In this document: positions 1 to 32,363 of the stretch, one piece after another
Layout of the letters: each line of letters begins with the position of its first letter
Position numbering within the stretch: position 1 is the first letter of the stretch
Source of the DNA: a virus
Direction: 5' to 3' (one strand)
UHGV virus genome: UHGV-0310739
Length of the DNA: 32,363 nucleotides
Notes under the pieces: generated by a model
The model's input: the letters and a program-made list of their open reading frames with translations, nothing else
What the model was told of the DNA's origin: nothing
Database searches by the model: none
Translations under genes and position numbers: made by a program

Positions 1-206
1 TTAGGATCGTGGTTAAACAGTGCGCGTACATCATCACCAAGCACATCGTCAAAAGCGCCGGGCCGGATGATTTCGCGGAATGAACCGAATATCAGCTCAG
101 AACGACAGTCAAACACCGAACCATAACCGATAATGTGCGCCGGGTTATCGTCATGCCTCTCAGCACGCACCTCACCGCTGTAACAACGGATTTCACGGTC
201 ATTCAT
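1..206 (-). CDS. Prohead protease, HK97 family (N-terminal part; gene continues beyond window start); flanking DNA outside the Mu-like element
   Basis: Minus-strand ATG at 206-204 preceded by GAGGG; translation MNDREIRCYSGEVRAERHDDNPAHIIGYGSVFDCRSELIFGSFREIIRPGAFDDVLGDDVRALFNHDP carries the PGAF...DVRALFNHD pattern I associate with HK97-type prohead proteases. Not in ORF track because it has no stop in the window. Confidence 0.55.
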   Translation of the reverse strand, partial: MNDREIRCYSGEVRAERHDDNPAHIIGYGSVFDCRSELIFGSFREIIRPGAFDDVLGDDVRALFNHDP

Positions 207-323
207 TGGTTTTTCCCTCATCGTTTTTTGGGGGCTTAAAATCTCCTGCCGGGTTAGCAGCATTCACGCTTACCAGCATCTCGTCCAGCCCTTCAACCGG
301 ATTCATATCCTCGAATGCGCGGG
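199..323 (-). pseudogene. Possible 3' remnant of a gene interrupted by the Mu-like insertion (or a 35-aa small ORF); reading frame open from the attL junction to a TGA overlapping the protease start
   Basis: Minus-strand frame reads RAFEDMNPVEGLDEMLVSVNAANPAGDFKPPKNDEGKTNE then stop at 201-199, overlapping the protease ATG. Only 5 codons are open upstream of the internal ATG, so the evidence for disruption is weak. Confidence 0.25.
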
Positions 324-328
324 TGTAT

Positions 329-350
329 TGATTCACTTGAAGTACGAAAA
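329..350 (+). promoter_or_regulatory. attL transposase-binding site L1
   Basis: 22-mer tgattcacttgaagtacgaaaa, 6-27 bp from the element end; direct repeat of L3. Confidence 0.75.
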
Positions 351-433
351 AAACCGGGAGGACATTGGATTATTCGGTATTTGGCGGGATTAGATTTAGT
401 GGGGCTTGCAAGCCTGTAGGACAGATTTTAGCC

Positions 434-455
434 GTTACATCTTGAAACGCGAAAG
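434..455 (+). promoter_or_regulatory. attL transposase-binding site L2
   Basis: gttacatcttgaaacgcgaaag shares the ...TTGAA...CGAAA core with L1; offset 111 from the end. Confidence 0.65.
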
Positions 456-473
456 ATTGTTGGAAACAGCTTT

Positions 474-495
474 TGATTCATTAAAGACACGAAAA
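474..495 (+). promoter_or_regulatory. attL transposase-binding site L3
   Basis: tgattcattaaagacacgaaaa, near-identical in pattern to L1; offset 151 from the end. Confidence 0.7.
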
Positions 496-662
496 GCAAT
501 TACTTCACGCATCATTTCAAGTACAGCTTCAAAAATGCTTCAAAAACGGTAACAACCAGGCTTTCAGCAAGTGATGTGTGTCAAAAACAATCATCACTGT
601 TTGAGTATCTTACATATGTAATTACCTGGAGTGAAGTTTATGTCTTAGCTATTACCTGGTTG

Positions 663-1187
663 TTATACAGCTTTCTTTACATCGTTTTCTCTTACAGGGA
701 AATTATGTTCTTTGCCTTCATACTGAGACAAAATCTCTCTCACTTTTTCCGGTGGTAATGCCTGAAGAGTTTGCAGGGTTTTCTGTTGCTCCACAGTAAT
801 CCCTAATGCCTCTAATGCCTTATCTTTACTGACAATTGTAGGCATAAGTCCTTTAATCCCTGCTACACGAATGATCTCCACTGCTGCGGCCTGCTCATCT
901 GGTGTTAAGAAACTCATTGCATAAATTAGCCTCTCATCAACTGTATGGACGATTGATGTATGCACTGGTTTATCAGAAAGTGAGGCTCCTTTAATGGCCC
1001 TGCGTGTTTCTTCTGGCAGACTGTTGATGTGATACTCATAAGCGACACCTTTCCCACCGTGACGCTGACGTTTTACCCAATCTTCCGCCACAGCTTTCCT
1101 GGTAATGTTAGTCGCCAACTTTGGTACACCAGGCATCCCTTCCAGCTCTTTCGCATTAAACCATTCTTTGATTTCAAAAGACATCAT
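663..1187 (-). CDS. c: Mu-type repressor c (lysogeny repressor)
   Basis: 174-aa minus-strand ORF divergent from ner; N-terminus ([27 protein letters not shown]...GKGVAYEYHINSLP) is clearly homologous to the N-terminus of the adjacent transposase, the known Mu repressor/MuA shared DNA-binding domain. Confidence 0.85.
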   Translation of the reverse strand: MMSFEIKEWFNAKELEGMPGVPKLATNITRKAVAEDWVKRQRHGGKGVAYEYHINSLPEETRRAIKGASLSDKPVHTSIVHTVDERLIYAMSFLTPDEQAAAVEIIRVAGIKGLMPTIVSKDKALEALGITVEQQKTLQTLQALPPEKVREILSQYEGKEHNFPVRENDVKKAV

Positions 1188-1372
1188 TTAAAATCCTAGT
1201 GATTTCAATAGAGACAAAATAAATTCATATAAAAATCATGCTGTTATATGAAATCATGATAAATCCTTTCAAATCACTATTGATTTAAAAATGATTCCAC
1301 ACTACATTGCACGATATGCCGTGAGCTACTTTATAGCGTAGCTCACGGGGGAATCTGAAAGGATTACATGAA
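1188..1372. promoter_or_regulatory. Divergent operator/promoter region between c and ner (expected Pe/Pc, repressor operators, transposition enhancer)
   Basis: AT-rich 185-bp gap between divergent c and ner with reiterated (a)aatcat/tgattt motifs; about 0.9-1.05 kb from the left end, where Mu's operator/enhancer lies. Individual sites not resolved. Confidence 0.6.
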
Positions 1373-1594
1373 ATGCATATGAATAAAAGAACTAACCGCC
1401 AAGATTGGCACAGAGCTGACATCGTTGCAGAGCTACGAAAACGCAATATGTCACTAGCTGAATTGGGAAGATCTAATCATCTTTCGTCTTCAACATTAAA
1501 AAATGCTTTGGATAAGAGATATCCGAAAGCGGAGAAAATCATTGCAGATGCACTGGGAATGACACCGCAAGATATTTGGCCGTCTCGATACTAG
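1373..1594 (+). CDS. ner: Ner-like DNA-binding regulator
   Basis: 73 aa; first gene of the rightward early operon; motif [23 protein letters not shown]...IWPSRY typical of the Ner/Nlp family; GAAAGGA RBS upstream. Confidence 0.85.
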
Positions 1595-1601
1595 GTGCGC
1601 T

Positions 1602-3590
1602 ATGAAAGAATGGTATACAGCAAAAGAGTTGCTCGGTTTGGCAGGTTTACCAAAGCAAGCCACTAACATTACACGTAAGGCACAAAGAGAAGGCTGGGAG
1701 TTCAGGCAGGTTGCAGGGACTAAAGGTGTATCATTTGAATTCAATATCAAATCATTCCCTGTCGCATTACGTGCTGAAATTCTGTTGCAACAAGGGAGAA
1801 TTGAAACAAGTCAGGGGTATTTTGAAATCGCCCGCCCCACGCTGGAAGCCCATGATTATGATCGTGAGGCACTGTGGAGCAAATGGGATAACGCCAGCGA
1901 TTCCCAGCGCAGACTTGCTGAAAAATGGTTGCCTGCGGTTCAGGCTGCAGACGAAATGCTGAACCAGGGGATTTCAACGAAAACGGCTTTTGCGACCGTT
2001 GCAGGGCATTACCAGGTCAGCGCATCCACTTTGCGGGACAAGTATTACCAGGTACAGAAGTTTGCGAAGCCTGACTGGGCGGCTGCACTTGTTGATGGAC
2101 GTGGAGCATCCCGTCGCAATGTTCACAAAAGTGAATTTGACGAGGATGCCTGGCAGTTTCTGATTGCAGATTATCTGCGACCGGAAAAACCCGCCTTCCG
2201 CAAATGTTATGAGCGTCTGGAACTGGCAGCCCGCGAGCATGGCTGGAGTATTCCCTCCCGTGCCACGGCCTTTCGCCGGATTCAGCAACTGGACGAGGCA
2301 ATGGTTGTTGCCTGTCGTGAAGGTGAACATGCACTGATGCATCTGATACCGGCACAGCAGCGAACTGTGGAACACCTGGACGCCATGCAGTGGATCAACG
2401 GCGACGGTTATCTGCATAACGTCTTTGTACGCTGGTTTAACGGTGATGTGATCCGTCCGAAAACATGGTTCTGGCAGGATGTGAAAACCCGAAAAATTCT
2501 GGGCTGGCGCTGCGATGTGAGCGAGAACATTGATTCAATTCGCCTCTCGTTCATGGATGTTGTGACTCGCTACGGTATCCCGGAGGATTTTCACATCACC
2601 ATTGATAACACCCGTGGTGCTGCGAATAAATGGCTGACGGGAGGCGCGCCCAATCGCTACCGCTTTAAGGTAAAAGAGGACGATCCAAAAGGACTGTTTT
2701 TACTGATGGGGGCGAAAATGCACTGGACAAGCGTTGTTGCCGGTAAAGGCTGGGGCCAGGCAAAACCTGTTGAACGTGCTTTCGGTGTTGGTGGGCTTGA
2801 GGAATACGTTGATAAGCATCCGGCACTGGCTGGCGCATATACGGGGCCTAATCCGCAGGCAAAACCTGATAACTATGGCGACCGCGCTGTTGATGCAGAG
2901 CTGTTTCTGAAAACCCTTGCCGAAGGTGTGGCGATGTTCAATGCCAGAACAGGCCGTGAAACAGAAATGTGCGGAGGCAAACTTTCGTTTGATGACGTTT
3001 TTGAGCGTGAATACGCCAGAACGATTGTGCGTAAGCCTACCGAAGAGCAAAAACGGATGCTGTTACTGCCTGCCGAGGCAGTGAACGTTTCACGTAAAGG
3101 CGAGTTCGCGCTTAAAGTTGGTGGCTCCCTTAAAGGTGCGAAAAACGTTTATTACAACATGGCGTTAATGAATGCCGGAGTAAAAAAAGTTGTGGTCAGA
3201 TTTGATCCACAGCAGTTACACAGCACGGTTTATTGCTACACCCTTGACGGTCGGTTTATCTGTGAAGCGGAATGTCTGGCACCTGTTGCGTTTAATGATG
3301 CTGCGGCAGGCCGTGAATATCGCCGCCGCCAGAAACAACTGAAATCTGCGACGAAAGCAGCAATTAAGGCACAGAAACAAATGGATGCACTGGAAGTGGC
3401 AGAGCTGCTGCCGCAGATAGCCGAACCTGAAGCACCAGAATCACGAATTGTCGGCATTTTCCGGCCTTCCGGTAATACGGAACGAGTGAAGAATCAGGAG
3501 CGTGATGATGAATACGAAACTGAGCGTGATGAATATCTGAATCATTCGCTGGATATTCTGGAACAGAACAGACGTAAAAAAGCCATTTAA
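1602..3590 (+). CDS. A: DDE transposase (MuA)
   Basis: 662 aa; N-terminal domain paralogous to repressor; DDE residues readable at D268 (WINGDGY), D335 (ITIDNTRG), E391 (KPVERAF), matching the spacing of MuA D269/D336/E392. Confidence 0.95.
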
Positions 3591-3628
3591 TTAACGTTTA
3601 AACAAAATTTAATTACGAGGTTATTCAG

Positions 3629-4567
3629 ATGAATATTTCCGATATTCGCGCAGGACTGCGCACGCTTGTAGAAAATGAAGAAACCACCTTTAAACAAATT
3701 GCTCTTGAGAGCGGACTTTCTACCGGAACTATCAGTAGTTTTATCAATGATAAGTACAACGGGGATAACGAGCGTGTTTCACAAATGCTGCAACGCTGGC
3801 TGGAAAAATATCATGCAGTTGCAGAACTACCTGAACCGCCCCGCTTTGTGGAAACGCAGACGGTAAAACAAATCTGGACAAGTATGCGTTTTGCCAGCCT
3901 GACTGAAAGTATTGCTGTTGTATGTGGCAATCCTGGTGTGGGCAAAACCGAAGCGGCCCGTGAATATCGCCGCACCAATAACAATGTCTGGATGATCACC
4001 ATTACGCCATCCTGTGCCAGCGTTCTGGAATGTCTTACTGAACTGGCGTTTGAGCTGGGAATGAATGACGCACCACGCCGTAAAGGGCCGCTCTCCCGCG
4101 CCCTGCGACGTCGCCTTGAAGGTACACAGGGGCTGGTTATCATCGACGAAGCTGATCATCTTGGTGCCGAAGTTCTGGAAGAACTCCGCCTGTTACAGGA
4201 ATCAACCCGTATTGGCCTTGTGCTGATGGGAAATCACCGGGTTTATTCAAATATGACGGGGGGTAACAGAACGGTTGAATTTGCCCGTCTGTTTTCCCGT
4301 ATTGCAAAGCGCACTGCAATTAATAAAACCAAAAAAGCCGATGTAAAAGCTATTGCGGATGCCTGGCAGATTAACGGCGAAAAAGAACTGGAGTTATTAC
4401 AGCAGATTGCGCAGAAACCAGGTGCGCTTCGCATTCTGAATCATTCACTTCGCCTTGCCGCCATGACGGCTCACGGTAAAGGTGAGCGTGTTAACGAAGA
4501 TTATCTGCGTCAGGCTTTCCGTGAATTAGACCTGGACGTTGATATTTCAACGCTGCTGCGTAATTAA
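3629..4567 (+). CDS. B: Transposition target-DNA activator (MuB), AAA+ ATPase
   Basis: 312 aa (the size of Mu B); Walker A GNPGVGKT and Walker B LVIIDEADHL readable in the translation; immediately downstream of A. Confidence 0.95.
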   Translation: MNISDIRAGLRTLVENEETTFKQIALESGLSTGTISSFINDKYNGDNERVSQMLQRWLEKYHAVAELPEPPRFVETQTVKQIWTSMRFASLTESIAVVCGNPGVGKTEAAREYRRTNNNVWMITITPSCASVLECLTELAFELGMNDAPRRKGPLSRALRRRLEGTQGLVIIDEADHLGAEVLEELRLLQESTRIGLVLMGNHRVYSNMTGGNRTVEFARLFSRIAKRTAINKTKKADVKAIADAWQINGEKELELLQQIAQKPGALRILNHSLRLAAMTAHGKGERVNEDYLRQAFRELDLDVDISTLLRN

Positions 4568-4582
4568 GAAGGAGAAGAAATT

Positions 4583-4810
4583 ATGATGGCCCGAAATATA
4601 AAAATGGCAACGGATGCGCAGAACTGGTTACAGGCGCGCGGGAGTCATGTAAATGAATCATATCTCGGCGTGGCGCGTCCGATTCTTGAAATCACTTACC
4701 CACCGGTGGAACTGGTAAAAAACGCGGTCAGAATTATGGAGCATAAGTCCGGGGTGGCCCGTTCTGTATGGACGGCCCGTCTTAATGGTTGCCAGATTAT
4801 CTGGAGATAA
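4583..4810 (+). CDS. Small early protein at the Mu kil position (host killing / cell-division inhibition candidate)
   Basis: 75 aa, strong AAGGAG RBS, immediately after B as kil is in Mu; assignment by position and size only. Confidence 0.5.
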
Positions 4811-4812
4811 CG

Positions 4813-5043
4813 ATGTGTATTAAAGCTGAAAAATATATTGAATGGGTTAAACACTGTCAGTGCCACGGGTTGCCGCTGACGACATATAAATGCCCCGGAT
4901 GTGGTGAACAGATTATGACGCAATGCTCACCCGAAAAGGAAATTCGGGATTCCCTGACATGTTGTCCGTGGTGCAGCGCGGTTTTCTTTAAGCAGGTAAA
5001 AGGCGCGAAGGTAAAAGCCAGCGCAGTTATTCAGAATCAATAA
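4813..5043 (+). CDS. Hypothetical zinc-ribbon protein
   Basis: ATG at 4813 with GGAG 6 nt upstream (ORF track opens earlier at 4789); CPGC and CPWC pairs about 20 residues apart. Confidence 0.5.
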   Translation: MCIKAEKYIEWVKHCQCHGLPLTTYKCPGCGEQIMTQCSPEKEIRDSLTCCPWCSAVFFKQVKGAKVKASAVIQNQ

Positions 5044-5054
5044 GGAGAAACAAA

Positions 5055-5324
5055 ATGGCAAAGGTTATCTTTGAGTTTACATGGCTGGAAAGTAGTGACG
5101 GTTGCAATGGGCGCAGAGAAGTTCTGGATGCAAAAGCATGTCTTGCAGATATCTCGCCAACGGAAAATACCGGGCCTCATGATTTACTGGCAAATATCGT
5201 CCTGACTATGGCTCCTGAAATTATTAAAAAGGCCAAAGATGAGATGCTGACCACTATGAAGAAAGTGGGTATGGAAGCTGAATGTGATTTAGTACCACAT
5301 CCGGTGAATGCGGTTAAACATTAA
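5055..5324 (+). CDS. Hypothetical early protein
   Basis: 89-aa ORF in the rightward early operon with AGGAG RBS; no recognisable motif. Confidence 0.5.
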   Translation: MAKVIFEFTWLESSDGCNGRREVLDAKACLADISPTENTGPHDLLANIVLTMAPEIIKKAKDEMLTTMKKVGMEAECDLVPHPVNAVKH

Positions 5325-5344
5325 TTCGCAAAGGAACGCTGACA

Positions 5345-5764
5345 ATGAACGTCAAAATCCGAAATGAAATTCAGGCATTAATCCGAATTCAGGAACGCAA
5401 TAACAACGGTGGTGAATTACGCGAGTTTATTTGCGCCAGGAAAGTTGATGATTGTGGTGAAAAGACGTACCTGATTGCTTTCGACCATTACAGCATCTGT
5501 GCGCGTTATTGCGGCGAAAGCATATCCCGCGCCATTGCATTTGGAGGTGCGTTCAACGTGGATTTATGGGAGTACGTCATGGACCGGGAATACATCTGCG
5601 CATCAGACCCTGAAGCCCGTGAAATGTGGCAGCGTATCTGGCGCGATTACCGGTTAATGGCAAAAGGCTGGGCGCGCTGCTGTTATTCCTCGCTTGCCCT
5701 GAAAGCGGTTCAGTTATCGCTGCGACATATTCCGGCACCACTGCGCGAGCCTCTGCTGTACTGA
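5345..5764 (+). CDS. Hypothetical early protein
   Basis: 139-aa ORF, co-oriented and tightly packed. Confidence 0.5.
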   Translation: MNVKIRNEIQALIRIQERNNNGGELREFICARKVDDCGEKTYLIAFDHYSICARYCGESISRAIAFGGAFNVDLWEYVMDREYICASDPEAREMWQRIWRDYRLMAKGWARCCYSSLALKAVQLSLRHIPAPLREPLLY

Positions 5765-6064
5765 ATGGTGGCTGACATGAAGTGTAATCGTAAGCGCTGG
5801 TCACGCGAAGACCGGGAATTTATCGAAGCCAACGTCGGGAAAATGACCGTTGAAGAAATGGCGGAAAAACTGAAAGTCGCCACAACCGCCCTCCGGGCAC
5901 ATGCCAGAAGGCACGGAATATCATTGTGTGTATACCGAATCAGTGAGCACGACAAATATTTGTGTCGTGAACTTTATAAAGAAGGGCTGGATATTCATGT
6001 CATTGCCCGAAAGATGGAATTAAGCAATCGGGCTGTATCCAGCATTGTATACAGCGGATATTAA
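5765..6064 (+). CDS. Hypothetical early protein with two helix-turn-helix-like segments
   Basis: 99 aa; two segments (MTVEEMAEKLKVATTALRAHARRHG and LDIHVIARKMELSNRAVSSIVY) look like HTH units; the start could instead be the in-frame ATG at 5777. Confidence 0.45.
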   Translation: MVADMKCNRKRWSREDREFIEANVGKMTVEEMAEKLKVATTALRAHARRHGISLCVYRISEHDKYLCRELYKEGLDIHVIARKMELSNRAVSSIVYSGY

Positions 6065-6083
6065 TTAACAGGAGCTTTAATTT

Positions 6084-6608
6084 ATGGCTAAACCAGCAAA
6101 ACGTATCAAAAGTGCCGCAGCGGCTTATGTGCCACAAAACCGCGATGCGGTGATTACCGATATTAAACGCATCGGGGATTTACAGCGCGAAGCATCACGT
6201 CTGGAAACGGAAATGAATGATGCCATCGCGGAAATTACGGAGAAATTTGCAGCCCGGATTGCACCGATTAAAACCGATATTGAAACCCTTTCAAAAGGTG
6301 TTCAGGGATGGTGTGAAGCGAACCGCGACGAACTGACAAACGGCGGCAAAGTGAAGACGGCGAATCTTGTCACCGGTGATGTATCGTGGCGGGTCCGTCC
6401 ACCCTCAGTAAGTATTCGTGGTATGGATGCAGTGATGGAAACGCTGGAGCGTCTTGGCCTGCAACGCTTTATTCGCACGAAGCAGGAAATCAACAAGGAA
6501 GCGATTTTACTGGAACCGAAAGCGGTCGCAAGTGTTGCCGGAATTACAGTTAAATCGGGAATTGAAGATTTTTCCATTATTCCGTTTGAACAGGAAGCCG
6601 GTATTTAA
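6084..6608 (+). CDS. gam: Host-nuclease inhibitor Gam (Ku-like DNA-end-binding protein)
   Basis: 174 aa, the size of Mu Gam, and the sequence (MAKPAKRIKSAAAAYVPQNRDAVITDIKRIGDLQREASRLETEMNDAIAEITEKF...) matches my recollection of Mu Gam; GGAG RBS. Confidence 0.8.
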   Translation: MAKPAKRIKSAAAAYVPQNRDAVITDIKRIGDLQREASRLETEMNDAIAEITEKFAARIAPIKTDIETLSKGVQGWCEANRDELTNGGKVKTANLVTGDVSWRVRPPSVSIRGMDAVMETLERLGLQRFIRTKQEINKEAILLEPKAVASVAGITVKSGIEDFSIIPFEQEAGI

Positions 6609-6706
6609 TACCACCATTAATATTTAATTAATTCACATTCTTTTAATTATGGCGCGATGCGTCAGGGGATTGCTCGCGCCTGAAACAGATTACTGAGGAA
6701 TAAAAC

Positions 6707-7237
6707 ATGGTTGATGCAAAAATTCTGAATGGTGTCAGCACATTATTACGGGCTTACGGACGCCTGACCTGCGGAGTTCTGGCTGAAAAAATGAATATGC
6801 TGCCCTCGTCAATGGTGTATTTCCTGCGTGATGCAGTTGATGCCGGAGTGCTCACCGAATGCAACGGATTTTATGACGTTCCGCGCCCGCGTCCGACGCC
6901 GCCTGTAAGACGAAACGTAACTGAGCAGCCTGCTGTTGATGATGCGGTGTGGTGCAACTGGCGTCGCTCATTACCCTGGGTGGAAGGTAATACCATCCCC
7001 GCGCTGGCAAAAGAGTTTGCGACGGGCGTACTGACCTGTGAATCCGTTCACATCGTTGCAGAAGTGGACAACAGCATGTGCGAACAGGGTATGCCCCGTT
7101 TTGTGATGGCTTATATCGATATCCGGCTGGGGCGTTTTATTTGCAGTTCAAGCGCCTGGAATATCACCGACCATGTACTGCGTTATCTCATTCTTGATTG
7201 TTCTCCGGTTCCCGCAGCGGTGCAGGAGGTGGCGTGA
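6707..7237 (+). CDS. Hypothetical early protein, possible N-terminal winged-helix
   Basis: 176-aa ORF with AGGAA RBS; stop overlaps the next start (ATGA). Confidence 0.5.
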   Translation: MVDAKILNGVSTLLRAYGRLTCGVLAEKMNMLPSSMVYFLRDAVDAGVLTECNGFYDVPRPRPTPPVRRNVTEQPAVDDAVWCNWRRSLPWVEGNTIPALAKEFATGVLTCESVHIVAEVDNSMCEQGMPRFVMAYIDIRLGRFICSSSAWNITDHVLRYLILDCSPVPAAVQEVA

Positions 7238-7767
7238 TGTTTTTTAAAACGTCAAATTCCGCAGCACTGCTGGCATGGGACCAGTTTATGGCGGACTGCC
7301 TGAAACTACGCGAAGAAGCCCGCCATCTTGATAAGGTTCTGGGCTGTGGTTGCCGGTCAGTATTCAGCACAGGTATTGGTGGGCGTCATTTTCATGGCGT
7401 GAATTTTCCGGGGAATGAGCGCCCCTTCTCGCGGGAGCTGTGGACCGTACAACGGCCCGCATCAGGTAACAGTTGCAGGCCCAGAACTTCACGGATACCT
7501 GCTCATCTCAGGGAGCAGGCAAGAGAGCTGGCGAAAATATGGCAGGAGAATATTCCGGTCACTTACGCCCGCACAGACGCTCTTTTACCCGCACTGGGAC
7601 TGGATTTCAGCGCAACAATATTCGGGCCGCTCCAGTGGTTCCGTGTTGGTGATGTGATTTACGTCATGACGGGGATGACACCCGCACAAGGCCGCATGAC
7701 TGAAATCCTTTCTGACGAATTTATCCGGGCGCAAAAACAGGCGGAGGTAAACAATGGAAAACAATGA
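7237..7767 (+). CDS. Hypothetical early protein
   Basis: ATG 7237 with GGAGG 7 nt upstream (ORF track opens at 7198); 176 aa. Confidence 0.5.
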   Translation: MFFKTSNSAALLAWDQFMADCLKLREEARHLDKVLGCGCRSVFSTGIGGRHFHGVNFPGNERPFSRELWTVQRPASGNSCRPRTSRIPAHLREQARELAKIWQENIPVTYARTDALLPALGLDFSATIFGPLQWFRVGDVIYVMTGMTPAQGRMTEILSDEFIRAQKQAEVNNGKQ

Positions 7768-7946
7768 AAAACAATGAAACATCGTATTCGTGGCTGGGGA
7801 AATTTACCACGGTGAAACAGGAATGCCCGACCTGCGGTAATGAATCTCCTGAATATCTGAAAGAGTGCCCTCATTGTGGCGGGCAGAAATGCAACCACTG
7901 CGATATGGGCGATGACACGGCGTGCATGAATTGTGAAGGTGAATAA
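7764..7946 (+). CDS. Hypothetical Cys-rich zinc-ribbon protein
   Basis: 60 aa with four CxxC pairs (CPTC, CPHC, CNHC, CMNC); start overlaps the upstream stop (ATGA). Confidence 0.5.
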   Translation: MKNNETSYSWLGKFTTVKQECPTCGNESPEYLKECPHCGGQKCNHCDMGDDTACMNCEGE

Positions 7947-8238
7947 TATGAATAATGAAACTAAATTTACGCCTAAAGACCTGGATGAAGAACTGGTGAA
8001 AGCTAAGATGCTTGAGCGTATGCGCGATGTTATTGAGACTGCAATCAGTAAAGGCTTTTCTGCGAGAGAGGCCCTTGAAATTATGACACGGGAAATTCAT
8101 CTCATACGCGACGAAGTTTTGTTGCATAACAAAAAAGCCCACAACAATATTGTTTGTCGTGAGCTTGGCGTTGATGATTCAGCGGTTATTCCACAGCGTC
8201 AGTATCTGTGTGCTCTGATGAGAGGTTCCCGGCATTAA
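7933..8238 (+). CDS. Hypothetical protein (last rightward early ORF before the AT-rich island)
   Basis: 101 aa; GAAGGTG RBS 6 nt before ATG 7933; 3' end overlaps the convergent minus-strand ORF by 53 bp. Confidence 0.5.
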   Translation: MKVNNMNNETKFTPKDLDEELVKAKMLERMRDVIETAISKGFSAREALEIMTREIHLIRDEVLLHNKKAHNNIVCRELGVDDSAVIPQRQYLCALMRGSRH

Positions 8239-8545
8239 CAATATCCTGCCTTGAAGCCCAGAGCTTATTGAGCAGCAGATCAACATACTCATCGGCCTCA
8301 AAATCCAGTTCTTCGAACGTTTTTCGGTTCTTATAGCTGGCCTGTGTATTTCTGATGATGTCATAAGCATCGTGCATGTTGATAACACCGTTTTCAATCA
8401 GCTTAATCATCAGATTACCGACCAGCATAAAACCGGTTATACCAAAGAATTTATCCTGGTTATTAACAGGGGTGTCTTTCTGGTTTGTTTCGAAATCTGG
8501 GTTTTGTTCATCATCCGACACCGTATGTTGTTCTTGTTCAGCCAT
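8186..8545 (-). CDS. Hypothetical acidic protein encoded antisense to the early operon (candidate moron)
   Basis: 119 aa; AAGGA RBS about 6 nt before the minus-strand ATG at 8545; Asp/Glu-rich with a disordered-looking N-terminus; sits in a visibly AT-richer segment where a 120-codon open frame is unlikely by chance. Confidence 0.6.
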   Translation of the reverse strand: MAEQEQHTVSDDEQNPDFETNQKDTPVNNQDKFFGITGFMLVGNLMIKLIENGVINMHDAYDIIRNTQASYKNRKTFEELDFEADEYVDLLLNKLWASRQDIVNAGNLSSEHTDTDAVE

Positions 8546-8614
8546 AATATTTCCTTTTATGTTATTACTGAATATGGCGGTGTTGCAGCACCGCCTCTTT
8601 CCGGAGGTACGATC

Positions 8615-9166
8615 ATGAGTCGCACATCCCTGATTAAATTAATCCATGTCGCCCGTCGGGAGCTACAACTCGACGACGACACTTACCGCGCTTTTCTGAT
8701 GCAGAAAACGGGCAAAATCAGTTGCCGCGAGCTTACGGTTACGCAACTGGAACAGGTGCTCGATGCCATGAAAGAACGCGGCTTTAAGAAGCTGAATAAA
8801 TACCCCCGTCGCCGCTTTAAGGAACATGTCACACCCCGCGAGAAGGTGTATAAAATCTGGCAGCAGATGGCAGAAGACGGTTTTATTACCGATGGCGGTG
8901 ATGTGGCGCTGGACAGATATGTTCAACGCCTGACCGCGAAACGCAACGGCGGACAGGGTGTTTCCACACTGGCGTGGTGTCATGGCGACACGCTGCTGAC
9001 AGTCCTCGAAACACTCAAACAGTGGCACATCCGCTGTATTCGTGAAGCCTTTTCCCGTCACGGGCTTCCATTGCCGGTCAGTCCGTCCGGTCGTGAACTG
9101 CGCGGCTATGATGCCATGACGGCGGCTTATGCCCATGCCAGAAAGACACGGAGGATGGCACAATGA
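8615..9166 (+). CDS. gemA: GemA-like protein (Mu gene 16 position)
   Basis: 183 aa from ATG 8615 with GGAGG RBS (track ORF 8372..9166 opens upstream at a GTG through hydrophobic AT-rich sequence); immediately upstream of and overlapping mor, as in Mu. Confidence 0.7.
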   Translation: MSRTSLIKLIHVARRELQLDDDTYRAFLMQKTGKISCRELTVTQLEQVLDAMKERGFKKLNKYPRRRFKEHVTPREKVYKIWQQMAEDGFITDGGDVALDRYVQRLTAKRNGGQGVSTLAWCHGDTLLTVLETLKQWHIRCIREAFSRHGLPLPVSPSGRELRGYDAMTAAYAHARKTRRMAQ

Positions 9167-9552
9167 CGGAAGATTTATTTGGTGATTTGCAGGATGACAC
9201 CATCCTGGCACATCTTGACAATCCCGCAGAGGATACGTCACGCTTTCCGGCACTGCTGGCGGAGCTGAACGATTTACTACGCGGGGAATTGTCCCGACTG
9301 GGTGTTGATCCTGCCCATTCACTGGAGATTGTTGTGGCTATCTGTAAGCATCTGGGCGGCGGTCAGGTCTACATTCCACGCGGTCAGGTTCTGGACTCGC
9401 TGATTCGGGATTTGCGTATCTGGAATGATTTTAACGGTCGCAACGTCAGCGAACTGACCACCCGTTATGGTGTCACTTTCAATACGGTTTACAAGGCCAT
9501 TCGCCGGATGCGACGGCTGAAATACCGCCAGTACCAGCCCTCACTTCTGTAA
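9163..9552 (+). CDS. mor: Middle-operon transcription activator Mor
   Basis: 129 aa; C-terminal region (GGGQVYIPRGQVLDSLIRDLRIWNDFNGRNVSELTTRYGVTFNTVYKAIRRMR) is paralogous to the C protein downstream; followed by a strong terminator. Confidence 0.85.
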   Translation: MTEDLFGDLQDDTILAHLDNPAEDTSRFPALLAELNDLLRGELSRLGVDPAHSLEIVVAICKHLGGGQVYIPRGQVLDSLIRDLRIWNDFNGRNVSELTTRYGVTFNTVYKAIRRMRRLKYRQYQPSLL

Positions 9553-9557
9553 ACAGT

Positions 9558-9582
9558 AAAGCCGGTTAATCCGGCTTTTTTT
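9558..9582 (+). terminator. Rho-independent terminator at the end of the early operon
   Basis: aaagccgg-ttaat-ccggcttt hairpin followed by a T-run, starting 6 bp after the mor stop. Confidence 0.75.
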
Positions 9583-9629
9583 ACGTCCTCAATATCCTGT
9601 GATGAATAACCGTACCGGGGGAAATCATC

Positions 9630-9848
9630 ATGGGTAAAGGCTGGAATGCATCCTTTCATCTTGGCAGACGTGAGCGGCTGCGTCAGGAGGTTTTGCACCG
9701 TGTCGCCGGTGGGCCACGTCCTGCGCCCCGCGACTATACCGGTCATGATGGCACCCACGGCAGTTATTACATGAAAGGCTGGCAGTCAGTTGATATGCCG
9801 GAAATTCTTCATCATTGCCTGCTTTACAGGGAGAAACATTATGTCTGA
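9630..9848 (+). CDS. Hypothetical small protein
   Basis: 72-aa ORF with GGGGGA RBS; first ORF after the early terminator. Confidence 0.35.
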   Translation: MGKGWNASFHLGRRERLRQEVLHRVAGGPRPAPRDYTGHDGTHGSYYMKGWQSVDMPEILHHCLLYREKHYV

Positions 9849-10203
9849 GCGTTCTGCTCGTCAGTGGCCTGATTTTTTATCGGTGGTGTTACTGGCGCTG
9901 TTATTGTGGATAAGTCTGTTTTGTGGCTGGCGCGCGCTGATGTTTTGCTGTGCCTCGGTTTTCAGTGTTGCTTTATGTGTTGCCGGTGATTGCCTGGATG
10001 CGCTGATAATGAGCTGCCGGGTGCCTGAACATTTTGCCCGGTTCGTCTGGCCTCTGACCTGGCTGGGGAGTCTGTCCGGGCTGGGATTAGCCGTGATGGC
10101 AACGTCTCAACTGAAAACGGGTCCTGAGCATGTCATCTGGGCGCTGGCCGGATTGCTGACGTTCTGGATCTCCTTTCGTTTTCGCGCTCGTCTGTTCGGG
10201 TAA
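9841..10203 (+). CDS. Hypothetical integral membrane protein (about 4 transmembrane helices)
   Basis: ATG 9841 with GGGAGA RBS; four long hydrophobic stretches in 120 aa. Confidence 0.5.
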   Translation: MSERSARQWPDFLSVVLLALLLWISLFCGWRALMFCCASVFSVALCVAGDCLDALIMSCRVPEHFARFVWPLTWLGSLSGLGLAVMATSQLKTGPEHVIWALAGLLTFWISFRFRARLFG

Positions 10204-10212
10204 AGGGGCACC

Positions 10213-10332
10213 ATGTACAGAAAATTCAGTGATGAATGTTTCGGGCCGTCCACGCTGATTAGTGCGATAAAAGTGATTGCCCTTGTGGTTCTGATAACCA
10301 TCAGTGCCGTGGTGTATCTTTCTGTCTGTTAA
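10213..10332 (+). CDS. Hypothetical 39-aa single-pass membrane peptide
   Basis: ATG 10213 with aaagggg RBS right after the upstream stop; MYRKFSDECFGPSTLISAIKVIALVVLITISAVVYLSVC has one hydrophobic helix; below the ORF-track size cutoff. Confidence 0.35.
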   Translation: MYRKFSDECFGPSTLISAIKVIALVVLITISAVVYLSVC

Positions 10333-10344
10333 CCGGGGGAAAAT

Positions 10345-10767
10345 ATGCAGCATGATTTATTTGAACACGATCCGGCAATTCGCCAGTTAATCGGACATAT
10401 TGATAACATCCCGGCCCCGGAACTGGAATCACGCTGGCCCCGTTCGGTGGTTGATCTGATTGATGTTCTGGAAAACGAACTGAAACGCCAGAACGTCAGC
10501 AATCCCCGTGAACTTGCCCGTAAACAGGCCGTTGCCCTGTCATGTTTTCTGGGTGGACGGCAGTTTTACATCCCCTGCGGCGATACGATCCTGACCGCGT
10601 TACGCGACGATTTGCTTTACTGCCAGTTTAATGGTCGTAACATGGAAGAACTGCGTCGCCAGTACCGCCTGTCCCAGCCGCAGATCTACCAGATTATTGC
10701 CCGCCAGAGAAAGCTGCATACACGACGTCATCAGCCTGATCTGTTCTCACCTGAAAGCCCAAAATAA
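10345..10767 (+). CDS. C: Late-gene transcription activator C (Mor/C family)
   Basis: 140 aa; C-terminal region aligns by eye with Mor (GGRQFYIPCGDTILTALRDDLLYCQFNGRNMEELRRQY...); GGGGGA RBS. Confidence 0.85.
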   Translation: MQHDLFEHDPAIRQLIGHIDNIPAPELESRWPRSVVDLIDVLENELKRQNVSNPRELARKQAVALSCFLGGRQFYIPCGDTILTALRDDLLYCQFNGRNMEELRRQYRLSQPQIYQIIARQRKLHTRRHQPDLFSPESPK

Positions 10768-10790
10768 CCGGCATCCTGCCGGTTATTTCC
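10766..10790 (+). terminator. Possible terminator hairpin at the C stop codon
   Basis: aaccggca-tcc-tgccggtt perfect 8-bp stem overlapping the stop, followed by only a weak T tract (atttcc). Confidence 0.4.
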
Positions 10791-10858
10791 TGTCACCATA
10801 ATCCCGCATCTGCCACCTGATTTTTTAGACTGCCATCAGAGCATTTTTTCAGGGAAGC

Positions 10859-11377
10859 ATGATGGCGGGGATACCAAAAAAACTGAAAGCCACACTGCTG
10901 GCTGTAACGATTGCCGGTGGCGGTGTGGGTGGTTATCAGGAAATGACCCGTCAGTCTCTGATCCATCTGGAAAATATCGCTTATATGCCTTACCGCGATA
11001 TTGCCGGTGTGCTTACGGTCTGTGTGGGACATACCGGGCCGGATATCGAAATGCGCCGTTACAGCCATGCGGAGTGTATGGCTCTCCTCGACAGTGATTT
11101 AAAACCGGTTTATGCGGCAATCGATCGTCTTGTCAGGGTGCCGCTGACGCCATATCAGAAAACGGCGCTGGCAACGTTTATTTTCAACACTGGTGTTACC
11201 GCATTCAGTAAATCAACGCTGCTGAAAAAACTCAATGCCGGTGATTACGCCGGAGCGCGTGACCAGATGGCCCGCTGGGTGTTTGCCGCAGGCCATAAAT
11301 GGAAAGGACTGATGAACCGTCGCGAAGTGGAAATGGCAATCTGGAATATCAGGGGGGCGGATGACCTTCGCAAGTAA
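10859..11377 (+). CDS. lys: Endolysin, T4-lysozyme-like (GH24) with N-terminal signal-anchor-release-like domain
   Basis: 172 aa; catalytic triad spacing E-9-D-6-T in HLENIAYMPYRDIAGVLTVCVGHTG as in T4 lysozyme E11/D20/T26; Gly-rich hydrophobic N-terminus (LKATLLAVTIAGGGVGGY). Confidence 0.85.
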   Translation: MMAGIPKKLKATLLAVTIAGGGVGGYQEMTRQSLIHLENIAYMPYRDIAGVLTVCVGHTGPDIEMRRYSHAECMALLDSDLKPVYAAIDRLVRVPLTPYQKTALATFIFNTGVTAFSKSTLLKKLNAGDYAGARDQMARWVFAAGHKWKGLMNRREVEMAIWNIRGADDLRK

Positions 11378-11747
11378 AAGTTTACTGCTGGCAGCCGTGT
11401 TTGCCGCCGTTCTGTCCGGTGTGTTGTGGCACAGGCTGGGCAGCACCCGCCACGATAACCAGACGCTGCGCCGTGAATTACAGACGGAGCAACAGGCCCG
11501 CCACACGGCTGAATGGTTGTTACACGGTCAGGAGCAAACGATGCAGGTATTTTCCGCTATCCGTGCCGCAAATCGTGCCGCGCGGCTGGCAGACGAGACA
11601 GAACATCATGATGCAAAACAAAAAATTACAACCGCCATTACCGGTGACAATTGCAGCACTCGTCCTGTGCCTGCCGGTGCTGCTGACAGGTTGCGGGAAC
11701 TCGAAAAACGCACCCGTGCCATCGGTGGTGCTCCTGCCCGAAACTGA
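11361..11747 (+). CDS. Inner-membrane spanin component (i-spanin, Rz-like)
   Basis: 128 aa; N-terminal transmembrane helix (LLLAAVFAAVLSGVLW) followed by a charged, helical periplasmic region; directly after the endolysin. Confidence 0.6.
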   Translation: MTFASKSLLLAAVFAAVLSGVLWHRLGSTRHDNQTLRRELQTEQQARHTAEWLLHGQEQTMQVFSAIRAANRAARLADETEHHDAKQKITTAITGDNCSTRPVPAGAADRLRELEKRTRAIGGAPARN

Positions 11748-11949
11748 TGCAGAACTGACGGAAGCAACACCCGTTCCGCCCATGCCACAGCCCCTGACGT
11801 GGGGAGCATCCCTTCTCTGGAATGCTGACCTGTTGATGGCGCTCGGGCAGTGCAACCGCGACAAGGCATCAGTCCGGGAACAGGAGACCCGGAGGAAAGA
11901 AATTTATGAACGAAGACCAGAACCGGGCGGTGGTGCTGCTGCTCGCTGA
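11608..11949 (+). CDS. Outer-membrane lipoprotein spanin component (o-spanin, Rz1-like), overlapped architecture
   Basis: Starts in the +1 frame inside the i-spanin gene; signal peptide with lipobox LLTGC; proline-rich mature region; extends past the i-spanin stop. Unusually long at about 113 aa. Confidence 0.5.
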   Translation: MMQNKKLQPPLPVTIAALVLCLPVLLTGCGNSKNAPVPSVVLLPETDAELTEATPVPPMPQPLTWGASLLWNADLLMALGQCNRDKASVREQETRRKEIYERRPEPGGGAAAR

Positions 11950-12100
11950 ACTCTGGCAGGGGGATACCCGTGATATTCCCCGCCCGGCGGCGTATGACCC
12001 GCCTGTATTGTGTGCCGGTTGCGGTCGTGAGCTGCGGCCTGATGTGCTGAGACAGCAGCCGATGGCGAACTACTGCCACTGGTGCCGTGGAGCAGAATAA
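11906..12100 (+). CDS. Hypothetical zinc-ribbon protein
   Basis: 64 aa; GGAGGAAAG RBS; CAGC and CHWC pairs 18 residues apart. Confidence 0.4.
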   Translation: MNEDQNRAVVLLLAELWQGDTRDIPRPAAYDPPVLCAGCGRELRPDVLRQQPMANYCHWCRGAE

Positions 12101-12399
12101 TGGATTTGATTTCAGTTTTAGCGTTATGGCCTTACCTGTTGCCTGTTGTGGCCGGTGGGGCCGTCTGGGCGATGCGTCGTAGTTTTGCCAGCACCGAGCG
12201 TGTGGAGCGTCTTGAAAACCGGATGACCGAAATGGAAACCCGCTACGCCAGCATCCCAGGCACAGAAGATGTACACGAAATGCGCCTGCGTATTGCAGAG
12301 CTGTCCGGCGATATCCGGGTGCTGTCCCAGCGGGTGCAGTCATTTTCCCATCAACTGGAGCTGCTGCTTGAAAACGCAGTAAACCGGAGTAATTCATGA
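12100..12399 (+). CDS. Small membrane protein with N-terminal transmembrane helix and coiled-coil (candidate lysis regulator / releasin-like, Mu gp25 position)
   Basis: ATG 12100 overlapping the upstream stop (TAATG) with GGAG RBS; 99 aa; N-terminal hydrophobic helix then charged helical region; last gene of the lysis block. Confidence 0.45.
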   Translation: MDLISVLALWPYLLPVVAGGAVWAMRRSFASTERVERLENRMTEMETRYASIPGTEDVHEMRLRIAELSGDIRVLSQRVQSFSHQLELLLENAVNRSNS

Positions 12400-12686
12400 T
12401 TAACGATATTCTGACTGAAGACCGTCGTCTGGTCATCCTGCGTTCCCTGATGGACTGCAATAACGAAGCCAACGAATCCATCCTTCAGGACTGTCTGGAT
12501 GCATACGGACACAACGTTTCCCGCGATGTGGTTCGCGGCCAGATTGACTGGCTGGCAGAGCAGCAACTGGTCACCGTGGAAAACCTGCGCGGCTTTTATG
12601 TCGTAACGCTGACCTCCCGAGGTCAGGATGTGGCGGAAGGCCGCGCCCGCGTTGCCGGTGTCAAGCGTCCGCGTCCCCGTGCATGA
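12396..12686 (+). CDS. Hypothetical protein (Mu gp26 position)
   Basis: 96-aa ORF translationally coupled to its neighbours. Confidence 0.55.
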   Translation: MINDILTEDRRLVILRSLMDCNNEANESILQDCLDAYGHNVSRDVVRGQIDWLAEQQLVTVENLRGFYVVTLTSRGQDVAEGRARVAGVKRPRPRA

Positions 12687-12697
12687 CAGGAGGCGTG

Positions 12698-13273
12698 ATG
12701 GACAGGAAAACACGGGGCCGGGCTTCAAAAGTGGATTTACTGCCGGAAAACGTACGTAAAACGCTGCATGAAATGCTGCGTGATAAGGCGATCCCACAGG
12801 CCCGCATTCTGGAAGAAATTAACGCACTGATTGAAGACGCTGGCCTGCCGGATGAGATGAAACTCTCCCGTTCCGGTCTGAACCGTTACGCGACGAACGT
12901 CGAGCAAGTAGGCCATAACCTGCGACAGATGCGTGAAATGACGTCAGCACTGACCGCAGAACTTGGCGACAAGCCAATGGGAGAAACCACAAAGCTGATT
13001 CTGGAAATGGCCCGCAGCCAGCTTTTTAAGGCCATGATGCGGCAAATCGAAAACCCGGAATCTGACGTGGATATTGACCTGCTGAAAAATGCCATGCTGG
13101 CGGCACAGCGTCTGGAATCCACGGCAATGTCCAGCCACCGGCGCGAGAAAGAAATCCGCCAGGCATTCGCAGAAGAAGCGGCAAACGCCGTCAGTGAAGA
13201 ACTGCGCGGGCAGGATGGCATCAGCGAAGAGCTGGAGCAGCGTATCCGTGATGTGCTGCTGGGTAAGGCATGA
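12698..13273 (+). CDS. Terminase small subunit-like protein (Mu gp27/D position)
   Basis: ATG 12698 with GGAGG RBS; 191 aa, basic N-terminus (MDRKTRGRASKVDLLPENVRKTL) and acidic helical C-terminus; immediately upstream of the large terminase. Confidence 0.65.
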   Translation: MDRKTRGRASKVDLLPENVRKTLHEMLRDKAIPQARILEEINALIEDAGLPDEMKLSRSGLNRYATNVEQVGHNLRQMREMTSALTAELGDKPMGETTKLILEMARSQLFKAMMRQIENPESDVDIDLLKNAMLAAQRLESTAMSSHRREKEIRQAFAEEAANAVSEELRGQDGISEELEQRIRDVLLGKA

Positions 13274-13280
13274 GAGGGTT

Positions 13281-14936
13281 ATGAACACCAGAGAAAACAA
13301 CCTTAAAGCCCTTCATGCCCCCCGAAAAATCAACCTGCGTGAGGAAGCCGAACTGCTCGGCGTGCATATCGTGACCGATATCGGGGAAGCACAGCCCCGC
13401 AATGAACCGGTTTTTCTGGGCTATCAGCGCCGCTGGTTTGAGGATGAAAGCCAGATTTGCATCGCTGAAAAATCCCGTCGTACCGGTCTGACATGGGCCG
13501 AAGCGGGCCGCAATGTCATGACGGCAGCAAAGCCGCGCCGCCGTGGCGGTCGCAACGTCTTTTATGTGGGTTCCCGTCAGGAAATGGCGCTGGAATATAT
13601 CGCCGCCTGTGCCCTGTTTGCCCGCGCCTTTAACCAGCTGGCAAAGGCTGATGTCTGGGAGCAGACCTTCTGGGACAGCGACAAAAAAGAAGAAATCCTC
13701 ACTTATATGATCCGTTTCCCTAACAGCGGATTTAAGGTGCAGGCGCTGTCAAGCCGTCCGTCTAACCTGCGTGGTTTGCAGGGGGACGTGGTGATTGATG
13801 AGGCGGCATTTCATGAAGCCCTGGACGAACTCCTGAAAGCGGCCTTTGCTCTCACCATGTGGGGTGCCCGCGTGCGGATCATATCGACACATAACGGCGT
13901 CGATAACCTGTTTAACCAGTACATTCAGGATGCGCGCGAGGGGCGCAAGGATTACAGCGTTCACCGCATCACGCTGGATGATGCCATCGCTGACGGGTTG
14001 TACCGACGTATCTGTTACGTCACGAATCAGCCGTGGTCGCCGGAAGCGGAAAAAGCCTGGCGTGATGGCCTGTACCGGAATGCGCCGAATAAAGAGAGTG
14101 CCGACGAGGAATACGGCTGCATTCCTAAAAAATCCGGGGGCGCTTATCTGTCACGCGTGCTGATTGAAGCCGCCATGACGCCAGCGCGGGATATCCCGAT
14201 TCTGCGTTTTGAAGCCCCGGACGATTTTGAATCGCTGACACCACAAATGCGCCACGGCATCGTTCAGGACTGGTGTGAACAGGAGCTGCTCCCGTTGCTC
14301 GATGCGCTGTCGCCGCTCAATAAACACGTACTGGGCGAAGACTTTGCACGCCGTGGCGACCTGACGGTGTTTGTTCCGCTTGCCATCACTCCTGACTTAC
14401 GCAAACGCGAATGTTTCCGCGTGGAGCTGCGTAATGTGACCTATGACCAGCAGCGACAAATCCTTTTATTCATTCTGTCCCGTTTGCCCCGTTTTACCGG
14501 CGCTGCATTTGATGCCACCGGTAACGGCGGTTATCTGGCAGAAGCCGCCCGTCTGATTTATGGCCCGGAGATGATCGACTGCATCAGTCTGACCGCCGCC
14601 TGGTATCAGGAGTGGATGCCGAAACTGAAAGGCGAGTTTGAAGCGCAGAACATCACGATTGCCCGGCATCAGACCACACTCGATGACCTGCTTCATATCA
14701 AGGTGGACAAAGGTATTCCGCAGATTGATAAGGGGCGCACAAAAGATGAAAGCGGTAAAGGCCGACGACATGGTGACTTTGCCGTGGCGCTCTGTATGGC
14801 TGTCAGGGCGTCTTATATGAATGGTTTTGTTATCGACGAGGACAGCATACAGGCGCTGCCACCACGCCACCGTGGTGATGATGTTGATAACGATGATTTT
14901 GATGATTATCACCAGTTTGAACGAGGGGGCTGGTAA
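13281..14936 (+). CDS. Terminase large subunit (Mu gp28/E position)
   Basis: ATG 13281 with GAGAGGG RBS; 551 aa; between the small-terminase-like gene and the portal gene. Assigned by synteny and size; no motif verified. Confidence 0.8.
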   Translation: MNTRENNLKALHAPRKINLREEAELLGVHIVTDIGEAQPRNEPVFLGYQRRWFEDESQICIAEKSRRTGLTWAEAGRNVMTAAKPRRRGGRNVFYVGSRQEMALEYIAACALFARAFNQLAKADVWEQTFWDSDKKEEILTYMIRFPNSGFKVQALSSRPSNLRGLQGDVVIDEAAFHEALDELLKAAFALTMWGARVRIISTHNGVDNLFNQYIQDAREGRKDYSVHRITLDDAIADGLYRRICYVTNQPWSPEAEKAWRDGLYRNAPNKESADEEYGCIPKKSGGAYLSRVLIEAAMTPARDIPILRFEAPDDFESLTPQMRHGIVQDWCEQELLPLLDALSPLNKHVLGEDFARRGDLTVFVPLAITPDLRKRECFRVELRNVTYDQQRQILLFILSRLPRFTGAAFDATGNGGYLAEAARLIYGPEMIDCISLTAAWYQEWMPKLKGEFEAQNITIARHQTTLDDLLHIKVDKGIPQIDKGRTKDESGKGRRHGDFAVALCMAVRASYMNGFVIDEDSIQALPPRHRGDDVDNDDFDDYHQFERGGW

Positions 14937-16474
14937 TGGGCCGTATTCTGGATATTTCCGGGCAGCCGTTTGATTTTGACGATGAAATGCAGACCCGCAG
15001 CGATGAGCTGGCAATGGTCATGAAGCGCACGCAGGAGCATCCTTCCAGTGGTGTGACGCCGAACCGGGCCGCGCAGATGCTGCGTGATGCCGAACGCGGT
15101 GATCTGACAGCACAGGCTGACCTGGCCTTTGATATGGAAGAAAAGGACACCCACCTTTTTTCCGAACTGAGCAAGCGCCGCCTTGCCATTCAGGCGCTGG
15201 AATGGCGCATCGCTCCGGCACGTGATGCCAGCGCACAGGAGAAAAAAGACGCCGACATGCTGAATGAATATCTGCATGATGCGGCGTGGTTTGAAGATGC
15301 CCTGTTTGATGCCGGTGATGCCATTCTCAAGGGTTATTCCATGCAGGAGATTGAATGGGGCTGGCTGGGCAAAATGCGCGTGCCGGTGGCGCTGCATCAT
15401 CGCGATCCGGCGCTGTTCTGCGCGAACCCCGATAATCTGAACGAATTACGTCTGCGTGATACGTCTTATCACGGGCTGGAGCTGCAACCGTTCGGCTGGT
15501 TTATGCACCGGGCCAAATCCCGCACCGGGTATGTCGGCACCAATGGCCTTGTGCGCACGCTTATCTGGCCTTTTATTTTTAAAAACTATTCCGTGCGTGA
15601 TTTTGCAGAGTTTCTGGAAATTTACGGACTCCCCATGCGCGTCGGTAAATATCCGACCGGCTCCACGAACCGCGAGAAAGCCACGCTGATGCAGGCCGTG
15701 ATGGATATCGGGCGACGTGCCGGTGGCATTATTCCGATGGGGATGACGCTGGATTTTCAGAGCGCCGCAGATGGTCAGTCAGACCCCTTTATGGCGATGA
15801 TTGGCTGGGCAGAAAAAGCGATTTCAAAAGCCATTCTGGGCGGCACCCTGACCACAGAGGCTGGCGATAAAGGTGCACGGTCGCTGGGTGAAGTGCATGA
15901 TGAGGTTCGCCGGGAAATCCGTAACGCGGATGTGGGCCAGCTTGCCCGCAGTATTAACCGTGACCTGATTTATCCCCTGCTGGCACTGAACAGTGACAGC
16001 ACCATTGATATTAACCGCCTGCCGGGCATTGTATTTGATACCAGTGAAGCGGGTGATATTACGGCACTGTCTGACGCCATTCCGAAACTGGCGGCGGGAA
16101 TGCGTATTCCGGTCTCATGGATACAGGAAAAACTCCATATTCCACAGCCGGTCGGTGATGAAGCCGTGTTTACTGCTCAACCGGTCGTCATGGATAACGG
16201 TCCGCAGAAAGAGGCCGCATTATCCGCTGAAGATATCCCGCAGGAGGATGATATCGACCGGATGGGCGTCTCACCGGAAGACTGGCAGCGTTCGGTTGAT
16301 CCCCTGCTGAAACCAGTCATTCTTTCTGTGCTGAAAGATGGCCCGGAAGCCGCCATGAACAAAGCCGCTTCATTATATCCGCAGATGGATGATGCAGAAC
16401 TTATCGACATGCTGACCCGTGCCATTTTTGTTGCCGATATATGGGGGCGTCTGGATGCCGCAGCAGACCATTGA
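14936..16474 (+). CDS. Portal protein (Mu gp29/H)
   Basis: 512 aa (the size I recall for Mu portal), directly downstream of terminase; start overlaps the terminase stop. Confidence 0.85.
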   Translation: MGRILDISGQPFDFDDEMQTRSDELAMVMKRTQEHPSSGVTPNRAAQMLRDAERGDLTAQADLAFDMEEKDTHLFSELSKRRLAIQALEWRIAPARDASAQEKKDADMLNEYLHDAAWFEDALFDAGDAILKGYSMQEIEWGWLGKMRVPVALHHRDPALFCANPDNLNELRLRDTSYHGLELQPFGWFMHRAKSRTGYVGTNGLVRTLIWPFIFKNYSVRDFAEFLEIYGLPMRVGKYPTGSTNREKATLMQAVMDIGRRAGGIIPMGMTLDFQSAADGQSDPFMAMIGWAEKAISKAILGGTLTTEAGDKGARSLGEVHDEVRREIRNADVGQLARSINRDLIYPLLALNSDSTIDINRLPGIVFDTSEAGDITALSDAIPKLAAGMRIPVSWIQEKLHIPQPVGDEAVFTAQPVVMDNGPQKEAALSAEDIPQEDDIDRMGVSPEDWQRSVDPLLKPVILSVLKDGPEAAMNKAASLYPQMDDAELIDMLTRAIFVADIWGRLDAAADH

Positions 16475-17774
16475 TCTGGCGTATGCCGCACGCCTCCCGC
16501 CAAAGGAGGCTGTCGCGTATTTCCGCGCCAAAGGTTACAACATCACCTGGAACTGGTACGAACAACTGGCAGACGCGCACGCCTGCGCCTTTACCGTTGC
16601 CAAAGCCACCCGGATGGATGTACTGACCACAATCCGTGAGGAAGTGGAGCGGGCTGTCAGTGAAGGCATCACCCGTGAGGAATTTACCCGCACACTTGCC
16701 CCCCGGCTGCAAAAACTCGGATGGTGGGGAAAACAAATCATCGTGGATGCAGACGGAAACGCAAAGGTAATCGAGCTGGGCAGTCCGCGTCGTCTGGCAA
16801 CCATTTATAACGTCAATACCCGTACGGCGTATGGGGCAGGACGTTATGCGCAGATGATGAATACCGCCGATTTGTACCCGTACTGGCAGTACGTTGCCGT
16901 TATGGATGGCAGAACACGCCCGGAACATGCGCGGCTGCACAATATGGTTTTCCGGTATGACGACATTTTCTGGCAGACGCATTACCCGCCCAATGGCTGG
17001 AACTGCCGCTGTCGCGTCCGGGCGCTGTCTGCGGCCCGCATGAAAGAACTGGGGCTACAGGTCAGTTATGGTACGTCATTCATGAATACCCGCGAAGTGG
17101 ATGCCGGTACGGATGAAAGCACCGGAGAGATTTTCCGCACATCGTCAACCACGTTTGACAACGGTCGGGTAAAAATGACGCCAGATGTGGGCTGGTCATA
17201 TAACCCCGGTTCGGCGGCATTTGGTACGGATCAGGCACTGATTCGAAAACTGGTGGAAGTTCGTGACGCGCAGCTGCGTGAGCAGGTTGTTCAGACGCTG
17301 AATAACAGCCGGGAGCGTCAGCTTGCTTTTTCCCTCTGGCTTAAACGTCTGGCGAAATCACGCCGGGCCGGACATGAGGTCCGTACGCTGGGTTTTATGA
17401 CGGGATCCGTGGCGGAGGCCGTATATCAGCGCACCGGGAATATGCCAGCCCGTCTGCTTGTGATGAACGGGAAAAGTCTGGCGACCACTGCTGATGCCGC
17501 CCTGAAACCGGAGGATTTACAGCGTCTGCCGTCGCTGATGGCAAAACCACAGGCGGTATTGTGGGACAGGGAGAACCACCAGTTGCTGTATGTTGTGGCA
17601 ACCCGCGACGGCACTGCAAAAGTTGTGGTCAGAACATCGCAGGCTGTCAGCAAACAGAATGACCGGGCGGATGTGCTGGTCAGTATCAGCCGCGTATCTG
17701 CACAGTCGCTTGAAGCCGCGATTGCTGACGGGATGATTGACATACTGGAGGGGCATGTGGAGGTGAATAAGTGA
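16455..17774 (+). CDS. Head morphogenesis protein (Mu gp30/F-like)
   Basis: About 440 aa downstream of portal; start uncertain (16419 or 16455) because the 5' end overlaps the portal gene. Confidence 0.75.
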   Translation: MPQQTIDLAYAARLPPKEAVAYFRAKGYNITWNWYEQLADAHACAFTVAKATRMDVLTTIREEVERAVSEGITREEFTRTLAPRLQKLGWWGKQIIVDADGNAKVIELGSPRRLATIYNVNTRTAYGAGRYAQMMNTADLYPYWQYVAVMDGRTRPEHARLHNMVFRYDDIFWQTHYPPNGWNCRCRVRALSAARMKELGLQVSYGTSFMNTREVDAGTDESTGEIFRTSSTTFDNGRVKMTPDVGWSYNPGSAAFGTDQALIRKLVEVRDAQLREQVVQTLNNSRERQLAFSLWLKRLAKSRRAGHEVRTLGFMTGSVAEAVYQRTGNMPARLLVMNGKSLATTADAALKPEDLQRLPSLMAKPQAVLWDRENHQLLYVVATRDGTAKVVVRTSQAVSKQNDRADVLVSISRVSAQSLEAAIADGMIDILEGHVEVNK

Positions 17775-18241
17775 GTCTTGATATGAACGTTGCCGTGGAT
17801 GTGCGACGTATTCAGCTTGCACTGGATGAACTGGGAACCGTTACACGTGACCGCGCCATTCCCCGTGTGATGGCTGCGGCGCTGCTGTCATCCACGGAAC
17901 AGGCATTTGAACGGCAGGCAGACCCGGATACAGGGAAAGGCTGGGAAGCGTGGAGCGATTCGTGGCAGGCATGGCGTCAGGATCATGGTTTTGTTCCGGG
18001 CAGTATCCTTACCCTGCATGGCGATCTGGCACGCAGCATTACCACCGATTATGGACAGGATTATGCCCTTATTGGTTCGCCAAAAATTTATGCTGCCATT
18101 CATCAGTGGGGCGGTACACCCGATATGGCACCCCGCCCGGCAGGCGTTCCTGCGCGTCCTTATATGGGGCTGGATAAGACCGGGGAACAGGAAATTTTTG
18201 ATGCCATCAGAAAACGCGTCAGCGCCGCTCTGAGGCAATAA
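17771..18241 (+). CDS. Virion morphogenesis protein (Mu gp31/G position)
   Basis: 156-aa ORF coupled to F (overlapping GTGA); synteny. Confidence 0.7.
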   Translation: MSLDMNVAVDVRRIQLALDELGTVTRDRAIPRVMAAALLSSTEQAFERQADPDTGKGWEAWSDSWQAWRQDHGFVPGSILTLHGDLARSITTDYGQDYALIGSPKIYAAIHQWGGTPDMAPRPAGVPARPYMGLDKTGEQEIFDAIRKRVSAALRQ

Positions 18242-18437
18242 ACTGAATCAGACATGAAATCAGCCGCACAGATTTTTTAAAACGCGCCACGGGATTTTTA
18301 AACCGGTATTTAACGGTGTATGAATCCCGTTTTATCTTCCTTCCACTTTCTTTCTCCATTACTCAAATAGCATAACCCCAGATTTTCCCGCACCTCCCGC
18401 AAACTGACTGCTCACAAACCATGATGAGCAGCAGGAC
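18242..18437. promoter_or_regulatory. Central intergenic region between G and I: expected late promoter for the head operon and candidate strong gyrase site
   Basis: 196-bp non-coding gap about 17.9-18.1 kb from the left end, where Mu carries its strong gyrase site and C-dependent I promoter; contains an 8-bp inverted repeat acgggatt/aatcccgt and a cataacccca...gatttt motif also found upstream of lys. Confidence 0.4.
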
Positions 18438-19523
18438 ATGAAAAAACACGCGATTGGCATTGCCGCACTGAGTGCGCTGTCCATTGACGATGACGGCTGG
18501 TGCCAGCTATTGCCTGCCGGTCATTTCAGTGCCCGTGATGGTCGTCCGTTTGATGTGACAGACGGTCAGGGGTGGTTCATCGACGGTGAGATTGCCGGGC
18601 GTCTGGTTGAAGGCGTTCGCGCGCTCAACCAGGACGTGCTGATTGATTACGAGCATAACCAGCTACGTAAGGACAAAGGATTACCCCCGGAACAACTCGT
18701 CGCGGCTGGCTGGTTTAACGCCGATGAAATGCAGTGGCGTGAAGGTGAAGGGTTATTTATCCACCCACGCTGGACGGCGGCGGCCCAGCAGCGCATCGAT
18801 GACGGCGAATTTGGTTATCTCTCTGCGGTTTTTCCGTATGACACCGCCACCGGTGCAGTGCTGCAAATCCGCCTTGCTGCGCTGACCAATGACCCCGGTG
18901 CCACCGGCATGAAAAAGCTGACCGCACTGGCGGCAGACCTTCCCGACATCCTTCAACAGGAGAACAAACCCATGAATGAAACGCTGCGCAAGCTGCTTGC
19001 GCGTCTTGGGGTGACGGTCCCCGAAAATGCAGACATCACCGATGAACAGGCCAGCGCGGCCCTGAGTGCGCTTGATGCGCTCGAAACAGATGCCGGAAAA
19101 GTGGCGGCGTTGTCTGCCGAACTGGAAAAGGCACAGAAAGCCGCCGTTGACCTGACGAAATACGTCCCGGTGGAAAGCTACAACGCCCTGCGTGATGAAC
19201 TGGCACAGGCGACTGCACAAAGCGCCACAGCCAGCCTGAGCGCCGTTCTGGACAAGGCGGAACAGGAAGGCCGCATTTTCAAAAGCGAACGTACCTATCT
19301 GGAACAGCTTGGCGGTCAGATTGGCGTGGCGGCACTGTCGGCACAGCTTGAGAAAAAACAGCCTATCGCTGCGTTATCTGCCATGCAGACCACCACAGCG
19401 AAAATCCCGTCGCAGGAAAAAACGGCGGTGGCGGTGCTGTCTGCTGATGAACAGGCAGCAGTGAAGGCGCTCGGCATTACAGAGGCTGAGTATCTGAAAA
19501 TGAAACAGGAACAAGAAAAATGA
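18438..19523 (+). CDS. Prohead protease / scaffold protein (Mu gp32/I)
   Basis: 361 aa (the size I recall for Mu I), immediately upstream of the major capsid gene; Ala/Gln/Glu-rich helical C-terminal half consistent with scaffold. Confidence 0.85.
   Translation: MKKHAIGIAALSALSIDDDGWCQLLPAGHFSARDGRPFDVTDGQGWFIDGEIAGRLVEGVRALNQDVLIDYEHNQLRKDKGLPPEQLVAAGWFNADEMQWREGEGLFIHPRWTAAAQQRIDDGEFGYLSAVFPYDTATGAVLQIRLAALTNDPGATGMKKLTALAADLPDILQQENKPMNETLRKLLARLGVTVPENADITDEQASAALSALDALETDAGKVAALSAELEKAQKAAVDLTKYVPVESYNALRDELAQATAQSATASLSAVLDKAEQEGRIFKSERTYLEQLGGQIGVAALSAQLEKKQPIAALSAMQTTTAKIPSQEKTAVAVLSADEQAAVKALGITEAEYLKMKQEQEK
18972..19523 (+). CDS. Possible scaffold protein Z from an internal in-frame start within I
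   Basis: In-frame ATG at 18972 (MNETLRKLL...) preceded by AGGAG at 9 nt; would encode the C-terminal 183 aa; in Mu a scaffold is made from within the I frame. Confidence 0.4.
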   Translation: MNETLRKLLARLGVTVPENADITDEQASAALSALDALETDAGKVAALSAELEKAQKAAVDLTKYVPVESYNALRDELAQATAQSATASLSAVLDKAEQEGRIFKSERTYLEQLGGQIGVAALSAQLEKKQPIAALSAMQTTTAKIPSQEKTAVAVLSADEQAAVKALGITEAEYLKMKQEQEK

Positions 19524-20437
19524 TTGTCACCCCGGCATCCATTAAAGCCCTGATGACCTCCTGGCGTAAGGATTTTCAGGGCGGTCTTGAAGACGCCCCG
19601 TCGCAGTACAACAAAATTGCAATGGTGGTGAACTCTTCCACCCGCAGTAATACCTATGGCTGGCTGGGTAAATTCCCGACCCTGAAAGAATGGGTGGGTA
19701 AGCGAACCATTCAGCAAATGGAAGCGCATGGCTACTCCATCGCCAATAAAACGTTTGAAGGCACCGTGGGTATTTCCCGTGATGACTTCGAGGATGACAA
19801 TCTGGGTATTTATGCGCCGATTTTTCAGGAGATGGGCCGTTCTGCGGCAGTTCAGCCGGATGAGCTGATTTTTAAACTTCTGAAAGATGGCTTTACCCAG
19901 CCGTGCTATGACGGTCAGAACTTCTTCGACAAGGAGCATCCGGTATATCCGAATGTGGACGGCACGGGCAGCGCGGTTAATACCTCCAACATCGTTGAGC
20001 AGGACAGCTTCAGCGGTCTGCCGTTCTATCTGCTGGACTGCTCCCGCGCAGTCAAACCGCTGATTTTCCAGGAGCGCCGCAAACCGGAGCTGGTCGCACG
20101 TACCCGTATCGATGACGACCACGTTTTTATGGATAACGAGTTCCTGTTTGGTGCCAGCGCCCGCCGTGCTGCCGGTTACGGCTTCTGGCAGATGGCTGTC
20201 GCGATAAAAGGCGATCTGACGCTGGATAACCTCTGGAAGGGCTGGCAACTGATGCGCTCTTTTGAAGGTGATGGCGGTAAGAAGCTGGGCCTGAAGCCGA
20301 CGCATATCGTTGTACCGGTCGGACTGGAAAAAGCCGCAGAGCAACTGCTTAACCGTGAACTGTTCGCGGATGGCAATACCACCGTCTCCAACGAGATGAA
20401 GGGCAAGCTGCAACTGGTTGTCGCTGACTACCTGTAA
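19520..20437 (+). CDS. Major capsid protein (Mu gp34/T)
   Basis: 305 aa (the size I recall for Mu T); follows protease/scaffold; followed by a terminator hairpin. Confidence 0.9.
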   Translation: MIVTPASIKALMTSWRKDFQGGLEDAPSQYNKIAMVVNSSTRSNTYGWLGKFPTLKEWVGKRTIQQMEAHGYSIANKTFEGTVGISRDDFEDDNLGIYAPIFQEMGRSAAVQPDELIFKLLKDGFTQPCYDGQNFFDKEHPVYPNVDGTGSAVNTSNIVEQDSFSGLPFYLLDCSRAVKPLIFQERRKPELVARTRIDDDHVFMDNEFLFGASARRAAGYGFWQMAVAIKGDLTLDNLWKGWQLMRSFEGDGGKKLGLKPTHIVVPVGLEKAAEQLLNRELFADGNTTVSNEMKGKLQLVVADYL

Positions 20438-20445
20438 CCGTCGTT

Positions 20446-20470
20446 AAAAGGCGGTTCAGGCCGCCTTTTA
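20446..20470 (+). terminator. Hairpin terminator/attenuator after the capsid gene
   Basis: aaaaggcgg-ttcagg-ccgcctttt stem-loop 9 bp after the T stop; A tract upstream and T tract downstream. Confidence 0.5.
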
Positions 20471-20503
20471 ACCTGATTTAAAGGAAAAGGAGGAGCATGT
20501 GTT

Positions 20504-20914
20504 ATGTCAGGCACTTCGCTTAATTCACAACGGCTGGACACTTCTCGCATCACTTGCACGGCGATTATTAAATGCCTTCGTCCGGTCTACCGCCGCGCCG
20601 GAATCGCCTTTACACGTGGTGAAAACACCGTGGAAGTCACCGAAGAACAACTGGCGATCATTCGTGCCGACAGCGTGCTGTCTGTGGTATCTGCATCGTC
20701 AGCAGAAACGCTCGCTGAGGCTGGGGGGCTGGACGTTCTGGGTGTGGGCGATCTGAATACCCGTATCCGTGCGACCGTTGCCGGTCTGGATAAGGCAAAC
20801 CCGGAGCACTTTACCGCAGGGGGAGAACCCAAAGTGAAAGCCGTCAGTGCGGCGCTGGGGGAACCGGTGAGCAGTGCGCAAATCAAAGCGGCGCTGGCTG
20901 AGGCGGATGCATGA
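20504..20914 (+). CDS. Hypothetical head-associated protein (Mu gp35 position)
   Basis: 136-aa ORF with GGAGGAG RBS between the capsid gene and J. Confidence 0.6.
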   Translation: MSGTSLNSQRLDTSRITCTAIIKCLRPVYRRAGIAFTRGENTVEVTEEQLAIIRADSVLSVVSASSAETLAEAGGLDVLGVGDLNTRIRATVAGLDKANPEHFTAGGEPKVKAVSAALGEPVSSAQIKAALAEADA

Positions 20915-21336
20915 ATTACGCGACGGTAAATGACCTGTGCGCCCGCTATACACGTACGCGGCTGGATATTCTCACCCGCCCTAAAACAGCGGACGGGCAG
21001 CCGGATGATGCCGTGGCAGAACAGGCACTGGCAGATGCCTCGGCCTTTATTGATGGCTATCTCGCCGCGCGCTTTGTTCTGCCGCTTACCGTCGTCCCCT
21101 CACTGCTGAAACGGCAGTGTTGCGTGGTGGCCTGGTTTTATCTGAATGAATCACAACCCACCGAGCAGATCACCGCTGCCTACAGGGACACAGTGCGCTG
21201 GCTGGAACAGGTGCGCGATGGCAAAACAGATCCCGGCGTGGAAAGCAGGACGGCAGCCTCGCCGGATGGTGAAAACCTTGTGCAGGTGCAGTCTGACGCG
21301 CCGGTCTTCTCACGAAAACAGAAGGGGTTTATCTGA
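20911..21336 (+). CDS. Head completion / connector protein (Mu gp36/J position)
   Basis: 141-aa ORF, translationally coupled; synteny. Confidence 0.65.
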   Translation: MNYATVNDLCARYTRTRLDILTRPKTADGQPDDAVAEQALADASAFIDGYLAARFVLPLTVVPSLLKRQCCVVAWFYLNESQPTEQITAAYRDTVRWLEQVRDGKTDPGVESRTAASPDGENLVQVQSDAPVFSRKQKGFI

Positions 21337-21884
21337 TGCTGGAAGAAACCGAAGCCGCACTGCTGGCGCGCGTTCGTGAGTTGTTTGGGGCAACCCTGCG
21401 GCAGGTGGAACCCCTTACCGGCACATGGACTAACGAGGATGTGCACCGTCTCTTTCTGGCCCCGCCATCGGTATTTCTGGCATGGATGGGCTGTGGTGAG
21501 GGGCGTACGCGTCGGGAAGTTGAAAGTCGCTGGGCATTTTTTGTCGTGGCGGAGTTGCTGAACGGGGAACAGGTAAACCGGCCCGGTATTTATCAGATTG
21601 TGGAGCGACTGATTGCCGGTGTTAACGGTCAGACGTTTGGCCCGACCACCGGGATGAGACTGACGCAGGTCAGAAATCTTTGTGACGACAACCGTATCAA
21701 TGCCGGTGTGGTGCTTTACGGCGTTCTGTTCAGTGGCACTACCCCGCTGCCGTCCGTGGTGGACATGGATTCGCTGGATGATTACGAGCGTCACTGGCAG
21801 ACCTGGAAATTCCCGGACGAAACCCCGGAATTTGCCGCACATATCAATGTGAATCAGGAAAAGGATCATGATGCTGAAAATTAA
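21336..21884 (+). CDS. Head-tail joining / tail terminator-like protein (Mu gp37/K position)
   Basis: 182-aa ORF; synteny. Confidence 0.65.
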   Translation: MLEETEAALLARVRELFGATLRQVEPLTGTWTNEDVHRLFLAPPSVFLAWMGCGEGRTRREVESRWAFFVVAELLNGEQVNRPGIYQIVERLIAGVNGQTFGPTTGMRLTQVRNLCDDNRINAGVVLYGVLFSGTTPLPSVVDMDSLDDYERHWQTWKFPDETPEFAAHINVNQEKDHDAEN

Positions 21885-22074
21885 ACCCGCAGCGGGAAAA
21901 GCCATCCGTGACCCGCTCACGATGAAATTACTGGCTCCGGAGGGAGAAGAAAAGCCCCGTAACAGTTTCTGGATACGTCGCCTTGCAGCCGGTGATGTGG
22001 TTGAAGTCGGGAACACCGAAAACACGGCGGATGATACCGACGCTGCGCCGAAAAAACGGAGTAAATCGAAATGA
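21868..22074 (+). CDS. Hypothetical small protein (Mu gp38 position)
   Basis: 68-aa ORF, Lys-rich C-terminus, immediately upstream of the sheath gene. Confidence 0.5.
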
Positions 22075-23558
22075 GCGATATTTCATTTAACGCGATCCCG
22101 TCAGATGTTCGCGTTCCTCTGACGTATATCGAATTTGATAACAGTAATGCCGTCAGCGGAACACCGGCACCCCGTCAGCGCGTGCTGATGTTCGGGCAAA
22201 GCGGAAGTAAAGCCAGTGCGGCACCAAACGTGCCTGTCCGTATCCGTTCCGGCTCACAGGCCAGTGCGGCGTTTGGTCAGGGTTCCATGCTGGCACTGAT
22301 GGCAGATGCATTCCTGAACGCTAACCGCGTGGCGGAGCTGTGGTGTATTCCGCAGGGGAACGGCACCGGTAATGCTGCTGTCGGTGAAATTTCACTGTCA
22401 GGAACGGCAGGCGAAAACGGCTCGCTTGTGACTTACATTGCCGGTCAGCGACTGGCGGTATCTGTCGCAGCAGGTGCAACGGGAGCGGCGCTGGCTGACC
22501 TGCTGGTTGCCCGAATCAAAGGCCAGCCGGATTTACCGGTGACGGCAGAAGTTCGCGCAGACAGCGGAGATGATGACACCCATGCAGATGTGGTTCTGAG
22601 TGCAAAATTTACGGGTGCATTATCTGCCGTGGACGTGCGCTGGAACTATTACGCGGGTGAAACCACCCCTTACGGGATTATCACGGCATTCAAAGCCGCC
22701 TCCGGGAAAAATGGCAACCCGGATATCAGCGCAAGTATCGCGGGAATGGGCGATCTGCAATACAAATATATTGTGATGCCCTATACCGATGAACCGAACC
22801 TGAATCTGTTACGCACTGAATTGCAGGAACGCTGGGGACCGGTCAATCAGGCTGATGGTTTTGCCGTGACAGTGCTGTCCGGCACGTATGGGGATATTTC
22901 TACGTTTGGTGTCAGTCGTAATGACCATCTGATCTCCTGTATGGGGATTGCCGGTGCACCGGAACCGTCATATCTGTACGCCGCCACACTGTGTGCCGTT
23001 GCCAGCCAGGCGCTTTCCATCGACCCGGCGCGTCCGCTCCAGACGCTGACGTTGCCCGGAAGAATGCCGCCTGCGGTGGGGGATCGTTTTACCTGGTCAG
23101 AACGTAATGCGCTGCTGTTTGACGGCATCTCCACGTTTAACGTGAATGATGGTGGTGAAATGCAGATTGAACGCATGATCACGATGTACCGCACAAACAA
23201 GTACGGTGACAGTGATCCGTCTTATCTGAACGTGAATACCATCGCCACGCTGAGTTATCTGCGTTATTCGCTGCGAACCCGCATCACGCAGAAATTCCCG
23301 AACTACAAGCTGGCAAGTGATGGCACCCGCTTTGCCACCGGTCAGGCCGTGGTGACGCCATCCGTGATCAAAACGGAACTGCTGGCACTGTTTGAAGAAT
23401 GGGAAAACGCCGGACTGGTCGAGGATTTCGACACGTTCAAAGAGGAGCTGTATGTGGCACGTAACAAGGACGACAAAGACCGTCTTGATGTGCTGTGCGG
23501 CCCGAATCTGATTAACCAGTTCCGCATTTTCGCGGCACAAGTTCAGTTCATTCTGTAA
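22071..23558 (+). CDS. Contractile tail sheath protein (Mu gp39/L)
   Basis: 495 aa (the size I recall for Mu L); followed by the tail tube gene. Confidence 0.9.
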
Positions 23559-23567
23559 GGAGCATTT

Positions 23568-23924
23568 ATGGCTGGAAATCAGCGTCAGGGGGTGGCGTTC
23601 ATCCGTGTCAATGGCATGGAGCTTGAAACGATGGAAGGGGCCTCCTTCACACCTTCCGGCATCACCCGTGAAGAAGTGACCGGCTCGCGGGTTTATGGCT
23701 GGAAAGGTAAACCACGTGCCGCAAAGCTGGAATGCAAAATTCCGGGCGGTGGTGATATCGGTCTGGATGAAATCATCGGCTGGGAAAATATCACGGCAGA
23801 GTTTCAGGCAGACACCGGTGAAACCTGGATGATGGCGAATGCCTGGCAGGCAGATGAACCGAAAAACGACGGCGGCGAAATTTCGCTGGTACTGATGGCA
23901 AAACAAAGCAAACGCATTGCATAA
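23568..23924 (+). CDS. Tail tube protein (Mu gp40/M)
   Basis: 118 aa; AGGAG RBS; immediately after sheath. Confidence 0.85.
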   Translation: MAGNQRQGVAFIRVNGMELETMEGASFTPSGITREEVTGSRVYGWKGKPRAAKLECKIPGGGDIGLDEIIGWENITAEFQADTGETWMMANAWQADEPKNDGGEISLVLMAKQSKRIA

Positions 23925-23933
23925 GGGGAAACA

Positions 23934-24368
23934 ATGGACGAAATGAATTTAGGTCCTGAAGCACAGGAACTGCATGACAGCATTGTGGCAGAAATTCAGT
24001 CCGGCGTGCTGAAACTGAAAGACGGCCTGCCGTTCGGCACCGGTGACGAGACTGAAATGCAGTATGACGTGACACTGCGTGAACTGACCGCAGGCGATAT
24101 GATTGATGCACAGGCGGCTGCTGAAAAGCTGGTAATGAGCAAGGAAGGTCCGGTGCTGGTCAGTTCCCCGTCCCGGATGGGACTGGAAATGCTGCGCCGA
24201 CAGATTGCCAGCGTGGGCTGCATCAAAGGCCCGTTGTCGATGGCGCTGATTCGTAAGCTGTCTGTCGATGACTTCCAGCGTCTGTCGCTGGCCACAGAAA
24301 TGTACGACATGGCTGTGGCGGCATCGCTGACGCAAGAACGGGGGCGAGTGGCTGCGGTGCCGGAATGA
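23934..24368 (+). CDS. Tail assembly chaperone (Mu gp41 position)
   Basis: 144 aa between tube and tape measure, the conserved chaperone position; acidic. Confidence 0.7.
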   Translation: MDEMNLGPEAQELHDSIVAEIQSGVLKLKDGLPFGTGDETEMQYDVTLRELTAGDMIDAQAAAEKLVMSKEGPVLVSSPSRMGLEMLRRQIASVGCIKGPLSMALIRKLSVDDFQRLSLATEMYDMAVAASLTQERGRVAAVPE

Positions 24369-24512
24369 TATTGAGAAAGCGGCGACAGCGATTGGCGTTA
24401 TTCTGAAAAGTGGCCCGGAATGGGCCTTATCCCTTCCGCTGTCCCGCTTTTTCCGGCACTGCCAGCAGGCTAAAACCCTCTCTCAATATCACCGTTAAAT
24501 CAGGAAATCTCT

Positions 24513-26585
24513 ATGACCGGGAAACGCTTAAAGGCGTCTGTCATTATTGATCTTAATGGCAATCTTTCCCGGCGTTCCCGCCAGTATTCGAACCAGATAA
24601 ACGCCCTGTCCCGTAGCGGACAAAGTTCCCTTCGTGCCCTGCGTATGGAGGTTGTGCGCGTTTCTGGTGCCATTGACAGAATGGGTTCTCTGTCAACCCG
24701 TACATTCCGAATGCTGTCAGCCGGGGCGCTGGGTATCGCTGGCGTGGGTTACACCGCCAATAAACTGTTTATTGGTGCAGCCGCCCAGCGTGAGCAGCAG
24801 ATCATCGCCATGAACTCGCTGTATCACGGCGATAAGGTCAGAGCGCAGGCCATGATGGCCTGGGCGAAGCAGAACGCGAAGGACACCACGTGGGGGCTGA
24901 GTGGTGTTCTTGATGAGATCCGTTCGTCGAAAGGCTTCGGCATGACGGATGAACAGACGAAACAGTTCATCACCATGTTGCAGGATCAGGGGGCCATGCA
25001 CGGCTGGGATTTACCAACTGCACAGGGTGCCTCACTGCAACTGAAACAGATGTTTGCCCGCCAGCAAATCACAGCGGCGGATGCCAACCTGCTGACCGGT
25101 TACGGTATTAACGTTTACCAGACGCTGGCGGATGCACTGGGTAAAGACGTTAAGGATATCCGCAAACAAGGTGAAAAAGGCAAGCTGGGTCTGAAATCCA
25201 TTCTGACGGTATTCAGAACGCTGTCAGAACAGTCAAAAGGTGCACAGGCCAGTGCGATGAACTCCTGGGACGGGATGTTCGCCCAGATGGAAGCTAACCT
25301 GCTTGAATTTCGCATAAAGGTGGCAAACAGCGGCCCCTTTGAAGAAATCAAGAACGAGATGCGCCGGGTGCTTAACTGGCACGACATGGCGGATAAATCC
25401 GGGGAACTTGACGCACTGGCAGAAAACATTGGTCAGAAATTTCTGACCACGTTCAGAACGGTAAAAATCGCGGCGCAGGAATTATGGCGCTGGCTGAAAC
25501 CGGGTAAAGATGCGCTGGCATGGGTTGACCAGAATATTGTCAGCCTGAAAAAACTGGCTGCTGTTCTGGTGTCTGTCTGGCTTGCCAATAAAGCCCTGAG
25601 AGCAGGCTGGGCCGTGGCAAAACCCTCATGGCAGGTTGCCAGTTATCCGTTTAAAACCGGGCGTCGTATGTGGCGCTGGATGCGAAACCGCAAACGTGGG
25701 CAGGCAGGTCTGCCGGTCCCGGATGCCATGACGTCTGAGACGCTGTTGCAGGGTATCGGCATTCAGCGTGTGTTTGTCATCAACTGGCCCCGTGGATTTG
25801 GTGGCTACGGGAGTGGCGGCGGTCGTCGCGGACGGAGCGGCGGAAGAATGGCCCCGCTGTTACCCCGCCAGCCGTTATTGCTGTCCGGGCCACAGCCGCT
25901 GGCATTACCTGCACCACGCCCTGTACTGGCATTACCCCCACCCGGCGTACCGGTAACAGCACGGCCTGCACCATTACCTTTACCCGGTAAATCCGGTCTT
26001 CTGAGCAGGCTTGCAGGCAGTGCTGCCGGGCAACTGGTTACGGGAACGGTCGGAAAGCTGGCTGATGCCGGGCGTGCTGTTGGCGGGTGGTTTTCCGGTA
26101 TCGGAAACAAACTTGCAGGCAGTGCGATCGGTCGGGTTGTGACAAAAGGTGCCGGGGCGCTGGGCTGGATGGGGAAAGGTGCCGGTCGTGCGTTGTCACG
26201 TCTGGGTGGCCCGGTAATGGGGGCACTCCAGCTTGCCCCCGTCCTGATGGATGAGCAGGCGTCAACCCATGAAAAAGCAGGTGCAATTGGCAGTACAGCC
26301 GGTGCATGGCTCGGCGGTGCCGTTGGCAGCCTTGCCGGACCGCTGGGTACGGTTGCCGGTGCCACGCTGGGCAGTGTCGCCGGGGAGTATCTGGGCGGTT
26401 TTGTAACCGACCTGTATCAGAAATGGACGGCCCCGGATAAGGAACCGCAGGAACAAAAAGTGAATGCGGAAGCCTCGCTGCGCGTCGAACTTGGCGAGGG
26501 GTTACGTCTGGCCAGTTCCCGTGTCACCGAGGATGGTATGGGGCTGAATATTTACGCGGGCGATAACTACATTACAGGCTGGTAA
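24513..26585 (+). CDS. Tail tape measure protein (Mu gp42/Y)
   Basis: 690 aa; helical N-terminal half, Pro/Ala-rich linker and Gly/Ala-rich glycine-zipper-like C-terminal region. Confidence 0.9.
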
Positions 26586-26589
26586 AACC

Positions 26590-28077
26590 ATGTTTGAAGA
26601 TGCTTTAAATGCCGTTAATGCTGTCCGGGATAAAATCAGCGGTGGTAAGAAAACAACCGGCAAAGGCACGTTCCGTAACGTGCCGTTTCTCGTCATCGAG
26701 GAGCAAAAACAGGCTGGCGGACGTCGCCTGGTTAAACGCGAGTACCCGTTACGTGATACCGGCGGCGTCAATGACCTGGGGAAAAAGCTTCGCTCCCGTA
26801 CATTCAGCGCCTGCATTCTGAACAGCAACGCAGAAACAGCCAGAGATGAAGCGGGTGCGCTGATGGATGCTCTTGATGCTCCGGGTAGCGGTGAGCTGGT
26901 ACATCCTGATTTCGGCACTGTGGACGTCATGGTGGATTCATGGGAATGCCGCACTAAAGCGGATGAACTGAATTATTACGCGTTCACCGTTACCGTTTAT
27001 CCGTCGTTGCAGGATACTGCCCCGGACGCAGAGACAGACACCAGTGCAGCCGTACCTGCACAGGCCGTTGCTGTAACCGGTTCTCTGGGAGATACGCTGT
27101 CCTCTGTCTGGCAAACCGTAAAAGATGGCACTGCGGCGGCAACCGCCGTGATGGAAGCTGTAACCGGTGTCATCGATGATATCAGTGATGCGGTGGACAA
27201 TCTGGGGGTTACGCAGACTGTCAGCGGTCTGATGGGATCGCTTTCTGCGATGAAAGGCTCTGTGACCAGCCTGATTAACCAGCCTGCCATGCTGGCCTCC
27301 TCGCTGATGGGGGCGCTGTCCGGCGTTTCATCGTTATGCGATACCCGGACAGCATTTTCCACATGGAACCGTCTGGCGCAGCGATTCGAACCTCGCCATG
27401 CCGCCACCGCAGGCAGACAGGGGACAATCACAACCTCGTACAACAGTCCGGTTGCAGAAAAAAATATTGCCACACTGAACTACGTCATGCTGGCAGCGGC
27501 GCAGACATACCGGGCAGAAGCTGCCAGTCAGGCACTGACTGCGGCACTGGATTTCAGTCGCCGGATGGATAATGCCGCCCGTGCACCTGTACTGGATGCC
27601 CCGTCCACCACAACCGGCACAGCCAGCGGGGCCAGCAGCACATCTGCTACTGTCACACAGGGACAGTTACAGTTAACTGCCATAACCCCGGACGGCGGCT
27701 TTTCACAGGTATCCTTTTCAGACAGTGGTACAGCCACGCCCCCGGTATTTGAAAGTGTGTCCGATATCGGAAAAACAGCCGCCATGCTGGGGGCTGCACT
27801 GGATACCGTCATTCTGACGGCATCTGAGCAGGGCTTTTCGACAGACAGCGTTCAGCTTACGCAACTGCGTCTGCTGGTTGTTGCCGACCTGGAAAAACGC
27901 GGGCTGCAACTGGCGGGCAGTGAAACGCACCGCCTGCCGGAGACGATGCCTGCAATGGTGGCCCTGTACCGTTACACAGGAAACAGCCGGAACTGGCAAC
28001 GGCTGGCCCGCAGGAACGGTATCAGCAACCCGTTGTTTGTTCCCGGTGGCGTCAGTATTGAGGTGATTAATGAGTAA
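26590..28077 (+). CDS. DNA circularization protein N-like (Mu gp43)
   Basis: 495 aa immediately after the tape measure; synteny and size. Confidence 0.8.
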
Positions 28078-29209
28078 TACCGTCACGCTGCGAACGGATG
28101 GCAGGCTTTTTACCGGCTGGACGTCAGTCTCTGTCACCCGCTCGATTGAATCCGTAGCCGGATATTTTGAGCTGGGGGTGAACGTGCCACCGGGCACGGA
28201 TTTATCCGGGCTGGCACCGGGGAAGAAGTTCACGCTCGAAATCGAGGGGCAGATTGTCTGCACCGGTTATATCGATTCACGGCGACGCCAGATGACCGCT
28301 GACAGTATGAAAATCACTGTCGCCGGACGTGACAAAACGGCTGACCTGATTGACTGTGCTGCCGTTTACAGTGGCGGGCAGTGGAAAAACCGCACACTGG
28401 AACAGATTGCGCGTGACCTGTGCGCTCCTTATGGCGTTACCGTTCGCTGGGAGCTTTCCGATAAGGAAAGTTCGGCAGCTTTTCCCGGCTTCACGCTGGA
28501 CCATTCAGAAACCGTTTATGAGGCGCTGGTGCGTGCCTCCCGCGCACGCGGTGTACTGATGACCAGCAATGCCGCAGGAGAGCTGGTATTCAGCCGGGCT
28601 GCCAGCACAGCCACTGATGAGCTGGTTCTCGGAGAAAATCTGCTGACACTGGATTTTGAGGAAGACTTCCGCGACCGGTTCAGCGAATACACCGTCAAGG
28701 GGTATGCCCGCGCAAACGGTGCTGAGGGTGATGATATTGATGCGAAAAGTATCGTCTCCCGGAAAGGGACCGCCACTGACAGTAATGTGACCCGTTACAG
28801 ACCGATGATCATCATTGCCGACAGCAAAATTACGGCGAAGGATGCACAGGCCCGCGCCCTGCGTGAGCAACGCCGCAGACTGGCAAAATCCATCACCTTT
28901 GAGGCAGAAATTGACGGATGGACACGCAAGGACGGGCAACTCTGGATGCCGAACCTGCTGGTCACTATTGATGCATCGAAATATGCCATCAAAACCACAG
29001 AATTACTGGTCAGCAAAGTCACCCTGATACTGAATGACCAGGACGGGCTGAAAACCCGCGTCAGCCTTGCACCACGCGAAGGCTTTCTGGTGCCGGTTGA
29101 AAGCGACCGTAAAAACAGGAAAGGCGACGACAGTAACGGCGGTATTGATGCGCTGGTTGAAGATTATTATCGCAGACACCCGGAGAAAACGCCGCCGTGG
29201 AAAGAGTAA
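28070..29209 (+). CDS. Baseplate hub protein (Mu gp44/P)
   Basis: 379 aa (the size I recall for Mu P); overlaps the N stop. Confidence 0.8.
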
Positions 29210-29790
29210 ATGATTCCGCCCTGAACCGCCTGCTGATGCCGCTGATGCGTCGTGTGCGCCTGATGCTTGCGCGCGCTGTTGTTAACGTGATTAACGACGG
29301 GCGAAAGGTTCAGAACCTGCAGGTCGGCCTGCTGGATGATGAGGAATCTGATGAAGTGGAGCGCCTGCAAAATTACGGGCATTTCAGCGTTCCCCTGCCG
29401 GGAGCAGAGGCGCTGATTGCCTGTGTGGGCGCACAACGTGATCAGGGGATTGCTGTTGTGGTGGAAGACCGCCGCTACCGCCCGACAAATCTTGAACCGG
29501 GTGATGCAGGCATTTACCACCACGAGGGGCATCGTATCAGGCTGACAAAGGACGGACGCTGCATCATTACCTGTAAAACGGTTGAGGTTTACGCTGATGA
29601 AAGTATGACAGTTGACACACCCAGAACCACGTTTACCGGCGACGTTGAGATCCAGAAAGGTCTGGGCGTTAAAGGTAAAAGCCAGTTCGACAGCAATATT
29701 ACTGCCCCGGATGCCATCATCAATGGCAAATCGACGGATAAGCATATCCACCGTGGCGACAGCGGCGGAACCACGGGGCCAATGCAATGA
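29197..29790 (+). CDS. Baseplate spike/assembly protein (Mu gp45/Q)
   Basis: 197-aa ORF; synteny. Confidence 0.7.
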   Translation: MERVNDSALNRLLMPLMRRVRLMLARAVVNVINDGRKVQNLQVGLLDDEESDEVERLQNYGHFSVPLPGAEALIACVGAQRDQGIAVVVEDRRYRPTNLEPGDAGIYHHEGHRIRLTKDGRCIITCKTVEVYADESMTVDTPRTTFTGDVEIQKGLGVKGKSQFDSNITAPDAIINGKSTDKHIHRGDSGGTTGPMQ

Positions 29791-30224
29791 CCGATTTAGC
29801 CATTATCTGGACGAACGGACGCGGCGATATTGCACAGGATGGCATTGATATGCTGACCGACGACAGCCTGACAACCGATGTGACAATCTCCCTGTTTACC
29901 GACCGGCGCGCGCTGGATTCTGACACGCTGCCGGATGGTTCAGATGATCGCCGTGGATGGTGGGGTGACAGTTACCGCGACCGCCCCATCGGTTCGCGGT
30001 TGTGGCTGTTATCACGTGAAAAAGCCACACCGGATACGCTGGAACGCGCCAGAGGGTATGCCGAAGAGGCGCTGGAATGGCTGAAAACAGCGGGCCGGGT
30101 AAGTGCGATTAACGTCAGAGTGGAACAGTTACATCAGGGCTGGTTATACCTCTACATTGCACTGACATTACCGGATGGTTCCGTTATTCCTTATGAGTTT
30201 AAAGCAGCATTTAACGGGGTTTAA
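29787..30224 (+). CDS. Baseplate wedge protein (Mu gp46/V)
   Basis: 145-aa ORF; synteny. Confidence 0.7.
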   Translation: MTDLAIIWTNGRGDIAQDGIDMLTDDSLTTDVTISLFTDRRALDSDTLPDGSDDRRGWWGDSYRDRPIGSRLWLLSREKATPDTLERARGYAEEALEWLKTAGRVSAINVRVEQLHQGWLYLYIALTLPDGSVIPYEFKAAFNGV

Positions 30225-31307
30225 ATGGCTTATTCACCACCGACATTATCATCGCTGATTGCCCGTACAGAACAGAATATTGAACAGCGCCTGCCGGGTA
30301 GCTGGCCTCAGGCCCGTGAAAAAACGCTGAGTGCCATTGCTTATGCTCAGGCAGGCCTTGCTGCCGGTTGTCACGAGCATATTTCATGGGTTGGACGGCA
30401 GATTATCCCGTCGACAGCAGATGAAGATGAGTTGCTGGAGCACTGCCGGTTCTGGGGCGTGCGCCGCAAACAGGCGACAGCCGCCAGCGGCCCGCTGACT
30501 GTCACCACATCGGCAGCGACCACCATTCCTGCCGGTACACGCTGGCAGCGTGCTGATGGTGTGGTTTACAGCCTGGCTGATGCCATTGTGATTGACCGTG
30601 CAGGAACGACGGAAATTACCGTTACCGCACTGGCTGCCGGTGAAGCAGGAAATACCGGTGAGAATACCCTTTTAACGTTGATCACCCCGGTTGCCTGTGT
30701 TGTTTCCGATGCCATCACTGTAAAAGGGTTTTCCGGTGGGGCAGATATTGAGAGTGCAGCGGAGCTGCTGTCACGGCTGGAATATCGTGTCCAGTATCCT
30801 CCGTTCGGCGGTAATCAGTTTGATTACGTCCGCTGGGCACGTGAAGTCAGCGGCGTTACCCGTGCCTGGTGTTTTCCGACATGGAAAGGCGGTGGCACAG
30901 TCGGGGTGACGTTTGTTATGGATAACCGGATCAATATTTTTCCACAACCGGCAGATGTGGAACGTGTGGCGGATTATATCGCCGGTCATACTGACCCGAT
31001 AACCGGCCTGATTGTCGGGCAGCCTGATGGTGTAAATGTCACGGTATTTGCGCCAAAGGCAAAGCCGGTAAATCCACGGATTTATATATCACCGAAGACA
31101 GCCGAACTGAAACAGGCTATTACTCACGCCATTAATACCATGTTTTTTAATGAGGTGACGCCGGGCGGCGCACTTGCCCCCTCCCGTATTATCCGTGCGG
31201 TGGCAGGTGTTACCGGTCTGGATGATTTTGAAGTGCGTTTCCCGACAGAGATCCAGCGTTCGGAGAATACGGAACTGTTAACACCGGGGACAATTGAATG
31301 GCTGTAA
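30225..31307 (+). CDS. Baseplate J-like wedge protein (Mu gp47/W)
   Basis: 360-aa ORF; synteny. Confidence 0.75.
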   Translation: MAYSPPTLSSLIARTEQNIEQRLPGSWPQAREKTLSAIAYAQAGLAAGCHEHISWVGRQIIPSTADEDELLEHCRFWGVRRKQATAASGPLTVTTSAATTIPAGTRWQRADGVVYSLADAIVIDRAGTTEITVTALAAGEAGNTGENTLLTLITPVACVVSDAITVKGFSGGADIESAAELLSRLEYRVQYPPFGGNQFDYVRWAREVSGVTRAWCFPTWKGGGTVGVTFVMDNRINIFPQPADVERVADYIAGHTDPITGLIVGQPDGVNVTVFAPKAKPVNPRIYISPKTAELKQAITHAINTMFFNEVTPGGALAPSRIIRAVAGVTGLDDFEVRFPTEIQRSENTELLTPGTIEWL

Positions 31308-31840
31308 CACCCTATCAGACGGCCTTTCTGCAATTACTGCCGTCAGGGCTTGCCTGGAATAAAAGCCCCGACAGCAAATTATCTGCGCTGGCGCAGGCCA
31401 TCAGCGACGTGATTGCCACTGCGGCGGATGATGCGCGGCAAATGCTGCGGGAGCGTTTCCCGTCCACATCCCGCTGGTATCTGGGGGAGTGGGAATCATT
31501 TCTGGGGTTGCCGGACTGTACCAGCGAAAACGGCACCCTGTCCGAACGCCAGCGGGCTGCCGCGAATAAAATGCGTATGACCGGCAATCTGAGTCGGCGC
31601 TTTTATGAATGGCTGGCTGCGCAGTACGGTTTTACCGTCAGGCTGACGGATTCCACAGAAGGCCAGTGGGTTACGCAGGTCAATATTTACGGTATTAAAA
31701 ATTATCGCAACGCAACGGTGCTGGATAATGTTCTGACGCCGTTACGTGTTTATGAATCGGGTGCGCTGGAATGTTTACTGGAGAAATATAAACCCGCACA
31801 TCAGATTTATAAATTTGTTTACCATGACGGAGATAACTAA
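31298..31840 (+). CDS. Baseplate/tail protein (Mu gp48/R)
   Basis: 180-aa ORF; stop overlaps the next start (TAATG). Confidence 0.7.
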   Translation: MAVTPYQTAFLQLLPSGLAWNKSPDSKLSALAQAISDVIATAADDARQMLRERFPSTSRWYLGEWESFLGLPDCTSENGTLSERQRAAANKMRMTGNLSRRFYEWLAAQYGFTVRLTDSTEGQWVTQVNIYGIKNYRNATVLDNVLTPLRVYESGALECLLEKYKPAHQIYKFVYHDGDN

Positions 31841-32363
31841 TGTTTTATATTGATAACGACAGCGGCGTAACCGTCATGCCGCCCGTATCCGCCCAGCGTA
31901 GTGCTATCGTTCGCTGGTTTTCAGAAGGTGACGGGAATAATGTTATCACATGGCCCGGCATGGACTGGTTTAATATTGTGCAGGCGGAGTTATTAAACAC
32001 GCTGGAAGAAGCCGGTATTCAACCGGATAAAACAAAATTAAACCAGCTTGCACTGTCCATTAAAGCCATTATGAGCAATAACGCGCTGCTGATAAAAAAT
32101 AACCTCAGCGAAATTAAAACTGCCGGGGCATCAGCACAGCGTACAGCACGTGAAAATCTGGATATCTGGGATGCCAGCCTGAACAAAAAAGGACTCGTTC
32201 AGCTAACCAGTGCCACTGACAGCCCCAGTGAAACGCTGGCAGCCACCGCAAAAGCGGTGAAAATTGCGATGGATAATGCCAATGCCCGTCTGGCAAAAGA
32301 CCGGAACGGAGCAGATATTCCCAATAAGCCGCTGTTTATCCAAAACCTCGGTTTACAGGAAAC
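31840..32363 (+). CDS. Tail fibre protein S, N-terminal constant part (truncated by window end)
   Basis: ATG 31840 opens a frame that runs to the window end without a stop (MFYIDNDSGVTVMPPVSAQRSAIVRWFSEGDGNNVITWPGMDWFNIVQAELLNTLEEAGIQPDK...); position after the baseplate genes; not in ORF track because no stop lies in the window. Confidence 0.75.
   Translation, partial: MFYIDNDSGVTVMPPVSAQRSAIVRWFSEGDGNNVITWPGMDWFNIVQAELLNTLEEAGIQPDKTKLNQLALSIKAIMSNNALLIKNNLSEIKTAGASAQRTARENLDIWDASLNKKGLVQLTSATDSPSETLAATAKAVKIAMDNANARLAKDRNGADIPNKPLFIQNLGLQE

What the first reader, a model, noticed from the sequence alone, without database searches (positions are those of the whole stretch)
1..330. Mu-like element appears inserted within another prophage's head-morphogenesis operon
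The 323 bp left of attL encode, on the minus strand, the start of an HK97-type prohead protease (PGAF...DVRALFNHD motif). The frame upstream of it is open right up to the Mu junction, consistent with, though not proving, a portal-like gene cut by the insertion. This would be a nested phage-in-prophage arrangement that inactivates the resident prophage.
Basis: inference. Interest (0 to 1): 0.45.

Follow-up and report, generated by a model that had tools for sequence, protein, structure and literature searches.

The report
Mu-type phage inserted in SfV-like portal gene
A complete, mobile Mu/D108-type transposable phage sits inside the portal gene of a second, SfV-like prophage of E. coli. This is a real phage-inside-prophage arrangement, but it is an expected outcome of Mu's near-random insertion, not a new kind of system.

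Summary
Window 1-323 is 322/323 identical to phage SfV. On the minus strand it holds the first 68 codons of the HK97-family prohead protease (Pfam PF04586) and the last 40 codons of the portal gene. Similarity to SfV stops exactly at 323/324, where a Mu-type left end begins. Window 324-32363 is 32,040/32,040 identical to Escherichia virus Mu_3F6, a D108-like Muvirus.

The right end lies outside the window, so I predicted the other junction. With a 5-bp duplication of GCGGG, the portal would end ...SRNEAR followed by a TGA from Mu's terminal TGAAGCGG. That exact 369-aa protein exists in public assemblies. Three independent contigs read ...GTGCGCCGCTTCA|GCGGG|CCTCATTACGG..., continuing into the rest of the portal, a 53-aa ORF and terminase. 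One of them matches the window 100% over 5,066 shared bases.

The nested arrangement and the duplication are therefore shown. Inactivation of the resident prophage is plausible but not shown. The portal loses 39 residues, and protease, capsid and tail genes are moved 36,977 bp from their upstream genes.

The insertion signature recurs in many gut metagenomes. The same Mu sequence sits in yejO in its reference record, so the element is recently mobile. This is ordinary biology: a new instance of a known kind.

The parts
1..206 (-). First 68 codons of an HK97-family (Peptidase_S78) prohead protease gene of an SfV-like prophage. The gene runs off the left edge of the window (full length 200 aa in relatives).
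   Evidence: Translation. PF04586 at 39.5 bits against a cut-off of 21. 99.7% nt identity to SfV orf4, head maturation protease. PGAP name 'HK97 family phage prohead protease' in 216 E. coli genomes.
199..323 (-). Orphaned 3' end of the SfV-type portal gene: its last 40 codons, ...RAFEDMNPVEGLDEMLVSVNAANPAGDFKPPKNDEGKTNE*, cut off from the rest of the gene by the Mu insertion.
   Evidence: Translation. Identical to the C-terminus of SfV orf3 portal and to WP_000923135.1 in E. coli. On its own the 40-aa piece has no Pfam hit.
319..323 (.). Left copy of the 5-bp target-site duplication, GCGGG.
   Evidence: Present once in intact SfV (L001 6319-6323). Present next to the Mu left end in the window and next to the Mu right end in L029, L030 and L032.
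324..32363 (+). Left 32,040 bp of a 36,977-bp Mu/D108-type transposable prophage, running from the left end (TGTATTGATTCACTTGAAGTACG...) to the left inverted repeat of the invertible G segment.
   Evidence: 100.000% identity over 32,040 nt to LR595867.1 Escherichia virus Mu_3F6 150-32189. 98.2% to D108, whose record starts at window 324. Gene content.
663..1187 (-). D108-type repressor gene c (174 aa), transcribed toward the Mu left end and the flanking protease gene.
   Evidence: ORF. Annotated 'Repressor protein CI' in LR595867.1. PF02316 HTH_Tnp_Mu_1.
1373..1594 (+). ner (73 aa), the early regulator.
   Evidence: ORF. 'Ner-like regulatory protein'. PF13693.
1602..3590 (+). MuA-type transposase (662 aa).
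   Evidence: ORF. 'DNA transposition protein'. PF02316, PF09039, PF02914 (DDE_2) and PF09299.
3629..4567 (+). MuB-type transposition ATPase (312 aa).
   Evidence: ORF. annotation. PF09077 Phage-MuB_C.
32336..32363 (.). Left inverted repeat bounding the invertible G segment. The window stops inside it.
   Evidence: L002 32162-34965 is inverted in L029, and the two alignments overlap at L002 32162-32195, which is window 32336-32369.

Best explanation
A D108-like Muvirus, identical over all 32,040 shared bases to Escherichia virus Mu_3F6, integrated by MuA/MuB transposition into a resident SfV-like prophage of E. coli. SfV-like phages have an HK97-type head module and a Mu-like contractile tail. 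The staggered 5-bp cut was made at GCGGG, 120 bp upstream of the portal stop codon, and repair duplicated that pentamer. The portal gene is split after Arg369 (PGAP numbering, 408-aa protein). The first three bases of the complement of Mu's right end (TGAAGCGG) supply an in-frame TGA, so the upstream piece encodes a 369-aa portal with no added residues. The last 39 codons stay attached to the protease gene.

The resident late operon runs terminase, portal, protease, capsid, connectors, tail. It is broken into two blocks 36,977 bp apart, and Mu's own transcription runs antiparallel to it. The likely consequence (inferred, not shown) is that the resident prophage cannot make infectious particles, because of a polar block on protease, capsid and tail genes and a C-terminally truncated portal. 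Mu itself remains a complete element.

Shown: both junctions, the duplication, the identity of both phages, and recurrence in many samples. Inferred: the order of events, loss of function of the resident phage, and clonal descent of the insertion.
For: Left junction and identities.

A prediction made before seeing the right flank was met. The exact 369-aa truncated portal is in the protein collection. It is encoded on 13 contigs. L029 (ENA ERZ1741935 NODE_164, 38,677 bp), L030 and L032 read ...cgtgcgccgcttca|GCGGG|cctcattacggctcatcc.... L029 then carries the 148-aa ORF, mom, com, gin, tail-fibre and baseplate genes, and it is 100% identical to window 27298-32363.

The length of NODE_164 fits 1,604 nt of right flank + 36,977 nt of Mu + 96 nt of left flank.

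Seven further contigs stop at GCGGG on the portal side, six of them exactly and one a base beyond. About ten stop exactly at 323 on the protease side. This is the pattern expected from an assembly-graph branch at a 5-bp-duplicated insertion.

GCGGG fits the published Mu target preference N-Y-(G/C)-R-N (from my own knowledge).

In 20 other genomes the same repressor or gp48 sits in 20 different sites, and the Mu_3F6 record itself is flanked by yejO. Mobility and near-random targeting are therefore evident.
Against: The window does not contain the right junction, and no single sequence I could read carries both junctions. The far end of NODE_164 could not be fetched. The junction is absent from 5,426 complete E. 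coli genomes, from GTDB representative genomes, from IMG/VR and from JGI metagenomes, so the source genome is unknown. Protease-side contigs that break at 323 carry 1-6 SNPs relative to the window. The 497 nt upstream of the portal differ by 0, 3, 4 or 7 SNPs among junction contigs, so a single clean clone is not demonstrated. Loss of function is not tested, and the truncated portal keeps almost the whole Pfam domain.
Confidence: 0.92

Rival explanations
1. The junction is not a stable lysogenic insertion. It would be an artefact or a transient product: a chimeric assembly, host DNA packaged at the left end of a Mu virion, or one of many transposition products made during lytic growth.
For: Mu virions carry host DNA at their ends, and the Mu_3F6 reference record has 149 bp of unrelated host DNA (yejO) at its left end. 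The window stops at the G-segment repeat, as a short-read contig would. The junction is absent from all complete E. coli genomes searched.
Against: The flank is at least 323 bp, longer than the 50-150 bp that Mu packages on the left (own knowledge). The reciprocal right junction, with the matching 5-bp duplication, is present on three independent contigs from different samples. Contig breaks at both duplicated ends recur in more than 20 samples from different studies. Random lytic products would not recur at one nucleotide.
Confidence: 0.04
2. The insertion is real but did not inactivate anything. The SfV-like element would already have been a defective remnant, or a second intact SfV-like copy in the same cell or population would supply all functions.
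For: Contigs break exactly at both edges of the duplication without entering Mu. This implies that an uninterrupted allele co-occurs in many samples. Some E. coli genomes have two copies of this region (up to 2 places per genome). L039, a contig starting at the junction, carries a transposase (rve) gene 2.8 kb downstream in the connector region.
Against: The flanks are 99.7% identical to the functional phage SfV with open frames. Terminase, portal, protease, capsid and connector genes are all called full-length around the site. Metagenome contigs cannot tell whether the intact allele is in the same cell.
Confidence: 0.25
3. The recurrence across samples reflects repeated independent insertions at a Mu hot spot in the portal gene, not descent from one event.
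For: Flanking SNP patterns differ among contigs. A second Mu-like prophage sits in the portal gene of a P22-like prophage in L008. GCGGG fits the Mu target consensus.
Against: Position, orientation and Mu sequence are the same in all three contigs that cross the junction. The 1,107 nt of portal next to the junction are identical in 9 of 10 contigs, whereas intact references differ by 1-3 nt. 20 other insertions of the same phage type are in 20 different sites. SNP mixing is expected from metagenome consensus of co-occurring alleles.
Confidence: 0.05

Closest known systems
Bacteriophage Mu / D108 (genus Muvirus) lysogenic integration by MuA/MuB transposition
   Same: The terminal sequence is identical to the D108 left end. 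It has the TG...CA termini, a D108-type 174-aa repressor, ner, A and B genes, the G invertible segment and mom, and a 5-bp target duplication. It is 100% identical to Mu_3F6 over all shared bases.
   Different: Nothing mechanistic differs. Only the target is unusual: another prophage's portal gene. The reference copy of the same phage is flanked by yejO.
Laboratory Mu insertions into prophage lambda (Toussaint 1969 and later Mu-lambda work; recalled from memory, not retrieved here)
   Same: Mu is integrated inside a resident prophage and exerts polar effects on its late genes.
   Different: Those insertions were selected in the laboratory. This one is natural, lies in an SfV-like prophage, and is seen in human gut metagenomes from several studies.
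Shigella/Escherichia phage SfV (NC_003444), orf3 portal and orf4 capsid protease
   Same: 322/323 nt identical. It has the same overlapping stop/start (ATGAATGA) and the same gene order: terminase, portal, protease, capsid.
   Different: The copy here is interrupted 120 bp before the portal stop. Whether the rest of the resident prophage resembles SfV (O-antigen modification genes, integrase) is unknown.
HK97 portal gp3 (PDB 8CEZ/8FQL) and the HK97 gp4 prohead protease family
   Same: The portal aligns to the HK97 portal at E = 1.3e-38 over residues 28-386. The protease fragment is PF04586.
   Different: Both are only distant sequence relatives of HK97. The truncation removes about the last 17 residues that align to the solved portal, plus an unaligned tail.

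Membership tests
Mu-type transposable phage insertion (Muvirus) | Element ends 5'-TG...CA-3' with Mu/D108 terminal sequence | tested here: met
   Window 324 reads TGTATTGATTCACTTGAAGTACG, which is position 1 of the D108 record. The right end ...GTGCGCCGCTTCA is seen in L002, L029, L030 and L032.
Mu-type transposable phage insertion (Muvirus) | 5-bp direct duplication of the target flanking the element | tested here: met
   GCGGG is at window 319-323 and next to the right end in three contigs, and occurs once in intact SfV. The left and right junctions were read on different sequences.
Mu-type transposable phage insertion (Muvirus) | Adjacent MuA (DDE transposase) and MuB genes downstream of the repressor/ner switch | tested here: met
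   ORFs at 663-1187(-), 1373-1594, 1602-3590 and 3629-4567. Pfam DDE_2, Mu-transpos_C and Phage-MuB_C on identical proteins. Annotation.
Mu-type transposable phage insertion (Muvirus) | Insertion sites differ between genomes (no fixed att site) | tested here: met
   20 loci with the same gp48 or repressor lie in 20 different contexts. The Mu_3F6 record is flanked by yejO.
HK97-family prohead protease (Pfam PF04586, Peptidase_S78) | Profile match above the curated cut-off | tested here: met
   68-aa fragment: 39.5 bits against 21, profile positions 5-60 of 165. Full-length relative P0005: 140.3 bits.
HK97-family prohead protease (Pfam PF04586, Peptidase_S78) | Complete catalytic domain (His/Ser residues) present | not testable with these tools
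   Only the first 68 of 200 codons are inside the window. The rest of the gene lies beyond position 1.
HK97-family portal (Pfam PF04860) | Profile match and gene position between terminase and protease | tested here: met
   The 369-aa upstream piece scores 324.9 bits, profile 2-317 of 321. The gene order TerS, TerL, 53-aa ORF, portal is seen in L031. HK97 portal 8CEZ matches at E = 1.3e-38. The 40-aa piece inside the window has no Pfam hit by itself, but its DNA is identical to the SfV orf3 3' end over window 199-323.
Intact, inducible SfV-like prophage as the host element | Complete prophage (integrase, regulators, lysis, tail) around the insertion | not testable with these tools
   The source genome was not found. 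Only about 3.5 kb on either side could be read, from other samples.

The most novel reading that the evidence does not exclude
The insertion could be more than a passive accident. It may mark a Mu-carrying E. coli lineage (or a spreading composite element) that persists in infant and adult guts across countries, because knocking out the resident SfV-like phage's particle production is advantageous. Mu-type phages might also be retained preferentially in morphogenesis genes of rival prophages. In support, two of about 21 inspected insertions are in portal genes (the window and L008), and one more is beside a tail-tube gene. A further untested twist: the constitutively transcribed Mu repressor gene points outward toward the orphaned protease-capsid-tail block, and the simple scan finds no terminator-like site in between. 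The lysogen might therefore express the rival's structural genes from the Mu promoter.
Probability: 0.06. Interest if true: 0.55.

Novelty: new member of a known kind. Interest (0 to 1): 0.22.

Why it matters
It is a clean, fully resolved natural example of one temperate phage disrupting another. Both junctions are known to the nucleotide, and the truncation product is predictable and exists in databases. It has practical value for annotation: prophage finders will tend to merge or mis-bound the two elements. The 369-aa 'portal' and the orphan 40-codon fragment are by-products of the insertion, not new genes. The exact junction sequences can serve as a strain marker in gut metagenomes. It does not open a new mechanism, because Mu's near-random integration makes hits in prophage DNA expected.

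Tried and rejected
1. Searching for the source. The 34-nt left junction is absent from IMG/VR, GTDB representative genomes and JGI metagenomes. The predicted right junction is absent from IMG/VR. No complete E. coli genome carries the junction.

2. Exact-protein look-ups.
- The 45-aa junction ORF is not on record.
- gp48 and the repressor are too common (12,011 and 1,060 blocks), and the 20 places shown were all other insertion sites.
- The 35-aa MNPVEG... product only found contigs that happen to start at window 308.

3. Reaching the far end of NODE_164, to put both junctions on one molecule. Ten predicted partial products are not in the collection.

4. Five alternative start codons for the truncated portal were not found. 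Only the PGAP start (MLLDALF...) exists.

5. Literature. Nothing was found on Mu_3F6 or on this insertion. One preprint on gut Mu-like phages was irrelevant to nesting.

6. Homologous recombination between the nested Mu tail genes and the SfV Mu-like tail genes. I rejected this idea: identity is only 40-47% at the protein level, with one 83-nt stretch at 77% nt identity.

7. Virion-packaged flank. Rejected on flank length and on recurrence of both junctions.

Full report
**What is in the window**

Bases 1-323 differ from phage SfV (NC_003444 3542-3864) at one synonymous position, window 120. On the minus strand, 206..1 encodes the first 68 residues of the head maturation protease: MNDREIRC...DVRALFNHDP. 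This fragment scores 39.5 bits on Pfam PF04586 Peptidase_S78 against a cut-off of 21.

Frame 3 of the minus strand is open from 321 to a TGA at 199-201. It reads RAFEDMNPVEGLDEMLVSVNAANPAGDFKPPKNDEGKTNE*, which is the exact C-terminus of the SfV portal orf3. The portal stop overlaps the protease start (ATGAATGA), as it does in SfV. The same uninterrupted stretch occurs in 216 of 5,426 complete E. coli genomes, annotated 'HK97 family phage prohead protease | phage portal protein'.

**The Mu junction**

Identity with SfV is perfect up to 323 and is lost at 324. From 324 the sequence is TGTATTGATTCACTTGAAGTACGAAAAAAACCGGG. The D108 GenBank record begins at exactly this base, at 98.2% identity. 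LR595867.1, Escherichia virus Mu_3F6, is identical over the whole remainder of the window, 32,040 of 32,040 nt.

The element carries a D108-type 174-aa repressor, ner, MuA, MuB, and the usual early, lysis, head and tail genes. In the reference record it is 36,977 bp long and ends ...GTGCGCCGCTTCA. Its right end would therefore fall near coordinate 37,300, outside the 32,363-base window. The window stops inside the left inverted repeat of the invertible G segment (window 32336-32363). That segment is inverted between L029 and the Mu_3F6 record. This suggests the source contig ended at that repeat.

**Testing the right flank without having it**

A 5-bp duplication of GCGGG (319-323) predicts that the right junction reads ...CGCTTCA GCGGG CCTCATTACGG... 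On the portal strand this gives ...AGC CGT AAT GAG GCC CGC TGA. The portal would then end ...SRNEAR, with the stop taken from the complement of Mu's last three bases and with no foreign residues added.

I built that protein with six possible start codons and asked whether the exact sequences exist among about 15 billion public proteins. The version with the PGAP start (369 aa) does exist, from ENA and Logan sources, with a longest contig of 38,677 bp.

Looking up its encoding contigs gave 13 contigs. Three cross the junction:
- L029: ENA ERZ1741935 NODE_164, 38,677 bp
- L030: ERZ27239376 k119_5008
- L032: Logan ERR14032891

All three read acgctttcgcgcttttcgtgcgccgcttca|GCGGG|cctcattacggctcatccatcc..., exactly as predicted. 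Intact SfV has a single GCGGG at that place. Upstream of the truncated portal lie the 53-aa ORF and the terminase large and small subunits (L031). Beyond the junction, L029 continues through a 148-aa ORF, mom, com, gin, the tail-fibre genes and the baseplate genes. L029 is 100% identical to window 27298-32363 over 5,066 nt. Its total length equals 1,604 + 36,977 + 96, so it should also contain the left junction. I could not fetch that end.

**Recurrence**

Seven more contigs encoding the same 369-aa product end at GCGGG; six end exactly there and one runs a base further. On the other side, 14 contigs begin at window 321-323, and about ten of them begin exactly at 323. The background is about two contigs per neighbouring nucleotide.

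Contigs that stop at the outer edge of each copy of the duplication, without entering Mu, are what a de Bruijn graph gives when interrupted and intact alleles are both present. The samples come from several studies, including PRJEB6456 human gut metagenomes and scaffolds labelled BAEC15, SHAO19, HOLS23, GAOR21 and SMIT22.

The 1,107 nt of portal adjoining the junction are identical in 9 of 10 contigs, while intact references differ by 1-3 nt. The 497 nt further upstream differ by 0, 3, 4 or 7 SNPs. The protease-side contigs carry 1-6 SNPs. I read this as one ancestral insertion blurred by allele mixing in metagenome consensus or by later recombination. Clonality is not proven.

**Why this is ordinary**

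Mu integrates almost anywhere. Ten places carrying the same gp48 and ten carrying the same repressor were all in different chromosomal contexts. The reference copy of this very phage is flanked by the core gene yejO. GCGGG fits the known Mu target preference N-Y-(G/C)-R-N (own knowledge).

Hits in prophage DNA are expected in proportion to its share of the genome, and they are likely to be tolerated. I met two others in passing. In L008, a Mu-like right end lies inside a P22-type portal gene. In a STEC genome, the Mu left end abuts a phage tail-tube gene (H57). Mu insertions in prophage lambda were made and used decades ago (recalled, not retrieved). My literature searches found no report of this particular insertion.

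**Consequences**

It is shown that the portal loses 39 of 408 residues. It is also shown that the protease, capsid, connector and tail genes are separated from the terminase and portal genes by 36,977 bp of DNA whose genes run the other way.

The truncated portal keeps Pfam PF04860 positions 2-317 of 321. Against the solved HK97 portal (8CEZ, E = 1.3e-38) the alignment extends to residue 386. The cut at 369 therefore removes about 17 aligned residues plus an unaligned tail.

Whether that portal still works is unknown. The polar separation is the stronger argument for loss of particle production, and it is an inference. The Mu repressor gene (663-1187, minus strand) points toward the orphaned protease gene, and a simple scan finds no terminator-like site in 1-1400. 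Read-through expression is therefore not excluded, but it is untested.

**Verdict**

This is a new natural instance of a known phenomenon. It is useful for annotation and as a strain marker, and of low surprise to a specialist.

Noticed in passing
L008 16180-17572 (NCBI GCA_013680995.1, AAUHSL010000001.1): A second Mu-like prophage whose right end (...cgtgcgccgcttca|gcgaacat...) lies inside the portal gene of a P22-type prophage. The 435-aa C-terminal portal remnant is followed by scaffold and coat genes. That makes two portal-gene hits among about 21 inspected Mu insertions.
   Followed up: partly
window 32336-32363; L002 32162-34965; L029: The window ends inside the left inverted repeat of the invertible G segment. 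The G segment is in opposite orientations in L029 and in the Mu_3F6 record, so the window's right edge probably reflects an assembly break caused by G inversion.
   Followed up: yes
L002 1-149 (LR595867.1): The deposited Mu_3F6 genome carries 149 bp of the chromosomal autotransporter gene yejO at its left end and no host DNA at its right end. The identical phage sequence is thus known from two different insertion contexts.
   Followed up: yes
window 308 (contigs L003-L006): Four contigs from four samples, carrying different SNP alleles, all start at exactly window 308, 15 bp short of the Mu junction. I have no explanation. It may be chance, given the size of the collection, or another recurrent assembly branch point.
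   Followed up: partly
L040-L043 (2,388 bp each) and L039 2832-3527: Several Logan contigs that start at the junction all end 2,388 bp later, just inside the gene after the head-tail connector. The longer contig L039 carries a 231-aa rve-family transposase gene there. This may be an IS insertion or a mosaic boundary in the resident prophage.
   Followed up: no
L002 36587-37033; same gene in L007, L008, L013, L029: A 148-aa ORF with an N-terminal signal-peptide-like sequence (MKKSKLLISTIISLFVLTASSVNHAQ...) lies between mom and the right end of this Mu lineage. It has no Pfam hit and looks like a moron gene. It lies outside the window.
   Followed up: no
window 324-1187: The repressor gene c is transcribed toward the left end and the flanking protease gene. 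The consensus scan finds no terminator-like hairpin between them, or anywhere in 1-1400, so outward read-through into the resident prophage's structural genes is conceivable.
   Followed up: partly
H57, NZ_CP041411.1 (E. coli STEC719) 2822317-2822893: The left end of a near-identical Mu-like prophage abuts a gene annotated 'phage major tail tube protein'. This is another likely Mu-in-prophage insertion in a complete genome.
   Followed up: no
L001 858-2508 versus window 21880-23555: The SfV tail sheath and its neighbouring gene are distant homologues (about 36-47% aa identity) of the nested Mu's own sheath region. The host prophage and its inserted guest therefore share tail-module ancestry. 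Nucleotide similarity is limited to one 83-nt stretch at 77%.
   Followed up: yes
window 120: The single difference from SfV in the flank (A in the window, T in SfV and most relatives) is a synonymous Gly codon change in the protease. Contigs L042 and L043 share the window's allele.
   Followed up: yes

What the first reader, a model, noticed from the sequence alone, without database searches (positions are those of the whole stretch)
7933..8614. AT-rich island with a strongly initiated acidic ORF antisense to the early operon
From ner to mor everything reads rightward except one 119-aa ORF (8186..8545, minus strand) with a near-ideal AAGGA RBS. It sits in a segment visibly AT-richer than the flanking phage DNA, where a 120-codon open frame is unlikely by chance, and its translation is protein-like (acidic, disordered N-terminus, then a compact helical region). 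It converges on and overlaps by 53 bp the last rightward ORF (7933..8238). As I recall canonical Mu, no gene is encoded leftward in this region, so this looks like acquired cargo. Antisense placement implies expression from its own promoter, possibly in the lysogen when early transcription is repressed. That profile fits superinfection-exclusion, anti-defence (acidic DNA-mimic) or defence morons, but the function is unassigned.
Basis: partly seen in the sequence, partly recalled or inferred. Interest (0 to 1): 0.7.

Follow-up and report, generated by a model that had tools for sequence, protein, structure and literature searches.

The report
Leftward accessory gene in Mu-like prophage
The antisense reading frame is a real but uncharacterised small gene, the phage D108 version of Mu's little-known leftward gene 15, which travels with its neighbour gene 14 as a swappable two-gene cassette; it is a tidy annotation result, not a new kind of system.

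Summary
The ORF 8186..8545(-) is there as described: a 119-aa frame with an AAGGA ribosome-binding site, a 53-bp tail-to-tail overlap with gp14, and GC of 0.42 against 0.53 for the window. It is a real gene. Homologues of 34-64% identity occupy the same slot in Mu-like prophages of E. coli, Klebsiella, Citrobacter and Salmonella. Only the leftward frame stays open, with pN/pS 0.07-0.37.

RefSeq Mu has a leftward gene here (Mup15), which is a probable remote homologue. The current GenBank Mu record instead annotates a rightward ORF (Mu_54), and D108 annotates nothing.

The island replaces the Mu version; it is not an insertion. gp14 and this gene diverge together (r=0.72), independently of GemA.

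A leftward hairpin followed by a T-run lies inside gp14 in all 10 alleles, with compensatory changes and better pairing on the leftward strand. A conserved GC hairpin (8576-8595) separates the gene from gemA. No promoter was found.

The predicted protein is three helices with acidic tails specific to this allele. No family, defence-system or fold match was found, so function is unknown. I infer an accessory protein made independently of the early operon.

The parts
7971..8575 (.). Exchangeable gp14+g15 cassette. It diverges from Mu here, while the flanks are about 97% identical to Mu.
   Evidence: Alignment of window, D108 and Mu and megablast coverage. GC is 0.416. gp14 and g15 co-diverge independently of GemA.
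7948..8238 (+). gp14-like gene (96 aa, phrog_6075). It is the last rightward early gene before the leftward gene, and its 3' end overlaps g15 by 53 bp.
8125..8166 (-). Leftward intrinsic-terminator-like hairpin (13-bp stem, 6-nt loop, then U6) starting 20 nt after the g15 stop and embedded in gp14 coding sequence.
   Evidence: Terminator scan. Fold energy -17 to -19 kcal/mol, z = -2.9. The same element occurs at the homologous gp14 position in 10 alleles. There, 90% of cells pair, 3 pairs carry compensatory changes, and pairing is 90% on the leftward strand against 79% on the rightward.
8186..8545 (-). g15-like gene, 119 aa (phrog_38610; WP_021526008.1 in E. coli JCKP02; VUD37876.1 in Mu_3F6). 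Conserved three-helix core at residues ~28-105, with acidic N- and C-terminal tails specific to this allele.
8552..8556 (-). Shine-Dalgarno AAGGA, 6 nt upstream of the ATG of g15.
   Evidence: Sequence. Every allele has an SD at comparable spacing.
8576..8595 (.). Conserved GC hairpin or dyad, GGCGGTG-TTGCAG-CACCGCC, between the g15 start and the gemA ribosome-binding site. Its role is unresolved.
   Evidence: Unique in the window. Identical in Mu, SfMu, E. coli L012 and Klebsiella loci. The Citrobacter variant has two compensatory stem changes. Among 80 GemA loci it occurs only next to g15-family genes or their deletion scars.
8615..9166 (+). gemA (PF06252), the conserved right flank. It is transcribed divergently from g15, with start codons 69 nt apart.

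Best explanation
Shown:
- The ORF is a real leftward protein-coding gene. It is the D108-type allele of the gene family that includes Mu gp15.
- Together with gp14 it forms a two-gene, tail-to-tail cassette. This cassette is exchanged as a unit among Mu-like phages of Enterobacteriaceae and is sometimes deleted, so it is accessory.
- The gene has its own ribosome-binding site.
- It is followed by a leftward hairpin plus U-run, built into the gp14 coding sequence, that is conserved across alleles.
- It is separated from gemA by a conserved GC hairpin.
- The product is predicted to be a small soluble three-helix protein. This allele adds acidic, probably disordered tails.

Inferred:
- The gene is transcribed leftward as a short monocistronic unit, independently of the early promoter Pe.
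- Convergent early transcription after induction should interfere with it. If so, the protein would be made mainly when Pe is quiet, in the lysogen or before early read-through arrives.
- Its fast divergence, allele swapping and dispensability fit a protein that acts on a variable host or phage partner, possibly gp14, rather than a core replication or regulatory function.
- Its molecular target is unknown.
For: Coding:
- Homologues of 34-64% identity were found in 16 protein clusters.
- dN/dS in the leftward frame is 0.07-0.37.
- In frame-agnostic ungapped comparisons only the leftward frame has no stops, and it has the lowest pN/pS, 0.21-0.28.
- For the Mu-type allele against a 52%-identical relative, the leftward frame is the only open one, with pN/pS 0.52.

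Synteny: in all places looked up by protein and in the survey loci that carry the gene, it lies between a gp14-like gene and GemA on the opposite strand.

Link to Mu gp15:
- Same slot, and the same distance to the hairpin.
- phrog_32893 is hit by all alleles, with E from 8e-23 to 6e-4.
- hhalign gives E = 1e-4.
- The bridging allele B2 hits the window-family HMM at E = 3e-6.

Cassette behaviour:
- Sharp boundaries against Mu.
- Co-divergence with gp14 r = 0.72, with GemA r = -0.05.
- Natural deletions exist.

Terminator.

Structure.
Against: - No sigma-70-like promoter was found on the leftward strand, either within 230 nt upstream in 7 of 8 alleles or anywhere up to window 10900. Independent and lysogen-specific expression therefore remain unproven.
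- No transcript or protein data could be found.
- Structure confidence is modest (pLDDT 61 and 69.5) and no fold or family match supports any function.
- Part of the terminator's conservation could reflect conserved gp14 codons (NKKA...RREL).
- gp14/g15 co-divergence could be due to physical overlap alone.
- Homology to Mu gp15 is only probable (hhalign probability 57%).
Confidence: 0.6

Rival explanations
1. The main function is cis-regulatory. Leftward transcription, and/or the GC hairpin at 8576-8595, would modulate how much rightward early transcription reaches gemA and mor, by transcriptional interference, antisense pairing over the gp14 3' end, or partial termination. The peptide would be secondary.
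For: - The unit is placed convergently, immediately before the gene for the middle-phase activator Mor.
- The hairpin is 100% conserved across phages whose flanking proteins are highly diverged. It carries compensatory changes in Citrobacter and occurs only together with g15-family genes.
- T-rich tails follow it on the rightward strand, for example CATTTTTTAT in L012.
- The GenBank Mu record places a semi-early promoter for gemA in this intergenic region.
Against: - Purifying selection acts on the amino-acid sequence, and a conserved protein motif persists across alleles that are saturated at synonymous sites.
- Every allele has a strong SD.
- Phages that lack the unit still carry gemA-mor directly after rightward genes, so the unit is not needed for Mor timing.
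Confidence: 0.15
2. The protein is a small dimeric DNA-binding regulator that binds the dyad GGCGGTG-N6-CACCGCC. It would control its own expression and that of the divergent gemA-mor (gem) unit.
For: - The arrangement is the classic one: a divergent gene pair with a perfect dyad between them.
- The dyad co-occurs with g15-family genes.
- The motif K-L-V-E-K-G-V-I resembles the end of recognition helices in winged-helix proteins. This resemblance is my own recollection and was not tested.
Against: - No HTH or other DNA-binding family matches in Pfam, NCBIfam or PDB sequence searches.
- The dyad is identical for proteins that are only 17-21% identical (window against Mu-type alleles).
- The dyad differs between the Klebsiella and Citrobacter alleles, whose proteins are 67% identical. 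This is the opposite of operator-regulator co-variation.
- All alleles are acidic to neutral, pI 4.3-5.8.
Confidence: 0.08
3. One reading: an acidic DNA-mimic anti-defence protein or a superinfection-exclusion moron.
For: - Net charge is -15 and pI 4.3.
- The cassette is AT-rich, swappable and dispensable.
- The neighbouring genes gam and gemA interact with host DNA-end processing and license Gabija defence in Pseudomonas Mu-like phages (PMC12407980).
- Antisense overlapping genes with exclusion activity exist in the transposable phage Fc02 (PMC9936078).
Against: - The acidity lies in predicted disordered tails found only in this allele and in P0014. The conserved core is -4 and other alleles are -1 to -5.
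- No PADLOC, Pfam or PHROG functional hit was found.
- No similarity to solved DNA mimics appeared in PDB sequence or fold searches.
Confidence: 0.12
4. The ORF is not a gene. The coding frame here would be rightward, as in the current GenBank Mu annotation (Mu_54), or the region would be non-coding.
For: - AF083977.1 annotates the rightward Mu_54 in place of gp15.
- D108 records annotate nothing here.
- Antisense shadow frames are partly open: + frame 1 of the window has only one stop.
- A Mu_54-like frame is also open in the B2 allele.
Against: - Every rightward frame has stops in one allele or another, and none has a conserved start or SD.
- Rightward frames show higher pN/pS. By my own reading of the two translations printed, Mu_54 and its B2 counterpart are only about a third identical, against 52% for the leftward product; this was not computed.
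- The leftward product has homologues across four genera.
- PGAP and RAST-type pipelines call the leftward gene.
Confidence: 0.03

Closest known systems
Phage Mu gp15 (Mup15, NP_050619.1; phrog_8747); the old label F-134 in M64097 is the same leftward frame with a start further upstream
   Same: - Same slot, between gp14 and gemA, and same leftward orientation.
- The 3' end overlaps gp14 (62 bp in Mu, 53 bp here).
- The start codon is 30 nt from the same GC hairpin, and a leftward hairpin plus U-run lies 20-23 nt after the stop.
- Shared N-terminal motif [FY]D[IV]AG[FY]...L[VI].K..I.
- Both proteins hit phrog_32893.
   Different: - Only about 21% identical; BLASTP finds nothing.
- 88 aa against 119 aa.
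- Mu gp15 lacks the acidic tails and is near neutral.
- The function of Mu gp15 is itself unknown, and the current GenBank Mu record no longer annotates it.
phrog_38610 / phrog_32893 (PHROGs families of unknown function)
   Same: Full-length match to phrog_38610 at E = 8e-83, and a core match to phrog_32893 at E = 5e-7. The Klebsiella, D and B2 alleles link the three PHROGs.
   Different: These families carry no annotation, so membership says nothing about function.
Morons of lambdoid phages (a single gene with its own promoter and terminator, of deviant composition, often expressed from the prophage). Definition as summarised in PMC4378225.
   Same: - Deviant AT-rich composition.
- Absent from close relatives.
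- Its own terminator.
- Orientation independent of the surrounding operon.
   Different: - No promoter was detected.
- The mobile unit is two convergent genes, one of which (gp14) belongs to the early operon.
- The slot is occupied in most Mu-like phages of enterobacteria that were surveyed, so this is an old, diversifying locus and not a recent one-off insertion.
Antisense overlapping genes of Pseudomonas transposable phage Fc02 (olg1 and gene 10), which have superinfection-exclusion activity (PMC9936078)
   Same: Both are genes on opposite strands of the early/regulatory region of a transposable phage. In Fc02 one strand is expressed in the lysogen and the other after induction.
   Different: - The location differs: next to ner/repressor in Fc02, not next to gemA.
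- The Fc02 overlap is extensive, not limited to the 3' ends.
- No sequence relationship was tested or is expected.
- The resemblance is an analogy only.

Membership tests
Mu gp15-like leftward early-region gene family (phrog_38610 / 32893 / 8747) | Encoded leftward between a gp14-like gene and gemA in a Mu-like phage | tested here: met
   Window gene order. Same order in Mu, SfMu and Yersinia phages and in E. coli, Klebsiella and Citrobacter prophages.
Mu gp15-like leftward early-region gene family (phrog_38610 / 32893 / 8747) | Sequence homology to family members | tested here: met
   phrog_38610 at E = 8e-83 over the full length. 16 protein clusters at E from 1e-17 to 1e-36 with the family profile. 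Allele D by hhalign: 97% probability, E = 4e-11.
Mu gp15-like leftward early-region gene family (phrog_38610 / 32893 / 8747) | Homology to Mu gp15 itself | tested here: inconclusive
   BLASTP finds nothing. hhalign gives probability 57%, E = 1e-4 over 41 columns. Both proteins hit phrog_32893, at 5e-7 and 6e-4. Allele B2, 52% identical to Mu gp15, hits the window-family HMM at E = 3e-6 to 5e-6. Foldseek against BFVD ranks the Mu leftward ORF second, but at E = 0.87. Homology is probable, not proven.
Mu gp15-like leftward early-region gene family (phrog_38610 / 32893 / 8747) | 3' overlap with gp14 and a leftward hairpin plus U-run inside gp14 | tested here: met
   Overlap is 53 bp here, and 39-62 bp in the other loci where it was measured; the Citrobacter figure used wrong coordinates and was not redone. 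The hairpin is conserved in 10 alleles with covariation.
Moron (lambdoid sense) | Own promoter | tested here: inconclusive
   No sigma-70 consensus match on the leftward strand. A simple consensus scan cannot exclude weak or activator-dependent promoters.
Moron (lambdoid sense) | Own terminator | tested here: met
Moron (lambdoid sense) | Inserted between genes that are adjacent in related phages, with deviant composition | tested here: met
   In vB_YpM_3 and L036, gp14 directly abuts the hairpin and gemA. GC is 0.416 against 0.529. Relative to Mu, however, the segment is a replacement and not an insertion.
Moron (lambdoid sense) | Expressed from the repressed prophage | not testable with these tools
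   Needs lysogen RNA-seq or reporter assays.
DNA-mimic anti-restriction proteins (Ocr / ArdA type) | Sequence or fold similarity to known mimics, with a folded domain whose acidic surface is conserved | tested here: not met
   No Pfam, PADLOC or PDB sequence hits. No significant fold hits. Acidity is confined to allele-specific tails; the core is -4 and other alleles are -1 to -5.
Known anti-phage defence or toxin-antitoxin proteins (PADLOC-DB) | Match to a defence-system model for g15 or gp14 | tested here: not met
   No families at E <= 1 for g15, gp14, the Klebsiella homologue or Mu gp15.
Helix-turn-helix transcription regulators | Match to an HTH family or fold | tested here: not met

The most novel reading that the evidence does not exclude
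gp14 and g15 would form a mobile two-gene conflict module. g15 would be made when the early promoter is silent and act as a lysogen-phase effector, for example exclusion of other phages or modulation of a host target. gp14, made from the early operon on induction, would be its antagonist. Convergent transcription, the terminator embedded in gp14 and the GC hairpin before gemA would form the switch between the two states. If true, this would be a previously unrecognised kind of self-immunity cassette in the Mu semi-essential region.
Probability: 0.1. Interest if true: 0.7.

Novelty: new member of a known kind. Interest (0 to 1): 0.33.

Why it matters
For Mu biology this is a modest but concrete correction.
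- Comparative evidence favours the leftward gene (the old gp15) over the rightward Mu_54 in the current GenBank Mu record. It also shows that the D108 records miss a gene.
- It defines a small superfamily linking three PHROGs. The family has at least six allele classes across four enterobacterial genera.
- It shows that the mobile unit is gp14 plus g15.
- It points to two conserved nucleic-acid elements, a leftward terminator written into gp14 codons and a GC hairpin before gemA. These give testable handles on how the end of the Mu early operon is organised just before the middle-phase activator Mor.
- It does not reveal a new mechanism. The protein's function remains unknown.

Tried and rejected
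- Pfam, NCBIfam, PADLOC and PDB sequence searches gave nothing for g15, gp14, the Klebsiella homologue or Mu gp15.
- PHROGs returned only families of unknown function.
- The exhaustive HMMER search returned one spurious hit (P0003, a eukaryotic sushi-repeat protein), which I discarded.
- Promoter scans on the leftward strand were negative. I also looked by eye for sigma-54, extended -10 and Mor/C-type arrangements around the hairpin and found no convincing match. The geometry leaves no room for a promoter between the hairpin and the SD.
- Polymorphism within the Mu-type allele (9 sites) was too small to discriminate gp15 from Mu_54. The more distant B2 allele was needed.
- Rfam gave no family for the hairpins.
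- Literature searches found no functional, transcript or protein data for Mu gp15 or this protein. PMID 9454718 (the semi-early promoter paper) and the D108 heteroduplex paper are not held.
- I considered an N-terminally extended GemA (GTG 8372, 264 aa) and rejected it. It is the antisense shadow frame, it is not conserved, and the conserved GGAGG-N7-ATG sits at 8615.
- Five of the 25 exact hairpin matches in IMG/VR (L020, L029, L030, L037, L042) are unrelated GC-rich contexts and were ignored.

Full report
**What the window is.** Positions 324 onward are a D108-like transposable prophage. Window 7500-9200 is 100% identical to Escherichia virus Mu_3F6 and 97.6% identical to D108. It covers Mu only 64%, in two pieces. 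The immunity region is D108-type. One of 5,426 complete E. coli genomes (strain JCKP02, from yak) carries the segment, at 100% identity.

**Observation.** The ORF 8186..8545(-) of 119 aa exists.
- It has AAGGA 6 nt upstream of its ATG.
- It overlaps the rightward gp14-like ORF by 53 bp.
- GC across 7933-8614 is 0.419, against 0.529 for the window, which is in the lowest 1-3% of windows of that size.
- A closed ORF this long arises in 0.75% of shuffles.
- gp14 more probably starts at ATG 7948, as annotated in D108 and by PGAP.

**Is it a gene?** Yes.
- An exhaustive HMMER search and a profile search found 16 protein clusters with 34-64% identity, from E. coli, the Klebsiella/Raoultella group, Citrobacter and Salmonella. 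One hit (P0003, a sushi-repeat protein) is spurious.
- Every genomic context examined is a Mu-like prophage. The homologue always lies on the opposite strand between a gp14-like gene and GemA-Mor.
- dN/dS in the leftward frame is 0.07-0.37.
- In ungapped, frame-agnostic comparisons the leftward frame alone lacks stops and has the lowest pN/pS, 0.21-0.28. The other five frames give 0.37-3.8.
- The N-terminal acidic tail is also under mild constraint (pN/pS 0.44). The C-terminal 18 codons are dominated by the overlapping gp14 frame.
- PGAP (WP_021526008.1) and the Mu_3F6 annotation call the gene. The D108 records do not, although they encode the identical protein.

**Relation to Mu.**
- RefSeq NC_000929 annotates Mup15 (gp15, 88 aa) at 7896..8162(-), in exactly this slot. 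SfMu and Yersinia Mu-like phages do the same.
- The updated GenBank record AF083977.1 replaced it with a rightward 55-aa ORF, Mu_54. It also places a 'semi-early promoter' in the gp15-gemA gap.
- The window protein and Mu gp15 are not alignable by BLASTP, but several lines link them:
  - they share the motif [FY]D[IV]AG[FY]..........L[VI].K..I;
  - both hit phrog_32893;
  - hhalign scores E = 1e-4, probability 57%;
  - MAFFT aligns them along all three helices.
- Intermediate alleles bridge the gap. Allele D (76 aa) matches the window family at E = 4e-11. Allele B2 (88 aa, 52% identical to Mu gp15) hits the window-family HMM at 3e-6.
- For Mu gp15 against B2, the leftward frame is the only open one, with pN/pS 0.52. 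The Mu_54 frame gives 0.70.

I conclude that Mu gp15 and this ORF are probable remote homologues and positional equivalents. The leftward annotation is the better one.

**Cassette.**
- Against Mu, identity breaks at window 7971 (codon 8 of gp14) and resumes at 8576.
- Across nine loci, gp14 and g15 identities co-vary (r = 0.72) and are uncoupled from GemA (r = -0.05).
  - Window against Mu: GemA 98%, gp14 34%, g15 21%.
  - Window against L012: GemA 43%, gp14 81%, g15 64%.
- The unit is dispensable.
  - vB_YpM_3 and L036 lack g15.
  - L026 lacks gp14 and g15.
  - L033 lacks more.
  - PhiR68_1 has other genes there.
- Some Mu-like loci hold an unrelated leftward 138-aa gene (phrog_585) in the same slot.

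The 'island' is therefore an allelic replacement of a two-gene cassette at a recurrent site for leftward cargo. It is not a one-gene insertion.

**Transcription signals.**
- A terminator-like hairpin lies on the leftward strand 20 nt after the stop. It has a 13-bp stem followed by U6, at 8166..8125.
- The same element sits at the homologous gp14 codons (..NKKA...RREL..) in all 10 alleles examined.
  - 90% of cells pair, against 35-51% when partners are slid.
  - Three pairs carry compensatory double changes.
  - The covariation score exceeds all 500 shuffles.
  - G-U pairs make pairing better on the leftward strand (90%) than on the rightward (79%), and the T-run follows the stem only on the leftward strand.

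  This is comparative evidence for a leftward transcription unit. Part of the conservation may still come from gp14 codons.
- Upstream, the GC hairpin GGCGGTG-TTGCAG-CACCGCC (8576-8595) lies 30 nt from the g15 ATG and 7 nt from the gemA SD.
  - It is identical in phages with very different GemA and g15 proteins.
  - It has a loop variant, an inverted copy and a Citrobacter variant with two compensatory stem changes.
  - Among 80 GemA-anchored loci it occurs only next to g15-family genes or their deletion scars.
  - Its role is unresolved.
- No sigma-70-like promoter was found for the leftward gene. No Rfam family matches.

**Protein.**
- AlphaFold2 gives a disordered residue 1-28 followed by three helices (pLDDT 61; 69.5 for the 84-aa Klebsiella homologue).
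- Fold searches return nothing specific.
- Pfam, NCBIfam, PADLOC and PDB sequence searches return nothing.
- Net charge is -15, but the conserved core is -4 and other alleles are -1 to -5. A DNA-mimic surface is therefore not a family property.

**Mechanism.**
- Shown: a conserved, fast-diverging, dispensable small protein gene with its own SD and a conserved leftward terminator. It moves together with gp14.
- Inferred: it is transcribed independently of Pe and is damped by convergent early transcription after induction. It would act as an accessory protein on a variable partner, possibly gp14 or a host factor.
- Rivals: a mainly cis-regulatory role before gemA-mor, a dyad-binding regulator, a DNA-mimic or exclusion protein, and a non-gene. 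These are weighed in the Rival explanations section of this report. The last is effectively excluded.
- No literature on the function or expression of Mu gp15 was found. The gem operon next door is reported to be expressed constitutively in lysogens (Paolozzi and Ghelardini 1992, as cited in PMC3820752).

**Verdict.** This is a real gene, already present in databases as a hypothetical protein, and a member of the (here enlarged) Mu gp15 family. Interest is modest.

Noticed in passing
window 1-323 and 324-360: The first 323 bases are 99.7% identical to the portal / head-protease region of phage SfV. The Mu-type left end (TGTATTGATTCACTTGAAGTACG) starts at 324. The D108-like prophage therefore appears to have transposed into another, SfV-like prophage.
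   Followed up: partly
window 8576-8595: A perfectly conserved GC hairpin or dyad, GGCGGTG-TTGCAG-CACCGCC, lies just upstream of the gemA ribosome-binding site. It is identical in Mu, SfMu, Klebsiella and a divergent E. coli prophage. A Citrobacter variant has compensatory stem changes and L078 has an inverted copy. It occurs only where a g15-family gene or its deletion scar is present. Its function is unknown.
   Followed up: partly
L002 / L004 (phage Mu 7896-8162): Public Mu records conflict. RefSeq NC_000929 has the leftward Mup15, while GenBank AF083977.1 has the rightward Mu_54 (7960..8127). The D108 records annotate neither strand. Comparative evidence here favours the leftward gene.
   Followed up: yes
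window about 7760-7783: A 10-bp tandem duplication (AAAACAATGA) sits at the gp12/gp13 junction and is absent from D108 and Mu. gp12 is unchanged. The gp13 start moves and its second residue changes from E to K.
   Followed up: partly
L044:1054-1470 (also L060 and similar loci): In other Mu-like phages the same slot holds an unrelated leftward 138-aa gene (phrog_585; DUF2513 below threshold). Its start is 31 nt from the gemA ATG, and a different short inverted repeat spans the two ribosome-binding sites.
   Followed up: partly
window 8372-9166: The GemA reading frame is open upstream to GTG 8372, giving a 264-aa ORF. This is the antisense shadow of the leftward gene and is not conserved in other alleles. 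The conserved GGAGG-N7-ATG start is at 8615.
   Followed up: yes
window 8711-8726 (minus strand): A weak terminator-like hairpin on the leftward strand lies inside gemA (GGCAACTGATTTTGCC followed by CGTTTTCTGC) and is also present in Mu. If functional, it would confine any g15 promoter to 8546-8711.
   Followed up: no
L012 / L013: 2964-3386 (locus + strand; leftward relative to the early operon, like the g15-like gene): In the divergent E. coli Mu-like prophage that carries the 64%-identical homologue, the gene caller places a 140-aa ORF between GemA and the Mor/C-like gene, on the strand opposite to them. It may be a miscall of mor or another leftward gene.
   Followed up: no

What the first reader, a model, noticed from the sequence alone, without database searches (positions are those of the whole stretch)
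10859..12399. Lysis cassette with no obvious holin: SAR-type endolysin, overlapped spanins, and a TM/coiled-coil protein
The endolysin has T4-lysozyme catalytic spacing but a Gly-rich hydrophobic N-terminus, suggesting signal-anchor-release export. It is followed by an i-spanin and an o-spanin (lipobox LLTGC) that starts inside the i-spanin gene and runs well beyond it (about 113 aa, long for an Rz1-type protein), then a zinc-ribbon ORF and a 99-aa N-terminal-TM plus coiled-coil protein. No classic multi-TM holin is evident, so lysis may be triggered by a releasin-type mechanism.
Basis: partly seen in the sequence, partly recalled or inferred. Interest (0 to 1): 0.45.

Follow-up and report, generated by a model that had tools for sequence, protein, structure and literature searches.

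The report
Phage Mu holin-less lysis cassette
This is the cell-bursting gene cluster of a phage Mu-type prophage (a membrane-anchored lysozyme, two spanin proteins, a small zinc-finger protein and the "releasin" gp25).

Summary
Window 324-32363 is 100% identical to Escherichia virus Mu_3F6, and the late region is about 98% identical to phage Mu. The flagged stretch 10859-12399 is the Mu lysis cassette. It holds gp22 SAR endolysin, gp23 i-spanin, gp23.1 o-spanin (+1 frame, 113 aa, lipobox LTGC), gp24 (a 64-aa four-Cys protein) and gp25 (99 aa, DUF2730). gp25 is 100% identical to the Mu releasin. gp22 differs from Mu at only two residues and keeps K6, K7, K9 and the E37-D46-T52 triad.

Chamblee et al. 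2022 (PMC9239132) showed that Mu has no holin, that gp22 is a SAR endolysin and that its release needs gp25. The current GenBank record of Mu already carries these annotations.

- A small multi-TMD protein, gp19, and the 1-TMD gp20 lie just upstream and were missed. Both were excluded as holins experimentally in Mu, and gene 19 is naturally absent from SfMu and PhiR68_1.
- The 113-aa o-spanin is not a frame error. A relative with only 59% identity also has exactly 113 aa.
- gp24 looks like a TraR/DksA-type C4 zinc finger on weak evidence, and Mu lysis does not need it.

The parts
10765..10851 (+). End of the middle operon and the late promoter Plys. There is a hairpin CCGGCA-TCC-TGCCGG followed by TTATTT just after the C gene, then the C-activated late promoter that drives the lysis and head genes.
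   Evidence: Positions were transferred from the AF083977.1 annotation (terminator 10383-10406, late promoter 10403-10469; window = Mu + 382). Only 2 nt differ from Mu across 10768-10861. The hairpin is read directly. The generic sigma-70 scan finds no promoter here, as expected for an activator-dependent promoter.
10862..11377 (+). gp22, SAR (signal-anchor-release) endolysin, a T4-lysozyme-type muramidase of 171 aa. An alternative ATG lies at 10859.
   Evidence: Pfam Phage_lysozyme 1e-37. E37/D46/T52 and K6/K7/K9 are present. It is 169/171 identical to Mu gp22 (A11T, Q171K). The N-terminus is weakly hydrophobic and Gly-rich. The Mu record annotates it 'SAR endolysin'. Experiments on Mu are in PMC9239132.
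11361..11747 (+). gp23, i-spanin (inner-membrane spanin subunit), 128 aa.
   Evidence: N-terminal TMD with KD19 1.93. PHROG Rz-like spanin 4.4e-35. 122/128 identical to Mu gp23. The Mu record annotates it 'i-spanin'.
11608..11949 (+). gp23.1, o-spanin (outer-membrane lipoprotein subunit), 113 aa with a mature part of about 85 aa. It lies in the +1 frame of gp23 in the overlapped architecture.
   Evidence: Lipobox LTGC with Cys29 and Gly30. Pfam LysC 1.8e-14 against a cut-off of 27 bits. PHROG Rz-like spanin 2.4e-29. 106/113 identical to Mu_55 o-spanin, with W65 (the amber site used in Mu) conserved. Relative L009 has the same 113-aa length and +1 frame at 59% identity.
11906..12100 (+). gp24, a 64-aa C4 zinc-finger protein of unknown function. 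It is possibly TraR/DksA-like and is not required for lysis in Mu.
   Evidence: C36xxC39-x17-C57xxC60. The AF2 model has pLDDT 76.5, with helix 3-18 plus a Zn knuckle. The Foldseek top hit is TraR 6n57_M at E 0.34, and DksA fingers fit at rmsd 0.6-0.9 Å over 28 residues. hhalign against TraR gives E 7.6e-4 and probability 25%. NCBIfam DksA_like gives E 0.019. There is no significant Pfam hit. In Mu, gp22 + gp25 alone lyse cells.
12100..12399 (+). gp25, releasin: a 99-aa DUF2730 protein with an N-out/C-in single TMD and an acidic helical cytoplasmic domain. It is needed to release gp22 from the membrane.
   Evidence: 100% identical to Mu gp25. Pfam DUF2730 2.5e-13 against a cut-off of 24.9 bits. 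TMD at residues ~3-24 followed by R26-R27. The Mu record annotates it 'releasin'. The experiments are in PMC9239132.
9841..10203 (+). gp19, a 120-aa multi-TMD middle-operon protein. It was considered as a holin candidate and rejected, and it is not part of the lysis system.
   Evidence: Hydrophobic segments. The Mu record gives 4 TMDs, N-in C-in. It sits upstream of Plys between Mor and C. [quoted passage not shown] Exactly this gene is absent from SfMu and PhiR68_1 (window 9845-10213 missing), and it is absent from L009.
10213..10332 (+). gp20, a 39-aa single-TMD middle-operon protein. It was once proposed as an antiholin and rejected, and it is not part of the lysis system.
   Evidence: KD19 2.77. 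Mu annotation. Experimental exclusion in Mu.

Best explanation
The region is the late-transcribed lysis cassette of a Mu-type transposable prophage. It works as shown for phage Mu.

1. The activator C turns on the late promoter Plys.
2. gp22 is exported by the Sec system but stays tethered, enzymatically inactive, in the inner membrane. The tether is its weakly hydrophobic Gly/Ala-rich N-terminal SAR segment, locked in place by the cytoplasmic basic residues K6 and K7.
3. gp25, the releasin, is a DUF2730 protein with one N-out/C-in TMD and an acidic cytoplasmic domain. It promotes escape of the SAR segment from the bilayer without forming a lethal, depolarising hole.
4. Released gp22 refolds and degrades the peptidoglycan.
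5. The gp23/gp23.1 two-component spanin then disrupts the outer membrane.

No holin takes part. gp24 is a small C4 zinc-finger protein that lysis does not need.

Shown in Mu: gp22 is a SAR endolysin; release depends on gp25; K6 and K7 confer that dependence; spanin mutants give the spherical-cell phenotype; no holin-like lethality occurs. Shown here: near-identity of all these proteins and conservation of every key residue. Inferred: the window's alleles (gp22 A11T/Q171K and the spanin substitutions) behave the same. Unknown even for Mu: how gp25 acts. The models on the table are charge neutralisation or cleavage of the gp22 N-terminus, a transient channel, or a host partner.
For: - Window 9100-12800 is 100% identical to Mu_3F6 and 98.6% to Mu and D108. 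Window 324-32363 equals Mu_3F6 150-32189 with no mismatch.
- Per-protein comparison with Mu: gp25 0 differences, gp24 1, gp22 2 (A11T, Q171K), gp23 6, gp23.1 7. K6/K7/K9, E37/D46/T52, lipobox Cys29 and W65 are all conserved.
- Pfam: Phage_lysozyme, LysC and DUF2730 are all above their curated cut-offs. PHROG gives endolysin and Rz-like spanin.
- The current Mu GenBank record annotates SAR endolysin, i-spanin, o-spanin and releasin at the homologous positions.
- Experiments in PMC9239132: 22::cam and 25::cam lysogens fail to lyse. gp22 + gp25 together lyse, and neither does alone. K6A or K7A removes the gp25 dependence. The phage 21 pinholin or chloroform releases gp22. gp19, gp20 and gp25 are not lethal after DNP, and DNP delays Mu lysis. 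A 23.1 amber mutant gives spherical cells.
- A six-frame hydropathy scan finds TMD-bearing genes only at gp19, gp20, gp23, gp23.1 and gp25. The other + strand ORFs with a hydrophobic segment are 576-758, 5626-5775, 8372-9166, 8376-8618 and short ORFs lying inside larger genes, plus single segments inside the large sheath and baseplate proteins. None of these short ORFs is annotated in Mu_3F6 or Mu.
- A divergent relative, L009 (51-86% aa identity), keeps the whole gp22-gp26 order, the GIPKKLKA motif, a 113-aa o-spanin and the DUF2730 protein. It has no gp19 or gp20.
Against: - Nothing in the sequence contradicts this reading.
- No experiment was done on this exact allele set. A11T lies inside the SAR segment and lowers its hydrophobicity slightly, which could change release kinetics.
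- SAR versus cleavable signal peptide cannot be decided from sequence with the tools here. Several -3/-1-compatible sites exist in the Gly run. The call therefore rests on the Mu experiments.
- The window ends at Mu position ~31981, so the last ~4.7 kb of the prophage were not inspected. In Mu that region encodes tail fibre, Gin, Com and Mom, with no membrane protein.
- The molecular mechanism of gp25 is unresolved.
Confidence: 0.93

Rival explanations
1. gp19 (multi-TMD) and gp20 (1 TMD), just upstream, are the holin-antiholin pair that releases the endolysin. This is the proposal of Samanta et al. 2021, as cited in PMC9239132.
For: gp19 is a small 120-aa protein with 3-4 hydrophobic segments, and gp20 is a 39-aa single-TMD protein. 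They lie 0.5-1 kb upstream of the endolysin. By topology alone they resemble holin and antiholin.
Against: They lie in the middle operon, upstream of C and Plys, not in the late lysis transcript. [quoted passage not shown] Gene 19 is missing from the phages SfMu and PhiR68_1, and both genes are missing from the divergent relative L009, which keeps gp22-gp25. Neither gives a Pfam holin-family hit.
Confidence: 0.03
2. The endolysin N-terminus is an ordinary cleavable Sec signal peptide, so the enzyme is secreted and active constitutively. Lysis timing is then set only by late transcription.
For: The layout is n-region with Lys, then a hydrophobic stretch, then small residues. Several positions in the Gly run satisfy the -3/-1 rule.
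Against: The hydrophobic core is unusually weak: the 19-residue KD mean stays below 1.0, with 5 Gly in residues 10-25. In Mu, gp22 expressed alone does not lyse. It is released by a pinholin, by chloroform or by gp25, and K6A or K7A makes it gp25-independent. This is the behaviour of a membrane-tethered SAR domain, not of a cleaved signal.
Confidence: 0.02
3. gp25 is an atypical single-TMD holin or pinholin. It depolarises the membrane and so releases the SAR endolysin the conventional way.
For: It is a small late-expressed membrane protein in the lysis cassette and is required for lysis. It also speeds release of unrelated SAR endolysins, as a pinholin would.
Against: In Mu, gp25 expression has no effect on growth, and DNP triggering is not lethal. 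DNP delays Mu lysis rather than advancing it. Only about 4 residues are periplasmic and most of the protein is a cytoplasmic acidic helix. Dependence on gp25 maps to two cytoplasmic Lys residues of gp22.
Confidence: 0.04

Closest known systems
Phage Mu lysis cassette gp22-gp23-gp23.1-gp24-gp25 (Chamblee et al. 2022, mBio, PMC9239132; GenBank AF083977.1 Mu_22, Mu_23, Mu_55, Mu_24, Mu_25)
   Same: Gene order, lengths, overlaps, reading frames and promoter context are the same. gp25 is identical. All functionally mapped residues are conserved: K6, K7 and K9, E37/D46/T52, lipobox Cys29, and W65 of gp23.1.
   Different: There are 29 nt differences across 10768-12399, and 21 of them fall in the spanin genes. 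The amino-acid changes are gp22 A11T and Q171K, gp23 6 changes, gp23.1 7 changes, and gp24 A10V. The exact sequence is that of Escherichia virus Mu_3F6, LR595867.1, whose record does not annotate the o-spanin and calls gp25 hypothetical.
Pinholin-SAR endolysin systems (phage 21 S21-68/R21; P1 Lyz)
   Same: The endolysin has an N-terminal signal-anchor-release segment that tethers it inactive in the inner membrane until it is released.
   Different: There is no pinholin. Release depends on a DUF2730 cytoplasmic-domain protein and on two basic residues of the endolysin. Depolarisation delays Mu lysis rather than triggering it.
Two-component spanins: lambda Rz/Rz1 (embedded) and P2 LysB/LysC (overlapped)
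   Same: An inner-membrane subunit with an N-terminal TMD is paired with an outer-membrane lipoprotein encoded in the +1 frame. In Mu, the 23.1 amber mutant was tested together with lambda RzRz1. The o-spanin matches the Pfam LysC family.
   Different: The architecture is overlapped, not embedded. The o-spanin precursor is longer than lambda Rz1 (113 aa; the lambda length is from my own knowledge). It is still shorter than its i-spanin partner, as in 489 of 528 pairs surveyed (PMC6139136).
TraR/DksA C4-type zinc-finger RNA-polymerase-binding proteins (F-plasmid TraR, PDB 5w1s/6n57). A dksA/traR-type gene occupies a similar slot in the Mu-like Burkholderia phage KS10 (gp7, PMC2628397).
   Same: gp24 is similar in size (64 vs 73 aa). 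It has an N-terminal helix preceded by an acidic tip (N2-E3-D4), C-x2-C-x17-C-x2-C spacing, and register-matched alignment to TraR residues 33-62. In KS10 the traR-like gene also lies between the endolysin and the small terminase.
   Different: No significant profile hit: Pfam gives none, NCBIfam DksA_like gives E 0.019 at 15 bits against a cut-off of 105, and Foldseek gives E 0.34. The gp24 family is tiny and restricted to Mu-type phages. No functional data exist.

Membership tests
Mu-type holin-less lysis system (SAR endolysin + DUF2730 releasin) | Endolysin with a muramidase domain and the E-X8-D-X5-T catalytic triad | tested here: met
   Pfam Phage_lysozyme 1e-37. E37, D46 and T52 are present.
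Mu-type holin-less lysis system (SAR endolysin + DUF2730 releasin) | N-terminal weakly hydrophobic Gly/Ala/Thr-rich SAR segment, preceded by the basic residues K6 and K7 that confer releasin dependence | tested here: met
   The N-terminus is MAGIPKKLKATLLAVTIAGGGVGGY. Its KD19 stays below 1.0, and residues 10-25 hold 5 Gly, 3 Ala and 2 Thr. K6, K7 and K9 are invariant in Mu, SfMu and the 79%-identical L009 homologue.
Mu-type holin-less lysis system (SAR endolysin + DUF2730 releasin) | [quoted passage not shown] | tested here: met
   Pfam DUF2730 2.5e-13, 50.4 bits against a cut-off of 24.9. TMD at residues ~3-24 followed by RR. It is the fourth gene after the endolysin. It is 100% identical to Mu gp25.
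Mu-type holin-less lysis system (SAR endolysin + DUF2730 releasin) | Endolysin release and lysis depend on the DUF2730 protein | not testable with these tools
   Shown for Mu with an identical gp25 and a 99%-identical gp22 (PMC9239132). Inferred for this window.
Mu-type holin-less lysis system (SAR endolysin + DUF2730 releasin) | No functional holin in the genome | tested here: inconclusive
   The sequence scan finds TMD genes only at gp19, gp20, gp23, gp23.1 and gp25, and no Pfam holin family is hit. Holins are too diverse to exclude by sequence. The functional exclusion comes from the Mu experiments and from natural gp19-less phages. The last ~4.7 kb of the prophage lie outside the window.
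Two-component spanin, overlapped architecture | [quoted passage not shown] | tested here: met
   TMD at residues ~4-22 with KD19 1.93. PHROG Rz-like spanin 4.4e-35.
Two-component spanin, overlapped architecture | o-spanin: a lipoprotein signal with a lipobox Cys and no Asp at +2, giving outer-membrane sorting | tested here: met
   The signal ends ...VLLTG|C29-G30. Pfam LysC 1.8e-14. The Mu record cites PROSITE PS51257 at C29.
Two-component spanin, overlapped architecture | The o-spanin gene starts inside the i-spanin gene in another frame and extends beyond its stop | tested here: met
   It starts at 11608, inside gp23 (11361-11747), in the +1 frame, and stops at 11949. L009 has the same geometry.
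Canonical holin (for gp19/gp20) | Encoded on the late lysis transcript with the endolysin | tested here: not met
   gp19 and gp20 lie between the middle promoter Pm and gene C, upstream of the C-dependent late promoter Plys.
Canonical holin (for gp19/gp20/gp25) | Lethal triggering on membrane depolarisation, and required for lysis timing | not testable with these tools
TraR/DksA C4 zinc-finger family (for gp24) | C-x2-C-x17-C-x2-C zinc-finger spacing | tested here: met
   C36, C39, C57 and C60. The first three Cys are invariant across the 4 homologues and the fourth is present in 3 of 4.
TraR/DksA C4 zinc-finger family (for gp24) | Significant sequence-profile match to the family | tested here: not met
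   No Pfam zf-dskA_traR hit even at E<=10. NCBIfam DksA_like gives E 0.019 at 15.3 bits against a cut-off of 105. The PDB profile search gives DksA 2kq9 at E 1.1. hhalign against TraR gives probability 25%.
TraR/DksA C4 zinc-finger family (for gp24) | Fold: N-terminal helix plus a C4 zinc knuckle superposable on TraR/DksA | tested here: inconclusive
   The AF2 model has pLDDT 76.5 and was built from only 4 sequences. The Foldseek top hit is TraR 6n57_M with E 0.34 and TMq 0.43. DksA fingers fit at rmsd 0.6-0.9 Å over 28 residues.

The most novel reading that the evidence does not exclude
gp24, the 64-aa C4 zinc-finger ORF between the o-spanin and the releasin, may be a minimal TraR/DksA-like protein. 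Its stop codon overlaps the gp25 start (TAATG). As a TraR-like protein it would bind the RNA-polymerase secondary channel, so the Mu 'lysis cassette' would carry a host-transcription modulator co-expressed with the releasin. The Mu lysis study does not mention gp24 at all. A weaker reading is that the A11T change in the SAR segment of this allele alters lysis timing relative to Mu.
Probability: 0.3. Interest if true: 0.35.

Novelty: already known. Interest (0 to 1): 0.08.

Why it matters
It adds little. The holin-less, releasin-dependent lysis pathway was a genuine surprise when it was published for Mu in 2022, and this window simply carries the same cassette in the Mu_3F6 variant.

The practical value lies in annotation. 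Many Mu-type records, including Mu_3F6, SfMu, D108 and the Yersinia Mu-like phages, still leave the o-spanin uncalled and label gp25 'hypothetical'.

Two small leads remain. Natural gp19-less Mu-type phages (SfMu, PhiR68_1) independently support the conclusion that gp19 is not a holin. And gp24 may be a TraR-like protein.

The real open question, how DUF2730 releases a SAR domain, cannot be advanced from this sequence.

Tried and rejected
1. Frame error in the o-spanin: rejected. Mu has the same 113-aa ORF, and L009 has exactly 113 aa in the +1 frame with lipobox LLTSC at 59% identity.

2. A hidden holin elsewhere in the window: not found. The six-frame Kyte-Doolittle scan gave only the known membrane genes in annotated coding frames. 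The other hits are unannotated short ORFs inside larger genes, or antisense ORFs.

3. gp19/gp20 as holin-antiholin: rejected on operon position, the Mu experiments and natural deletions.

4. gp24 co-conserved with DUF2730 across phages: not so. tblastn finds gp24 only in the 14 close Mu-type records, whereas gp25 also reaches Pseudoalteromonas, Pasteurella and Klebsiella phages and Mu-like elements inserted in Stx phages. The 5.8-billion-protein search gave 5 hits. The exhaustive HMMER search gave only 3 credible short homologues; the rest were long repetitive proteins.

5. gp24 family assignment: only sub-threshold hits from Pfam, NCBIfam and the PDB sequence search.

A crude -3/-1 scan is uninformative in the Gly run.

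7. The generic sigma-70 scan does not find Plys, as expected for a C-dependent promoter.

8. No later paper resolving the releasin mechanism was found in the library.
Full report
**What the window is**

A megablast of window 9100-12800 against the phage collection gives 100% identity over the full length to Escherichia virus Mu_3F6 (LR595867.1). It gives 98.6% to phage Mu (AF083977.1 / NC_000929.1) and to D108. A whole-window comparison shows that window 324-32363 equals Mu_3F6 150-32189 with no mismatch. It aligns to Mu at 97-98.5% except for three short replaced stretches. The canonical Mu left end (TGTATTGATTCACTTGAAGTACG) starts at window 324. The window is therefore a Mu-type transposable prophage read from its left end into the tail-fibre genes.

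**Checking the observation**

| Gene | Window coordinates | Length | Key features |
|---|---|---|---|
| gp23 | 11361-11747 | 128 aa | i-spanin |
| gp23.1 | 11608-11949 | 113 aa | o-spanin, +1 frame, begins 140 nt before the gp23 stop and ends 202 nt after it |
| gp24 | 11906-12100 | 64 aa | four-Cys protein |
| gp25 | 12100-12399 | 99 aa | DUF2730 releasin |

- gp22 has E37-X8-D46-X5-T52. Its N-terminus is MAGIPKKLKATLLAVTIAGGGVGGY. The 19-residue Kyte-Doolittle mean of that segment never reaches 1.0, whereas gp23, gp23.1 and gp25 each have a clear hydrophobic segment (1.93, 2.29 and 1.84).
- gp23.1 carries the lipobox L-T-G-C with Cys29 and Gly at +2.
- gp24 has C36xxC39-x17-C57xxC60.
- Pfam gives Phage_lysozyme (1e-37), LysC, the Rz1-like lysis protein (1.8e-14), and DUF2730 (2.5e-13), all above the curated cut-offs. 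PHROGs gives endolysin and Rz-like spanin for the first three proteins.

**What it is**

The current GenBank record of Mu annotates the homologous genes as SAR endolysin (Mu_22), i-spanin (Mu_23), o-spanin (Mu_55, 342 nt, lipobox LTGC at C29), hypothetical protein (Mu_24) and releasin (Mu_25).

Residue-by-residue comparison with Mu:
- gp25 is identical.
- gp24 differs at one residue (A10V).
- gp22 differs at two (A11T, Q171K).
- gp23 differs at six.
- gp23.1 differs at seven.

Of the 29 nucleotide differences in 10768-12399, 21 fall in the spanin genes. Every residue with an experimentally assigned role in Mu is conserved. These are K6, K7 and K9, the catalytic triad, the lipobox Cys, W65 of gp23.1 (the amber site used in Mu) and the RR motif after the gp25 TMD.

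**How it works**

The mechanism was established for Mu by Chamblee et al. 2022 (PMC9239132).

- Deleting gene 22 or gene 25 abolishes timely lysis.
- gp22 and gp25 together lyse cells, and neither does alone.
- gp22 can be released by the phage 21 pinholin or by chloroform, so it is a membrane-tethered SAR endolysin and not a cleaved secretory protein.
- K6A or K7A makes gp22 independent of gp25. K-to-R substitutions do not. It is therefore positive charge at these two cytoplasmic positions that locks the SAR segment in the membrane.
- gp25 also promotes release of unrelated SAR endolysins.
- A gp23.1 amber mutant gives the spherical-cell spanin phenotype.
- None of gp19, gp20 or gp25 is lethal on DNP depolarisation, and DNP delays Mu lysis rather than triggering it. 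Mu has no holin.

How gp25 acts is still open. The models are cleavage or charge neutralisation of the gp22 N-terminus, a transient channel, or a host partner. I found no later paper that resolves this; a 2024 preprint still describes it as unclear.

Given an identical gp25 and a 99%-identical gp22, I take the same pathway to operate here, with confidence 0.93. What is inferred rather than shown is that the A11T change inside the SAR segment is neutral.

1. 'No classic multi-TM holin is evident' overlooks gp19 (9841-10203, 120 aa; 3-4 hydrophobic segments, 4 TMDs in the Mu record) and gp20 (10213-10332, one TMD). They lie only 0.5-1 kb upstream and were in fact proposed as a holin-antiholin pair (Samanta et al. 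2021, cited). They are excluded on three grounds.
   - They belong to the middle operon, upstream of C and Plys.
   - The Mu experiments rule them out.
   - Nature has run the same test. SfMu and PhiR68_1 lack exactly window 9845-10213, which is gene 19. The Yersinia Mu-type phages show the same ~89% two-piece coverage. The divergent relative L009 has neither gene, yet keeps gp22-gp26 intact.

2. The 113-aa o-spanin is not a sequencing artefact. Mu has the same length. L009, at 59% identity, also encodes exactly 113 aa in the +1 frame with lipobox LLTSC and the conserved Cys81. The protein is shorter than its i-spanin partner, as in 489 of 528 surveyed pairs. The combined periplasmic length of roughly 190 residues lies well within the reported 62-300 range (PMC6139136).

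3. The 'zinc ribbon' has the DksA/TraR C4 spacing.

**gp24 as a side lead**

gp24 is not mentioned in the Mu lysis paper. It is not needed for lysis, since gp22 + gp25 suffice.

Its family is tiny. There are 5 hits in the 5.8-billion-protein search. The exhaustive HMMER search gave only 3 credible short homologues. In the phage collection it occurs only in the 14 close Mu-type records, whereas DUF2730 reaches further.

An AlphaFold model built from four sequences (pLDDT 76.5) shows an N-terminal helix (residues 3-18) followed by a zinc knuckle. The supporting comparisons are all weak:
- The Foldseek top PDB hit is TraR bound to RNA polymerase (6n57_M, E 0.34, probability 0.54). Several DksA zinc fingers superpose at 0.6-0.9 Å over 28 residues.
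- hhalign of the gp24 alignment against TraR aligns gp24 32-61 with TraR 33-62 in register, with E 7.6e-4 and probability 25%. I checked the TraR sequence I used against PDB 5w1s_M.
- NCBIfam DksA_like gives E 0.019.
- One phage record labels the homologue 'TraR/YbiI family protein'.
- The Mu-like Burkholderia phage KS10 has a dksA/traR-type gene in a similar slot between the endolysin and the small terminase.

This is a lead, not a membership call. Pfam gives no hit.

**Verdict**

The finding is a correct reading of a system that is already known and already annotated in the reference record. Novelty is 'already known' and interest is low.

Noticed in passing
window 1-323: The 323 bases left of the Mu end are not Mu. 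They match, at 99.7%, an 'HK97 family phage prohead protease | phage portal protein' junction found in 216 of 5426 complete E. coli genomes. This Mu-type element is therefore inserted inside another prophage's head genes. The flank also differs from the 149-base flank in the Mu_3F6 record. In the phage collection, gp25 homologues also turn up in Mu-like elements inserted in Stx-converting phages.
   Followed up: partly
window 684-1789, 5075-5329 and 7974-8575: Three stretches have no alignment to reference Mu, although they are identical to Mu_3F6. The first covers the repressor, ner and start-of-A region, and the left-end 324-683 is only 79% identical to Mu, which suggests a different immunity type. 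The second is a small early-region replacement. The third replaces Mu genes 14 and 54.
   Followed up: partly
window 8186-8545 (- strand): A 119-aa acidic ORF on the opposite strand to all its neighbours, in the semi-essential early region just upstream of gemA. Mu_3F6 annotates it as hypothetical. It matches phrog_38610 (8e-83, unknown function) and has no Pfam hit. It may be an accessory gene carried by the phage; function unknown.
   Followed up: partly
window 9845-10213 versus L005 (SfMu) and L008 (PhiR68_1): Gene 19, the multi-TMD middle protein, is cleanly absent from SfMu and PhiR68_1, and by coverage from several Yersinia Mu-type phages. In vB_YpM_5 the gene 18-19 region is replaced by other ORFs. 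This is natural evidence that gp19 is dispensable.
   Followed up: yes
window 11361-11949: The two spanin genes hold 21 of the 29 nucleotide differences from Mu within the cassette: 4.1% in gp23 and 2.9% in gp23.1, against 0.5-1.0% in gp22, gp24 and gp25. In gp23.1 there are 7 nonsynonymous changes against 3 synonymous. This is either a local divergence hot spot or a recombination patch.
   Followed up: partly
L009 1958-2341: In the divergent Mu-type relative from a Logan assembly, the slot between gemA and the Mor-family (C-like) regulator gene, which in the window holds mor and genes 18-20, holds instead a 127-aa protein with a signal-peptide-like N-terminus (MQRMNNKRMWLAGIVLATCSMGAFADD...). 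Only one Mor/C-family gene is called there.
   Followed up: no
window 7764-7946: gp13 (E14) is a 60-aa protein with several CxxC pairs: CPTCG, CPHCGG, CNHC and CMNC. It gives only faint DnaJ-CXXCXGXG and rubredoxin-type hits. It is another small zinc-binding early protein of unknown function.
   Followed up: no

What the first reader, a model, noticed from the sequence alone, without database searches (positions are those of the whole stretch)
24331..24512. Start-less open frame fills the chaperone-tape measure gap: candidate programmed frameshift
There is a 144-bp gap between the tail assembly chaperone stop (24368) and the tape measure start (24513), in an operon where genes otherwise abut or overlap. 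The +1 frame relative to the chaperone is open from 24331 to a TAA at 24496-24498 (about 55 codons, ...RNDIEKAATAIGVILKSGPEWALSLPLSRFFRHCQQAKTLSQYHR) and contains no ATG, the signature of a C-terminal extension reached only by recoding. Tail assembly chaperones upstream of tape measure genes are commonly made as short and frameshift-extended forms (lambda G/GT paradigm). The -1 frame is open for only 16 codons past the stop, and I see no canonical X XXY YYZ heptamer, only a CGG GGG CGA run, so the mechanism (+1 or -2) is unclear.
Basis: partly seen in the sequence, partly recalled or inferred. Interest (0 to 1): 0.5.

Follow-up and report, generated by a model that had tools for sequence, protein, structure and literature searches.

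The report
Phage Mu tail chaperone -2 frameshift
The "start-less" open frame between the tail chaperone and tape measure genes is real, but it is the already published programmed -2 ribosomal frameshift of phage Mu, which makes a longer version of the tail assembly chaperone, so the finding is correct and not new.

Summary
Gene 41 (23934-24368) ends 144 nt before the tape measure gene (24513). The +1/-2 frame is open from 24331 to the TAA at 24496-24498 and has no ATG, GTG or TTG. The window is a Mu-group phage (100% identical to Mu_3F6, 97% to Mu). Mu's GenBank record annotates exactly this joined CDS as a "verified -2 translational frameshift in PMID 15469818". The 188-aa -2 product predicted from the window is identical to UniProt P0DJY4 (FS-gp41) and GenBank UIW09302.1. 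The slip site is CGG GGG CGA (24339-24347). The likely mechanism, which I infer, is that peptidyl-tRNA-Gly slips back two bases on the G5 run and reading resumes at GGC (24343). In 91 of 92 related loci, down to about 31-36% chaperone identity, GGG CGA sits in frame 0 and is followed by a homologous 46-52 codon extension in the same frame. GGGGCGA is the only invariant block, the extension frame has the lowest dN/dS, and no conserved RNA structure follows. This is already known, so interest is low. One side observation: some prophage lineages have only four Gs (NAG GGG CGA) and may reach the same frame by +1.

The parts
23934..24368 (+). Gene 41: the short tail assembly chaperone gp41 (144 aa), the product of standard translation
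   Evidence: ORF. Pfam PF23746 Gp41_Mu, E = 8e-34. phrog_508 tail assembly chaperone, E = 9e-47. Identical to Mu Mu_41.
24331..24365 (+). Permissible shift window: from the upstream +1/-2-frame stop to the last sense codon of frame 0
   Evidence: Stop map. The median window in relatives is 12 codons. It is about 4 codons in the Yersinia prophage L102 and still contains the motif.
24339..24347 (+). Slip site CGG GGG CGA in frame 0. The invariant core GGGGCGA is 24341-24347. tRNA-Gly on GGG (24342-24344) would re-pair with GGG at 24340-24342.
   Evidence: R136-G137-R138 is invariant in the chaperone alignment. GGGGCGA is the only 100% conserved block between -30 and +40 in 64 distinct versions. 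GGG, CGA and GGC are each 64 of 64 despite synonymous alternatives.
24343..24498 (+). Frameshift-encoded C-terminal extension (51 codons, GEWLRCRNDIEK...SQYHR, plus TAA), the equivalent of the lambda T domain. Joined to residues 1-137 it gives the 188-aa FS-gp41.
   Evidence: Product reconstructed. It is identical to P0DJY4 and UIW09302.1. phrog_12783, E = 5e-30. 46 distinct homologous extension peptides. Median dN/dS is 0.29 in this frame against 0.88 and 2.05 in the other two.
24499..24512 (+). The true non-coding spacer, carrying the tape measure ribosome-binding site AGGA at 24502-24505
   Evidence: The Mu record annotates the RBS at the equivalent position. 5 of 14 sites vary within the Mu group, and the only indel seen lies here.
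24513..26585 (+). Tape measure protein gene (gp42, 690 aa), the presumed binding partner of gp41 and FS-gp41
   Evidence: Pfam PF20155 TMP_3, E = 8e-16. Annotated as tape measure protein in Mu.
23568..23924 (+). Tail tube protein gene (gpM), the presumed partner of the extension domain by analogy with lambda gpV and the T domain
   Evidence: Pfam PF10618 Tail_tube, E = 3e-35. Mu annotation. The partner role is inferred from the lambda model described in PMC5009743.

Best explanation
This is the phage Mu gene 41 programmed -2 ribosomal frameshift. Most ribosomes translate gene 41 to its TGA at 24366-24368 and make the 144-aa chaperone gp41. A minority shift when GGG (24342-24344) is in the P site and the rarely used Arg codon CGA (24345-24347) is in the A site. 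In those, peptidyl-tRNA-Gly slips back two bases on the G5 run to GGG at 24340-24342. Decoding resumes at GGC (24343) and runs 51 codons to the TAA at 24496-24498. The result is the 188-aa FS-gp41 (...QERG-GEWLRCRND...), whose open frame fills all but 14 nt of the apparent 144-nt gap. By analogy with lambda gpG/gpGT, the shared N-terminal part coats the tape measure protein and the rare extension recruits tail tube subunits. A fixed low ratio of long to short product is then needed for tail assembly. What is shown here: the anatomy, the identity to Mu, the deposited -2 product, the conservation of the slip motif and of the extension as coding sequence, and the absence of a conserved RNA stimulator. 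What is taken from the literature: that the fusion is made and that the shift is -2. What is inferred: P-site single-tRNA slippage with CGA as the slow A-site codon, and the division of labour between the two domains.
For: The window is 100% identical to Mu_3F6 and 97.2% to Mu over 23568-24700. The window's -2 product is identical to Mu's. That exact sequence is P0DJY4 'Probable tail assembly protein FS-gp41' and UIW09302.1, while the 187-aa +1 version is not in the collection. [quoted passage not shown] A 10-mer of the Mu site alone gave 14% shifting in a purified cell-free system (bioRxiv 10.1101/2025.10.02.679949). Seven distant phage relatives have NGG GGG CGA in frame 0, and in the five annotated ones analysed frame by frame only the +1/-2 frame stays open across the gap. 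91 of 92 loci show GGG CGA followed by a 46-52 codon extension. GGGGCGA is the only invariant block. The extension frame has the lowest dN/dS. Within the Mu group, variable sites by codon position 1/2/3 are 2/5/10, the overlap has 0 in 30 nt and the spacer 5 in 14 nt. The one indel seen lies in the spacer. G4 and G6 variants of the run are absent from IMG/VR while G5 occurs in 19 contigs.
Against: Nothing in the data contradicts it. Four limits apply. I could not read the primary paper, so '-2 rather than +1' rests on the GenBank note, the UniProt and GenBank protein sequences, and secondary citations. The reporter used in the 2025 preprint cannot tell -2 from +1. A protein with the extra Gly could also arise if RNA polymerase inserted two Gs. 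The open frame in this single sequence is only modestly significant.
Confidence: 0.95

Rival explanations
1. The extension frame is a separate small gene (annotated '41.5' in phage D108). It would start at the CTG at 24352, use the G-rich run as a Shine-Dalgarno sequence, and give a free 48-aa peptide rather than a fusion.
For: D108 and E. coli LY180 annotate exactly this ORF (MRCRNDIEK..., P0003). GGGGG lies about 7 nt upstream of 24352. The equivalent codon is TTG (20), ATG (13) or GTG (1) in 34 of 64 distinct relatives.
Against: In the window, as in Mu and D108, the codon is CTG, a very poor initiator, and the whole frame lacks ATG, GTG and TTG. That position is GCG, AAG, GAG or CAG in other lineages, so no start is conserved. 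The three codons upstream of it (GGC 64 of 64, GAN for D or E 64 of 64, TGG 37 of 64) are conserved as protein, so translation must enter upstream, at the slip site. Invariance of CGA and GGC at sites that could change synonymously is not explained by an SD role. The fusion is reported as verified experimentally.
Confidence: 0.03
2. The same frame is reached by a +1 ribosomal slip (GGG to GGC, skipping one base) or by transcriptional slippage on the G5 run (one G deleted or two inserted), not by a -2 ribosomal slip.
For: +1 and -2 shifts enter the same frame. Lineages with only four Gs (NAG GGG CGA) cannot re-pair perfectly after a -2 slip. The reporter in the 2025 preprint cannot distinguish -2 from +1, and its authors assume most events of that class are +1. 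Rare assemblies encode in-frame 187-aa fusions of the +1 type (P0002, P0008).
Against: Mu's record and the reviews state that -2 was verified. The deposited product carries the extra Gly that is diagnostic of -2. The fifth G, which only matters for a -2 slip, is present in 46 of 64 distinct versions and is held at a synonymous site: whenever the residue is Arg its codon is CGG or AGG, never CGT, CGC, CGA or AGA. From general knowledge, G5 is short for efficient RNA polymerase slippage in bacteria.
Confidence: 0.04
3. The 144-nt gap is non-coding spacer, or a regulatory RNA, promoter or terminator, and the open frame is there by chance.
For: The single-sequence probability of a 55-codon open off-frame is only about 0.05 with the window-wide stop density.
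Against: The frame is open and homologous in 91 of 92 loci across very divergent sequences. dN/dS is lowest in that frame. There is no Rfam match, promoter or terminator. There is no stable or conserved RNA fold.
Confidence: 0.005

Closest known systems
Phage Mu gp41 / FS-gp41 (Mup41; UniProt P0DJY4), the -2 programmed frameshift of Xu, Hendrix and Duda 2004 (PMID 15469818)
   Same: It is the same element. Nucleotide identity across the region is 97%, both protein products are identical, the slip site CGG GGG CGA is identical, and the stop and spacer are the same.
   Different: Nothing differs functionally. There are a few synonymous or flanking substitutions, for example ACG against ACA at the codon before CAA. 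The record 100% identical to the window (Mu_3F6) simply does not annotate the long product.
Lambda gpG/gpGT tail assembly chaperone pair
   Same: The gene sits between the tail tube and tape measure genes. [quoted passage not shown] The presumed roles are that the G part binds the tape measure and the T part binds the tube protein (PMC5009743).
   Different: Lambda uses a -1 tandem slip on a canonical heptamer, and its T frame overlaps differently. Mu has no X XXY YYZ heptamer, its -1 frame closes after about 12 codons, and the shift is -2 on a G run. Mu has a contractile tail. No sequence similarity to lambda G or T was tested or seen.
P2 gpE / gpE+E' (Pfam PF10109 Phage_TAC_7, 'E, or 41 or 14')
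   Same: It is a myovirus tail chaperone in the same gene position. Mu gp41 gives a near-threshold match to the shared Pfam family (23.8 bits against a cutoff of 25).
   Different: From general knowledge, P2 shifts -1 on a T-rich heptamer. The Mu extension has no Pfam match, including to the P2 E' region.
E. coli prfB (RF2) +1 frameshift and arterivirus nsp2TF -2 frameshift
   Same: These are recoding events that reach the +1/-2 frame. As in RF2, the likely event is a single P-site tRNA slip opposite a slowly decoded A-site codon. As in nsp2TF, the direction is -2.
   Different: There is no upstream SD stimulator at RF2-like spacing and no stop codon in the A site in Mu. There is no trans-acting protein or downstream C-rich element as in arteriviruses. 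No conserved stimulator of any kind was found.

Membership tests
Mu gp41/FS-gp41 -2 programmed frameshift | Orthology to the Mu gene 41-42 junction | tested here: met
   97.2% nucleotide identity to Mu and 100% to Mu_3F6. The short and long products are identical to Mu's.
Mu gp41/FS-gp41 -2 programmed frameshift | Slip sequence CGG GGG CGA in frame 0 near the 3' end of gene 41 | tested here: met
   24339-24347. The GGGGCGA core is invariant in 64 distinct relatives.
Mu gp41/FS-gp41 -2 programmed frameshift | The +1/-2 frame is open from the slip site to just upstream of the tape measure start and encodes a conserved domain | tested here: met
   24331-24498 is open. phrog_12783, E = 5e-30. 46 homologous peptides, and dN/dS of 0.29 against 0.88 and 2.05.
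Mu gp41/FS-gp41 -2 programmed frameshift | The fusion protein is actually made and carries the extra Gly (-2, not +1) | not testable with these tools
   This rests on the GenBank note citing PMID 15469818, the deposited sequences P0DJY4 and UIW09302.1 and reviews. The primary paper is not held.
Lambda G/GT-type tail assembly chaperone system | Gene located between the tail tube and tape measure genes | tested here: met
   Tube gene 23568-23924 (PF10618), gene 41 at 23934-24368, tape measure gene 24513-26585 (PF20155).
Lambda G/GT-type tail assembly chaperone system | -1 frameshift on an X XXY YYZ heptamer | tested here: not met
   No heptamer exists in 24200-24368, and the -1 frame closes at 24404-24406. 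It works like G/GT but by a different slip.
Lambda G/GT-type tail assembly chaperone system | Protein homology to known tail assembly chaperone families | tested here: met
   PF23746 Gp41_Mu at 116 bits and phrog_508 'tail assembly chaperone'. PF10109 Phage_TAC_7 scores 23.8 bits, just under its cutoff of 25. No solved structure was found by sequence.
Lambda G/GT-type tail assembly chaperone system | The G part binds the tape measure, the T part binds the tube protein, and a fixed low GT:G ratio is required | not testable with these tools
   Inferred from the lambda model (PMC5009743). The Mu efficiency estimates are about 2.2% and 14% in vitro.
Independent small ORF (D108 '41.5') | Own canonical start codon, conserved among relatives | tested here: not met
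   There is no ATG, GTG or TTG in the frame. The candidate codon varies among CTG, TTG, ATG, GCG, AAG, GAG and CAG.
Structured-RNA-stimulated frameshift site (dnaX or IS911 type) | Conserved stem-loop or pseudoknot 5-9 nt downstream of the slip site | tested here: not met
   z = 0.17 and 0.50 against shuffles. RNAalifold predicts 0 pairs over 19 diverse relatives. There is no Rfam hit.

The most novel reading that the evidence does not exclude
Within this one homologous chaperone family the direction of the programmed shift may not be fixed. Lineages with five Gs (NGG GGG CGA: Mu and most relatives) use -2. Prophage lineages with four Gs cannot re-pair tRNA-Gly perfectly after a -2 slip, and may reach the same conserved extension by a +1 slip (GGG to GGC) on the invariant GGG CGA core. 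These are CAG, AAG or GAG GGG CGA, and in the Photorhabdus, Xenorhabdus, Yersinia and Erwinia prophages the motif is followed directly by TAG. If so, the family would be a natural series for asking what sets -2 against +1 directionality.
Probability: 0.3. Interest if true: 0.4.

Novelty: already known. Interest (0 to 1): 0.1.

Why it matters
For Mu itself this adds nothing new: the frameshift was published in 2004 and is annotated in the reference record and in UniProt. There is practical value for annotation. The record identical to this window (Mu_3F6), SfMu, the Yersinia Mu-like phages and the sampled RefSeq E. coli prophage copies omit the long product, and D108 miscalls it as a separate ORF '41.5'. 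The survey here also gives a simple family-wide rule: an invariant GGGGCGA near the chaperone's 3' end, followed by a 46-52 codon +1/-2-frame extension ending at the tape measure start. That rule could be used to annotate the long product in Mu-like prophages. Finally, the survey flags four-G variants that could inform how shift direction is determined.

Tried and rejected
I looked for a downstream RNA stimulator. Single-sequence folds were no better than shuffles, the alignment fold of 19 relatives gave 0 pairs, and there was no Rfam match. I rejected this.

I looked for a promoter or terminator in the gap and found none.

I looked for a canonical -1 heptamer and found none.

I tried to read the primary paper by PubMed id, but it is not held. 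A search for the motif string in papers returned only an unrelated RBS in a Burkholderia phage table.

A genome-collection scan with the broad chaperone alignment failed because it had no conserved stretch. I replaced it with a scan using the four-G lineage.

The PDB sequence search for the 188-aa product gave no hits.

I did not run structure prediction. It would not change the verdict, and relatives taken from fetched loci are not accepted as input.

I considered whether the 187-aa in-frame fusion proteins in raw assemblies reflect natural G4 variants. G4 and G6 versions are absent from IMG/VR. L036, which lacks one G, also has a second indel, so sequencing error or rare defective copies is the likelier reading.

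My first motif-indexing script had an off-by-one error and returned nothing. It was corrected.

Full report
**1. The observation**

The coordinates are right.
- Gene 41 runs from 23934 to 24368 (144 aa, TGA at 24366-24368), and the tape measure gene starts at ATG 24513. The gap is 144 nt, whereas the neighbouring tail genes are 9, 9 and 4 nt apart.
- The frame offset by +1 (equivalently -2) is closed by a TGA at 24328-24330.
- That frame contains no ATG, GTG or TTG.
- The -1 frame closes at 24404-24406, about 12 codons past the chaperone stop.
- There is no X XXY YYZ heptamer in 24200-24368. The only homopolymer run of 4 or more is GGGGG at 24340-24344.

On this sequence alone the open frame is only mildly surprising. 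P is about 0.05 with the window-wide off-frame stop density. It is about 0.003 using gene 41's own +1-frame stop density, my arithmetic.

**2. What it is**

The window is a Mu-group phage. The region 23568-24700 is 100% identical to Escherichia virus Mu_3F6 and 97.2% identical to phage Mu.

The curated Mu record AF083977 carries two CDS that start at the same ATG:
- Mu_41 is the short chaperone.

I reconstructed both possible long products. The -2 product has 188 aa (...TQERG-GEWLRCRND...) and the +1 product has 187 aa (...TQERG-EWLRC...). An exact-sequence look-up found the 188-aa version as UniProt P0DJY4 ("Probable tail assembly protein FS-gp41") and GenBank UIW09302.1. The 187-aa version is not in the collection.

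The literature agrees:
- The Atkins et al. [quoted passage not shown] 2006.
- PMC3498833 called it, in 2012, the only known natural programmed -2 frameshift, with an efficiency of about 2.2%.
- A 2025 preprint reports 14% shifting for a 10-mer of the Mu site in a purified cell-free system.

Protein family scans fit this picture:

| Part | Match |
|---|---|
| Residues 28-137 | PF23746 Gp41_Mu, E = 8e-34 |
| Residues 1-137 | phrog_508 tail assembly chaperone |
| Extension | phrog_12783, E = 5e-30 |
| Flanking genes | tail tube PF10618 and tape measure PF20155 |

**3. Anatomy of the site**

In frame 0 the sequence reads GAA CGG GGG CGA GTG, with CGG at 24339, GGG at 24342 and CGA at 24345. A -2 slip of peptidyl-tRNA-Gly from GGG (24342-24344) lands on GGG (24340-24342) with perfect re-pairing. 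The next codon is then GGC (24343), followed by GAG TGG CTG and so on. This yields the extra Gly that distinguishes -2 from +1.

The shift must occur between 24331 and 24365, and the G5 run is the only slippery element there. After the extension's TAA only 14 nt remain (24499-24512). They carry the tape measure RBS AGGA at 24502-24505, as annotated in Mu.

**4.

*Distant phage relatives.* These have 31-52% protein identity. They are Vibrio martha and 1.028.O, Pasteurella Pmp9, Klebsiella Kp4866-3, Alteromonadaceae B23, Shewanella MuM16-2, and an E. coli Mu-like element inside an Stx phage.
- The six for which the gap was measured keep a 107-125 nt gap, and all have NGG GGG CGA in frame 0 near the chaperone's end.
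- In all of them the +1/-2 frame runs open to the tape measure start. In the five annotated ones I also checked the -1 frame, and it closes early.
- In the chaperone alignment R136-G137-R138 is invariant while its surroundings vary.

*Larger sample.* I added 80 IMG/VR loci, from 100% down to about 46% identity.
- 91 of 92 loci have GGG CGA in frame 0, followed by a 46-52 codon extension.
- There are 46 distinct extension peptides. They align with a conserved pattern of roughly G-[DE]-W..C...E.AA...G...K.GP.WAL.LPLS.L.R.
- Across 64 distinct nucleotide versions, GGGGCGA (window 24341-24347) is the only fully invariant block between -30 and +40.
- GGG, CGA and GGC are each 64 of 64. This holds although AGA in place of CGA would be synonymous in both frames, so the constraint acts on the nucleotides and not only on the protein.
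- The median width of the permissible shift window is 12 codons. In a Yersinia prophage it is about 4 codons and still contains the motif.

*Selection on the extension.*
- Median pairwise dN/dS over the non-overlapping part is 0.29 in the extension frame. It is 0.88 and 2.05 in the other two frames over the same columns.
- Within the Mu group, variable sites by codon position 1/2/3 are 2/5/10. The 30-nt overlap region has none, and the 14-nt spacer has 5.
- The only indel seen, in E. coli OZ040490, lies in that spacer.

**5. Stimulators**

I found none.
- Folds of 24339-24440 and 24350-24400 are no more stable than shuffles (z = 0.17 and 0.50).
- RNAalifold on 19 diverse relatives predicts no pairs.
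- There is no Rfam match, promoter or terminator in the region.

This agrees with the preprint's result that a 10-mer alone shifts efficiently in vitro. I infer single P-site tRNA-Gly slippage on the G run, helped by slow decoding of CGA in the A site and by quick capture of the new A-site codon GGC. This part is inference.

**6. Function**

By position and family this is the Mu equivalent of lambda gpG/gpGT. In lambda, the G part binds the tape measure protein, the T part binds the major tail (tube) protein, and a ratio of about 30:1 is needed for tail assembly (PMC5009743). For Mu these roles are inferred.

It works like G/GT, but it fails the defining -1 heptamer feature. Mechanistically it is its own, already described, variant.

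**7. Rivals**

- *Independent initiation.* D108 annotates the extension as a separate gene "41.5" starting at CTG 24352. Against this: the window has no canonical start in the frame, the candidate start position is not conserved, and the G-[DE]-W residues upstream of it are conserved as protein.
- *A +1 slip or transcriptional slippage.* These cannot be excluded with these tools. They are contradicted by the reported verification and by retention of the fifth G at a synonymous site.
- *Chance.* Excluded by the comparative data.

**8. Side observations**

- Eighteen of the 64 distinct versions have only four Gs: CAG, AAG or GAG GGG CGA. In the Photorhabdus, Xenorhabdus, Yersinia and Erwinia prophages the motif is followed directly by TAG. 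After a -2 slip the tRNA would face AGG, so a +1 slip to GGC may be used there. This is the most novel reading left open.
- Rare in-frame 187-aa fusions occur in raw assemblies. L036 lacks one G and also has a second indel. These look like sequencing errors or defective copies, because G4 and G6 variants are absent from IMG/VR while G5 occurs in 19 contigs.
- 44 of 5,426 complete E. coli genomes carry this junction. In the sampled records the annotation lists only the short chaperone and the tape measure protein.

**9. Verdict**

The feature is already known, so interest is low.

Noticed in passing
L043, L046-L052, L054, L062-L066, L069, L074, L080, L089, L090 (IMG/VR); L092-L104 (Photorhabdus, Xenorhabdus, Yersinia and Erwinia genomes), at the chaperone 3' end: These lineages have four Gs instead of five at the slip site (CAG, AAG or GAG GGG CGA). 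In the Photorhabdus-type prophages a TAG follows immediately. The homologous extension is still in the +1/-2 frame. Perfect -2 re-pairing is impossible there, so a +1 slip may replace -2.
   Followed up: partly
Proteins P0002 and P0008 (Logan assemblies); locus L036 around 1883: Single ORFs encode a 187-aa in-frame fusion of chaperone and extension (...QERGEWLR... and ...QERGQWLR...). L036 has a G4 run plus a second indel further on. G4 and G6 variants of the Mu run are absent from IMG/VR, while G5 occurs in 19 contigs, so these look like homopolymer sequencing errors or rare defective copies.
   Followed up: partly
Window 24352-24498; D108 locus L002 1285-1431: D108 (gene '41.5') and E. coli LY180 annotate the extension as a separate 48-aa ORF starting at CTG. 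Mu_3F6, SfMu, the Yersinia Mu-like phages and the sampled RefSeq E. coli prophage copies do not annotate the long product at all. The frameshift product is widely under-annotated or mis-annotated.
   Followed up: yes
Window 24352 (extension codon 3) and the equivalent position in relatives: The fourth extension codon is TTG (20), CTG (16), ATG (13) or GTG (1) in 50 of 64 distinct versions, and it lies about 7 nt after the G run, which resembles a Shine-Dalgarno sequence. A minor independently initiated T-only peptide in some lineages is not excluded. The position is dual-coding and the lineages are not independent, so I did not over-read this.
   Followed up: partly
L104 (Erwinia tracheiphila, second copy), about 1600-1690: The extension switches frame midway: the +1/-2 frame loses homology and the -1 frame picks up ...LKGGPVWALGLPLSKL.... 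This points to an indel and a probably decayed prophage copy.
   Followed up: no
L124 (E. coli OZ040490) against window 24508-24509: A 1-nt insertion lies in the 14-nt spacer between the extension's stop and the tape measure ATG. This is the only indel seen among close relatives in 24320-24520.
   Followed up: yes
Window 25800-26400 (inside the tape measure gene, about aa 430-620): The tape measure protein has a Gly/Arg-rich stretch ([15 protein letters not shown]), a long Pro-rich stretch ([45 protein letters not shown]) and a weak glycine-zipper match. The GC-rich DNA here leaves long spurious ORFs open on the minus strand (for example 25805-26365, 186 aa).
   Followed up: no
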